From: Dipteris shenzhenensis
Taxonomy: Eukaryota
Assembly: GCA_047967505.1 (NCBI GenBank)
Contig: CM106538.1
Length of the DNA: 64,000 nt
Direction: 5' to 3' (one strand)
Part shown: one piece after another, positions 1 through 64,000 of the stretch
Layout: each line of letters begins with the position of its first letter
Position numbering within the stretch: the stretch's first letter is position 1
Program-made: the position numbers and the translations under genes
Notes under the pieces: model-generated
Told to the model about the DNA's origin: nothing
Databases searched by the model: none
Seen by the model: the letters and a program-made list of their open reading frames with translations, nothing else

Positions 1-227
1 ATGTTTAACATAGGCGACTTGGTGATGATCCACTATCCAATTTGGAAGAAGGGATTGGTCGAGAAATTCTTGGCAAATTGGGTGGGTCCTTATCAAATAT
101 TGAAGCTAGTCGGACGGACCGCTTATGCAATAGAACGTTGTTCTACTCAGACCAGAACCACTTCCCAAAACTCGTGCATAAAATATTTTCATGTACGAAC
201 AGTTGAATCAGTTGAGGGGGGGATAGA
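1..227 (+). mobile_element. Ty3/Gypsy integrase C-terminal remnant ending in a polypurine tract
   Basis: ORF 1..345 begins FNIGDLVMIHYPIWKKGLVEKFLANWVGPYQI (GD.V...K....W.GPY, Gypsy integrase C-terminus); purine run GAGGGGGGGATAGA at 214-227 is followed directly by TGTAACG. Confidence 0.75.
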
Positions 228-353
228 TGTAACGGTGCCAGGCCTCGTTGTAACACTTCTTAAAGATGTGAACACGCATTGGCCCAACAGCGTTTGGCTG
301 GCCGCTCTTGGATCTATGTGTCTCTCTCGTTCCTTACTCAAGTAGTCGTCACG
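228..353 (+). repeat. Putative short 3' LTR of the Gypsy remnant
   Basis: Starts TGTAACG right after the PPT; imperfect inverted end CGTCACG at ~347-353. Right boundary uncertain. Confidence 0.4.
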
Positions 354-479
354 GTATATAGCATAAAAGTTTTTATTAAAAATAATGTTTTCTTCATACA
401 TATTAAATATGTTCTTTTAATATATATTGATGAAAATTTCTCTCGTGAAATTAAAGACTGTGAGTGCAGAGTTTGAGCA

Positions 480-890
480 GTGCGGGCTGTGGCGGGTCGC
501 TTATTGCGCAAGTTCTGTTGTCGTAGCACAACAGTTGCCCATCATAGCTTGCTTTCTCTGACCCGAAGCCTACTAGTCACGGGGCAGAATCAGAATCATC
601 AGGAGCAGCAGCAGCGGCGGCGGCGGCATGGGGAGGTTTTTCTTCCGCCCCCAAACTGGTCTACGGACCAGCTTGCAGCCTGGCAAATTCTAAAGAAACT
701 AGCACAACGATTTTACCCTTCAGATCCGCCCGGGCAGCAGGATTTCCTCACTGCACAGGAATACACAGCGCCCAAACTCGTTTTCACCGGAAGAGAAAAG
801 GAAATGAGGAGGATCGAGGACGCAGCGTTGGCCTCTCTCTTCTTCTACGAGGACCATCCCTGCTTCATTGCCTTGCAAGGTGGTGTCGGC
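480..890 (+). pseudogene. N-terminal fragment of a P-loop NTPase (Crinkler/RHS-type or STAND-like), cut inside Walker A
   Basis: LVFTGREKEMRRI...PCFIALQGGVG: F.GRE motif, then a hydrophobic strand and GGVG; the expected GK[ST] is replaced by LTR-like sequence. Confidence 0.55.
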
Positions 891-1354
891 CCAAGCATGT
901 CGATTTTTGGCCGTACCATAGTCAGTGCAGACAGCAGGGGTCGGTCCCCCATGCTACCCTAGGGCTATATAAACCCCCCTCCAGTGGCTCATTCTCTCAT
1001 CATTCACAGGCAGCGCATACACACAGAGAGCAAAGAGATCTCAGTTCTGGTTTATCCCAACCCTTGCTGAATGTTAGGGCTATATAAACCCCCCTCCAGT
1101 GGCTCGTTCTCTCATCATTCACAGGCAGCGCATACACACAGAGAGCAGAGAGATCTCAGTTCTGGTTTATCCCAACCCTTGCTGGATGTTTTGTTGAGCA
1201 TATATTTTGAGTTCTCTTCTATCTCTGATGTACTCTATGTGTTGTGTATTCTATGAGAGGATAGCATCATTGTGAGACTCTATCATTGTGAGAGAGTCTG
1301 TTGGAGCTGCCGGAGATCTAGAGAATTGAGTGATTCTTTCCCCCTTTTCCAACA
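890..1354 (+). mobile_element. LTR-like fragment (partial or solo LTR)
   Basis: TATA-like CTATATAAACC, CT/GA-rich leader-like sequence, ends ...TTCCAACA at 1354. Left end not defined. Confidence 0.45.
960..1189. repeat. Tandem duplication, 2 x 115 bp, containing the TATA box
   Basis: TAGGGCTATATAAACCCCCCTCCAGTGGCTC... starts at 960 and 1075; copies differ at a few bases. Confidence 0.95.
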
Positions 1355-1740
1355 CTCGATTTTCCCCTAAAATTGGTGGTGCCCTGTTGCTTTGCTAAAT
1401 CTGACCACCCTTTTGAGTTGACAAACTAAGAAAGAGGGTGGATTTGAATGCCTGAAATTATTGCTTAATATGGTGGCAAACTCCTCCAAAGTTGTCGATC
1501 AAGATAGTGAAATTATTGTAGAACTGCCTCCTAATCAGCATGTCATGCTCCTCTCTCCCTTCCCCCTCCTAGCCATTCCTTTAGGATTCATTGTGAATGG
1601 ACAGAGGAGGGTATACTCGTGGTTCCAATTATGGCTCAAAGGAGGAAATGAAAAAGACCAAGGAAAAACTATAGTTGTTGCTGGTCAACCACGGCCCCTC
1701 ACCAATGACACAAGCATCTAGAGTCATGCAAAATACTCAC

Positions 1741-3182
1741 TCAGTTCTCTTTGGGCTCCCTTTTGTACAAGTCGATGATTGCAGCAGGGAGAAACTTCTT
1801 CAACCCCTTGCCATGTAAAAACAAAATTCTTGGAAACCTGGCTCAGAATAGTTTCATGTCTCTGTCCTTTTGCCTAATCGGCCCCAATAGCACAAACACC
1901 ATGATCCATGACCTTCGATCTTTTCTGCTGAGTTGGGTGGCCTCACAGACTGAGAGTAGACTGCCCTCCCCTTTTAAGAATGATATACCATGCTTCACAC
2001 CTTTTGTCTGAAAGAGAATGCTCACCTCCTCAGATATCTACATCCTATGATCAACTGCTTTAGTGCCAGCTTTTGCCTTGAATAGTTTTTCGGTTTTTCG
2101 CTTTACTGTTGAGTCAACTGAACCAACATTCCTATCAAAAAACTGTGTTGTGTCCCTCTCTACTCTAGGATCAAGCAGTAGAGGCACCATAATGTTCAAC
2201 ACATCGGTTGGGCCTTCAGGACGACAAAGTAGGTCACCCAATCTCAACTCTTTGAGCCCTAACTTCAAAAATACCTTCATACGCATCCAATGATCTCATC
2301 CACATAATCCTGCAAGGTAAATCCCTTTGGAACCTCTGGATACCAGCTAAGAAGCCTTTTAATCCCAAGATGAGCCCTGAACATCTAGAGTAATATAAAA
2401 GGCATTCTTAAAATGCAATGAGTTTCACTAACCATCTTTGGATATATGTATCCTTTCAAACTAGCAAAAGATGCTTGCAGTTCCTCAACTGGAATTGGTA
2501 TCTCTGTCAAACATGCAGTAACAACAAAGGACCATTCTTACCCAACACTCAGACCGTGATTACCATAGCAGATCTGGAAAAATTCCTCTAGTAAGACCCT
2601 CAACACAGTAGCCACACGTTTGTAGTCCCCTTCATCAAACGTAGTCATGGAGGTAGTTTTTACAACTAGACCTTGGTGTATATCGTGGAGGAAACTTGGC
2701 AGGTATAAGACAATATCTCAAGCATGGGCTTGGACTTCAAAAGGTCCCCATATTCTCTATCCAAACTCCGTTCCAAAAGCAGAATTGCACTTTCAGCCCC
2801 CAATCCTTACAGTAGGATAGTCAGCTTCCCCCATGTAGTAACACCAAACCCTCTGTGGTGGTGCAAGTGAGGGGTCAGTGTAACCGCACAACTGAGCAAG
2901 AGTGCACAGTTGTCATTCTTGGCATCAGAATTCTTATAGTGATAGATAGGCTGCAAACATATCCCTAACAAAGGCATCTGCATGTGCATCACCCATGGTC
3001 GGAGCCAATGCTGGAGCCACCATCTGAGACTCATCCACAAGAAGCACCAACTGCTCGTGGCTAAACCTGTGTGATGTCCTGTGGCTCCACAGAGCCATTC
3101 TAATGGCTTCTTTAAAGTTAATCTGCCGAAAATGCTGCATTTCTTCGTTGCACAACTTCATGCAAGCCTCGAGTATGATCAC
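1741..3182 (-). pseudogene. Crinkler/RHS-like protein remnant: NTPase Walker B region plus PD-(D/E)xK-like endonuclease domain
   Basis: Manual minus-strand translation across stops and frameshifts: QLVLLVDESQ (Walker B) ... LKGYIY...ILRMPFILL ... FTLQDY...MRMKVFLKLG ... KAKAGTKAVD...ILFQTK (D...QxK) ... ILFLHGKGLKKFLP; stop at 1741-1743. Confidence 0.6.
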
Positions 3183-3279
3183 CCGAGTCTTGCATGAAGT
3201 TGTGCAATGAAGAAATGCAGCATCTTCGGCAGATTAACTTTAAAGAGGCCGTTAGAATGGCTCTGTGGAGCCACAGGAC
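3076..3279. repeat. Foldback inverted repeat, ~99 bp arms, 6 bp loop
   Basis: 3076 GTCCTGTGGCTCCACAGAGCC...GCAAGCCTCGAGT / ATGATC / ACCCGAGTCTTGC...GGCTCTGTGGAGCCACAGGAC 3279. Confidence 0.95.
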
Positions 3280-3461
3280 TTGAAATTCTGAGTAATTTTT
3301 CATAACTTTTGCTTGAGGTGGTTCAAAAATGAAAAGTTCTTGAAATTCAAACTCTTTCTACTCAAGTGATAATATTTGGAAATTGGCAATTAAAAGTCTA
3401 TTTCAAGCTATACAGTTTTAGGCCCATGTATGGAAATGATGCAAGAGAATTTAAAAGACCC

Positions 3462-3498
3462 GTGTGTGTGTGTGTGTGTGTGTGCGCACATGTGCACA

Positions 3499-3540
<42 letters not shown>
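3462..3540. repeat. (GT)n and (CT)n microsatellites
   Basis: Direct reading. Confidence 0.95.
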
Positions 3541-3543
<3 letters not shown>

Positions 3544-3799
3544 CGCATCTCCCTTCCCACCATCCTCTACACTTCGACGGTTGGAAAAAACTTGACACAT
3601 GGAGCAACACTTGCCACATGGCATTTTATCGATTGAAATGCCACATGGAAATCATTTTGAATAGTATAAAGTAACTTTATGTGGGTGTGTTTTTTTTTGG
3701 GTTGTGTATATGTGTTTGGTGTAATTTTTAAGAAGGCAAACTTAGATTGCTTTCAACAACTAGTAAGCTCAAATGTATAGTCATGCCTACTGGCAGCCT

Positions 3800-4599
3800 C
3801 CATGGCTGCCATGTATCCCAAGGACACCGATGAGTGTCGGAGGTCCCAATCCCTTCCCCCTAGACATGCATACCCATCTCTCTCTCCAAAGGGTCCCAGG
3901 AGGGATAAGGAAGAGAGTGGAAATCAAGGCAATATATCCAAGGCCACTAGGGCCACATTATTTCTTATGGGTTTAAATCCCACCAATGCCACATGTACTA
4001 TAGTCTGACACCCACCAATAAACTATGCTCCCCTTACCTCAATTGAGGGGTGAAGGCCACCACCTCCAACACCACCTTGTGGACAAACCCTGGTGCAAAC
4101 AAATGTGACCAATTGGTTAAAGCAAACCACATAAGGTCGGGCCAATCAAACGCAAGCCACCACCAAACGCTATATGGGTAGAACGTTTGCCAATGACCAC
4201 AGGAGGGACAGACATGAGTCATAAAGAGATGTCGTCGTTGCCATAAAGAGTCATAAAGAGATGTCATAAAGAGTCATAAACGGATCAGGACAGTTTGTTG
4301 CCATAGTCCTGTAATTGCAATGGCCACCTAAAAATCCACCACAGACCTTCAGGGAACACCTACCATGTGTATGCATGGCTACCACGTGTCCTAAGGACAA
4401 CTCCGAGTGTAGGAGGGTGCCAATCCCTCGTCTCCTAGCCACACATACCTCTGTCTCCCAAATCAAGCCAATATATCCAAGGCCTTTGTGGCCTTATGGA
4501 TTTAAATCCCACCAATGCCACATGTTTGTAGCATGATGCCTGCTAATAAAACATGGTCTCCTTATCTCAATTGAGGGGTGAAGGACACCATCTCCAACA
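3800..4599. repeat. Two diverged direct copies (~3800-4069, ~4374-4599) of an LTR-end-like sequence
   Basis: Shared blocks AATATATCCAAGGCC, TTTAAATCCCACCAATGCCACATGT and TCAATTGAGGGGTGAAGG; both end CTCCAACA. Confidence 0.7.
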
Positions 4600-4778
4600 A
4601 TGCCTATTGGCATAATTGATCATCATCCTACTTATAAACCATTTCTATCACTTAAGCAAAATGGTCATGTTTCTCCATATGCTTATTTTAGCGTTTAATA
4701 TATGTCCTTAGTTAGACCTTGACCTACGTCACAAGAAAAATATTCAAGAGATTTCTTGCACCCTTCTCTTGCAATTAT

Positions 4779-4783
<5 letters not shown>

Positions 4784-4818
<35 letters not shown>

Positions 4819-5060
4819 TTGAGAAGAGAAGAAGAAAGAGTACATGTGAGATGAGAGCAAGGGAGTTGAGAAGAAGAGAGAGTACATGTTAGATGAGAGT
4901 GAGGGAAATAGACATGCAAAGAGAGAAGAGAGAGAGGTGTGTGGAGGGAAAGAGTCATGGAGGGAGGGAGGGAGAGAGAGAGAGAGAGGGGGGGGGGGGG
5001 AGGAGCAAGGGAGGTGAGGAGAGAGGGACTGAGAGAGAGGGAAGGAGGGAGAGAAAGATG

Positions 5061-5092
<32 letters not shown>

Positions 5093-5145
5093 ATGAGTGC
5101 GCGATTAGAGAGAGGGAAACATGCATTCAAAGAGAGAAGAGAGAG
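4784..5145. repeat. (GA)n / purine-rich low-complexity tract
   Basis: Direct reading. Confidence 0.9.
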
Positions 5146-5849
5146 AGTGCACTCGCCATTTTTGGGCATGCTCTCGCTAAAAGATGCTCGCTAAAAATCA
5201 TCCCTTGGGCATTTCTCTCTTGAGATGGAGGCTCTATTTGTCTCTTGTATGACACCACTCTTGCCAAAATAGCCACGTCCCCAATTTTATTTAATGGTCC
5301 AACAACCACACACACACACACACACCTCTTTCACCACTTTTCTCTCTTCTCTTTCACTCATCTACCTAGATACCAATCCTAGGGAGGGTCAAAAGGAAAC
5401 AACATGACAAGATAGAAGGTGAAAGAGAAGTGATACCATTCCATTAGAGGGTGCTTCCTTAAATAGGCAAGTACAAGATCAAAATCATCTTTGCTAGTAC
5501 ACATATCATCCCTCCATTGATGCAATCTACTCTACCAATCACATAACTTTTCTCCATACCACTCTTCTCACATCACTCATACTGTATGGCACCACATTTC
5601 TCAACACCCCCCCTTTTTATCAAGCTAATTTACACTTACATCACACTTACTCTATGGAACCACATTTTTCAACACCCCCCCTTTTTATCAAGCTACTTTT
5701 TTTTTCCAAGAAAGAGACTTCTATTAAGTAAGAGAAAAAACCCGCGAGAGCAAGCTCAAAGTGGAATACATCATGAAATCATGAGGATAAATAAACCCCC
5801 TCAAAGTGAGGTGGAAACAACCAAGGCTGAGGGTGAAAGTGCCACCTCA

Positions 5850-7884
5850 ACCCTGTAGGAGTCTTAGAGAAGAAAGGAGAATCCTTCCATTCCCTGAAGA
5901 AAGAAGCCCTCCTAGCCGAGGCTGCACGGGAGTCTCCATGCATACTCATCCATACGGCCATCAAGGTATGTATGGTGTCTGCCCAGATACTAGCCAATGT
6001 GTGCAAGGGATGAACCTGAGTTCCCTCCAATGCCTCTGTGCATCTAGCTCTCCAAATATGCTAGGCTTCTATGCTTGCTAGAATCTCCCAAGAGGTATCC
6101 ATAGAGGCATGTGTAGCTGCAAAAGGAAGGTGTGGTATCACATCCAAAGAACAGGACTCAACTTGATGATGTCAAATCGAAATGGCCCGAGAGGAGTCAA
6201 GTCTCTCATAGAATACTTGAGGTCCTGTAAGAGAAAGCCAAGCCACTGAGCCCCATGTCATAAAGAATGGGGAGTGGGCAAAGTGACTGAAAATCCTAGC
6301 TACCCCCATCCAAATCATCCTCGCCTGTCTACAATCCCATAAGCAATGCTGAATAGTCTCCAAGGTAGAGAGGCAACGAGGGCAAGTAGGGTCGGCTCCG
6401 AACCTAGATCTCCAAAGGTTCACTGCAATCCCACCATGGATAGATAGCCAAAAGAAGAGAGTGATCTTTCTATTCATGTGGGATTTCTAGAGTCACTTCT
6501 AGAAGCACCTCTGCAAATCCACAGTGATATCAAATGTCTCCCAATGAGGAACTCTTGAAGGTCTCCAACCTCTACTACTGAGCTAGAATCTTCTGGCATT
6601 ACTAACCATGTAACGAAAGAAGGGGATGTTGTTCTCTTGGTGCCTTGAATCAATCCAGTCCCACTCTCCAGGGTCCCACTGCAAATACCTAATGGGAACT
6701 CCCCCGTAGAGCCAAAGCCTCCAAGATCCAGTGGAGAGTAGCTGGGGGTCTCGGTCGAGGAACCACTCTGAATCTGATCCCTGCACCAAAAGACCTACCA
6801 CCCTGATAGGCTGAAAAGTAGACTCAAGCAAGATGTCCTCTGTGGACCTGAGCAATCTGCCACCATCATGCACACTAAAAACCAAAGCATCCTCATGTGC
6901 ATCTCAAAAGGCCAAAACCTGAAGAGGAACACCGCCTCTCGTAAAAGTACCTGCCCAAGTGGAGCAAGTGAGTGGCATATCATCTGTGTCTACCCAATCC
7001 GCTGGAAGGGCTGCCTCAATCTGTAAGACCCTCCCTGCACTCCCTTTGAGATGTCCAGTCAATTGAGATTTGGTCTCCTCTGGAAGCCTGCGGAAAGCTT
7101 TCCATGACCCCAATGATGATGTGGGTCCCCTCTCCCACCTGGACCACTGCATGTAGAGTGAGGCACTAAGTGGTCTACCATGATCATCCAATATACTGTC
7201 ATTCCACATGACCGGTTGCCTATCAATCTCTTCACAAGAGGAAGGAGGAATCCTCCGAAGAGTGCTCTTGAAATTGGCCCATGCTTTCAGTATGGCAACC
7301 ATGAAAGGGGACGAAGGTGATCTAAGGTGTGTTGTGGTAAAAATCCACCTAATACTACTCATCTAGTCTCCTCCTGAAAAAGGTGTGCACATCTGTATGT
7401 TGCTAGTAAGAAATTCCTTTCACGGCTCTCGCCCTAGCATAAGTCCGTGCACCACCATCTTGCAGAGTAAAGCTTTGCACTGTAAATCTGGATCAATAAT
7501 ATTGAGACTTCCTTCCTATGTAGGGAGGATGAGGGTCTCCCAAGCCACCCTGGCTAATGCATCTGCTGTGCCATCAAGCCCACTCCAAAGAAAAATCCTG
7601 ATCATCGGTCTCCTAAGCTGAGTGATGTAGTCCCTAGAACGGCACCAGCATGAACAAACAATCTAGGCTGTGGCCAAGAGGACCTGGTTGACCATCACAA
7701 CTCTAGAGGCAAGATCCAACTTGGCTGAGCTCCAAAAAAGGAGCTTCCTTTTGATGCTCTCCAACACGGGAGCAAACTGTTGTGTGGAAGAAGTATCCAA
7801 GATGACTTGGCAGCCCAAATACCTGATTGGCACACCCCTCTGAACCCAAGTGAATCCTAAGTCAAGCTTATAATGGAATTCCAA
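5850..7884 (-). mobile_element. L1-type LINE ORF2 3' part (RT thumb to zf-RVT), decayed
   Basis: PIRYLGCQV...LDLASRVVMVNQVLLA (7663-7884); LFFWLSIHGG...CPRC...ETIQHCLWDC (6172-6477). Confidence 0.85.
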
Positions 7885-7975
7885 AAGGTAGGGCCTTAGT
7901 GGGCCACCTTGTTCTAGTTGCCTCTTTTTCTCTAATCCTAGAGTAGGCCCCTATGACCTTTTATGGTCCTTGCTT

Positions 7976-8280
7976 CTCTATGGGAGGCAAACTAAATCAG
8001 CCCATAAAAGAAGGGGAAAGAAAGAGCTTAACAATCTTGATTTGGTGCATTCAAACGTATGTGGTCCCATGCGTACATAGTCATTAGGTGGGGTTGAGTA
8101 CTTTGTGACATTCATTGATGATGCATCTAGGAAAGTGTGGGCTTATGCTATGGCTTAGAAGAGCGATGTCTTCCACATGTTTCAAAAATGGCTGGCTTTG
8201 GTTGAAAATCAGTTAGGTAGAATGCTTAAATGCCTACAAACTAACAATGGTGGAGAATATCTTTCTCATAACTTTAAGCA
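7976..8280 (+). mobile_element. Ty1/Copia integrase core fragment
   Basis: LYGRQ...LDLVHSNVCGP...FVTFIDDASRKVW...LKCLQTNNGGEY. Confidence 0.9.
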
Positions 8281-8841
8281 TGATATATTTATGATCAAGA
8301 GATTTTTGTCATGTATTTATGGGAGAGCATCCAATCTAGAAAGTTCTGAGGAAGATGAGCATGCTCATGCTTACATCTTGCTCCATTTGGATGATAGACT
8401 TGTCTATCAATTTGATGAGATCTCATTAATAAAGAAAATATGGGATAACAGGGATGTACTAAATCGATGCATGCAATGTACTTTAACACCCAAGATATTC
8501 ACTTTAAGGTATGCAGTACTGCTCTCCCAAAATAATCACCACATAAAATACCACGTCGAATGTAGAGAGAACCAAAAAATAGTCAATAATGTGAACATGA
8601 AACTATCTTGTATTATCTCAACTACCAATTAAGGAAACATGCATGATAGCCTCACCATTATTTTGTATGTTGGCATATAAATGACTTAGAAGACTTTACT
8701 ACATGTAGCTAGAGACTTGCAAGAGCGTTGGCACTTTTGTTATCGACGTAGAGGATCATGGGTTCAGTACGTGAACATTGACCATGAGAGGATTCAAAAG
8801 GTATTTAATTCGTGCCTTCCTAGGATTCACTTTCTTAGGGA

Positions 8842-11730
8842 TTCAAAGTATAAAAAACTCAAATGTAGTACATAACCCAAATGACATAAGAGTTTCATTC
8901 CATTTTGGCTGATATGGCCCAACTGGCAATGCCACAAAGAAGTACTTGGATGCTCACTTATTGCAACAACATGATCAAACATCCCTGATACATGTAAGGG
9001 ATATAGAGTCCCACACTTGGCACCCCTAGCCAAAAGTATAGAGACCTTTTGAAGTTTCCAACTTCCAAAACCAAAGATGGTCTTAAAACCTGCATCATCT
9101 AGCTGACCTGCTAAAATTAGAATCTTGGTCAGCTTAGGCACATGTCTCACATTTTTTAAAACAAATGTAAATCCATTTGCAATTGAAGCCTTTACATCAC
9201 TTGCTTCCATTATGTCACTTGCATAGTTATTTCCAAGATGCACACAACCTATCTTTCCACTGTCATAAGTGGAGAACCATTCCCTATGGGGAGTAACATG
9301 GAATGAAGCACCAAAATCGAAAATCCAATCCTAGGAATATGCATCATCTCAAGTGGTAAGCAACTATGCAAGTAGACTAGACATGAAGAGAATATCATTA
9401 TCACTATCATCAGCAGCAGTGAGGACTACATTGACGTCCTCGATCTTCACTTTTCCTTTGTCCTCCCTTGGACCCTCTTCCATATTATTTGCACCCCAAT
9501 TTGCATTCTTTTTATTATCATTTTTCTCTATTTTCAGCTTGTAGCAATCCTTTTTCATGTGGCTGCTCTTGCCACAATGATAATACTCAATGTTTTGTGC
9601 CCTAGAGTTACTATGAGACTTTCCTCTTTCTTGGAACTTTCTTGTGGATTGTGATCCACCCCTTTGCACATTTAAGGCTCCATCTTGCTTGTTGCATTCC
9701 ATAGACTTTCTAATCTCCTCGGCCAACAAGCTACCCACAACATCATCAAACTTCAATATTTCAACACGTGCATATTTACTGATAACTATATAGAAGGTGT
9801 CCCATGAGGATGGCAATGAACATAAGAGGAATATTGCCTTTGTCTCAGTCTTAAAATTTAGCTTCTGAGCTTGAAACTGGCTGAAAATAACATTGAGTTC
9901 ATTCAAGTGAGAAGCAATGGAGACCCCTTCCTTCATCTGTAGCTCAAACAACCTCTTCATGAGGTAAACTTTATTAGAGACATTTTCCTTCTCATAAGTG
10001 GCACGTAATTTCTTCCACAAATCTTCTGTAGTCTTCTCATTTACTATTGTGAAATAAAATGACTCTACAAGATGAAGTCTAACGGTAGACTTTGCTAATG
10101 CATCCAACTCATCCCAATCATCTGCAAACATAGTTGCAGACTTAGCTGCAATCCCTTCCCAAGGGTTTAATTTGCTTCTTTTGAATAAGCACATCCCTTA
10201 TTTGTTCTTTCCACAAAAAAAAGTTTGTCCCATCAAACTTTTTAATGCTAAAAAACTCCTTTTAAGACATGGAAGAGGATGCCGTGATGCAAATAAAGCA
10301 AAATCCCAAATGTTAGTGCTACCTGCAAGAAAGAATTACACCAAATACTAGGTGTACCCAAATGTGAATGCCACAATAGAGTGCAATATCACGAAAACTC
10401 AAAGGTCAAAGCATCAAAATGCAACAGACTCATATGCATATACTCTGCATCCATATGAGAAAATCTGGCTCAAAAGAAAATGGCAACTACAATGGTAATC
10501 CAAATGCTAAAATGTGCCAAATGCCTCAAGCATAAACACCATCAATGGGCATATGCATCAACAATATCTCATCTAAGAGAGCATAGCACTATTAGTGCAT
10601 CAACTGCAATGTGTCAAAGTTGTCCCTCATCATAAAATAGCATCCATATGCTAAGTGTCCATCAAAATAGTATCCCATAAGGCAATCTAGGCCTATCAGC
10701 GCATCCCACAAGGACCACAATGCATCCAAATGGAGTATAAAGCATCCACTGTGACCCAATGCAAACCATGAGTGAGCGCACATGGCTCAAACTTCAACCA
10801 GAGTGATTTTCATACTTAAGGTATGCCCAAAATCATGATCTCATAGCAATGACTGATGCTATAAAATAAATCATGAGATGCCTCAAAACATGAACGTTAC
10901 TGCATATTCGGAGTTAGTGATGCAATTTGCACATTTCTCCTTTCTGCCACAACTCCATGATCTTATCCGGTGAGGGGGTAAAAGCCAATCGACCCTTGCA
11001 ATTGACTTGAAATTGAAACTTAGGCAAATTAAACATAAGGGGTGACCCTTATCTACCACATGGCATTCATAGAGAAGGTCTTGGAACTTTGGAGAAACCT
11101 GCACAAAAAAGGAGACGATGGAAACAATAGAGATTCACAAATGGAATAAGATTTAGTGACCTGTGGAGTTGGATCCAACACATGGATAAAACGAGACAAT
11201 TGCTACTACACAGAGAGATAGAGCTCTCTCAATCCTCCTCTGAATCTCGCAAAAGCTTACAAAAAGGGGTTTTGAGCTGTCCTGAATGTGATGGAACATA
11301 CAAATTGAAAAATAGTGACGCAAAAGTGCGGATCGAACATGCACAACAAAAGGCATCATTTCTCCTCTCTAATGCTTGTTTTTGTAGAAGCTAAAGACAT
11401 GAGGTTGAAATTCCATCTCAAACTTTGGATATCATTGTTGCTTCCTGGCTTGCTACCTCAAGAGTGCATGACTAGAAAGCTCATGCGATCTCTTCATTAC
11501 GTCGAAGGAGACTGAGAACCCCAAAGGTCTGATACTAGTTGTGAGTTCACAACAGTTGCAAAAAATAAGAGAGAGTGAGAGCCAAGTAGGAACACACAGA
11601 TTGGTGGGTGTTGAACCACCCTTGTCTTCTATGCCATTCCTATATATATATATATATATATATTGAGTATTGTGTACATAACTGGGGTTCAGGCACAGTG
11701 GCCTTTAGTCCCCACATAGCCGCATGTCAA
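8842..11730 (-). mobile_element. Ty1/Copia 5' half (probable LTR, PBS remnant, gag, protease, GAG-pre-integrase)
   Basis: gag ORF 9364-10194 with knuckle remnant HCGKSSHMKKDC; protease WIFDFGASFH; LWHCQLGHIS; GGTCTGATACTA at ~11526-11537 resembles the reverse complement of a tRNA-iMet PBS, with TG... starting at 11540. LTR far end approximate. Confidence 0.8.
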
Positions 11731-14700
11731 CTAGAGTAGGAAGATTTAGATGACCTTAGCCAAATGTTTGGCAAAAAAAAAATCATCTCCATCAAATTTT
11801 TATGAGCATCCATCTTCTAAGAAGAAAATGCACAAAGTACAACCTTCACCAAGCTATCAACTTCTCCATCAATCAAGGAAATTTGCATCAATAAGGAATA
11901 CAGACCCTTCCTTTTGTAACGCAAGAACAGTAAAAGCTATTGGCAAGTCGTTTCTTAGAAAAAAGGCAATGGACAAGAAAGATAGGCCTTCAACAATAGC
12001 CTTCAATGACTTTTGGCAAAGCAAGAGTAATGGGGGATGTGCATAACTGGTGACATGATCATTAGATAGAGGTGAACAACAAACAACAAGGGGGGATGTG
12101 GATAACTGGTGACATAATCCTTTTGAGAACACCGATATGTATATATTTTCTTGACATGACCATTATATAAACACTTCTTCTGAGAAGAACAATGATCTAT
12201 TATTTTTGCTTGGTAGACCTAGACCTTCATAAGCAGGCCTTCTATAACTAGTCCTTCAAAAATTAAGAGACTTTAGATAACCACCAAAAGAAACTCCTAG
12301 AAACAACTGACGTAAGATGTTGCTGATAACATGCTTCTAAAGGGAATCCTAGTATAATGTTGCTAGAGACACAGACATGAAATGAATCCTCTTGGTAATA
12401 GATGAGACAACATAAAATATCCTAGCAATTGGAAAGCGTAGCACTATTAGCTCTATTTCTACTTGATTTGCTTATTTGTTGACATTTTCACTAGCTTTGC
12501 TTTTGCCGGTTTTGCTACTTTTGCGACTAGTGGTGGCTGCTTATGCTTACTGCAAAGGTTTTTGCTCGGCATCCCTTTAAGCTCATTGACTCTATTGGCT
12601 TGCTTCACTTCTCCACTACTATGCTTTGTTTTTGGCTAGTTTGTTGATGCTCTATTATTGCTTGCTTTCAAAATTCTCTTTTACGGGTCCTTTGTAATCT
12701 TTTCAATTGATCCTTTGTAGTTTCAAGCTTTTGAAATGCTCTTCTACACCTCCTTTGGATTCTTCTCTTTAGTGTAAAAATTCCTCTTGGAAGCACCTCT
12801 CTCAGAACCTTCTTTACTATTGTAGTCTCTTTTAAATACTTTCATTTTTTAAAACACCTTCAAGGCACTCAAAACTTAAAGAGCTTCACTACTAAGGGTA
12901 CACATCTTTAGAAACAACATCCAGTGTCACTCATGAAGGAAACTCACAAAGGGATACAAGTGGCAAGGCAGAGGAGAAAGGAAAGAGCACCATGGCTATG
13001 ATATCGTGCCAGAAAGTAGAAGAATATCAAAAGAGGGACCCAAGGAAGGAAAGCGCAATACAATTGCACAAATGTGGGAGAGCCAGAGACACCTTGTCCA
13101 ACTGGAGACTGGATTTCATTTACTATCACTCTTCAAATGTGTGCCTCTAAACCTATATGAAAAGAGGATTGACATCCTTATCCCAAACTACACACTCCCT
13201 CATATCATCAGTTGGCCTTCACATGCTTAGCAAAACCAACACACCCATACATGTCTTGCAATACATTACATATTTCAATAATTATACCAAAACAATGTCA
13301 TTGTAGAGATGATTTGCTCACTTAGGCTTTCTCTCCTTTTTTGTGTTGTGTTGATTCCCACATGCTTTTTACATTGGGTTGCATCGCTTCCACTCATCGA
13401 TGGCCAATTTCCAGAATCATGTTGGTCCTTTTAATAGAGAACATATTTGATGTTGTGCAACCAAGCTATGTCATGTTTGTTTCAAAGGAAAATAACATAG
13501 CTAATGTCACCCTCTTTGTACCTAGCTCATCTAAGCTATGTCCCCTTTCACATTGCTAAGGCCATACAACTCTCAGGGGTTGGAAGAGTGGACACTTGAT
13601 GAATCCTCACGTGCAAAGTAAAATTTCTCGTGAGCTTGGCAGTCCCTCAAATGATCTAATGGTGCCGCTTCAAATGCTCTCACTAATTTTGAAACATTGG
13701 TCATGTTCTTTGTTCTAATGGCATAAACCGTTTTCGGCGAGAGAGATTGCTTTCATCAGTCGAACAACATTGTGGCCTTCGCAAGCGCAATAGGATTCTC
13801 TATGTATAATGGAGGGATCCAACATCCTGAATGGGTTAGCTAATGGCAGAATAAAGGGAAGGAGGAGGGGGGAGGAGGCGAGGGAGGAGGTAGAGAGGGG
13901 AAGGAGGGGGTGGCTTGAGCGAAGGAGGGGAGGCAAGAGGGGGTGGAACAGAGGTGGAGGGGAGAGGTATTAGAATGACATTAGAACTAGGTTTGAATAA
14001 CATGCAATACCTCTCTCTAAGAGCATTCAGTGACTGATACTAGAATTTTCTTCAAAAAAATTTGGATCACAATTCAATCCATGCGATACTCAAATTTTCT
14101 TCAAAAAATTAGGAATGTGATCGAGTTGACTTGAAATGAGAAATCTGTGTAGCTTGTTAGATACCGATTTTAGAATTTGGGTGAGCTGGTATGTCCCATA
14201 TGTCCCCCCATAGATTGAAAAATGGGAAATTCCCATTAATTAGTTGTTGGGATGAGAAGAGGGGTGAAAAAGAAGAGGGAAAGGGCATGATTAAACTATC
14301 TATCACAAATACACTCTTTCTTAGTGCACATATAATATTTCCTCTCCATCACACACCCATGTCCGCTCTATTTCCCTTGAGTGTCTCCCTCACATACATA
14401 CACACACTGACACTCAAAGATATGCTTGAAGAGTAGCATGACCCATCTAAGACGGGTTAGAGACCCACTCCAATGGGTCTCAAGGTGGGATATTAATATA
14501 TCTATGACTTTAATAAATAAAATTTTGAGTTGGCTTGGCTCATTCAGTCTTGGTTATGGGACACTATAGGTGATGTATTGATGGTCAATCTTTAATTTTA
14601 AATAGATGTACTTTTCATTTATCACCTAGGCTAAGAGGAGAAGGTGAAGATCCATTATAGAGAGAGAGAGAGAGAGAGGTTTGTTATGCTCGAGCGTAAG

Positions 14701-15361
14701 GGGTGAAATTCTACCCACATCACTAGTTCATCAAGTGTGTCATGGTCAAGTAGCATGACTCATCTCTGACGGCTTAGGGACCTCAAATATGTAAAAGTGC
14801 TTATCACCCATCTCTGATGCTTTAAGGCCCTTAAATAGGTGAAAGTTTCTTATCACCTTTCCTTTTTTCACCCATTGAAGTTATGGCCTAATACCTTGTA
14901 TGCTTAACACTTATCTTCATGAAAGATAATGCAAGTGTAGCCTTGGTATCTATTCATGATGACCTTATGGCTCATCACCACCTCACGTTTGCAATGTGTT
15001 CAATGAAGTGTTTCGAAAAATCTCATTGCCTCTACCATGCTTGCCAATTCATTTCCTACATGGCCTTTAATATGATTTCTGTCAACTTGGCAAATGCATA
15101 TGCCATTTGCAAATTGTACACACCTCGAACAATTGTATCTTTGTCAGCATATTATACTACTTCATCTCTTTCTTAAGCTCTCATGGACTACATTAGGAAC
15201 AACCAAACATCTCAAGAAAATGCACTTGCATTTGATCACATGTACTATCCATATTCTCTAATATTACAAAAAATAGTCTTTTTTCATGAAACATGTGCCT
15301 TGTAATATCTCAACATTTGATTGCACCTTGCATATGCGTGCATACATGTACATGTGTTCAC

Positions 15362-15363
<2 letters not shown>

Positions 15364-15418
<55 letters not shown>
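15364..15418. repeat. (TG)n(GA)n microsatellite
   Basis: Direct reading; similar tracts at 11641-11662, 14659-14678, 22413-22449 and 34338-34383. Confidence 0.9.
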
Positions 15419-15420
<2 letters not shown>

Positions 15421-16149
15421 TGCATATATACACAAATATACATATATACACTGAATATTTGCATATATGTAAGTATAAAGATGTGGCATATAGGTATTCT
15501 TAGTATGTTGGAAAGAATAGTTCCAGAGTTGTCATTCTAACTCGATTCTCATGATGATGCTTTCCACATCTTGAAAGAACATTCTCATTCTTACTCATCT
15601 CTCAACAAATGTTGGTTGTATGTGCATCTTGATTAGTATAGTGGGGATATAGAAGTGTGCCTTCCTTAGAAGAAGAAAAAGATAAAAAGGATTCACTTAA
15701 GCTACTTGAGTAATCACAATTGCTCTAATAAAGAAAATAGCACATTCTTATTATTGTATGTGTGAAATCTTGGCAATAACATTTTCCAAATTCATTCAGT
15801 AAGATTGAAAAAATCCAACATTATAGTTTCCTAAAATGGAAATTATGCAATTGATGACCAGGGATTAGATAAACAAAATAATGTTTTGATATATAGGCTT
15901 AAATTTTAAAAGGTTGCGATGGTCCATAAGGGCGTTCAAGATAACCAAGCACTTCCCAATGCTTAAGGATCAAAATCTACAATACCTTTAAATCAATACA
16001 CCAATGCTCCAAAACCACAACTTGCAATGCCAAAATCATATTATGGTCTAGAGGAATTGATAACAAATCAACATGTGTTATATGAATCAATTAATTAGGG
16101 GTCCAAAATTGGATAAGATAAAGAAAAATCAATGCGTTACAACCAAGTT

Positions 16150-17230
16150 GAGGTTCCGAAAAGCTACAATGTTTTGAAGGAAATGATTGATAAAACCAAA
16201 ATTGTTCCAAGAAGGCAAGGGTATGAAAAAGGGTTTTGAGAACTTTTTCTGTTGAGGACAATGCATATGTGTCTATGTTGTGAGTTCCTTCTCCTAGAAT
16301 TGGGGCACAAAAAAACTTTATTCGTACTTTATGTTATAGATATGCGACAAAAACATTCTCTGAATCATCTTGGTGGAGAGCAGAGAGGTTGAGGTTGTGT
16401 TACAGGTATACGACAAAAAAGTCCTCCAAATCATTGTTGGGTCAAACACCCAAGGAGCCATTCCAACCATTGAGGAATTCATTCTAGATGATGGTATATA
16501 TCCTCATTAGCTACTTGCTGTGATAGGAAACATTGCTTAATACTTATAAACACAAATTTGATGGTGAATTGCACCGGTGGCTTCAATTGCACTATTTTGG
16601 GAAGAAAATCTAACTGCACAAGCATAGGATGTTTGAACTCTCTTACCTTTGGGCTTCAAATCCACAGACTCTTTAAGTTCCAATCCTTCCAAAAAGGAAC
16701 TCGACCATCCATCGTTATTTAATACATCAAGTGTGATAGTGCTTCCATATTTTTTTAAACCAGTTATAGAGCATGTTGATGTAATTTCTTCCACGAAGAC
16801 TATCATACTAACTCTAAGTGTAATGTTGAATGATTGTCTAATGTTGGATGGTTTGTAAAATTTGGACAGACATCTATTACATACCCCACATTAATCTTAA
16901 GCCAAAATAGGATAGGTATCTCTTTGAAAACCAAAAGTTCTAGCTAAGTAGGGCAGGTCAAGATACACGATTATAAGATCTCATAGACTACATTCATGGT
17001 ATCCAAACCATGAATAAAGACCTACCATAGGTTTGGGGACAAGTTCTCATTTCCCTTTCAGAAAACAAATAGTTTATGACCTTTGTTCTATCAATGCAAA
17101 TAGTTTGAAGAATGATAGGCTCTCTTTTGTTAATGTGAATAATTTGAAGAATATGGTCCAAGAATAAAGACCTACAATATGTTTGGGGCCAAGTTCTCAT
17201 TTCCATTTCAAAAAAAAAAAGCATTTTGAT
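16150..17230. repeat. Copy 1 of a ~1.1 kb diverged direct duplication
   Basis: Collinear matches to ~17950-19070, e.g. AAAGCTACAATG, CCAATCCTTCCAAAAAGGAACT, GGTATCTCTTTGAAAACCAAAAGTT. Confidence 0.9.
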
Positions 17231-17895
17231 TAGAAGATGTTGCATGCTAAGATGAGGCAAAAAGGAATTCAAAAGGAGAGAAAGTTCTATGGATACTTCT
17301 CGAAGCTTGACTGCACATTTGTAATCTACTATCACATTTTATTGATTGCAAGCCAGCTTGAAACTTTAGTATATGTAGAAGAGTAAGAGCAAAGTAGATC
17401 GCTTGTCATAGACATGTCTTCCTCCAAATTATGTCCCAACTCTCATCCTTGCCCTGATTTGTGGTTTTTATGATCTTAATTTTGATCTAGTAAAGGGAGA
17501 TGATGATGACTATCCATGTTGGTTCCTATTGGTGAACACTCAAATAGGTTTCATGAATAAAGAAGCTTTATTATAGGATAAATAAGGTGAATCTTGGAGC
17601 TCGATCTTGTGGTCCATAGCCTTCTACCACATTCTGGCCATAACTCGAAATTTGATGGATGCCAATCCCTATACATAGCTTTGACTCGAACGTAGTTCTA
17701 GATAACTCTAAAATCCATACTTTGAGGAGCTTCCCCAAAGCTACAATCAACACCATAGGTAGCCATTGTATCATTCCTATAATATGCACCTCCTAGGCAA
17801 GCACACCTTGTAAGTCATTCCTCACTTTCTTGTAAGGTAGTTCCAACCGAATAGGAGAAAACCTACCATCCGCCGACTTCCATCCTGACCAGAAT

Positions 17896-19227
17896 CGTGA
17901 CTTGGTGGTGCATCACTCCATCTTGAAACTCTAAGGTTAGAAGGTCACTGAGATTGCAAAAAGCTACAATGGTTTGAAGAAAATGATTAATAAAATCAAA
18001 ATGGTTCCAAGAAGGTAAGGGTAAGAAAAAGAGTTTTAAGAAGCGACAATTTTTACTATTGAGGACAATGTGTATGTGTCTATGTTGTGAATTACTTCTC
18101 CATTCACATGGAATTGGGGCACAAAAGAGCTTTATTCATAATTTTTGTTACATATATGCGATCGTAGAAACATCCTCCGAATCATCTTGGTGGAGACCAG
18201 GGACGTCAAGGTTGAGGGCCAAACCTTGTTGGGTGTGGCAAACACCCTAGGAGATGCCATTCCAACCTTCGAGGCATTCATTGTAGACAATCTTATATAT
18301 CCTCATTGGCTGCTTGCTACAGTAGGAAACACTGATTACTACTTATAGACACAAATTTGATGGTACTCTAGTCAATGCTTGAATTGCACAGGTAGTTTTG
18401 AGGGCACTATTTCAAGAAGAAAAGCTTGATTGGCTTGTGCAAGCATAGGACGTTTGAACTCTCTCACATTTGATCTTTAAATCCAGAAACTCTTTAAATT
18501 CCAATCCTTCCAAAAAGGAACTTAAACATCTCCATCTCATGTCCCACCCATCTTATTTAACAAATCGAGTGTGATAGTGCTTCCCTAACTGCTTTAATCG
18601 GTTATAGAGCATGTTGATTTAATTTCTTCCACCTTTTTTACTAACTCCAAGTGTAATGCTGAATGATTGTCGAATGTTGGATGGTTTATAAAATTTGGAC
18701 TGACATTTTTTTATACCGCACATTAATCTTAAGCCAAGGTTGGGTAGGTATCTCTTTGAAAACCAAAAGTTTTGGCTAAGTAGGGTAGGTCACCACATTC
18801 ATAGGTTACGACCTTTGTTCTATGCATCATCTATTTCCAAATCTTGATTATGAAACATTAGAACAAAAGTAGGGAAGAGACAAATATTGGTGAAGAACGA
18901 CGGGCCGTCTCATGTCAATGCAAATATTTGAAGAATGATAGTATGTCTTTTGTCAATGCGGATAGTTTGAAGAACGTTGTCCAAGAATGAAGACCTACCA
19001 TAGGATTGGGGTCCGGTTCTAATTTCCATTTCAAACAATTGAAGCACTTTGATTAGAAAATGTTGCATGATAACGTGTTGCACTTCATCTCCCCAACATG
19101 GACTTCTCTATAGCTCCAAATGCTAAGGGTTCTTGGACATGAGGGCAATAGGCTTATGAGCCCTTGACATCTCAGTGACCTTCTAGCCTTAGAGTTTCAA
19201 GATGAAGTGATGCATCGCCAAGTCACG
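17896..19227. repeat. Copy 2 of the duplication, bracketed by 59-bp inverted repeats (17896-17954, 19169-19227)
   Basis: CGTGACTTGGTGGTGCATCACTCCATCTTGAAACTCTAAGGTTAGAAGGTCACTGAGAT matches the reverse complement of 19169-19227 with a few transitions. Confidence 0.85.
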
Positions 19228-22200
19228 GGCAATTTAAATGTCCAAATGGAGTTGCACTTCTCACTACATCAATGGCGTTAGTTTTAGAACACCTCTTGTG
19301 TGATACTTGGCTGCATATTTGGGATTCAATGGGTCATGCCTTCATTTGCTTCCTCGTTTTTCAATCATGCCCTTTATCCTTTTGACCCTATCTCTCTAAT
19401 GGAATCTTGTTGAAGCAAATGTTGTTGCCTCCTTTGGCCCAAATAATACAACAATCAATTTTGATATGGGTTGTTATTTCCGTAACAATCAAAATCCTTG
19501 TTCTCTTTTACACTCTAGTAGGCTCACATACATTATCTCCTCCCCTAGTCAAGGTAAAAACTCATAGATAGCAACAAGGTGCTCATACATTTGAACTTTA
19601 TTTGAGGAGCAGTTTGTCATCTGTTTTCTTTCACCATGCTACACCAACTCCATGATTAGAGGGCATGGAGGTCCAAGAAACAATGAGTTTCAACATGGTT
19701 CATGAAACTTCCATTGTTAAATAGCCCCCGGGTATAGATTGGGTATACATTTCGACTCTCAATTTGTTTCATGTTCCACGTTTTAATGTTTGTCTAGCCA
19801 TGGTGCATCTCCTTGTTGATAAAAGGGGGGTCAGCAAGAAACAATCATGCTACTACAAGCACCTATGGCAAGAAAGCTTTGTTCATTGGCCTCCCTGAGC
19901 CTGTACACCTACCTTGTTCTATATGGTATTCTCCTTCTTATTACTCCTAGCCAAAAGGCCACTTGTGTGCCTTACCTTTTTAAATAAGCCTCGCTTGTAT
20001 GCTCTCAACGTGCATTTGACCTTGCCTCGGAGAATCCCCTCTTACTTCCCTACCATTTTACTCTTATATCATCCCCACACACGTCCTTCGGCCCCCTTAT
20101 CCATGCCAAGGTGTGAAAGTGAAATCCGTTATATCGCCAAGATCGTTGGCAATGGCTGCTTTGCTGGGATATGCCTGAGTTGTATCTGAAATCCTGCCTG
20201 GGCCTCTTGACGCAGCAGTCCAAGACTTCTCACGTGCAATCTGATCGGGCAGCTCAATCCACGATGTTCACGTGAATTCAGTCCAAGCATGTTCCACCCA
20301 CGTTCTGGCTTCCATAATAAACAGTGTGAACGATGGGAAGCATGAAAATTGGAGTTGACAACTTTGGAAATCACTGCAGGAACAGAGAGGGAAGTACCTG
20401 TAAGCAAGAAAATTCTGTGAGGCAATGCAAAGAGTGGAGGAATGAAATACAAAGCTCTAAGCTCTGAGAGTGGTGCTTGCCATACCAGGGGGGTGCTATA
20501 GTTTGAAGTGTTGCATGGTTGTGAAAGGGTTCTTCCACCTCATAGCTATAGCATGGCCTACTGGCCGATCTTCCTCCTCCAAAATCGCAGCCCAAGCTCC
20601 ATCGCTATGGCGACTCACACCTCAAGAAATCTTTAACTTCTTCTTTGTCTTCCGAGGACCAGGAAGACAGCGATCACATCGACTCCCTCAGAAAACGCAA
20701 GCGTAAGCAATGGCTTCCAAGAAGCTACTCCCAACGCCCCTCATCCTCCACTGTCTTCGCTGTCCTTGCTCTCCTCTTCAAAAAGCCTTCTTTGGCAATG
20801 GTTGCTTCGCTGTCTGCCCCTCACATCCTTCTCACATTCCCATCACGTGGGCTCATTGTCCCATTTCATCTCCTCCCCTTGAAGGCTGAAGCACGCTTTC
20901 CACCATGATCCTCTAAAAGCTCAAGATGCTCCTCGATCTGTTACAAAATTTCCTATTGAGTTGTATACTTATCTTTCCTACTAGAAAAAGATTACCTATT
21001 GCGGCTGCTGGTTGCTAAGCTCTGAAGGAAATATCCTCTCTGAAGCGTGCAATCAACCGATCATTTGAAGGAAAATCCTTCAAAATAATCAGACCAAGGA
21101 TGTCGAATAACCTAGTTTTATCCTTTCACGTTCTCTTCTTCCCCTTTGTCGATCTCGGATGTCTATGGCAACACGCTCAATAGTCCTATAGTTCCCATCT
21201 CTCCATCACCAATGCTTTCGATTATATATGCTTGGGAAATAACTTCTGCTCAAGCCAAATATGAGTAGCCCGCGACCCATTCTTGCTGTCATACCAATTT
21301 GGCGTGAATGCTCTCATGATTTTTGTTCTTCCTGGACTGGCAACGATGCCTGGCAGTGCAGCAACTGTGCCTCCCAAGGTATCAACGGTATCTCATCAAT
21401 CTACCCAAACATTAGCTGCCCGGTACTATTTCTCCTTATCGGTGAATGCCTTGCTTTTGACCTTCTCTTCAATGCACATTTAAGTTCCACATGCTGCTGT
21501 AGGCATTCCATACGTGAGACATTGCATTGGAGAAGGGCTCACTGTCTGCTCCAAGTTCTACCATTCACTCGTGGTGCTGTTGGCACGCTCGTGATCATCT
21601 CAGCATCCAGTCTTTGTAGCGCTGTGGCAGGCAATAGGAGAAGTAGAGAGGAAGAAGCGAATTGTAGCCAACACGCTCATGCTCATCTCAGCATCCATAG
21701 TCTCTGTGTCGTTGTGGCAGGAAATAGGAGAAGTGGAGATGAAGAAGAAAAGTATAGATGCCTTTGCACTTGGTGAGACACTATCAGCCGAGCGGGAGAG
21801 CATATCTAGGACTTAACTGTCCTTCCATATTTGTCGTATGACCTCCTAGCAAATTAAGTGATGTAAAACAAACGCAAGAGGGAGTAGACACGGACCTTGA
21901 GAGAGCAAGAGGGAAGGGAGGCTGAAGAAGAAGACATAGACCAGAAGCAACAACAGAAGAAAGGTCTTACGCGCCATGGCTCCTTTCTTGTTCTCCTCCT
22001 TCATGCCTTTCTCAATAGCCACCAAAAAACCTTCTCCGAGTGCGTATCTGTCTCTGTCCAGCAAGCTGCCCTCGCTTCGTCATCTTCTCCGCTCCTTCTT
22101 GATTGGGTTGCATATGGCATCAACCTCCCGTCCTCCCTTGCGATGGTAAGCACTCAAATTCTCATCTCAAGTGTACTCCCATCGACCATGCCCACGCCCT

Positions 22201-22411
22201 TGAACTGCCTATACATACTCATCACCCCCCCACCACCATCAACCACTACGCCTTTTGCATCTCGCCTCCCCCTCCTCCTACCGCCGTTGTTGCTTCTCTT
22301 GCATGGACGTTGTTCACACATAGCTTCTATGTTTTTTTATGAACATAGATTCGTCTCTAGAGATGGGTTAGGGAGACACTTGTTTCCTACGAGGATTACT
22401 TACATAGCGCC

Positions 22412-22454
<43 letters not shown>

Positions 22455-23120
22455 GGCATCCATGGCCTTCTTTGAAATTTAGCATGCACTTCCATATCCA
22501 CCATAGGAAGGTAGCAGCCAAGAAAAGCATCAAAGGAGCTACCCAAAGAGCTCAAATGGACAACTCAGAAGCAAAGAGCCGGAGGAAAGTCCACCTGCTC
22601 CCATCGCCTGTGTGATAGAAATGTATGCTTTTGCCACTATAGACTTCTCCTCTCAGATACTGATGCTTCTCCCAAATCCTTATTTTCAACCAGCTCGTCG
22701 TGCAACAGCTCCTACTACCAACTATTCGCACTCTCCTTATTAATGATTGCGCATGGGCGAGAGGGGTTGTAATTCTAGGAGGAACTTGAGAGAAGAAGAG
22801 GGGGGCTAATGAAGAGGTAGAGAAGATGGAGAGGAGCTTAGGAACCAAACAAATTCAAAATGCACCGTTGGGCGGGAACTTGCAAGGAAAACAATTGGTG
22901 CCCTTCAAGCTTCTCCTGGTGCATGACACGTGGCAACCTCTAGTGCTTCTTCCTCTACTGCACTACATGTGGTAGCTTTAGCATTTTCTCCATGAGACAA
23001 GTGGCACACTCTTGCCTCCCTCCCTCCTTAATATACACTAAGATAAGAAGGCAATACTAAAGGGGGAGGGGGAAGAGGGACCATTTATAATATTTTAGTT
23101 AACACTAGATATACTCTTCC

Positions 23121-23187
23121 ACTCTGTAGCTTAGTGGTAGGGCTCACATGTCAAGAAGACAACATTCTGGGTTCCAATCCTACCCTC
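23121..23187 (+). other. Degenerate tRNA-derived sequence (SINE head or tRNA pseudogene)
   Basis: A-box-like TAGCTTAGTGG (23127-23137) and B-box-like GGTTCCAATCC (23170-23180) at tRNA-like spacing; stems do not pair well. Confidence 0.5.
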
Positions 23188-23267
23188 TTAAAGAATGTGC
23201 ACTCTTCTTAGACATAGCTTAAAATAAATTAATTAACCCAAATAAAGCAATTAATCCATGGACAAAT

Positions 23268-23691
23268 ATAGGCTAATTAACTTGTATGGCCCAAAACAAA
23301 GAGGAATATAATAAAGTTGAAAGAGTATGTCCCCCCATATATTGATAAATGTCCTAAAACAAATAAGAATATTATAAAGTTGAGAGAGTGTGTCCCCCAT
23401 ACATTGATAAATGTCCTAAAATTACATAGGTGGGAAGAAATCACATTAAATGATTTGGCTCTTGCCTAAAAAAATATTCTACATAGGCTAATTAACTTGT
23501 ATGGCCCAAAACAAAGAGGAATATAATAAAGTTGAGAGAGTATGTCCCCCCATATATTGATAAATGTACTAAAACAAATAGGAATATAATAAAGTTGAGA
23601 GAGTGTGTCCCCCATACATTGATAAATGTCCTAAAATTACATACGTGGGAAGAAATCACATTAAATTATTTGGCTCTTGCCTAAAAAAATA
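23268..23691. repeat. Higher-order tandem repeat upstream of the UGT: 2 x 215 bp, each with two ~59 bp subunits
   Basis: ATAGGCTAATTAACTTGTATGGCCC at 23268 and 23483; subunit ATAAAGTTGAGAGAGTGTGTCCCCCATACATTGATAAATGT occurs four times with variants. Confidence 0.9.
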
Positions 23692-24150
23692 AGAGCATGT
23701 ACTATGGAAGATTGAATTTCTAATTTTTATTGGAGTTGTACATTAAATATTTTTTTAAAAAAATAAATAAATTATACTCACGATGCAACTCACACACACG
23801 GTTGAGGCTATAGGAGTCCTGGCTTCACTATCTAGGGGATGGAGTCCTGCCTCCACTCCCCTTGGGAATTGCCTCCACTCCCCTTGGGAATTGATAAATG
23901 TCCTATAGTTACATATGTGGTAAGAAATTACAAAAAAAATTTTTTGGGCCGTATCATATTAACGGGGTTTTTTTTTCAGGAAGAAATTACATTTAATCAC
24001 TATGGAAGATTGAATTTCGGAATTTTATTGGAGGGGGACATAATGTCTGCTTTCCATTATAATGATATAAGCCGCATGTGCTAAAATGAGATAAGGCCCG
24101 TGCTGGACCATCCATCTGAGAAGTCGGGGGACAGGTGCGCCGAACCAGCT

Positions 24151-24160
24151 GGCACGTGAC
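24151..24160 (+). promoter_or_regulatory. G-box (CACGTG) ~135 bp upstream of the UGT start codon
   Basis: GGCACGTGAC in a GC-rich proximal region; function untested. Confidence 0.35.
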
Positions 24161-24289
24161 TGCTACGCTGGCGACGTATCGTCGATGATCCAGTCAGCGC
24201 CATAGTGGCGGACGCCCCTGTATCATCATCATCCAGAAGTACTGAGTGAGTACTGAGAGAGAGCCAGAAGGAGGAGCCGGAGCTCAGCT

Positions 24290-25797
24290 ATGGCGGGATC
24301 AGCTCCCCCTCACGTAGTTGTTCTGCCCTTTGCTCGGCAGGGCCACATCAACCCCCTCATGCAGCTCGCCCGCTGCCTCGCCTCCCATGGCATCTCCATC
24401 ACCTTCGTCCTCCCGCAGAACACAGTCGACTCCTCCAACACTCAAGCTTCGCTGCACCACCCCATCGCCAACCTTCACATCGTTCGTGTCGCCGTCTCCT
24501 CCTCCTCTAGCTCAAGCTTCCGTGACGCCTTCGACTCCATGCTCACCATGGAGCCTGCGTTTCGTCACCTCCTCCTTTATCGCCTCGACCCTCCCGCCGT
24601 CTCCCTCCTCATCTACGATGCCTTCGTTCTCTGGTCCCCCTCCCTCGCCTCCCAGCTCTCCATCCCCTCCTTCTGCTTTTTCCCCGCCAACGCCACCGCC
24701 TGCTCCCTCTTGCTCCATATCCCCTCCCTCATCTCCCGCGGCATCCTCCCCTTCCCCCGAGGTTTGCTTTCCCTCTCCTTGCACTCGTGTTTGATTTTGT
24801 TGCTGTTCAACCTCGCTGCTCTGCCTAATCTTCTCTTTTGTCCTTTCTCTGCCCAGATGATAAAGGACGCTTACCTTCCACGCACCCCATCCAAGACATC
24901 CCCGGTGTTCCCAGCCTCCTCCCCGCCGATTTCCCCTTCTGCTTGACCTTCGGTGCCTCGCATTTTCGGTACAAATTTCTCGTTAGCGTATGTGAGGGCC
25001 TCCAGAAGGCCTCTGCCATCATAATCAACACTTTTCAAGAACTCGAGGGAGCAGCTTTTGCTGCACTCAGAGGAGAGAAGCCTATCTACGCCGTGGGTCC
25101 TTTGTTTCTCCTGTCTGGCTCTCCTACACGACTGGATGTGAGCTACTGGCCTGAGCAAGACGAGTGCCTTACTTGGCTCAGCACGCGAGAAGCTTCGTCC
25201 GTTTTGTATATTTCTTTTGGCAGCGTCGCCTCGCTTCCTGGATCGCATCTCAAAGAGCTGGCATTGGGTCTCGAAGCCAGTAAGCAACCATTCCTGTGGG
25301 TTATTCGTCCCGATTCAGTTGAAGCTTCTTTCACTGATGCCCTTCCGGACGGGTTCTTACGTCGCACGAAGGACAGAGGCCTCATCCTATCCTGGGCACC
25401 TCAACTTCTCGTTTTGTCCCATCCCTCGGTCGGTGGCTTTCTAACCCATGGAGGATGGAACTCGATAATCGAAAATATATCTACAAGAGGAGTTCCGATG
25501 ATTTGTTGGCCCGATGTTGCTGAACAAAGGATGAATCGGAGGCTCCTGGTGGACCATTGGAAAATAGGCATGGAGTTTCAGCATAAGGAGGATGGCTTCG
25601 TGGAGAAGGAAGAGGTGGAAAAGGTGGTGAGGTTTCTCATGGAGGGAGAGCAAGGCAAAGAGATGAGAAAGGTGTCGAAAATGCTGAGTGAAATCTCAAA
25701 GAAAGCAACTACGGATGGCGGCTCATCGCACAACAATTTTCAGAAACTGATTCAAGTGACTTGTTGCATTCAGAACACTAATAACATGTGTGATTGA
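24290..25797 (+). CDS. Family-1 UDP-glycosyltransferase (UGT85/group G-like), exons 24290-24761 and 24857-25797, 470 aa
   Basis: PHVVVLPFARQGHINP (catalytic His), LIYDAF (Asp), 95-bp phase-1 GT-AG intron joins the two ORFs in frame (472+941=1413 nt), SVLYISFGS, PSPG box WAPQLLVLSHPSVGGFLTHGGWNS...AEQ, C-terminal GGSS. Confidence 0.95.
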
Positions 25798-28700
25798 CAA
25801 AGCTGATCTAGATCATCTTGTTTTTGTAGTAGTGCTATTCTATGTCTACTCTTGTTTTTGTAGCGCTATTGAATGTCTACTCTTTTAGATTAAGAACATG
25901 GATACTCGTTTGATATTCGAATGCATGTCTATTAGATAGGTCTCAATTCCTAATTGTAATTATGCATATTATAATAGCTATATTATGCTCTTTTTGTGTG
26001 TACGATGCTTTATTATTGGCTATTGGTATCTAATATGTATAATTCACATAATTGTTTGTATTTTAACTATTTAATATTATTTAATAGTTAAGTATTTCAT
26101 TGTTTATACAATTTTGACGATTGTCACATGCTTTATGATCATTATTGACCTAATTATCATGGCATCCAAGCAACAATTTGGATGGCACCCAAGCAAGCAC
26201 ATTCAATGCTCGTTCATCAGCTTGTGTTGCTTCATACAATAGGATTCAGGGATGAGTAAATTTGAAATGTTATATCTATTCCTGCACACCTAGAGGAAAT
26301 GCAAACTCACATTTTTTATTGTGTTTATATATCTTAGACTTTCAAAGGTATAGTGCAACATCAAATCTTAAAGTGTAGGAGTTAGTGTGTGCATTTTATC
26401 CTCAATTATATAGGGATGTGATAGCTCAATGGGAGGTGTTAGTTTCCAAAGAATTCATATCTTTGCTTATCGATGAAGGGGCAAAACTTCACTTGTGGAT
26501 GTTTGAGTATAAAGCGATGTAATTTACGATTCGTAGGAAAAATATGAGAGACAAAGGGCCTATAGGTAGAGTGACATCTGTTGCCTTGAAACATTTTGTA
26601 GCCATGACTAGTAACAAGTAGGGTGATATTGATGTCCCCTTTGAAGAGGGGAGGATAGAGATACAAATATGTACCCAATATTAGATGTATTCCTTTTACA
26701 TTAAAATAGTGATGATTCGCGAACAGGTAGAAATAAATTAGACATGAAGATGCACGCGAATGATTCTTCGTTAAAGATGGAGTTTTTTTTTAATAAAATA
26801 AAATAAATAAAAGAGGGTGGTCAGCAGTCCGTGCAAAAAAAGACCATTATATAAAATTGGGCCCTAAAGGGCCTTCAAAGGAAAAATTGGTCCCTATTGG
26901 GTCTCGCCCTAGACCTACGCTACATGCAGCCTTCGCCCCATTACCCTCTAGTGAAGGCACCTTTCACCTTTGCTAGCGCGTTGCTAACCACCGAATCGAA
27001 TTCTCTCAAGATCCTGAAAAAGTCCCACATTAACGCCCTCACGACCCTCAAAATCACGGACTCCCTCAATGTCGCTCCCAACTAGGGCGGAATACACTGC
27101 CATTCCTAACCTCCCACACCCCCAATAGCACCACAAAGGGGATATATGGCTAGCTAGTGACTAATGTCGAGGTCAAATTTGCGGCATCGCCCAGGAGGGC
27201 TCTAGGCCAATTATTTTCCAAAAAGAACCGTCTCATCAAACCGGAGGCCCTGATGGCAGCTTCGACTCTGTACCACACCTATCTCGTAACAGGGCACCCC
27301 CACATGGTGTGGAGCTCCAGCTCCTTTGCTCTTCCACAGAGAGGGCAAAGGGGTTCATTGTGAGTCTCTTCACTAGCCGGCCTCTAAGAGGAGGGCATAA
27401 TTGAGTGATTTTCCAAAGTAGAAATTGGGCCTTGCTCACTCTACAATTCTTCCATATGTCATAGAACCTTGATTTTCATCATTTAAATCCTCTCCTCAGC
27501 CCCCACTTCTGGTTCATGTCAGGAGCTGTAGAGTGGGTCTGTGCCTAAGACTTGAAGGCCACCTTGGTCGACAGCCTTTTCAATTGGGTTTTGCTAACAA
27601 TCTGCCAGTGGAGCACCCTCCCATCCATCGAGGTTACGACATTTGAGGGCCGTTCCTCTGGAATGCGGTCCATTACCACCGCCATTAGATCAGACTCCCC
27701 TGCAGTCATGCGAAACTTGGCCTGCAGCACGTCCAGGGGGAGCCAATCAGTCTACTTAGGATCCCAAAGATCCAGCCACACCCTAGCTCCCTTCTTGGAT
27801 AAGTTCCTAGCCTTGACTCGATCATGCCACTTGAACTCCTCGCCCTCCTTCTTGAAGGGCTTGCTCCACCAAATCGATTACAACAAGTTGGCATCACTGC
27901 GCAGCCCATGCCTAGGGACCCAGCTAAGGTCTTTACAACATTCCTTCCACGCTACGACAAACCAGGCCGCCAAGTCGAATCCCCTTACCAGAAACGAAAA
28001 ATCCAAGATCAGGTGATCATACCAGGGGAGGTCTGGCGACCTACTGATTCCTTTTCCTCTGCGCTGGTCGATGAAATACCACATCAGCTCGACCCATGGC
28101 ACCCCCTCCGTGAACATTTTTGACAACCACTTGCAATGTCCAGAAGCCCCAACCCACCCAAATGCTTGGGTAGCTTCATCAGCTCCTAGGAGATGTAGTG
28201 CATCCTCCTCTTATTGTCTTCTTTGGCCCAAAGGAACACGTAGAGCAGCTTCTCAAGGTCTAGCCAATGAGATCATTTGAAGTTTCAGATGGAGGAGATA
28301 TAATGGTGGCCATAGAGAGGACATGTTGAACTATCATGAACCGGGGGCATTCCATCCCTCAGCCCATGCCATAACCTGAGTTTGGCCTTGACCTAGCTCT
28401 TTGAACTAGCAAAACCTCTGCTTTAGGGAGATGCCCATGCCTAAGGGGGTGCCCAAGTACCACATCACCTCCCCCTTATTAGTCACCTGCACTTGGATGT
28501 TCACAAGCCACGCCAACTGTGCGCATCACGAAGGTCTTTTGCTAGCTGCATCTGGAGTCCAAAGCACAACAGAAGCATTCAATGGTCTCGAGCAGCTAGT
28601 TCACGCTACTCTAGTCTTCGAGGGAAATAGACATTGTGTCATCATCGAAGAGCTACGCCGCCATTTGCTTACCTGAGGAGAGCTTATGGCCCTGTACAAG

Positions 28701-29444
28701 CCCTGCATTAGCTTTTGACTTGAGTATATTGATGAGAGGCCCGTACTGACCACAAAGAGGAGGGGGCGAGGGGGCACCCTTGCCTCACTGACCTTGGCTA
28801 GAGCCACCCTTTGAGTATCAAAGATCCTAAAGTTGATACCTCGAAGCATGTCCTACACGTTGGTCTGCCACTCAGCCGTCTACACCATGTCTTCCCCTAC
28901 CACCGTGCTTAACTGTTGGCGGAAGACCTCTACCATGTGCCAGGACTCTGTGACTATTTTACCTGGCACATCCTCCACTCTGTCCACCATTTCCCGTGCT
29001 TGCTTGTGCTTACACGTCTGGAAGAAAAGTTTGGAAGGACAGTCTCCAACCTTGATCCAGAGTTGATGGCTCTTGATCCTGGTTGCCCGTGCGTCTTCAA
29101 TTTCCTGCGTGCAAATTGCAGACTCCACCTCCGTCATAAGAGTTCCCATTATAGCATCTGTTGGTACTTCTTTCATGGCCGCCTTGAGAGGCACGTATGC
29201 CATCGCCAAGCTGCCGCCCAGGGTCCTTTTGTCCCTATTGCACGAATTGTGTAGTTCCTTGTCTTTACAGAAGGTCCCCATGCACATGCGAGATTAGCTC
29301 GTTCTGCCAGTTCCACCGAAAAGGACAGTCCCCATGCAACCTAGGAAGAACCGGATGAAACACCTGCATGGAGCATTTCTGGGGGGTGGCCTGGGGCACC
29401 CTCTAGAGGCCTGATATCTCCACCAACAGCTGGACTCACCATTT

Positions 29445-30689
29445 TTGGTGACTCCCTTCAATTCTCTCCCGGTCACCTCTACTGGTGCATCTCCATGTGC
29501 TCGCCGTCGCCCATCGCATGCAGCCATGGCCAGACACACCTTCTTCCATCCTCTTGACCTGAACGCAATCCCCTCCATGTCGCCATCCCCTCAAGCTCAG
29601 CAGCGCATATCTCCCCTGCAAGCCATGGCAATGCAGTCCCCACAGTCTCAGCTGGTGGAGTTCACGCAGATGCCACCCCAAGAAATAGTTCTTCCAGCCC
29701 CAACACTAGTGCCAGCGCCAACGAAGGCCAATGGGAGGAAGAAGACACAGGCTGGGAGCCCTGCAAAGAAGAAGAAGAAGACCACGAAAAACAGTAGCCA
29801 CGACAAAACAAAGTGGAAAGAATGGGAAGTACTCGTCCTGGTGGAGAGCAAAAAGAAATTCGATATGCTCTTGCAGGGGAAAAGAATTCACCATTAAAGA
29901 GTGTAGGACCGGTGGACAAAAACTTCAGAGTTTTGCAAGGCAAGGAATGTACTGCGCACTAAAAAACAATGCAAGGACAAATGGGAGAAGTTGTCCAGCG
30001 TTTGGAACAAGATCTACGACTTTGAGCAAAAGAACAAATCTGGAATGTCCTCATACTTCAACATGGACGAGGAGGAGAAAACTCAGCACCGATTGCCAAT
30101 CGAGAATTTCTCGTATGAAATCTAAAAGAAAATGTTGGATCTTTTCGGCATGGATCGTTAGATAAATCCAGGGAACATTGTCGTGGACTCTTTGAATGGT
30201 TTTCTCAAACACTTCACCTTTGTTTTCGTTACCTTCCCATTTGCATTCCATGTGGACCCTGAATCTGTGGCTGTTTTTGGAGTTGCAGATGACGTTGTTC
30301 CTGAAGGTGAGAGTTCTCCAAAGTCTGCGACCAAACCCATCGATGCTGAAGAGTCCAGTGTTGCGGATGGTTTCGGAACTATAGTGCCACGACGGAAGGC
30401 TAGGCGATTGTCCGGAGGGAGACGAGAGGTACAGGATGCATTGAGAAATCTGGCAGCTGTTTTTGAGAAGGAAGCAAGTGAGAGAAGTGTCAGGTTTGCA
30501 GCAGCTGAGGTTGCAAAGGAAAAGCGTGACATCCAAAGGATAGAGAGAGAGGCAGCATATCGTGTACATGTGGAGCAACTTGAAACGAATAGGCTGGCGT
30601 CCATGGAACATATTGCAAGAGAGAACACATCGGCCCTTTGCAGCTCACTGAACAACATAGTGCAGTCACTGGCAGGACTTAGAAAGTAG
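29445..30689 (+). pseudogene. Harbinger Myb/SANT (trihelix-like) DNA-binding protein
   Basis: KWKEWEVLVLVESKK...RTKKQCKDKWEKL..., coiled-coil C-terminus; frameshift and stops. Confidence 0.8.
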
Positions 30690-30968
30690 TGTGTAGGATT
30701 GTGTAACAATTTCAGCAACTTTTATGTAGTGGAAGTTTAGAACTAGAGAAGACTTCGTTTATGTATGGTGCTGTTTTTTTAAGTACGAGCTTTGCCTTTA
30801 AAAATTCAGATTTCTTTTGGTGAATACATGGTGATCATTGCACAGTACATTGTCCTTTTCTTTTTCTTTTACAAAAAAAGCAATGCTTTCCTGCACAAAC
30901 GAAAGCAATGTAGAGTGAAATGGTATGCTCAAAAGATGAGCAACATTACAATATCCCTCCAATGGGAT

Positions 30969-32231
30969 TCACTAAAGAAGATAATCCAACAAGGAGTCTC
31001 TGACAAACTCCCCTGGTGCGTAGTCTCCCGCTTCATTGTTCAATTGCACCTTCATGTCAGGAACAAAGTTTTCCTCCGGTATTTGCACTCCAAAGTCCAA
31101 GCATATGTTGTGTAGAATGCAGCATGCTGTAATCAACTTGGTGAGGAATTTTATATCTGGTTGTCGAATAGGGTTGTGCAGGAATGGCCATGTGGTCTTC
31201 AACCTACCAAACGCCCTTTCCACTACAATCCTAGTGGAGGAGTGGATGAAATTAAAGTCCTTGAATCTTTAGGTCTCTCTAGCAGGGAAGGGAGTGACTA
31301 ACCAAGGAAGGGGAATATAGCCCCCATCCCCTAAGATGTACTCTCGAATCTCTATGTCTCCATCAACAAATGTCGGCCCATTTAGAATCTCTCCTCTTTC
31401 TGCTTTTCGATATAGGGTAGAGTTTCTCAAGAGTCGTAGGTCATTCACTGAACCAGGCCATCCGGTGACTATGTCCGGGAAACGCATGTTGGAGTCCACC
31501 ACTCCCTCAATGTGGGTATTGTCAATAGCCCCCATGCAATTTGGGAACCCTCTGAGTGTCTCGAAGCCTCGCTTGACCTGCTCGGATGCATCTTCATTTG
31601 CAGGCCAGCATATGAATCGGTTCATGTGCCTCAGCAACACTTTAACAAATTGCCTCACCACTCAACCAACAGTAGATTTTCCCACTCCATACATCTCTGA
31701 AATGTCGCTGAGCTTCATGCTAGAGCCTAGCCTGTGCAATGCAATTGCAACCTTCTTGTCAATAGGGAATACTCTGGTAGGAATACCTTGCAGGGACAGT
31801 GGGATATCTTTTTGGGAGAGGTCTTCTTGAAGCAAATCGCATACGAAGTTGTACAACTCCCTCGGTAGTCTAATTGTGGACTCGAATCTAACATCGTCCC
31901 CAACAACGTATTCGAAATAATTTCTCCAACAGTGGAGAGACCTTGGCTTGACATACCATAGGCCAAACGCTGAAGCCTTCCTCAGGCTCTCTTGACATAG
32001 CTACTCGTCAACCAGGTGACCAGCAGTATGGACGAGCGTCGCTTGAAGCATTCTGTCTGCAAAGTCATCTTGTTTGTTGTTAGTGGTGCTATCAGAGCTT
32101 TCTGCATCATCATTGGGCTGCACCGTAGGCCTGTGCTGGAACAAGGCATTCATCATCGATTGCCATTGCTGGATGCACATTCCGATGGCTATGCATGCAG
32201 CTGTGAGGATAGCAACCTCTTCTGTGTCCAT
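30969..32231 (-). pseudogene. Harbinger DDE transposase (HARBI1-like)
   Basis: KVAIALHRLG...YGVGKSTV, GFPNCMGAIDNTHI, GWPGSVND, ILGDGGY, VERAFGRLK...CCILHNIC; in-frame stops and an apparent deletion after IDNTHI. Confidence 0.9.
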
Positions 32232-34334
32232 GGAGCTCAGAACACAAAAAGAGGAGGAATATGTTCATAGGAGAGGGGAGGAAGGCGGTACTGGCAATAG
32301 CCAACCTGTAGCAGGTTGGAGGCAGTTGCCAGCTGCACACCTCTTGATCAGTGCCGGTCTTCATGGGGATGCCATAGATGTTTGGTGAGCCGGAATGCCC
32401 TTGAAGCTCAGCCGGAGATTCTCCAAGCTGCCAGTCGAACCATCGGTGGCATGGGGCCAGCCTCTTAACATGCACCCTCCTACTCGCCAGGTTCCATAAC
32501 TCACCTGCGTCGTCAACTTCACTTCGCGCCAAAATCCATGCCTCCTGCACTTGCTGGCATGCCTTGCTTGACTGTAGCATCGAGTAATTGAACTTGAATG
32601 GGATGTTAAAGGATCGACCAGAGCTAGTGGGGAGGCAGATACTCCACTTTCACTAGAAGATGGTCCGAAACGCAGATCCCCATGCATATCTCCTCCTTGA
32701 AGGGCTTCTCAGCAACCAGTCTTCATGCGAAGTGTAGAGCCTGTCCAACAGTCACCCCGAATTCCTCCCCCTTTCGTCTGTTGGACCAAGTAAAGCCTTC
32801 TAATTCCCCTGGTTGCAGTCAACCAATCCTCGAGCCCGAGAGAGCTCCTCCCATATAGACACCTCCTCCCCCAATCTCGGCGAGCACTAGTGGGACCTTT
32901 CTTGATAATGATGCATGAGGTTTGTCTTGAGAAATAAGGTCTACACAAGATGAGTGATCATGTGTCTCCCTCCCTCCTTTGATACCCACTTCAACTCGAC
33001 AAAAGGTATCTCACCACGAGAAGAGCCTCACATGGATTAGAGATTTCTCATCATGGAGTTGTGGGCAAGAATACTTGTCAATGGTTTTTGCCTATCACTA
33101 CATAGCGATCCTAAGTGCATTAAGAGAGGTGCATTCATGACATTTTTATACACTCATATTTGAATGCTCATAAGTACATGATGCTTTATACACATAGATT
33201 TGAATTCTTGTAGCTACATGCTTCATTTCATGGGTGATAAATACATCTGTGTGGGTAGGAATCATTGGTTGGAAAACATCTTTATATTGGATGAAGATTC
33301 ATCTTGAGTAAGATTTGACTCATGCTCCCCTTATAAGCTTTTCTTGGTTTGTGAAACAGCTTTATGTGACTCAAGGTGCACATCTAAAACCAAAGGACTT
33401 ATGGTCAGCATAATCAGAGTGCTATGCAACGGATTGGTTGTTTAGAAAAAAGGCCATCTTTCTCATTGATTGTATACAAGCTTGTCAAGAAAACTGTATG
33501 AAGAATGCGAAGATGATTAAAGTCTCCGATGAATGTCTTTATCTCACAAACGGAAATTGTATTTGGTATTTCAACATGGAAAAAATCTTGACTAGATTAC
33601 ATGACCATAAGGTTAATGAGGATGAATCAATGCGACCCTTAGAAGAGATGAAGACATGCTTTTGACAAAGAATTAGCTCTTTCTTTGGAGTTTTCAAGTT
33701 GTACATTTTACTGTTAAGGACTACTGTATTATGACAATGTTTGTCTACAGTTTTGAAGAATTTTGATTGCTTTGCATTTTTTTAATTATTTACCTAACAT
33801 CACATTGATTGCTCCAACTTGTATTCATGCAAACGTTTTGTATTTTGTCAATTTAATACACAATGTTTGTGTGTCTCATATTTATTTTTACGTTTTTTTT
33901 TAGATTTATTTTAATTTGTAGGCTTTTAGGTTTCTTTCAATATGTAGAAAATTTGCAAATGTTATCATCTTTGCAACCATTTGTGGGTGTAAGCAAGAAG
34001 TGGTTACACTTTTGTGCACTTTAAGACGTTAAGTTTCTAGTGCTGAAAAAGCATGCAAGTGGAAGCTTTTTTGGAGATTCAAACTTGGATGCTTGGGTCT
34101 CATGCAATAGGAGATTGCAATACCATATTTCCATAGGACTTCCTTCAAGCCCACTCCTCATTCAAAGGTGTATTTCAAACGCAATTTCCCCCTCCTCCCT
34201 CGGTATTTTAAATGCACATAGTCCCCCTTGAATTTTAAATGCACTTCATCCCCCCTATCATAATCTCTATAGCGCTTGATGTTGACCTACCTCATTGCTA
34301 CTATGTTGAAGTAGAGCTCAAAAGAGAGCATTTG

Positions 34335-34387
<53 letters not shown>

Positions 34388-34429
34388 ATTATTGCTCTAA
34401 AGTACAAAACTTCTCATGCATGTTCAATT

Positions 34430-35377
34430 CATCATATTTTATTTTATTTTGGGTAGGAAAAAAAGTTGATTATATTATTATGATCATAAGCTTTGTACAC
34501 ATAAGTTTCATAAGTACAAGAGACCCATCTCTACAAAGGAATAACCAGCATGTAAACAAAATAGCTCTTGCTCAGAGGAAAAAAACCAAAATCCTCTTCT
34601 CCTAGTGGCTTGACAGCATCCAGATACCTCCAAGGCAGAAGAGAAGAGTGTACAATCAGCTTGTAGGTTCATCTTTGATAGGGAATAAGGAAGGTAGGAG
34701 TTGTGCTTGAAGGTCCATGCTAGAGTTTGTGTAGCTCATAACATCTCTGATGTGGTCATCCAGTTTAGCTTGCTGTTGTGAGATATGTTCATTAAAGTTA
34801 TGGAATTCCTGGGCTAGCAAAAATTTGGCCTGGACCACAGAAGGTAGTATCATCACTTAGTAAGAAAATTTCTTCCATACCAATTCAAAAATAACTGATC
34901 AGCATGCATGACCTCATCATTAAATTGATATCTATTCCTGGCAATCCATATAAACTTTAGTGCATGTGCTTTGATGTATACCCAAGTGGCATAAGGCAGG
35001 TTGAGTGCATCTCCCAAGAGAAGTGATTTCTAGTTGATTGGTTCCCCTAGCATTAATTAAATCACCTTCCATACTTTTCTTGCCCTGGGGCAAGAAATAA
35101 ATAAATGGAATATATCTTCTTTGATTCCAAAATAGGATTTACAAGTGCCATCTGCATTGCAAATCCTCAAGCTTCTGCAATTAGGCTAAACAACTTTATG
35201 TAGAATTAGCCACAAAAGAGTAGACATTTTCTCAGGCATCCTTTTGTCCCAGATCAGTGAAAATATGATATACCATTTCCTTTTAGCATCAGCAAATTTC
35301 CATCTAGCATTGAGAGTGGAAATACCCTTTGCAATGCCCTCAAAAGGGGTAAGTATGGGCAGAAAAGATGAGTTGCC
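34430..35377 (-). mobile_element. L1-type LINE, 3' part (zf-RVT), left of the Copia insertion
   Basis: WYIIFSLIWDKRMPEKMSTLLWLILHK and EDIFHLFISCPRARKVW; joins the part starting at 40876. 3' end approximate. Confidence 0.8.
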
Positions 35378-36094
35378 TGTAAGAAAACAATATAACGTCT
35401 GTTTCAATAGATAACAGGATCTTGTATGCAAGAGAGAAAAGCAGATAGTATGGAGAATAAAAAATTTGATTACTGTAAAACTGATACAATAGATGGTGCT
35501 ACCTCCCAGCCATGCGCTCCTGTGGGAGAAGCTTCGATGGCATGTTGGAAACAGAGAGGTCGGAGGCTGGATGCTAAGGAATTAGGGTTGTTGTAGCCAT
35601 GTGATGAATATGGGCTTCACGGGCTTGCTCTTATATAGTCACAGTCGTAGTCGGTTAGACCCAATTGGGAGACTGACCTAGTCGGCCCAAAATGGCCAAC
35701 TGGAGGTTAGTCTCGAAATAGGCCACCGACCACACGTTAGAACCGTGGCATAGAATAGAGCAATTGACCTACGATTTTTGTTCTGGGATCATTTGGGGCT
35801 CCAAACGGGCCCCGCAACCTGAGAGTGGGCTACCCCGGAAAATGCTCTGTCTACCCTCAATGCAGTCAGTCATGGGATGCCTTCCTGCACTTGCATGTAG
35901 CCTAGTTGGCAGTGTGCCAACTCTATCTGAAGCCGTCCAGCCATCACGCCACACATGGCCCCCATCTGGTATCCAAACCAGGACCTACTAGATAACCGAG
36001 CTACTCAAATGCCTTCTCCTCATATGGGGGGCTTACAAGTAGAGTTAGCTGGTTCCCGCATAGTTACACGAGAGTGGAGCATTGATATCCAACA
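35378..36094 (-). repeat. Copia 3' LTR (717 bp); PPT at 36095-36104
   Basis: TGTAAGAAAACAATA...GATATCCAACA followed by CCCCCCCTCA. Confidence 0.95.
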
Positions 36095-39000
36095 CCCCCC
36101 CTCAATGTCCACCCGCAAGTGAAGTTACTTTTTTGGCCCAATGCCAAGTCGATGAAGATGCCTCTCTAGCAAGTCTCTTCCAAGAGCCTTCGTGAAGATG
36201 TCCGCAGCATTCTCTGTAGTCAGACAGTACACCAAGTCGACCTCTCCATCCATGATGAGCTCGCGTACAAAGTGATATTGAATCTCAATGTGTTTTGTGC
36301 GAGCATGGAACATAGGGTTCTTTGCGATTGCCATGCAACTTTGATTGTCACATGATAACTACGTAGGCTTGTTCTGCACTGCACCCATGTCCCCTAAAAT
36401 CCTCCTCAACCACATTGCCTCACAAGAAGCAAAACAAGATGATTTGTACTTAGCCTCAGTAGAAGAAAGAGCAACTGTAGGTTGCTTCTTGCTAACCCAT
36501 GACATAGCTCCATATCCAAGTGAGAAATAGTAACCTATCACTGATCTCCTACTGTCCACGTCTCCTGCCCAATCTGAGTCACGAAATCCAGTCAAGGTGT
36601 TGCCCTATGTATAGGTGATGCCATAATCAAGTGGGCCTTTGATGTATTTCAGCACCCGCATCCCTGCACTCCAATGGTTCTCCTGGGGCGTATTGGAAAA
36701 CCTACTTAATACACCAGTCGCAAAACTGATGTCCGGCCACGTGTTGCACAAGTAAATCATACTGCCCACAAGCCTTTTGTACTTCGCTTCGTCCACCAGT
36801 GGTGATGAATCCTCATTTGAGAGCTTCATGTCAACCTCCATAGGGGTGCCAACTGTCTTGCACTTAGCCATGCCAAATGCCTTTAGTATCTCTCCAGCAT
36901 ACTTCAGTTGTGAGATGAAGATCTATTTTGGCTCTTGCCAAACTTCAATCCCCAAATAGAAATGCATCATTCTGAGGTCTGTCATTTCAAACTCTCTTCC
37001 TAGCAACTACTTTATCTGCGAGATCTTTTCTTCATGGTTCTCTATTATGACAAGGTTGTTCACATAAAGGATCATGATCATACACCTGCCCCCTTCTCTG
37101 TAGATATACAAATTTGCATCAGATGGGCTCCTCCTGAACCGGTTTTGTAGAAAGTAGGCATGGGGCCTGTTTCAGCCCGTAAAGTACCTTCTTTAGTTTA
37201 TAGACTTTACCTTCTGAATCGAGGATCACAAAACCTGGTGGTTGTTCCACATATACTTCCTCCTTGAGATCTCCATTCAGAAAGGCAGATTTTACATCCA
37301 TCTGAAACACATGCCAACTTTCTGCTGCTGCTAAAGCCAAAACACTGTGAATTGTGGTTAGTCGAGCTATGGGAGCAAAAGTATCCTGATAATCAAAACC
37401 ATGTACCTGTGCAAATCCTTTTGACACGAGCTGAGCCTTGTACTTATCCAACATGCTGTTGGACTTGTACTTGGTCTTGTACACCCACTTGGTACCGATT
37501 ACCTTGTGTTTTGGTGGTCGATCCACAAGGTCCCAAGTGTTGTTCTTCATTATGGAGCCATACTCCAACTGCATAGCCTCCATCCACCTATCATCACCGT
37601 GTGCCTCTTTAAGACACTTAGGTTCTTCAACACAGATCACCTTTGTCATCAAAGTGTAGTTGACCAAGTGTTCCTGTGCCCTTCTTTGCTCCTCTAATCT
37701 CTTGGGCCGGTGGTGTTCGGATGGTTCCTCCTCAATGGCTAGAGGTTCTCTACCATCCAAAAGTTGCTTTACCCACTTCGGGAATGGCCCTTGCTGTTGT
37801 GGTTTTGCAGGCTCTTCTTCCTCTTCTTTATCTTGAATCCTCTCAAGCACCATTGGGGGAGTTCGGTCTGCTATTGGTGGTTGTACTGGATGGATATCCT
37901 GGTCCTGGTTGTCTAGGAAGGAAGCATCCTCCTCCAATTGATGCGGCTGTTATGAGAAGACCACATCGCAACTTACTATTACCTTCTTGGTAACAGGATT
38001 ATAGAGACGGTAACACTTTGCCTCTTCACTATAGCCCAAGAAATACATTTCCAGCTCTTCGGTTCCCATTTGGTCCTGTTAGCATTAGGGACATGCACAA
38101 AACAGTTACATCCAAAAACTTTGAAATGTGCAGGTGAAGGTTTCTTACCAGAAAAGTCCTATAGTGGAGTCATCCCCCATTCATAGCCTTCATGTAGCTA
38201 CGATTCAGAATGTGAACTGCCGTGTTACATGCTTCAGCCGAGAGAGTCTTTGGCAAATCTTTCCCTTTCATCATACTCCTGTCCATTTCGCAGATCATGC
38301 GCATCTTGCGCTCTGCTACTCCATTTTGCTGTGGTGTATATGGCGGGAGTTTTTGCCTCTTGATACTGTGACTTTTGCGGTAACTTTCGAATTCACTTGA
38401 TGTGAACTCACCACCTTTGTTTGATCTTAACTTTTTCACCTTCCTCCCCATTTCTTTCTCGACCATTACATGCCATTCTTTGAACTTACTAAAAGCCTCA
38501 TCTTTAGTCTTCAGGAAGTATATCCATATCCTTCTACTATAGTCATCGATTAGCATCATGAAGTAGTAGGAACCACCCAAAGCTTCTGTCTCCATCTTTC
38601 CATAGAGGTTCGTGTGAACGAGCTCTAGAGGAGACTTTGCCCTGCTGGCCTCTTTAGGAAAGGGCTGCCGATGCTGCTTGCCCATCATGCAAGCTTCACA
38701 TACATTGGGCAAATCTATAATTTCTGATAGGTCTGCAATCATTCCACTTTTATGCATCTCCTTTAAAGAACTAAGGTTTAGATTACCAAACCTCTCATGC
38801 CACAGCTTAGTGTTGCTCACATCGGCTCGAGCATTGAAAGCTGAGAGTTCATAGATGTTGTTGCGCCGTGTACCTTTACCAATGACCTTCCCTTGAAGAT
38901 CCAAAATCTCTGCGTTATTCTTATCGAAGTGAACTTTGAGGTCTCGATCCGTGATCGTAGAAACGGACAAGAAGTTCCTCTTGATATCTGGCACATAAAG

Positions 39001-40142
39001 AACATCGGACAACTGTTTTTTACAACTCCATCTGACTTGAGAGCAATCGTACATTTTCCTTTTGCTGGACATTTTGCATCATTGCTGACTACTACTAGGA
39101 TGTCATTCCCTACCGGATGTAGAGAGGTATACCAATCTTTCCGACTGGTCATGTGGCATGATGCACCACTATCAATAATCCAAGGTTCATCCACAGGTAC
39201 ATGAACTACCTCCATGCAAATCTCCTCAATTGTTATGAACAACTCCACTGGTACTGCCTGCACACTGTTGCTGGACTCTTTCCTTACTCCGTTCTTCTCA
39301 TCTGCAATCTTCTTCTGGCACTCATTTTGCTTGTGCCCTGCCTTGTTGCAATAGAAGCACTTGATCTTCTTCTTTCTCTTTTTATCATCAGAAGAATATG
39401 GGTTACCAGAGTCCTTACCCTTACCTTTCTTTGATCCAACTAAGAAAGCTGAATCTTCTCCAGTTCTCATCTTTTGACGCATCTCCTCCTCCATAAGCAT
39501 TGCACTGAAATCCTCAAAGTTGAGGGACGGAATTCTGTTCTACATATTCAGCGCCGTAACAAGACCGTCGTACTTTGGTGGGAATCCGTATGCACCTTCA
39601 TGCTAGATGGTCATTGGTGATGGTGATGCTAATCGCAGTCATTTGATCGCATAGATTCTTCACCCTAGTGATGAACTTCTTTGTCGTTTCAGACTCAGGC
39701 AGTTTCTCGTTCGCGAGTTGAGTCTCCAGATTCTAAATCCGCCTCTGATTCATGGTCTCGTACTGATTTTTCAAGACCGTCCATGCCTCCTCCACTGTGG
39801 TGACATGTTGAATTAATGCCATGACAGAATCACTTACACTGCAGATAATAGAACACATCGCATCTGCATTTCTTCTTGTCCACGGGAGAATCTGTTGTCC
39901 TGCATTGGCTAGATTTGGTCTCGCAACCAGCCGGCTTCACGTCCACCTCAATAGTAGTATCCCAAAGCTCACATGTGCTTAGGATGTTGAACTTCCAGAG
40001 TGGATAGTCAGTGCTATCCAACTTTTCACTTTTGCCGAATGGTGGGATTGGAAGTCTTGCGGGCTGGGCCATCTCTCACAATCTACTCGCAAATAGAAAC
40101 ACACTACCAAATCTTCTTGCTATAGCCCAAGCTCTGATACCA

Positions 40143-40875
40143 TGTAAGAAAACAATACAACGTCTATGCTCAACAGATAACCGGATCTCGTATGCAAGAG
40201 AGAAAAGCAGATAGTATGGAGAATCAAAAATTTGATTACTGTAAAACTGATACAATAGATGGCGCTGCCTCCCAGCCGTGCGTTCCTGTGTGAGAAGCTT
40301 CGATGGCATGTTGGAAACAGTACAAGATGGAGGCTGGATGCTAAGGAATCAGGGTTGCTTTAGCCAGTGATGAATATGGGCTTCACAGGCTTGCTCTTAT
40401 ATAGCCACTAGTCGTAGTCCATTAGACCCAATTGGGAGATCGACCTAGTCGGCCCAAAACAGCCAACTGGAGATCGGTCGTGAAATAGGCCACCGACCAC
40501 ACATTAGAACCGTGGTACAAAATAGAGCAACTAATTTATGGTTATTGTTCGGCCCAGAGCCATCCGAGAACATCTGGGGCTCCAAACGGGCCCCACAACC
40601 AGAGAGTGGGCTACCCCAAGAAATGCTCCATCTACCCTCAGTGAGGTCAGTCATGGGATGCCTTCCCACACTTGCATGTAGCCTAGTTGGCAATGTGCCA
40701 ACTCTATCTGAAGCCATCTAGCCATCAGGCCACACATGGCCCCCATTTGGTGTCCAAACCAGGACTTACTAGATAACCGAGCTACTCAAATGCCTTCTCC
40801 TCATATGGGGGGCTTACAAGTAGAGTTAGCTAGTTCTCGCATAGTTAAATGAGAGTGGAGCATTGATATCTAACA
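40143..40875 (-). repeat. Copia 5' LTR (733 bp); tRNA-iMet PBS at 40131-40142
   Basis: GCTCTGATACCA (reverse complement TGGTATCAGAGC) abuts TGTAAGAAAACAATA...GATATCTAACA. Confidence 0.95.
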
Positions 40876-43250
40876 CTACCAACCCATCTAAACTCTCTTG
40901 TGAAGATTAAGACCTTGCCCCCCTTCCAAGTAATGTCTCCCTCACACAATTGTAATATGCTCATGACCAACTCTTGATCTACATTATTGAGTCTGAATTC
41001 CCTTCTGATCTCCAGCCATGTCTTCCATTTAAAGTAGTTTTTGTCCCACAAATCTCCCCAAGTGATTAGACCTTTCTTTGAAAGTTGCCATGCTTTTAGA
41101 AAATCCTCATCACTTAGTTGTTGTTTGGTGAAGAAAATAGATAAACAAATTGAGTCTAGAGTCATGAAACTCCCTTTACCAAAGAGGACAATGTGACTCG
41201 ATCTATTCAAAGGCCCCCCATAAGGTTTTCTAGAGTCATACAGGGCTCTGAGTTAGGGCTCGAAGTTACCAATAGCAGAGAGGAGAGGAAAATGCTTCCA
41301 TGTAGGGGCCTTGTAGGGTCTAACAAATTTAAAGTTTCTAAGCAAGAGGTTAGCCCAGTCACTATCAGGGGAAGTGATAGCTTTTATTATCCAAGTGGCT
41401 GTAAGTTTGTAGGCTGCCAATTGGATATTGATTACTCCCAATGCTCCTTCATTTTTGCGTCTGGTATAGAAGGTCAATTTAACCTTTGATATTCTCCTTC
41501 TTGTATCACTACCCCCATAAGAAGGATCTGCAGACTCTAATGAACTTTTCTAAGCCTATTTTAGAGGGGCACCAATAGGAGAGATAAAAAATAGCTATTG
41601 GGAAAATGCATTGGTTTAGAACAACTCTGCTCCATGCAAGATTTGCATGTAATCCTTTGAGTCTGTCTATTTTTTTGTTGAATCTGTCTAGGAACCATTC
41701 CCATTTTTCCTTCATTTTAACATTAAATCCCATAGGAATACCCAACAGCCTGAAGATTTGACCATGAGGAATTCCTTTGTAGCCCATCAGCCACCTATGA
41801 GCAGGGCATATCCTACTTTTGTATGGTTTATTTTGGAACCAGATGGCATACAAAATATGTCCATACAATCCATAGCCCTTTGAATGTCTACATCTATATT
41901 TTAGATAGTGAGAGTGGTGTCATCTACAAATTGTTGATTCACTAGAAGTTTTCCTGAGGGGAGCTCAGTACCTCTAATTCCACCACTGGCCACTTGGTAT
42001 TTTATTAGCCATCCTAAAGTATTAGCAAGCTATGGAAAATAATAGAGGGGCCAAGGGGAACCCTTGTCTTATTGATCTCTTTAGCAAGAAAATTTGAGAC
42101 ATTTCTCCGTTCACACAGACCTTTGCTGATGCTTTGGAGAGCAGTAGAGCAACAAAGGATGTGAACTTTGTCCCTAGCCCCAGATTATTGAGGGACTACA
42201 AAAGCAAATCCCAATTAAGCCTGTCATAGGCTTTGTGAAAGTCAATATTTATTAGACACACCTCTTGTTTACTCTCCTCAGCATGGATGCATCCTTCCCA
42301 TAGGTTTATGATTGCCTCCAAAAGGTGCCTATTTTTTATAAAACCTTTATGTTCCTGTAGAATCCAATTATCCATCTTACTTCTCATTCTTAATGCAAGA
42401 GCTTTGGCATAGATCTTGTAGGAACAATTTAACATGGTTAGGGGTCTCCAATTTTTTAACACTGTCTTGTCTCCATCTTTTGGGATGAGTTTTATAACTC
42501 CTCCATTTATGTGGTTGGGTAAGAAGTCCTATTCAACGTTCTCTCTCCAAACTGCTAATAGAGAAGGGCCCAATGTGTCCTAGAAAAACTTGTAGAACTC
42601 TACTAGAAGACCATCCTCCCCTGGAGTTTTGCCATTAGCCATAGAGAATGCTGCCTCTTTCAGTTCTTGCAGATAAAGGTCATTTTCTAGTTGCATTCTA
42701 TCCAAGCAAGAAACTTTACATTGTCTAACTGTTTGGCATCTGTCTCTAGCCTCTAGAACCTTATTGTCACTTGGGTTAACTATACTTAGTAAATTCTTGA
42801 AATGGCTGACAATAATCTCAACAAATTCCTCTTCTGTTCTGACCATATCCCCATCTTCCTTCCGCAAAAGAGGGATTTCCTCCTGGTTTTTTTTTTTTAA
42901 ATCCTTGTAAAATTTTCTTTGGTTGGTCTATCGACTTTTCCTGCCCACCATTCCCTAAAATATATTTTAGCATTATGGATCTTGATTTGTTCCTGGATTC
43001 TAATTTCCTTTCTTTTTTCCAAAAGTTGTTGCTGGGCATTGCTGTCCTTCATTCTTGCCCTTTGTTCAAGTTGTTCCAGATCATTCTTCAACTTATCCAT
43101 TCTCCTTGAACACACTATTCAAAATTTTTGGACTTGTGTAAAGTCGAATTTGAGAAATGGACTAAAAGCCAGTCCAAAAATTTTGAATATACTAGTAATG
43201 TTGTTTTTTGAACTAGATTTGACAACTCAAAACAAAAGATTTGATGATTA
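40876..43250 (-). mobile_element. L1-type LINE ORF2 middle part (reverse transcriptase)
   Basis: KTPGEDGL, NWRPLTMLNCSYKIYAKALA, IDFHKAYDRLNW, QFVDDTTL, FRLLGIPMG. Confidence 0.9.
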
Positions 43251-43279
43251 AGTACTAAGAACATCAATGCATAACCAAA

Positions 43280-43540
43280 TCTCTTACAAAGGTGGTCTAC
43301 ATAAACATCTTCATAACTTCTTGTGAATAGAGCTACTATCACCTAAGAACATCAATAGATGACCAATAATGGATGACCAATTCTCTTAGAAAGGTGGTGT
43401 AAATAAACACCTTTATGTATAAGTGGTGTGCATACACCTTTATGACCATTTCTTTTAGAAAGGTGGTGTACATAAACCCCTTAGAAAGGTAGTGTAGATA
43501 AATCCTTTTATGTGTAAGTGGTGTACATATACACCTCACT
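43280..43540. repeat. Cluster of about six short direct repeats, consensus AAAGGTGGTGTACATAAACAC
   Basis: Copies near 43288, 43390, 43421, 43459, 43485, 43516. Confidence 0.75.
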
Positions 43541-43744
43541 TGGTATTAAAAAACACCCTTAACTATAAAAATACATTTGACATAAAGTTTAAAATACACC
43601 ATTAAGTATAAAATGGACCTCATAAACAATCTTTATACACAATAATGAGAGTAAAGAAATCAAAAAAGTAGTAAACTTTTTATTAGATATTCGCTTTACA
43701 TAGAAGTTCAAAACTTGTGATTACAAAGCCGTCAGCCATCATGT

Positions 43745-46700
43745 TACTCAGTACCAATGTCCTCAATGCCAGGCCCTTGACTACCAGGGTCCTGACTAAT
43801 AGGCTGCTCTAAGACTGGAGTCTCAGTAGCAAGATCCTCAATAGTTTGCTCTTCAGTTCCAAGCACCTGACTTGTCTAGAGTCTCATGACCAAGTTCTTG
43901 GTGAGTAGGGACCTGGCTACTAGGTTCCTGACTAGTAGGCTGCTGCTCTGGAGTCTATAAGGTCATGGTTGAAGAACCATCTATGCCTCCTGGTAACTCC
44001 TCCTAATCATGCTTTGCCTCATCCATACCTTCTTTGAGTAAGGCTTCCTTGCTTGATCCACTTGCATGTCCTTCACCCAAGGTCAAGGGTGCCTTCCTCA
44101 CTTTTAATTTCAATGGAAGTGCTTCCACCTCTTTAGCCTTACCTTTTCCTGTGACGTGCTGTACTTCTACTTCTTGCTACCACGATCCTTCCCATATGAT
44201 GAGTGGAACCTCCTTGACTCTAGTTGACAATTGATCACCCTTATTCTTTGTGCGGATTTCTTCTTTGCATAAGTCATCGGATGTAGAGCTTTCATCCTCA
44301 TCATCACCTGAGCTAGAATCATCACCCTCAGACTCACTACCCTCGTCTTTAACATTTTTCTCAGTACCCTCTTCTTTGACATTTTCCTCTTCAAAGAAGG
44401 TAGTGCAACTATAATATGTGTCAAAGAACTCAATTTGATGGGGGGTATCAATGACATTTACATTTCTACCTTGGCGTAGCAATTTCTAAGTAGCAAAATC
44501 CATTCGATATAATGCTACTTCCCACCCATCATTTAGTAAATTCTTTATCATCTCTAGTATCACATCAGGATCCATCGGCTTTCTGTAATCCACCATTATT
44601 GCATCAAGCTTAACCTTATTGTCCTCAAAGTAATGAAGCTCGAGAGTCCTTAAAGGAATTTTGATTAGATTGCCACCACCCCTAGATAAGAAGCACATCA
44701 AGAAAGGTTGCAAGACTTGAATGGTAGTGCCTTCCAAGACAGTCATATGATTGCGTAGGACTATGCCATGGTATACTTTTGAAAGTAAATACCCAAATGC
44801 AGATGTCAAACTCACATACAAGGCATCCCTTTGTGATTCTGTCATGAATAGGACCAACATTGATCTTTCTTATCTGCCATAGGACCTTCTACGATAAACC
44901 GCACAAGTTCAACTATCCGTAACACTACAAGGTCTTGCAGTTCATCTATGAAAAATATGCATGGCTTCTCCCAAGCATGACCGCTCATTGTTATGAAATG
45001 CTCTATATCAATGCCATTGATGTGTGCAAATTTTGTATCATTCTTGTATAGCATGATATCATAGGAGAAGCTGAATGGAGAACCATCATCTAAACCACCA
45101 ATTGCTCTACCTTGGGTAGTGGATTGCAAGGCCTTTCTTTTGATGTCCATATATTCTGTCTCAACAACCTTTGGCATTTTAGCTCTTAGATCCTTTGTTG
45201 GTGTGGCATCTGCATCCATTGAAGCCAACCACTTTCTAGCCCATGTCTTATCAAGGAGTTGACCTAGGCTAAGTGCTTTCTACTTATCCACATCAATTGA
45301 CTTGCCAGCTAACTCATCATCAGATTTTAATAAAAACAATAGTGCCGAGAGAGCAGCCTCACTTTGAATCATTCGGGTGACCACTTCATCCAAGTTGCTA
45401 TGCTTGCTCTTCTTTCCAAAGAAGCAGTCACCACTTAGGATCTTCTTGCATACTTCTTTTGTTATTGCATCTGGAACAAACCTTAATGCTCTTCACCAAA
45501 CAATAGACATTGGTTTCTTTATTTCTTTCCTCTCAGTTGCTGTGTGCTCTGGTGCCTCAAAGGATATCTTCCCTGTTTCATATGCTTGGCAAACATCCAC
45601 CATGCTTTGAAACACTGAGTCCTCATGGAAGACAATGCAAGTAACATCCCTGTATCTTACAACGATGGTGTTCAAATCCTTTGCCTCAACCTTATTACTT
45701 GGTATGCCTTGTGTATTGCTTATAACACCTTTCAAGCATCTATAGAACTAAGTCCTCTTTGCCATGTACTCAGATGTAGGTCTCCTGCCCTTCACTGTTT
45801 GTGGCTTTTCACAACCCATCCATAACTCCCTTGCCTTTATCAAGATCTCAGAAAGAGAAGAGCTTTTTTTCAACCTAAATGGAGCAAAATTCAGCCTTTC
45901 TGATTCTAGAATGTACTTCGAGTCATCGTTAAATATGCATACATGACAAATGACCCGTTGAAACTTTTCCATCCACTCAATCTGTGGTAAGTTTCCTTTT
46001 CTTCCCTCATTAAGGGCGATCCTGCAAGCTTCACAAAAGTGTTGCCCATCAATGGGCTCAATCTTGCATATTTCCAAGAATCTATTCTTTGCTAGCATGT
46101 ATCTCTTCTCGATGTCAGTCCCATATCGGCTTTGGTACAAAGCCTCTCCACGAAAAAAGTCACTCCTTCTAAAGTTCTCAAAAGCATCAAGAAAGTCCAC
46201 GTGCTTTTGAAATGTGACATCAGGCAATGTAAGATCATCTTCTTGAAGTCTCTTAAATGCCATAGGATGAAGAGTGATATTAATAGCAACTGGAGTTCTT
46301 GTTTTCCTCGTATCTTCATACAATTTGCGTGCAAATGTCTTGCAAATGTCTTATCTAGCTTTCTTCGATTTGTGAACAATGAAGCTCAATCAATAAGCAT
46401 TGTGGCCACGCTGAATTGTGAAAATCCCCAAATGTACCCCTCATCCTCTGAAGGATGTAAGTCTGCCACACTTATAGAAAAGTCTTCGAGACTTGTATCT
46501 TCTTCTTGCAGATCCTCCTGTTCATTGCTATCCAATTTTTCGCCTGGTTTTAAATAACTTGCACTTGAATGATCTGCATGTGGAGTAGGAGTTATTTTTG
46601 CTCCCTTTCTGGGAATAGCTGTAGAACTTGAATCTGCTCCACAATCACTCCTTCTTGTTCCTATAGTTGCAGCAGTCAATGGTGTAGGTACAGTTGGAGA

Positions 46701-46890
46701 TACTGTAGCTACTGCCGTAGATATTGTAGTTACTCTTGCCAGAGTTACCGTAGTTATCGCCATAGATATTGGTGGTACAACTTGAGGGTTACATGTTATA
46801 GATGGCGTACTTACTGCTGCACTTACTGTTGCTAAAGGTACAACACCACCACTTGGAAATGCATCCTACATTTTCTTCAATGCTTCTAAG
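43745..46890 (-). pseudogene. Large (~1000 codon) decayed ORF with ParB/Srx-like motif and a possible DNA amino-methyltransferase-like C-terminal region
   Basis: ORF pieces 46386-46763, 45748-46323, 45493-45735, 44842-45228, 44486-44860, 44177-44482 chain on one strand; IEPIDGQHFCEAC (DGQH at 46039-46050); YRKPMDPDVILEMIKNLLNDGWEV...LLRQGRNVNVID; acidic tail. Confidence 0.55.
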
Positions 46891-46894
46891 GCAC

Positions 46895-49188
46895 TTGAAG
46901 AGAATAGTTCTTGGAGAGAGACAATGAAGTAAGAGAATTCGAAACATTGCAGAGTTGGAAGTTGGCACTGGAGGATGTAAGCGTAGAGTACAGAAAGCAA
47001 GGTAAGAGTACATCTTGTTTAGCCTCTTGTTTAGCCATTATATTTGTATATATGTGTCTGTCTTGCAAGAAAATCTGTGATATTGCAAAGTGTACTTGTT
47101 GTAGGGAAGTTTTAGGAGCTCAGAAAGAAAACATTGATCCTAATTTAATTCTTGTCAAACAAATGAAGGGTTTAGTCTCCACTATTGTTGCAAAGAACAT
47201 GATCAAGGAAAAGAAGTTTAAGAAGGTAAAACGTGAAGTTTTTGAAGACTTTGTATCGAAAAGTAAAGTTGACGTCACAAAAATTCAAGAGGCTCTTGAT
47301 GTGAGCAAAGTGAGCAGAAAGCGATATGCTTCAGTATTTAGAGTTGTGTCATCAACATTAAAAGATCAATGGATAAAACGCGTGGTTACCCCAACATCAG
47401 CACAAGTGTGGAAGTAACGAGGTCATCTCAACCAAGAAATTGATAAGTTTATTGGATATTACTTTCATATCGAAAGTGTATATGAAAGTGAAAAGGGAAG
47501 CATTCCATATAATGCTTGGAATGATATTTTTATAGATCTTAAACAATTGCAAAGACTTATGGTTGAGTTCTACAGTATCACATTTGAAGAATGTAAAGGA
47601 GTTTTGAAGTTTGTTGTTGTGAAGCTCGATGAGTGTGAAATCGTCAAGGAAAAAAAGATAGAGAGAGTTTCTACACTTTGATGAATTGAGCACTTGATCA
47701 ATCGATCACAAAGTCCAGCTCAAAGTACTTCAATGTCCAATCAAAAAAGCACATATGGTGGTTGGGTGCATTTGAGGTATGTAAACTATCACCTTCCAAA
47801 TTAGTCTTTGCTCGAAATGTAATAAATTTTATATCATATATCTTGCAAACTTGTGGTTTTAAATTATAGGTGAAGACTGAGGATCATGTAGTACTTTATT
47901 GGGTATTTCATCAAACAGATATACCATCAATTATCAAGAGTCAAGTCCAAGGACACCATCTTCATGTTCTAGGGAAGGGTGATTTTCAAATTGAATGTCA
48001 TATGGAAGGTGACCTGAAAACACTGAAGTCTATGTTCAATATAAGCAAAGGGGGTAACTCAAAATCTCCTTGCTTGTACTGCAACGAACCAGTGCATGTC
48101 CTAGATTCTAAATGATGGAAAAGAGCACCCAACAGAGATAAAATAGATAAAATTTCCAAAGCATTTCTTGAGATCTCATTATGCAATGTTCACATTTGTA
48201 CATTGCATGCATTCTCTAGGATCATTGAGAAACTAGTTTTCCTATATATTGGATTTGCATGGAAAATTTGCCTTGAGAGCAGAAGAAAAGAGGCACTACA
48301 ATCATTAGAAGCAGTGCTATCAGAAATTGGTCTCCATGGAGGAGATGTACATATTACAAAGGATCTTTAAAAATCTACTAATGGAGAAGATGTTCCTATC
48401 AAGCCATCTATTGGTGGAGTAAAGGCTAGAAGATTTCTGTCTCATCCAGAGAAAAGAAAAATAAATGGCAGTAAAAAAACATACGTATCAAGGATAAAGT
48501 ATAATTTGTGGAGAAAAGTACACAATGCTATCAAAGATCATCAAGCAGATGGATTGGCAAGAGATGTCAAGGCAAAAGTGTGGAAATGCTTAGATAAGCT
48601 TTTTGTTTTTTGTGACCAAGCCACCTTTAGCAAAAATGATCAACAAGCATTTGAAGAAGTGGCAAAGAGTTTTTGAAAGCCAATGAAAGAGCCTTGGACA
48701 ACATGTAACATCACTCATTACATGTTAAGCACAATATCATGTTTTTGTGCATGTTTGTTTGTAAAAGCAAACAATATTAGTTTTATATATTCTAATGTCC
48801 ACTTGCCTATGTATCAAAACAGCATATAATCTACAATCACCTTCCTTTCTTTGTAAAAAAATATGGATGCCCTACAATTTGGTCCACATAGGGAATGGAG
48901 AAATCACACTACATGGCATGAAATGCATTCTTTGGACATACACAACAATTTAGAGGAAAACAGAAAGCCAATAGTTTAAAAGAAGTCTTCCAGTGGTTCT
49001 ATCGAGGAATACTACAAAGACTTCAAGCCAAGAAGAAAGTTAATACATCACAGGTTAAGTTAGTTTTCAAATTGGCTCAAAAGGAAAGAAGGAGGAAGAT
49101 TTTGGAGAACTTAAATGCAGTACAAAGACATGCTCAGTGGAGACACTTAGACATATTTGTAAACCACAAATGGGTAGATAGAAGCTAA
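46895..49188 (+). pseudogene. RAG1/Transib-like DDE transposase with three introns (47002-47104, 47777-47869, ~48725-48822)
   Basis: FVVVKLD (D 47628), VQSKKHIWWLGAFE|VKTEDHVVL, EGDLK (D 48011), PCLYC (48071-48082), ICTLH, IGGVKARRFL, ITHYM|HIIYNHLPFFVKKYG, WST*GMEKSH (E 48898); collinear with the RAG1 core. Several stops, at least one frameshift, third donor damaged. Confidence 0.8.
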
Positions 49189-49439
49189 GTGCTAAACCTT
49201 GTTCATCAATAGGTGTCATCCAATGTAACAAATATTTTTTTGCAATGAAGAAGACTTGGATCTTTCATTCATAAGAAGTCATTGTACGTAACCATTGAAA
49301 TATTTGAAATGTACTACATATATTTCTTTTTGAAAATGTACATTGTTTTTGTCACAAATACACATAAACACAACTAAGACATTCTAAAATGATAGTGTTC
49401 TCACAATTCAACCTTACATCTATCTTGTAAAATATACAA

Positions 49440-51340
49440 TGCCATACATGCTATCCTTCCAATGGTTGGCAAACTTTTCTTGGAACCCTTCTTGTGACTT
49501 TGATTGGAGACCTTTTTTTCTTAAGCTGAGGAGCAACCAAACTCTTCTCATCTTACGCAAGAGTTGTTGTGGTCACAGTTTGCTCTTCAACTATTTTGTC
49601 GAGAAGGGCCACCAAAGAAGGCTCTTGATTCCTTATGAGCTTATGCTTTCCATAAGTTTCCAAGGAGAGGGGACCCTTTACACCACAAGCTAGTGCCTAG
49701 GCAGTATATGCCAAAATGTAGCTAGCTCTTGAGCCTTGCTTTCTAGCATAACACCCAAGAATAAATAAAGCAGACTGCTTCTCTATCAGTATGATCTTAT
49801 CTGTTTGCCACTATATAGGATGACCACCCATAACTTTTGACAAACACTTGAAAAAATAAGTAAGAGTGACTCCATCATTGCTAAGTAATTTGCTAAAAAT
49901 CAGTATCTTTGTAGCAGATAGGTCTTTAATATAATGAGAAATGCTTGATAATTTACCAAGCCCAGGAATTCTACTTCCAGCTGCCCTCAGGAGAAATGTG
50001 TCATCTTCAATGAACAACTGCCATATGCAAAATACACAATTTAGATTTAAAACATACCATCCAATTGCATATCTAAACTCTAAATTCAAGAAAGGTAGGT
50101 TCCTTACCTCAATATTCTCATCTTTCTCTAGTATATCATCCTTAAACAAGGAGATACCCATCTCCTCCTTCCCCTCAGAGCTGCGACTGATATCCAAGCT
50201 TGCTACTATGAGGTTCATTTGTGCTTGGGTTTCCTGGAAGATTGTCTAATGCACCTCTTCATACATTTTGGCTTGCTCAAAATAGATGGACAATGCTTCC
50301 GAAGGATTGAATTTGTCCTCCAGCTCTAACAAAGGATCATCCATCAACCCTTACTTCCTTGTCAACCTTGCGAGATTGTGCAATAAGGGCAATTGCATAA
50401 TCTTGTCTCAAATTAAACAAGTACTATACGTCATACAACAAGACATACACTTTTCCCTCAATATTGAACGAGGAAAAATGGGCACAGTGAGGTCGGGCTC
50501 TCAGCCTCAAGGTCATCCACTATGACAGAATCCAGCCTCAAGGTTGTCCACTATGACAGCATCTCTTAGGGTCTCATTTTTTAAGGCCACTAGGTCCAAT
50601 GCTACCACTGCAAGCTCCTTTTCTATTTGGTTGATCTTCTCTTCCACTTCTAGTAGGTCTGACTTATCTTCTGTTTCCTATTCCTCATTGCTATCCTTTG
50701 GGTCCTCAACTGATCCATCAGCATAGTGTACATACATGGAAAATGCAAGTGACTCTTCAAGTATCCTGAAATTGCCCTTGTGTATAGTGCAGATTCCCTT
50801 GTGGTAGTCTTCAAAACTATCAAACAGCTTGTGCATTTGATACCTCATCCTATCATTTGTAGCAATGTCCTTGATATGTACAAAAGTCTTATTGTTGACA
50901 ACTTTTGATCCTTCAACTATCAGCCTGTGGAAGGATTCATACAGCTCTACAAGAAAATCCTTGTGCTGTGTCAAAAGAGACTACAAATCCATCTCCTTAT
51001 TGAACATCTCATGGTATTTGTGATAGTGCATTTGGCAATCTGACTTCTATAGAAATTCAAAGAGCTGCAATCGGGGTTACTTCTTTTCCTCCTCCTCCGT
51101 TCCCTTAGCAATTGACTATCCACCTTTGCCTGAACCCTTGTCATTGGGCTCTCTTCCCTTGACTACATCATACAAAATTAAAAATGAGTCCCACACATAT
51201 AGCTAAAAAGAAACATAAGCACTCATAAAGAAATTATTACTAGGAGATTCCTCCTCCCTTACAGCATAAGCTCAGAGGTCAATGGTCTTCCTGACACGTC
51301 TCGCTGCATCAGCTAGATGGTTAGCTCCTCCTCTTTGAAA
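49440..51340 (-). pseudogene. Decayed unknown gene convergent with the RAG1-like gene (helical/coiled-coil)
   Basis: Chained minus ORFs 50678-50974 and 49811-50218 plus read-through LLEVEEKINQIEKELAVVAL; intron-like AT-rich gaps; no family recognised. Confidence 0.4.
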
Positions 51341-52645
51341 GTTTGCAAAAAAATGCGATATGGCTGTCTTTCTAGTTAAATACATTGAAATCTCATTTTC
51401 TAGCAAAAAGTCCTATTGATGCAAAAATAAATCTAGTAGAAGTGAGCAATTTGCTCAAAAATGAGATATGGGGTATTCCTAAGCTAAAGAAGGCTCAAAT
51501 CATGTTTTCAAGAAAACTCCTTAGCCACATAGTATTAATCTCCAGGCTTCATATAAAACATCAGGTCCAGACAAATTCAGGTAAATCTTCAAGATAGTTG
51601 TCTTAATCATTCAAAAGATGAAGCAAATGCCTAATAGCTAATGCAGTAGAATTAGATAGATCAACAAGACACTTGGAAAGGTAGATCAAGATTGTGGTGT
51701 ATTTAAGTACCTATATCCTTTCTCTCCATGGCTTTTGCGCAAGTATAGGTAGGTGGGGATGATGATGGGAGAGAAGCAAGGTGTAAAGTATTGTCCAGAT
51801 GAAGATGAGGAAGAAGGTGAAGATCTAAAACTATTGAATGGATGGAGAAAAGTGAAGATAAGAGTAGATGGCACATATTTCTATTCAAGTCACACTTGTC
51901 AGCCACACATGCCAAAAATGGTCTTCAAGGTACTATTTTTAGAGTATCTAGTGATTGCATACACCTATTTTTAGACCAAGCTACCACACTTAATCATTCC
52001 CTTTGTCATCTCCATCTCTAGTTTCATCTTCCTCCCTATAGGCTTGTGACCGAGACAACCTCAATAGCTCTATTACACTAACCCAATATAGCTCCAACTC
52101 CAACCTCACCAGCTCCACCACCCATCTCCACCACCCATAGCAGTTCTAGCCACAACCTCCCTAGCTTCATCTCACACCTCCCCAGGTCTAGCTTCAACCT
52201 CACCAGCTCTAGCTCTACACATAAGCCCAAGTAAGCAATTTGTCACCAGTCATTGGTTTTTCTTGTTGTTAAGGTGAAATGACCATTCCATAGCTTTCTC
52301 TCAAAGACACTCCATGAGTTGTTTTTGTTGAGCACATCCCATCTGCATTCTACGGTTTAGGAGGATGGTGGAGTCCAACTGATTGATTAGATTATGCTTC
52401 AACTAAATTTGCTCAAAAATGTGATTTGAGCTTTTTCTTTTTATTTCTCCTCCATATCGCGTTTTCTAGCAAACTTTTTGCATGGTGTGTGTTATTGAAG
52501 TATGTAAAAAATATTTGCTAGGAAAAACACGATTTCAACATTTTCTCTATATTTTTGCACCATATTGTGTTTTCAAGCAAACTCTTGGGTGGCTAATTTC
52601 CTTGTTATGTTTGGGTTTTTTTCCAGGAGGAGAACACAATAGACT

Positions 52646-53474
52646 ATGGCAAGAACCAAAGCAAGAGCTAGAAGGAAAGGGAAAGGACCTGACATTGCAG
52701 GGGCTGCCACAGCTCCATCCATATCAAAATCCTCAAAGAAGGGGAAGCCTATGCACATGCTAGCAAGGAATAGGAAGAAGAGAGTGAGCCAAATCAAAGT
52801 AAGTATATCTTTCTATGTTAATTGTTTTTATGTCTTTGTAGCATTCTCTTTTTCATAAGCTAAATGAAGTTATTTTTTGTAGTTTTTTGAAGACTCAGAT
52901 CCACTGGAGCCTTCAGCACTCTGTGTGTATAGTTGATCCAAGTATATCTTTCAAGTTGAAGGATAACACAACATCAACCAAAAACATTTCCAAGGGGTTT
53001 GGTTTTTGTAATTTTAATTTGGTTGATATGATTCTCCTCCCATATTGCTCAGAGTATGTTCCCTGACCTTTTCCACTACTACCCTCTATTGACAAAATCT
53101 TGATATGTCCATATTGCACTGGACCTCTGTGACCCAAAGTTAAAGATGTTAGATTTAACTCAACCAATGCCATTGCAGGTATAGTAATCATTATCACTTA
53201 TATTTCTCTCCCTCTTATTTTTGCACTCTTCATAGTCCAATATACATCTTAGCTTTCTATTTTGATAAAACAGACACCACAGGAGGATCCTTTCTCTTGT
53301 GGATGGAGGACTCTAATAAGGGAAAAATATATGATGGACACATACTTTTCAGAGAAAGAGCCTGAATTTGTGAGTACTTTTATTGCATACTACTTAAGAA
53401 GTTCTAAATTCAATGCATTGATACCAAAAAGATTGAAAACATTCTTTGTTTTTATTGGAGATGAAAGAGGATAG
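52646..53474 (+). pseudogene. Spliced ORF beginning MARTKARARRKGKG, with a later CxxC; function unknown
   Basis: ATG 52646; donor GTAAGT 52799, acceptor TTTTTTGTAG 52882; ICPYC near 53105-53120; donor 53179, acceptor 53235; frameshift and stops in exon 2. Confidence 0.45.
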
Positions 53475-54229
53475 TTTTGGCTCTAAATATGTACATAGCT
53501 TCAAAGCAAAGACAATATCTATGTAACATCTAATTCGAGAACTGTAACCTCAAAATGAGAACTCTAGGGGAATCTTTGAAAGATATCCTTATTTTGATGT
53601 GAAATTTACATACTTTTTAAAAAGATGGTCATTTTGCACAATGTCTTTTGACAAAAGATGTAAAAACCATTTTTTTTTAAAAAAATCGACAATGGTATTT
53701 CAAAAAACAAGCATGAAAACCTTTACTTAGAATACCAAAAACACATAAAATACAATAATGTCTCAAAACCATTTCAATGCAAATAAAAGGGCCATGGCAT
53801 AACATATTTCAAAAGTCTAACATGCTAGAAATTACATTGCTTCACAAATATACATGCCATTGGTCCTACAAAGAATAGTACTCATCCTTGGATCCTATAC
53901 CTTCAGAGCTAAAGCTTTGTGGGGTAGTAGTAAGAGCCTTCCTCCACTACACACTCTCTGAGTCAACCTAGCCAAGTTGTGATGCCACCCTCTTTCTTGC
54001 ATGGCATGTCTTAGCTTCAAGTTGTGCACTACATCCAATCAATGTCTTCAGAATCTTTCGGGATAATATTATGTATTGTGACCCTTTGGCAATTGCCCTG
54101 CTTGTCTTAATTTAAATTAATATCAAAATATCTAACCCAATTGCTCAGTCAATGATATCATCTACCAAGCTCTACCTTGCTTTCTTTATGTGACCAAGCT
54201 ATATGCTTGGTTAATGATATCATTGTTCG

Positions 54230-54716
54230 AGTGAGCCAAAACTTTTGAAAGCTCTATATTATTTGAGAAAAATTGAAACTTTTTGTAGATGCATATTTTG
54301 GCACTTTTGACATCACAAATGAAATCCAAAGACTCAAAAACCCTAAAAATGACTGTAAATATGAGCACATTCCGATGATTTTTAAAAAAACCCAGATGAA
54401 AAAGCATTCACTTACATGCCAGGTCGATGATATCAACGACCTGAAGCATGTTTGGTCGATGATATCATCGACCAAGAACGTTCTTGGTCGATGATATCAT
54501 CAACCAAATGTGTGTTAGGTCACTGATATCATCGACCGAGAGTCGGGTGCACGCTTTCCCATCTAGGGTTTTTTTTTTATCATCAAAAAGTACCCGTTTG
54601 CAACCATTTTTAGGGTTTTGGGGTCTTTTGAGCTCATTTATGATGTCAAAAGTGCTAGCATATGCATCTATAAAATTTTGAAATTCTTCTCAAAAATTTA
54701 GAGCTTTTGGCTCACT
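54230..54716. repeat. Imperfect ~490 bp foldback centred at 54479/54480 with four 20-bp palindromes
   Basis: Outer AGTGAGCCAAAA...TTTTGGCTCACT; centre CCAAGAAC|GTTCTTGG; GGTCGATGATATCATCGACC variants at 54422, 54454, 54486, 54518. Confidence 0.92.
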
Positions 54717-55199
54717 GGAATAAAAGTTTTTCATTCTTTCTTTATGTGAATTAAAAAGAGAGTGAAAAGTCTTGTTTGAACAATACTGAGTAGAATATGC
54801 TATTAGGTGCAACAAACTTAGATAATAAAAGTTACTTTTCGAGAGAAGTACAAAGGTCTGGGGGAGAAAAAAACTTTAAGACTTTGAGAATAGAGAAAAT
54901 TAAAAAATATTTTGCGATATAGTGGAGGTCCTTTTTAATTTGTAGGCATGATGTTTGAAAAATGCATGAATTCAATAAGTTTTTAGTCTTTGACTATGCA
55001 AAATATAGCTTTTTTGAAAAAGTTATATTTTAATGGATCTTTGAGGGAATCAACGGGTACCAATGTTACATACCTAAACTATTCAATTTTAAAGCTGCTA
55101 GAGGTCTCTTCCCCTTATCCAGCACTAGACCGAACAATCCATATAGGAGAGGGCTCAAAAGGCCTTGAGGATCTCTGGGTTGAACAAGAGGCTCAAAAT

Positions 55200-56380
55200 G
55201 TCCCTGTCACAATCTAGAAGATATTCTAAAAGGTGTCGCAATATTTGGTTTCAGGGAATGCTATACTTTCGAAAATAGTTTGGCTCTATATGATTCTATG
55301 ATGCTACCATCAGGGGCTGGCCAATCAACTGTATTCCACGCCGGGAGATCTTGCTTTTGTAATAAACCATGTAAGTGAGCATTGTCCCATCAATTAATAA
55401 AAGTGATCATGAAAAAATATACCCGATTCAACCAGAGTTGTTGATTTTCTATCTTTGACTGTAGCTCCCCAATAGCACCATGTAAAGCATCAAAGAATCC
55501 CAATATGCACTCCATTGGTTACCCTCTTCGCATGATGAGGGATATATATCTAAACCAAAACAGAGACTGTCTGTCATGGAAAGAAACAGTTATTCCATTT
55601 CAAGTATTTCATTACACAAATACACTTACAATTGGATCTATGGTGTGGAAAAGCAGGATAATCTCATAAAGTTCTCGATGCATGTAGACATGTTGTATCC
55701 GAACCTCTCTGATGCATCTTGTGCCTTCCTTTTTAACACTAAAATCTTTCACTGTGCCCTTCCAAGAAGCCAAAAAAGTGTTAGTTGATTGTTGCTTTCT
55801 CCGCTTGTTAGGTTGCATTAGAACCCAATCTCCTTTTGCCATTGCTATCCTTTTCTAACTACCATACACATTCATAGTATTGGAACCTTCTACACATGAG
55901 ATTAGTGAGGTAGGTATTCATGGCAAAGAGATACTTTGTACATCCACATCTCCACCAAGTAGAGCAACATACCATTTCCTAGTGGCACAACCAAAGTTTT
56001 TGGTTGCCATCTGAAATCCTCACTCTAATACCTACTGCGAAGTCAAAGAAACACACACCAAAATGGTAAGACATTAACAAAAATGAACAAAACTGAGAAC
56101 AAGCAAATAAAAGGTGAAAGGAGCTTATTGTCTTGAAAGTTTAAGAGCATCACAACAACAGTGATGCAACGAGGAATGCTTGTCAAAGAGAGAATGGAAC
56201 GGCTCATTGTGGTGAAAGTAGAGGAATGCTTGTTGAAGAGAGAATGGTGCCGCAGAACAAGAGAAAGTGGATGGTTGTTTTGGGTCACCATGTGGGAAGG
56301 TTTCAAAATGGAGCTCTGTTTCGATTTTGGGTCCACATCTCTTGATACGACAGACGAATCGTAAAAGAATAAAAAACAAA
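55200..56380 (-). pseudogene. Decayed spliced gene with a BAH-like domain
   Basis: AKGDWVLMQPN...WKGTVKDF...IREVRIQHVYMHREL, intron ~55630-55551, then YIYPSSCEE..PMECILGFFDALH; order resembles the BAH pattern GD.V / RI / W.Y..EL / E.F.S / I.G.C.V. Confidence 0.45.
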
Positions 56381-56499
56381 TCTTCTCATTAATGCCACAC
56401 GCTTGTAACAACATAAAGTACTATTTTTTGTTTTCATATTTTTGTCTTTTTTTAAGACTTTCTACATTACGTTGGCCTTCTCCTCATTGGTTGAGAGAC

Positions 56500-57192
56500 A
56501 TTTTTCTGAAACCCTAAAAGGCCCCAAAATGAGCTCCCTTTTTTCCTAATGATCCAATTGGGGCATAAACTGAAACTATAGTAAAAGAAATGTTTTTCAA
56601 CTCACATTTGAGAGCAACCCATCTATGATTTAAATCCTGATGGCAGTTAAGAACACAGTCTTTGTAATGAGATAGTATTCCAATTGCAATTCCTCCTCTG
56701 CCTTCCTCATGATCAATGTAAATCCATATCCTTCTATTGTCTATACTCTTGTCTATTTTCCAAAGTATCATTAGTGACTTTAACTTCTTGCAAGACAAGA
56801 AAGGTTGGAGAAAGAGAATTTTCTCTCAGCCAATTGGCTAGCTCCTGACCTTTCCATGGGTCAGTCAATCCACAAACATTAAGTGTGAGGAATGAGTAAG
56901 GGCTACTTACCATTCTTACTTTTCCCATTTTTTTCCTTGGGGGAAGGGATTTTGGGAGGGGCACTTTGGCCTTTGACCCGAGAGATTCTTCTCTTATTTT
57001 TAACAATGGCTTGAGGTTTAATAGGGGCTTCATTAGTCTTTTCCTCTTTTTGAGCCAAAGGGAGTTCTTCCTCTGAATCCCCTACCTCAGAGTCACTCAT
57101 GCTAGCATCTTGTTGGTTGACATCATCTTCAAACTTCTCAGGTTTGACCTCATCCTCTTCCATCTTAGCATCCAAAATCAATTGCCCAGTTT
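56500..57192 (-). mobile_element. L1-type LINE: ORF1 end and ORF2 APE endonuclease N-terminus
   Basis: FLTLNVCGL...LVLQEVK, GRGGIAI, RWVAL...IVSVYAP. Confidence 0.85.
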
Positions 57193-60100
57193 CACTACAA
57201 ATTATAGGCCTTTTCTGACAAAAATACCGACGTTTTTTACACTTTTTTTTTAAAAAAAACGGGCGCAAAGGTCGTTATTAATGTTGTTATAAGTGCCGGA
57301 AAAGAACGGTTGCTATATAAGTGTCGCTATATAGCGACGCTAAAAAACATCACTATATAGCGACACTGGTAAACGTCTCTATATAGCGACACTGGTAAAT
57401 GTCACTATATAGCGACGATTAACAGAACTTTAAAAAAAACATTAGTGGGGCTAAATAGGGCCATAGCAAGCCCTGTTTTTCCCCACTAATGTTTTTTTTT
57501 TGGTAATTACAAAAAAAAAGTTTTTTATTACAAAATTTTTCTTACGAAAATAGTGATACAAAATTGCTCAAATGAAATGATCAAGCAACAAAAGCATATA
57601 TATGTCAAAGATATACAACATTGTTTGTTACAAAATTACCCTTTAGAAAAGGGTGATACAAAATTGCTCAAACGAGCCGATATATAAAATGATATACATG
57701 GTGAAGTATATGCAAACTACTACTACTACTACTCATTTGAATCGTCGTCCTCCTCCTCATCCTCGTCTTGCTGGCTTGATCCTTAGTCCTCGTGAGCTAT
57801 GCCTGCTCCCTAACCCTCGTGAGCTATGCCTAATGAGCTATGCCTAATCCCTAGCCCTCGTATCGCTCGACTCCGGTGATGGGACGCTCGAGCTTTGACT
57901 CTAAGAGTGAAACCATATTAATTGAAAATTAGATTCGAACTTAAAGAATAAAACAATTTAGAAAGTGAGATTACAAGTAGGAGTAGACTTATACCATGTG
58001 AGCAGCCACCTCAGCAAAATCGACCATCGCTCCGATTGCCTCCTGCTCAATAAACCATGGCTTTCTTCCAATGTGAAACGCATGTCGCGTCTTTGCATCT
58101 GTAGGAAGATAACCCATCGTAGCTTGCTGTGGAGCTAATTTATGAGAGTTAGATAAAGTTATGTAGTAAAACAAATAGAACAATACATTAAATGAGAAGA
58201 AGTAGACTTACCACAATTGCCTCGAACACCAACCATCCGCTTGCACCAAAGTGCGAAGTACTTATGGCATCCAGCCGTCTCCTCGCAACCCTCCTCTAAC
58301 CCTCGAACATTTCGAGATGGTCCCTATTCTGCTTCTTGAAGAACTTCCAATCAGTTTTGTCTACCCAACTGGGTTTAGCCATCCCCTTTGCGATGGAAGT
58401 ATGCAAGGTTGATCTACGATGCTTCAAGACCAAACCCATGTGCTCTCACATGTAATTATCATTGAACTCCCAATTTGGCGGGTTAGGGTATTTTTCTTTT
58501 AATTCATCGATGACCGCCTGCTTCTTTTGGTCATCTTGATATCGCCAATTAGTAGCAATGCCGCTCTTGAAGTGGTGGCTCATTAACCACCTCATGGTGG
58601 CCATCACTGCTTTGCCCTTTCTATCTTCTATTATCTCTCCAATAGCCATGATTTGATACGAGAGGTCCTCTACTGGGTAAGGAGGACTCATGGTAGTGGT
58701 AGAGTCAGAGCAAGTGGAAGCTGTGCAAGTGCTTCCAGAGCGAGGAGTAGCAGTGGGAGTAGGAGAGGGCAAGGGACCTGACTGGTACTATGTCTCGAGA
58801 CCAAGTGGAGACGTGTAGGGATGTGAGTCTGCTAACTCGTCTACATCTCTCGAGTCAGCACAACATAAGCGGCCCCTCCTACTCTTCCTTCCCTTATAAT
58901 AGGCACACCCAGGTGATGACCCTTCGGTCGAAGGGGCATGAGGGGACGGCTGGGCAATAGGTCTAGCCATCGGTGTAGGAGAGGGAATTGATGAGGTCCT
59001 CTGAGATAGCAGAGAGAAGAATCTCGCTGCCTCCTCATCGATCATCTATGCTACAAATTCGTCGGGACTCCCAACAAAGCCATGGGCTGCTAGCAAAGGA
59101 GTTCCCTGAGGGGTAGTTGCAGTGCTACGTCCAAGAGAAGTCGGGCCAGGGGTAGTCGTAGTGCTACATCCGAGAGGAGTCGGGCGAGGGGTAGTTGCAG
59201 GGGTAGGCCCCTGAGGTGTCGCCTGAGAGGAATCAAAGTCCTTTGGAGAATAGAGATCATGATGTCTCCTCTTATGAGGCTGTCCATACTCGTCGGACGT
59301 GCGACGTGATCCCATGTCTAATGTAGACACAAACACGAAAACAAAAAACAAAAAACAAACATAAGCATAGGCATAGGCATATGCTTATGAAAAGAAGACA
59401 AAAAGAGAGGAAAAGAGAAGAGAAAGAAGAGATAAGGAGGAAAAAAGAAGAGAAAGAAGAGAGAAGGAGAAGGAGAAGGAGAAGAGAAAGAAGAGAGAAG
59501 GAGGAGGAGAAGAGAAAGAAGAGAGGAAAAAAGAAGAGAAAGAAGAGAGAAGGAGAACGTGAAGGACATGCATAGGCATATGCTTATGAAAAGAAGAGAA
59601 AAAGAAGAGAAAGAAAGGAGAAGAAGGATATGCATAGGCACAGGCATAGGCATAGGCATATGCTTATGAAAAGAAGAGAAAGAGTGAGGAAAAAAGAAAA
59701 GAAGGGAAGGAGAAGGAGAAGGAGAAGGAGAGGAAAAGAGGAGAAGGAGACATATGCTCATGCATAAGCATAAGCATAAGAGAAAGAAGAGGGGAAAAGA
59801 GCATAAACATAAGAGAAAGAAGAGAGAAAGGATATGCTTATTCTTATGCATGAGCATATAAGCATAAAAGAAAAAGAGAGAAAGATTAAGCATAAGCAAA
59901 TACATATGCTTATGAAAAGAGATCGAAAGAGAGGGAAGAGGGGGAGAAAGAGAGAGGAAAAGAGGAAAATGAGACATGCTCATGCATAAGCATAAGCATA
60001 ACAGAAAGAAGAGGGAAAAAGAGCATGAGCATAAGAAAAAGAAGAGAGAAAGGATATGCTTATTCTTATGCATGAGCATATGAGCATAAAAGAAAAAGAG

Positions 60101-60290
60101 AGAAAGATTAAGCATAGGCAAATACATATGCTTATGAAAAGAGATCAAAAGAGGGGGAAGAGGGGGAGAAACAGAGAAGAAAAGAGGAAAATGAGACATG
60201 CTCATGCATAAGCATAATCATAAGAGAAGGAAGAGGGAAAAAGTGCATACACATGAGAGAAAAGGAAGGAAAGGATATGCTTATTCTTAT
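57193..60290. mobile_element. CACTA (EnSpm) element left end and internal region, other end lost
   Basis: CACTACAAAT at 57193 exactly where the LINE stops; palindromic subterminal repeats GTCGCTATATAGCGAC at 57323, 57349, 57375, 57401; hairpin 57432-57500. Confidence 0.85.
57740..59350 (-). pseudogene. CACTA accessory (TnpA/Ptta-like) gene remnant with introns
   Basis: Pro/Thr-rich N-terminal part, then NWRYQDDQKKQAVIDELKEKY...KPSWVDKTDWKFF...SHFGASG; GTAAGT and GTATAAGT donors on minus near 58212 and 57993. Confidence 0.6.
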
Positions 60291-60297
60291 GCATGAG
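59355..60297. repeat. GA-rich/AAGCAT minisatellite including ~2.5 copies of a ~221 bp unit
   Basis: AAGGATATGCTTATTCTTATGCATGAG at ~59828, ~60049 and ~60271. Confidence 0.9.
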
Positions 60298-63200
60298 TGT
60301 GCCGTGCGTCCATTGGCTAGTAGCAATGCAGCAATCCCAGAAGATGCACATGCCAAAGCGATGAGCCCCTCCCCACGCAATCGAGAGAGCAAGCAATTGT
60401 AGAGAAAGGTCTTTCCAGACCCTCCTATACCATCGAGAAAAAAGACCTCACCACCATCTCCATAAACCCTTGCCAAAATTCGATCGAATGCAGCATGTTG
60501 ACAGTGATTCAAGGACATTTCCATTTGCTGGGCAGTCTGTGCTTCTTTCACACAATCAAACATTCTTTCTTCTTGCAATAAGCCATTTCCAGCTTCTGAC
60601 AAAGATGTTCTATCTACAACAGGCATTCCGTCAAACTCAGCCAACCTTCGCCCATGTTGTTGAAGAATGTGCTCTAAGTGCAATATAGCCTGCTTTATTG
60701 CTAGTTCACGACGTCCAATTAAATTCCCCATCCTTGATTCCAATATATTAGAAAAATCATCCGAAAGCTCAAGGGAAAATTTTTCCCACAAAAGTTGAGG
60801 AGACGTTGTCTCACAAAAAACCAATATTGTGACAAATAGGTGTCTCAATTGTGCACTATTTTGATAAAACACAGCCTCTTGCATACACACAAACCATTCA
60901 TCATCACTCTCCAACAATCCCCGTGCTATGCATGCTGCCTTGAAAGTAGGGTACACTTGGCTGTCAAAAGTACGTAGGTCATCAAAGGACTTGCATCCCG
61001 TGCACACATTAAGAAGCATACGCATGAAGTAGAGCTCACCAGCTGAGGGGGAAATATTGTACATCTGACCTATGGTATTCCCCTTTTGTCTTCTAGTCCA
61101 CCGCTTACTGGTTTTGTTCCAAACCAACTTGTCTGGCAAGTCACCATACAGCAAGTTGCTTGCGTCATATTGCAACTGATTATAAGTGAACCATTCTGTG
61201 AGGGTGGCCTTTTGATTTTGTTCCCTGCCTACAACATTTTGCAAATCATCATCATCTCGAAAGATGACGTTATTGCGCATCGGAAGATGAACTTGCAATC
61301 TTTGCACATCGGGTTTTTCATCGTGCGTGGCATACTCATAAATCCGCCAACATGCTTCTGATGCTGACACGTAACATGCATCTAAGTAACTACTAATCTC
61401 ATCAATGCCACCGTCAACTATGTTGTGCAAATGCCCTTGCTCTCCTGCATTATTTAGCTGCATCTTGATAATGGCTCTGTCATGACCTTTGTACACATAT
61501 TTATACAAATACTTAACTGTAGTGATTGTGGAGCATATTTCAACATTGATGTGTGCCTTGTACTTCATGGAGAGGAAAGGATTAAATGGCACAATCCAAT
61601 GATTATCAATCACACCCCCTTTCACTTGTATCTTTCTACCATCATCACGACGCATGTAAATTGGATAGCCATCGTTGCCAACAATAGTCGTCTGTGAGAA
61701 TCCACGTGGATAATGACGAATGCATTTTCCATCAACCATGCAAGCTGCAGATCGATTTAGTGCACGACACGGACCATGGACATTACATTGCCCAATAATA
61801 TCATGCAACTCCGGGAACATAGCCTTATCTGGCAACTCCGCACACACTAATTGGTCATAGTGACCGATCTCCACGGGTTTGAAACCACTTTCTAATATCA
61901 ACAATATGTGTGAGTGTGGCAGGCCTCTCTTTTGAAACTCTATGACACTCACATATCCAGCCACCTTCCCAAACAAATTATGTTTTGTAATTGACTGCAT
62001 CATGTCCTTATGCTTTTGGAAAAACACATGGGCTATCAAATCTGGACGGTCTTGTGCAGTTTGCCCCGGCAACAATGCTATAGATATTTCAGGCCATTTG
62101 GGATTATAGGTGAATGTTATGAATAAATCCGGTTTGCCCCTTTTTTTGATAATTGCCATAGCATCTTGGTATAGTTGGCACATATACCGAGGCCCTCCCG
62201 TAAAAGAAGAAGGCAACACCACCCTACGCCCTGCAGCATTGCCAAGCACAGTACGTGTCCCATCAGCTGTATTCACCATGTCCATCAACCCTTGATAGAC
62301 TTCAGTGCATAGGGAAGCTTGGTTGTTTCGTATCCACACCAACCTAGACTCTTCCATGCTACTGTAGGCATCAACCATGTATTGCTGCAGCAATCTACCC
62401 CCACGCAAAAGACATGCATTTGTATCATATCTCACTTGCAAAAGATATGCGTAGTATTGTCTCTGGGTGACACAACTCTGTCCACGTATCTCGTGCGATG
62501 GTGTGTGATTAGGAACATCACTATATGGAATATATGGATGCCAACCATCTTCTCCCTGAGGGAACAAAAGAACATACATGAGAGGCATGTATGATCGGTG
62601 CAAATTAGATATTCTACGCACAAACCCATTGCGGCTAAAAATCTGAATGTCCCGATTTCCAATATCGAAGTCATCCCCTTGTCCCGGCATGATTGCAGCA
62701 ACCTCGCTAGCCATAGGAGCCAAGTACTGCCTTGAGGTGGAGCGGCTCTCACAAATAACCATCCTCAGGTTTGTATGTGGATTTGTTCTTAGCACTTGCC
62801 CAATAGCCATCAATGCATTGGCATATGGATTGCACTCGTGCATCATCCTCTGCAACAACTCCAAAATGCTTGGATCCAAACCAGGCATCCCATCTAAACA
62901 GTGTTCTAGTTCATGATCAGTATCATACACGTACAATTGTGCAAAACGTGGCATCTCTTGCCTAGCCTCATCCGACAACAAATTTCCAACCTGATGATAC
63001 ACACCACCATGGACTCAAAAGTTTTGTATACCCCCATTCCCACAGAACATTTGATCAACATGGGCTCCCAATGAAACAAATGCCATGGCACTATTATAAG
63101 CCCTAATGTTTTTCTTAAATAGTCTGCTTCTAGCATCATGTCCGTGCAGTAGAACTCTCAAAATCTCTGGTGGTTCTTCTAACGGCAACAATGACACACG

Positions 63201-64000
63201 ACCAACTTTGCAACAGTGCTTGCCCACAACTTGATGCATATGCATTCGCGTCTCTTGTTTCCACAGTTGAGCCTGGCAAAAGCTACATGTATGATCCATG
63301 GATCCGAGTGCATGAATAGAAGGAGCATTGAAGACCAGTGGATACAAAGATGGATGCTCTACATTTTCCCTTAACGGAAAAGTATGCAAGATAGAGAGGC
63401 TCCCCCCTGCACCCAAAATCACAGCCTTGTTGTGAACAACACGCCTTCGGGCTCTTAAATGAGTAGCATCCCTGGTTGCATCCATTTGAGTAGTTGTACA
63501 TACTACTGGAGCATGTTCATGCTCATTATGTACTATTGGTGCAGTATGGAGGTCCATTCTATTTTTAGTAGTGCATGCTACATTACTGTGCCCATGCATT
63601 TGATTCTGTTCTCTGCGTAGGCCAACTTCTACATCCATAGATTCCATTGCCCCCCTCACACTTCTAGCAACGTGTGTTCTCGACCTTGTTCTTTGTATAG
63701 CATAAATGCGACGGGCTGCCCGCGTTGAATCCATTTGAGTACTTGTACCTATTACTGGAGCATGTTCATGCTCATTATCTACAGTTGGTAAAGTATTGAC
63801 GTCCATTGTATTTTCAGCAATGCACGCTACATTACTGTGCCCATACATTTGGTCCTGTTGTTTGCGAAGGCCGTCTTCTACATCCATAGATTCCACAGCC
63901 ACCCTCACGCTTCTAACTCCTTGTGTTTTCGACCTTGTTCTTTGTATAGCATAACTACGATGGGCCGCCCGTGTTGAATCCATTTGAGTAGGTGTACCTA
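60293..64000 (-). mobile_element. Helitron Rep-helicase, one in-frame stop at 63015-63017, truncated after helicase motif Ia
   Basis: CSFC...CCKVG zinc module, DLFITFTYNPKWPEI, IEFQKRGLPHSHIL (HUH), KYLYKYVYKG (Y2), FFLDGIGGSGKT, SSGIAA...GRTAHS; ORFs 63015-63983 and 60132-63002 are in the same frame. Confidence 0.97.

Follow-up and report, generated by a model that had tools for sequence, protein, structure and literature searches.

A decayed RAG1-like transposase gene with a recurrent convergent partner in a probable mosaic of dead repeats from Dipteris shenzhenensis

Described elements and the block in D. shenzhenensis

Giant cargo transposons, such as the Starships of fungi and Teratorn of fish, have defined ends and carry cargo that recurs between copies. 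Elements with a RAG1-like enzyme are also known. In RAGL elements, RSS-like TIRs enclose a RAG1L and a RAG2L gene in convergent orientation, and the TSD is 5 bp long (PMC9435367, available text). The CMCT clade (EnSpm/CACTA, Mirage, Chapaev, Transib, Plavaka, ESTA as well as Lanisha) includes distant members that, according to the available portion of PMC12730594, can be recognized as RAG1-like through structure-aware comparison alone, and the same portion gives the expected termini as 5'-CA..TG-3' and the TSD as 2-5 bp. A moss genome gave rise to the proposal of Lanisha as a new superfamily (PMC8245031, in the part available). Finally, histone H3 coding sequence is carried and amplified by cut-and-paste hAT elements in Dothideomycete fungi, as stated in the accessible part of PMC6710886.

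The window, a 64,000-nucleotide stretch of contig CM106538.1 (GCA_047967505.1), contains a block of about 13 kb (43250-56500) that an earlier note had interpreted as one large cargo-carrying DNA element, or two joined, between two LINE pieces. The block is like the Starships and Teratorn in having the enzyme gene of a mobile element among several unrelated genes over more than 10 kb. It differs from them in that it has no ends, the putative cargo does not accompany the enzyme gene in 34 relatives and the window's own enzyme gene is truncated at a junction. The block is probably a mosaic of dead repeats in or beside an L1-type LINE rather than one transposon; its core is likely to be the damaged remains of a small mobile element with two genes, whose enzyme has the fold of RAG1, the recombinase of the immune system, and which has been fused within the old LINE to decayed repeats of other kinds. 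The mosaic probably comprises at least two elements rather than a giant cargo transposon. The "two joined" alternative fits better than one large element. The features are listed in Table 1.

Table 1. Features in and around the block, in window coordinates
Feature	Position	Strand	Basis
L1-clade LINE, 3' part (endonuclease end, linker, reverse transcriptase, tail)	40100..43250	-	L1 ORF2p alignment
Short direct repeat array at left edge (19-nt motif x4, 22-nt x2, 24-nt x2)	43255..43536	+	repeat searches
Long decayed ORF, ~1000 codons ("ParB-like" in the earlier note)	43700..46865	-	translations, homologous fragments, contigs of run X1
Decayed, N-terminally truncated DDE transposase, RAG1/Transib fold, CMCT-clade type	46898..49185	+	relatives, fold of relative P0130, 34 loci
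Transposase motif D1	47622-47639	+	read in window
Transposase motif D2	48005-48025	+	read in window
Transposase motif CxxC	48068-48082	+	read in window
Transposase motif VHICTLH	48188-48208	+	read in window
Transposase motif HIIYNH	48820-48840	+	read in window
Transposase motif E	48892-48909	+	read in window
Decayed gene B ("coiled-coil" in the earlier note), convergent transposase partner	49619..51067	-	tblastn in both directions; alignments A5, A7, A8
Short ORF starting MARTKARARRKGKG, basic stretch resembling the histone H3 tail	52646..52852	+	ORF reading; candidate element member
Foldback: palindromic 20-nt motif GGTCGATGATATCATCGACC between 98-nt inverted arms	54141..54723	.	self-comparison, repeat searches
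"BAH-like" ORF pieces of the earlier note	55201..55899	-	label without support
L1-clade LINE ORF, 5' part (N-terminal extension and first half of endonuclease, one frameshift)	56514..57274	-	ORFs; weak PDB matches
Four 26-bp tandem units, each with palindrome GTCGCTATATAGCGAC, immediately upstream of the LINE ORF	57318..57442	.	repeat searches

The transposase and its convergent partner

The gene that had been called RAG1-like is a real decayed DDE transposase, as indicated by its relatives and by the match of the fold of one relative to RAG1. With 47870-48921 as the query, phmmer matched 193 proteins at a threshold of E<=1e-3; for 15, the match reached E<=1e-30, and the best match is 54% identical. 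The family is present in many environmental eukaryote contigs. Every conserved motif (D, C, C, H, H, H-x-C-x2-H and E-K-x-H) is still legible in the window copy. The D, C, C, H and H columns (D48, C68, C71, H108 and H113 in alignment A4) are invariant within the window's subgroup, while D, H-x-C-x2-H and E-K-x-H (D459, H531, C533, H536, E756 and H759 in alignment A6) are invariant among distant members. The window's subgroup carries CLYC and H-x4-H, in which it matches the CMCT clade, and, judged by its motifs, the family would belong to that clade as defined in the available text of PMC12730594, with the qualification that the protist-like subgroup of P0130 has no CxxC. In contrast to that likeness, no Pfam transposase family of the clade matched the window's family. 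The gene is that of a cut-and-paste DDE transposase with the RAG1/Transib architecture; its catalytic core is RNase H-like and has the D, D, E triad, together with CxxC and histidine motifs of the CMCT kind. Lanisha may represent this same lineage.

The fold evidence comes from the relative P0130, which shares only 31% identity with the window across 169 residues, rather than from the broken gene itself. The AlphaFold model of P0130 had a pLDDT above 90 across most of residues 120-500. In a Foldseek search with this model, ranks to 49 among the matches listed were all RAG1, amphioxus RAGL or HzTransib, with a best E of 7e-11, the value for RAG1, and Hermes came next at E 3e-3. In VIA comparisons, model residues 91-512 were superimposed on RAG1 residues 468-967 with a Z-score of 19.5 and an rmsd of 4.1 Å over 364 residues, while the Z-scores were 17.8 for HzTransib, 17.1 for BbRAGL, 10.7 for the P element, the next family, and 6.3 for Hermes. 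The HzTransib scores of the model covered 15.5-17.8. P0130 is therefore predicted to have the multi-domain fold of the RAG1 type around an RNase H-like core, and the family glutamate lies, by linear offset, at the expected place of RAG1 E962.

The overall architecture, including the D, D, E triad, is common to this family and to RAG1, RAGL (ProtoRAG) and Transib. At the sequence level, however, Pfam and PDB profile searches reveal no similarity between the window's family and RAG1 or Transib: neither the window pieces nor 12 family members matched the RAG1 family in Pfam, and no RAG1 or Transib chain was found among PDB sequences at E<=10 with phmmer or an 18-sequence profile. No sequence profile connects the family with RAG1 or Transib; the architecture is kept nonetheless.

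The putative coiled-coil gene is also a real conserved gene, designated gene B. It is present and convergent, tail-to-tail with the transposase, in nine environmental loci (L001-L006, L009, L015 and L019). Because the same convergent pair recurs at these nine related loci, the transposase and gene B form one element, as their grouping in the earlier note had implied. Together they span 4.5-4.7 kb in L003, L006 and L019, the last of which is an intact copy; this figure is the extent of the two genes in the relatives and not the size of the intact element.

The RAGL elements likewise have a convergent second gene. The RAGL partner is RAG2-like (Kelch, with or without PHD), whereas gene B matched neither Kelch nor PHD, nor any Pfam family. 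Its model was poor (pLDDT 51.6), the top structural Z-score was 5.2 and no fold assignment was obtained. Gene B, transcribed toward the transposase, encodes an acidic protein of ~600 residues whose C-terminal domain is conserved. Judged solely by conservation and position, the protein would most likely serve the element as an accessory factor of its own, in binding DNA or chromatin or in regulation. In an intact element of this type, the transposase would drive excision and reinsertion. The N-terminal ~160 codons of gene B, its least conserved part, may continue to about 51.5 kb.

The extent of the core and the sequences around it

Only part of the block had counterparts in the relatives. Among 161 ORF pieces from 43000-57500, 19 matched the 34 related loci, all of them within 46908-50245, while pieces from 43000-46900 and 50250-57500 matched none of the 34. 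In the reverse search, the matches of the 34 loci to the window were confined to 46898-51067. The genes of the block do not co-occur as a set at these 34 loci; gene B alone recurs with the transposase. These loci are contigs of at most 6.1 kb, so bigger relatives with additional genes would have escaped notice.

The transposase is cut off at ~46.9 kb, exactly at the start of the ParB-like unit. It lacks ~190 N-terminal codons: when the N-terminal domains of seven loci were combined in an HMM, only the final 24 positions of this HMM matched the window (46928-47002, E 1e-5). A giant transposon would have one pair of ends around all of its genes, but self-comparison and repeat searches of the window revealed no TIRs, TSD or matching subterminal repeats, which upholds the lack of matching ends already conceded in the earlier note. 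In the window copy the left side is truncated, the right end is undefined and no RSS-like 5'-CAC TIR or 5-bp TSD can be assigned. No TIR pair was found in six related loci, whose contigs may stop short of the element ends.

The unit to the left is a real decayed ORF with at least seven in-frame stops, ~3 frameshifts, a DGQH motif near 46000 and an acidic, low-complexity tail. Four homologous database fragments were found; three, decayed and 84-87% identical, lie on one 3675-bp contig, and the fourth is 56% identical. In a small sequencing run, X1, contigs 90-98% alike cover 43.1-47.4 kb at a word depth of 10-25, so that the ORF looks like a separate repeat. One of them has an additional T at 44865, the site of the frame change in the window. 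The ParB label itself was not supported. Of a ParB/Srx-like (ParBc, DGQHR/DndB-like) identity, the DGQH tetrapeptide was all that was seen: searches of Pfam, NCBIfam, PADLOC and PHROGs for a ParB-type domain gave nothing at E<=1, and no PDB sequence matched at E<=10. None of the 34 related loci has a counterpart of the ORF, and the ~400-850 bp upstream of the transposase in L001, L003, L009 and L026 contain no ORF of at least 90 codons on the minus strand.

A single composite transposon of ~13 kb, in which the RAG1-like transposase carried ParB-like, gene B, MARTK/H3-like and BAH-like cargo and lost its ends within the LINE, is quite unlikely. Several observations are compatible with it: 1) the block is flanked by two collinear, same-strand L1-type LINE pieces, 2) the load of stops and frameshifts is similar in all of the genes, 3) contigs of X1 appear to span the point where the ParB-like ORF meets the transposase and 4) the transposase family does acquire accessory genes. 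The absence of ParB-like or BAH-like counterparts from the 34 related loci, the missing transposase N-terminus at the junction, the compact gene pair of the relatives and the lack of ends all argue against it, as do the unpaired repeats at the left edge, the loss of 0.3-0.4 kb of LINE, which means that the insertion was not clean, and the failure of the ParB and BAH labels in every profile test.

The X1 contigs seem to extend ~0.5 kb beyond the 46.9-kb junction, with some depth to ~47.4 kb. Since they reach past it, the junction may be repeated or orthologous, which is compatible with a composite unit.

The short direct repeats reported at the left edge were borne out. The 19-nt repeat AAAGGTGGTGTACATAAAC has four copies at 43288-43503, where 0.01 were expected, and another motif is present in two copies; every copy lies on one strand, with at most 0.01 matches expected by chance, and no inverted partner was found anywhere in the window. 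The foldback was found again as well, at 54248-54707: it includes five copies of its palindromic motif within three mismatches, four of which are spaced 32 bp apart at 54422-54518. The BAH label, in contrast to these repeats, was not supported; when a BAH domain was sought in 55201-55899(-), Pfam gave none with E<=1 and no PDB sequence matched at E<=10.

The two LINE flanks of the earlier note are secure on the left and weaker on the right. On the left, 42196-42927(-) aligns with residues 383-613 of human L1 ORF2p (E 4e-17), a typical LINE linker is legible up to about 43200 and the tail shares 88% identity with another LINE fragment, located at 35378-36095. On the right, all nine of the weak PDB matches of 56734-57081(-) are to residues 6-47 of the L1 endonuclease/ORF2p N-terminus (E 0.11-8.7); this piece matched nothing in Pfam, and the second ORF of the right piece had no match. 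By the L1 ruler, ~100-135 endonuclease codons are missing between the two, in agreement with the endonuclease gap noted previously. The tandem units beyond the right piece are probably LINE 5' sequence, outside the block.

LINEs are commonly 5'-truncated, and the flanks could instead represent two separate insertions, on the left a 5'-truncated copy and on the right a 5' fragment unrelated to it, with ordinary repeat-rich DNA between them. The absent codons and the further LINE fragments in the window are consistent with this, and the pieces do not overlap, so no direct comparison is possible. Both, however, are on the same strand and in the correct order, and the L1 clade is the best match for each, which makes two unrelated insertions very improbable.

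The mosaic reading places a 5'-truncated, decayed, compact two-gene DNA transposon at 46.9-51.1 kb, with a possible extension to 51.5 kb. On its left, 3.6 kb (43.25-46.9 kb) would be a different repeat with one long ORF that meets the transposase at its cut-off point, and on its right, 5 kb (51.1-56.5 kb) would be non-coding or unrecognizable decayed DNA containing the foldback. The order in which these pieces came together is an inference.

Histone H3-like genes and the partners of the family

The gene with a MARTK start is present as an ORF at 52646(+), beginning like the N-terminal tail of histone H3. No histone fold was detected in it by Pfam, and an HMM made from the H3-like genes of the related loci found nothing in the window near it. 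H3-like genes do lie beside the transposase at five of the 34 related loci, two of them above the Pfam Histone cut-off. Those in L017 and L025 start with MARTKQTA, and histone folds are present in L012, L013, L025 and L031. The suggestion of chromatin-related cargo therefore has some basis in the relatives, although in the window the BAH label and the histone fold are both wanting. The H3-like genes are 44-64% identical to one another, and in L025 the tail and the fold are parted by a long spacer, which speaks more for an accessory gene that has been maintained than for a recent capture. The arrangement is like that of the Dothideomycete hAT elements, as far as the accessible part of their description goes, in that H3 adjoins the transposase; the transposase superfamily differs, and the window itself retains just the MARTK start.

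The MARTK ORF lies 1.1-1.5 kb past gene B, and H3-like genes are carried in another clade of this family; the remnant of the element may extend beyond the right limit given here.

An unlikely alternative is that the element had three genes and extended from 46.9 to ~54.7 kb, with the MARTK ORF as the first exon of a reduced H3-like gene and the palindrome array as the right subterminal region. MARTK occurs once in the window and in 6 of 300 shuffled versions of it, MARTKQTA genes and histone folds accompany related transposases, and short palindrome or inverted-motif arrays lie just past gene B in L001, L009 and L019. These arrays, however, are within 100-400 bp of gene B and not 3 kb away, and their motifs are unrelated in sequence to the palindrome of the window. 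Moreover, gene B and an H3-like gene occur together in no locus, and the histone fold is missing from the window. The two-gene core within a mosaic of repeats is the preferred reading.

The window copy is a dead fragment, and the interest now lies at the level of the family, in which the transposase regularly has a second gene of its own beside it, either the conserved gene B or a histone H3 variant. To our knowledge, the evolution of RAG1-RAG2 is usually discussed with the Transib and RAGL elements only, and an additional lineage with the RAG1 fold and other partners would broaden the comparison. If the lineage is Lanisha or Chapaev/Mirage, the transposase is already known and the novelty is limited to the partner genes. 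One speculative and rather doubtful possibility is that this is an undescribed, widespread eukaryotic RAG1-fold lineage that always has a partner, gene B with a new fold in one clade and a divergent H3 in its sister clade, and that the window may hold relics of both. The PHD finger of RAG2 reads the H3 tail. If the possibility is true, the family would represent a second, independent coupling of a RAG1-type enzyme with a chromatin-directed partner, parallel to RAG1-RAG2, and would serve as a model for the origin of such enzyme-partner couplings.

Fold and clade of the transposase

The RAG1-like gene was a single reading frame in which stops and two or more frame changes occur. Its pieces belonged to no Pfam or NCBIfam family and matched no PDB chain by phmmer, and a profile built from 18 sequences of the family had no match among PDB sequences. 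A search of 1.84 billion representative proteins with the middle part of the transposase found 193 relatives at E ≤ 1e-3, 15 of them at E ≤ 1e-30; the best was 54% identical and the majority were short fragments. A transposase or RAG1 Pfam family was present in none of ten long relatives, one of which had DUF7794 on an unrelated N-terminal part. In the database protein P0083 (493 residues), a DUF7794 domain (Pfam E 2e-54) is fused to part of a transposase that shares 58% identity with the window; a chimeric gene model, or an insertion within a host gene, is the probable explanation. A homologue search from another database relative, P0130, added one further relative, and a scan of viral contigs gave nothing for the transposase. 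The Atlas clusters for the transposase of one environmental locus, L019, were DUF1280 (score 0.89) and RAG1 (0.82-0.85), which are leads only.

The RAG1-like fold was settled by structure, on a model of P0130. The AlphaFold model, from a 131-row alignment, had a pLDDT above 90 across most of residues 120-500. Among the Foldseek matches listed, all down to rank 49 were RAG1, amphioxus RAGL or HzTransib (best E 7e-11), followed by Hermes at 3e-3. Residues 91-512 of the model superimposed on RAG1 468-967 with a VIA-align Z of 19.5 (rmsd 4.1 Å over 364 residues); the corresponding Z values were 17.8 for HzTransib, 17.1 for BbRAGL, 10.7 for the P element and 6.3 for Hermes. The aspartate of GDLKTL, H-x-C-x2-H and E-K-x-H are invariant in the family, with a CxxC added in the subgroup of the window, and all four can still be read in the window copy. 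According to Kojima (PMC12730594), the CMCT clade comprises EnSpm/CACTA, Mirage, Chapaev, Transib, Plavaka, ESTA, Lanisha and RAG1, and some of its lineages are seen as RAG1-like by structure-aware comparison only; the marks of the clade in that account are the invariant residues of the present family. The label RAG1-like is thus right as a statement of fold and clade. Membership of Transib proper is not shown, since the searches for sequence similarity gave no match and no ends were found.

Related transposases have an N-terminal domain some 190 residues long (YHLHID...EY.P...DLW.DG..YP). The HMM built for this domain from seven loci matched the window by its last 24 positions only, at 46928-47002 (E 1e-5), the rest having E ≥ 0.6. 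The window transposase is thus truncated near 46.9 kb.

Gene B and the histone H3-like genes

When metagenome contigs were scanned with a seven-row transposase alignment, 34 loci were recovered; these were searched with the window, and the window with them. Among the 161 ORF pieces that the window has between 43000 and 57500, 19 matched the loci, all within 46908-50245, while the locus ORFs matched the window at 46898-49179 (+) and 49619-51067 (-) only. The second of these intervals is gene B, the coiled-coil gene of the earlier note. Gene B is conserved, and in nine loci (L001-L006, L009, L015 and L019) it and the transposase are arranged tail-to-tail; the two genes together span 4.5-4.7 kb in L003, L006 and L019. 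In L021 a gene B-like motif and the transposase shared one strand. The gene B ORF was split at one alignment position in most loci, which looks like a conserved intron. No family was found for gene B in Pfam or PHROGs, and no fold match stood: its model was poor (pLDDT 51.6, confident at residues 160-285 only), the highest structural match had a Z of 5.2, and such a model neither establishes nor rules out a likeness to RAG2. A different convergent ORF in L020 sits where gene B or H3 lies elsewhere and could represent a third type of accessory gene.

In another clade of the transposase family, five loci carried a divergent H3-like gene directly downstream of the transposase. Two of these exceeded the Pfam Histone cut-off, and in L025 a MARTKQTA tail was linked to the histone fold via a spacer of about 170 residues. 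The MARTK-start gene reported in the window exists as an ORF, beginning MARTKARARRKGKG, and has no detectable histone fold by Pfam or by an HMM of the H3-like genes of the loci. The window has a single MARTK, and 6 of 300 dinucleotide shuffles contained the motif. Because gene B and an H3-like gene were together in none of the 34 loci, the ORF is at most a possible relic of an H3-like gene. Copies of a roughly 70-bp unit bracket the sequence before the ORF, at 51.5-52.6 kb, with tandem repeats between them.

Coordinates of features in the window and in related environmental loci
Feature	Location	Strand	Remark
RAG1-like transposase	window 46908-49185	+	
'ParB-like' ORF	window ~46865 to ~43700	-	
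MARTK ORF	window 52646	+	start position
~70-bp unit	window 51448-51519, 52406-52476, 52561-52584		direct and inverted copies
Tandem repeats	window 52090-52209		21-52-bp period
LINE 3' end	window 35378-36095, 40143-40876		two copies, same orientation, 88% identical
High-copy repeat	window 57484-60000		X1 word depth 70-250
Tandem repeats in high-copy repeat	window 59339-60297		
ORFs in high-copy repeat	window 58446-59045	-	
Integrase-like peptide	window ~38230-38530	-	..TPQQNGVAERK..
PIF/Harbinger-like peptide	window ~31190-31350	-	..VERAFGRLK..
Divergent H3-like gene	L012:2375-2704	as transposase	Pfam Histone 6e-26
Divergent H3-like gene	L013:1888-2223	as transposase	
Divergent H3-like gene	L017:2589-2753	as transposase	
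Divergent H3-like gene	L025:3633-4436	as transposase	Pfam Histone 3e-18
Divergent H3-like gene	L031:1371-1496	as transposase	
Convergent ORF	L020:3761-4207	-	149 codons, cut by contig end
Motif array	L001:5009-5257		motifs of 16-38 nt, many of them palindromes or present in both orientations, beyond gene B 5' end
Motif array	L009:5051-5343		as for L001
Motif array	L019:4939-5150		as for L001

The left-hand unit and the LINE flanks

The 'ParB-like' ORF is a real decayed gene; its label found no support in Pfam, NCBIfam, PADLOC, PHROGs or PDB sequences. Four database fragments resembled it, three of them 84-87% identical and on one 3675-bp contig, the fourth 56% identical. A homologue search with the read-through gave none of near length, a scan of viral contigs gave nothing, and an Atlas search with the uninterrupted 200-codon ORF returned unnamed bacterial clusters only, which is uninformative. 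A relative was absent from all 34 loci, and no minus-strand ORF of at least 90 codons lay upstream of the transposase in L001, L003, L009 and L026 (about 400-850 bp of flank). Contigs of X1, a small sequencing run, were 90-98% alike over 43.1-47.4 kb at a word depth of 10-25, one of them having an extra T at 44865, precisely at the frame change of the window. The unit was read as a putative repeat family in its own right that has become joined to the truncated transposon. However, the X1 contigs appear to extend about 0.5 kb past the junction at about 46.9 kb, which counts against a separate repeat; because of this the junction of unit and transposase may itself be repeated or orthologous. X1 holds 2 million letters, so that the lack of contigs over 47.4-56.2 kb and 41.0-42.9 kb is uninformative.

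The window is eukaryotic and repeat-rich, and the two pieces flanking the block are, as the earlier note had it, LINE sequences, L1-type, collinear and on the same strand. The left piece (42196-42927, minus strand) aligned with residues 383-613 of human L1 ORF2p (E 4e-17), and a typical LINE linker was readable on to about 43200. The ORFs of the right piece (56514-57274, minus strand) resemble the beginning of a LINE ORF; the assignment comes from weak PDB sequence matches at 56734-57081 (-) (E 0.11-8.7), all nine of them to L1 endonuclease or ORF2p at residues 6-47. Neither Pfam nor another PDB query gave a match. Measured against L1, about 100-135 codons (0.3-0.4 kb) are absent between the pieces. 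The window has two copies of one LINE 3' end, and a high-copy repeat with internal tandem repeats and minus-strand ORFs lies just right of the LINE. Integrase-like and PIF/Harbinger-like peptides, seen by eye in chance alignments, suggest that the window has further TE families. Rfam had no match within the window, nor did six-frame Pfam scans of 43000-57500, whose 4833-residue read-through format is insensitive.

Ends and composition of the block

Both the direct repeats at the left edge and the foldback are real, the former with no inverted partner in the window, and the caveat that matching TIRs and a TSD were lacking held within the window. No terminal inverted repeat was consistent among the related loci, and none had CA..TG ends; a 16-bp inverted match was found in L019. 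Short palindrome or inverted-motif arrays lay just past gene B in relatives, whose left flanks had no repeat arrays. The related contigs tend to stop at these arrays, as if the arrays were repeated.

A giant cargo-carrying transposon, as proposed, was not supported and is unlikely: of the genes in the block, gene B alone recurs with the transposase in the 34 loci, TIRs and TSD were not found, and the BAH-like label was unsupported by Pfam or PDB sequence searches. The best reading of the block is a mosaic of an L1-type LINE, a repeat with one long ORF, a two-gene RAG1-fold transposon that is truncated and, on the right, 5 kb of unrecognisable decayed sequence holding the foldback.

RAGL and Transib elements are known in animals, protists, plants, fungi and bacteria (PMC9435367), and fungal hAT elements are known to have captured histone H3 (PMC6710886). 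In the main texts of the literature searched, no description was found of a RAG1-fold or Transib transposase paired with gene B or H3. Lanisha was proposed from a moss genome (PMC8245031), and the transposase family of the window could be the same lineage.
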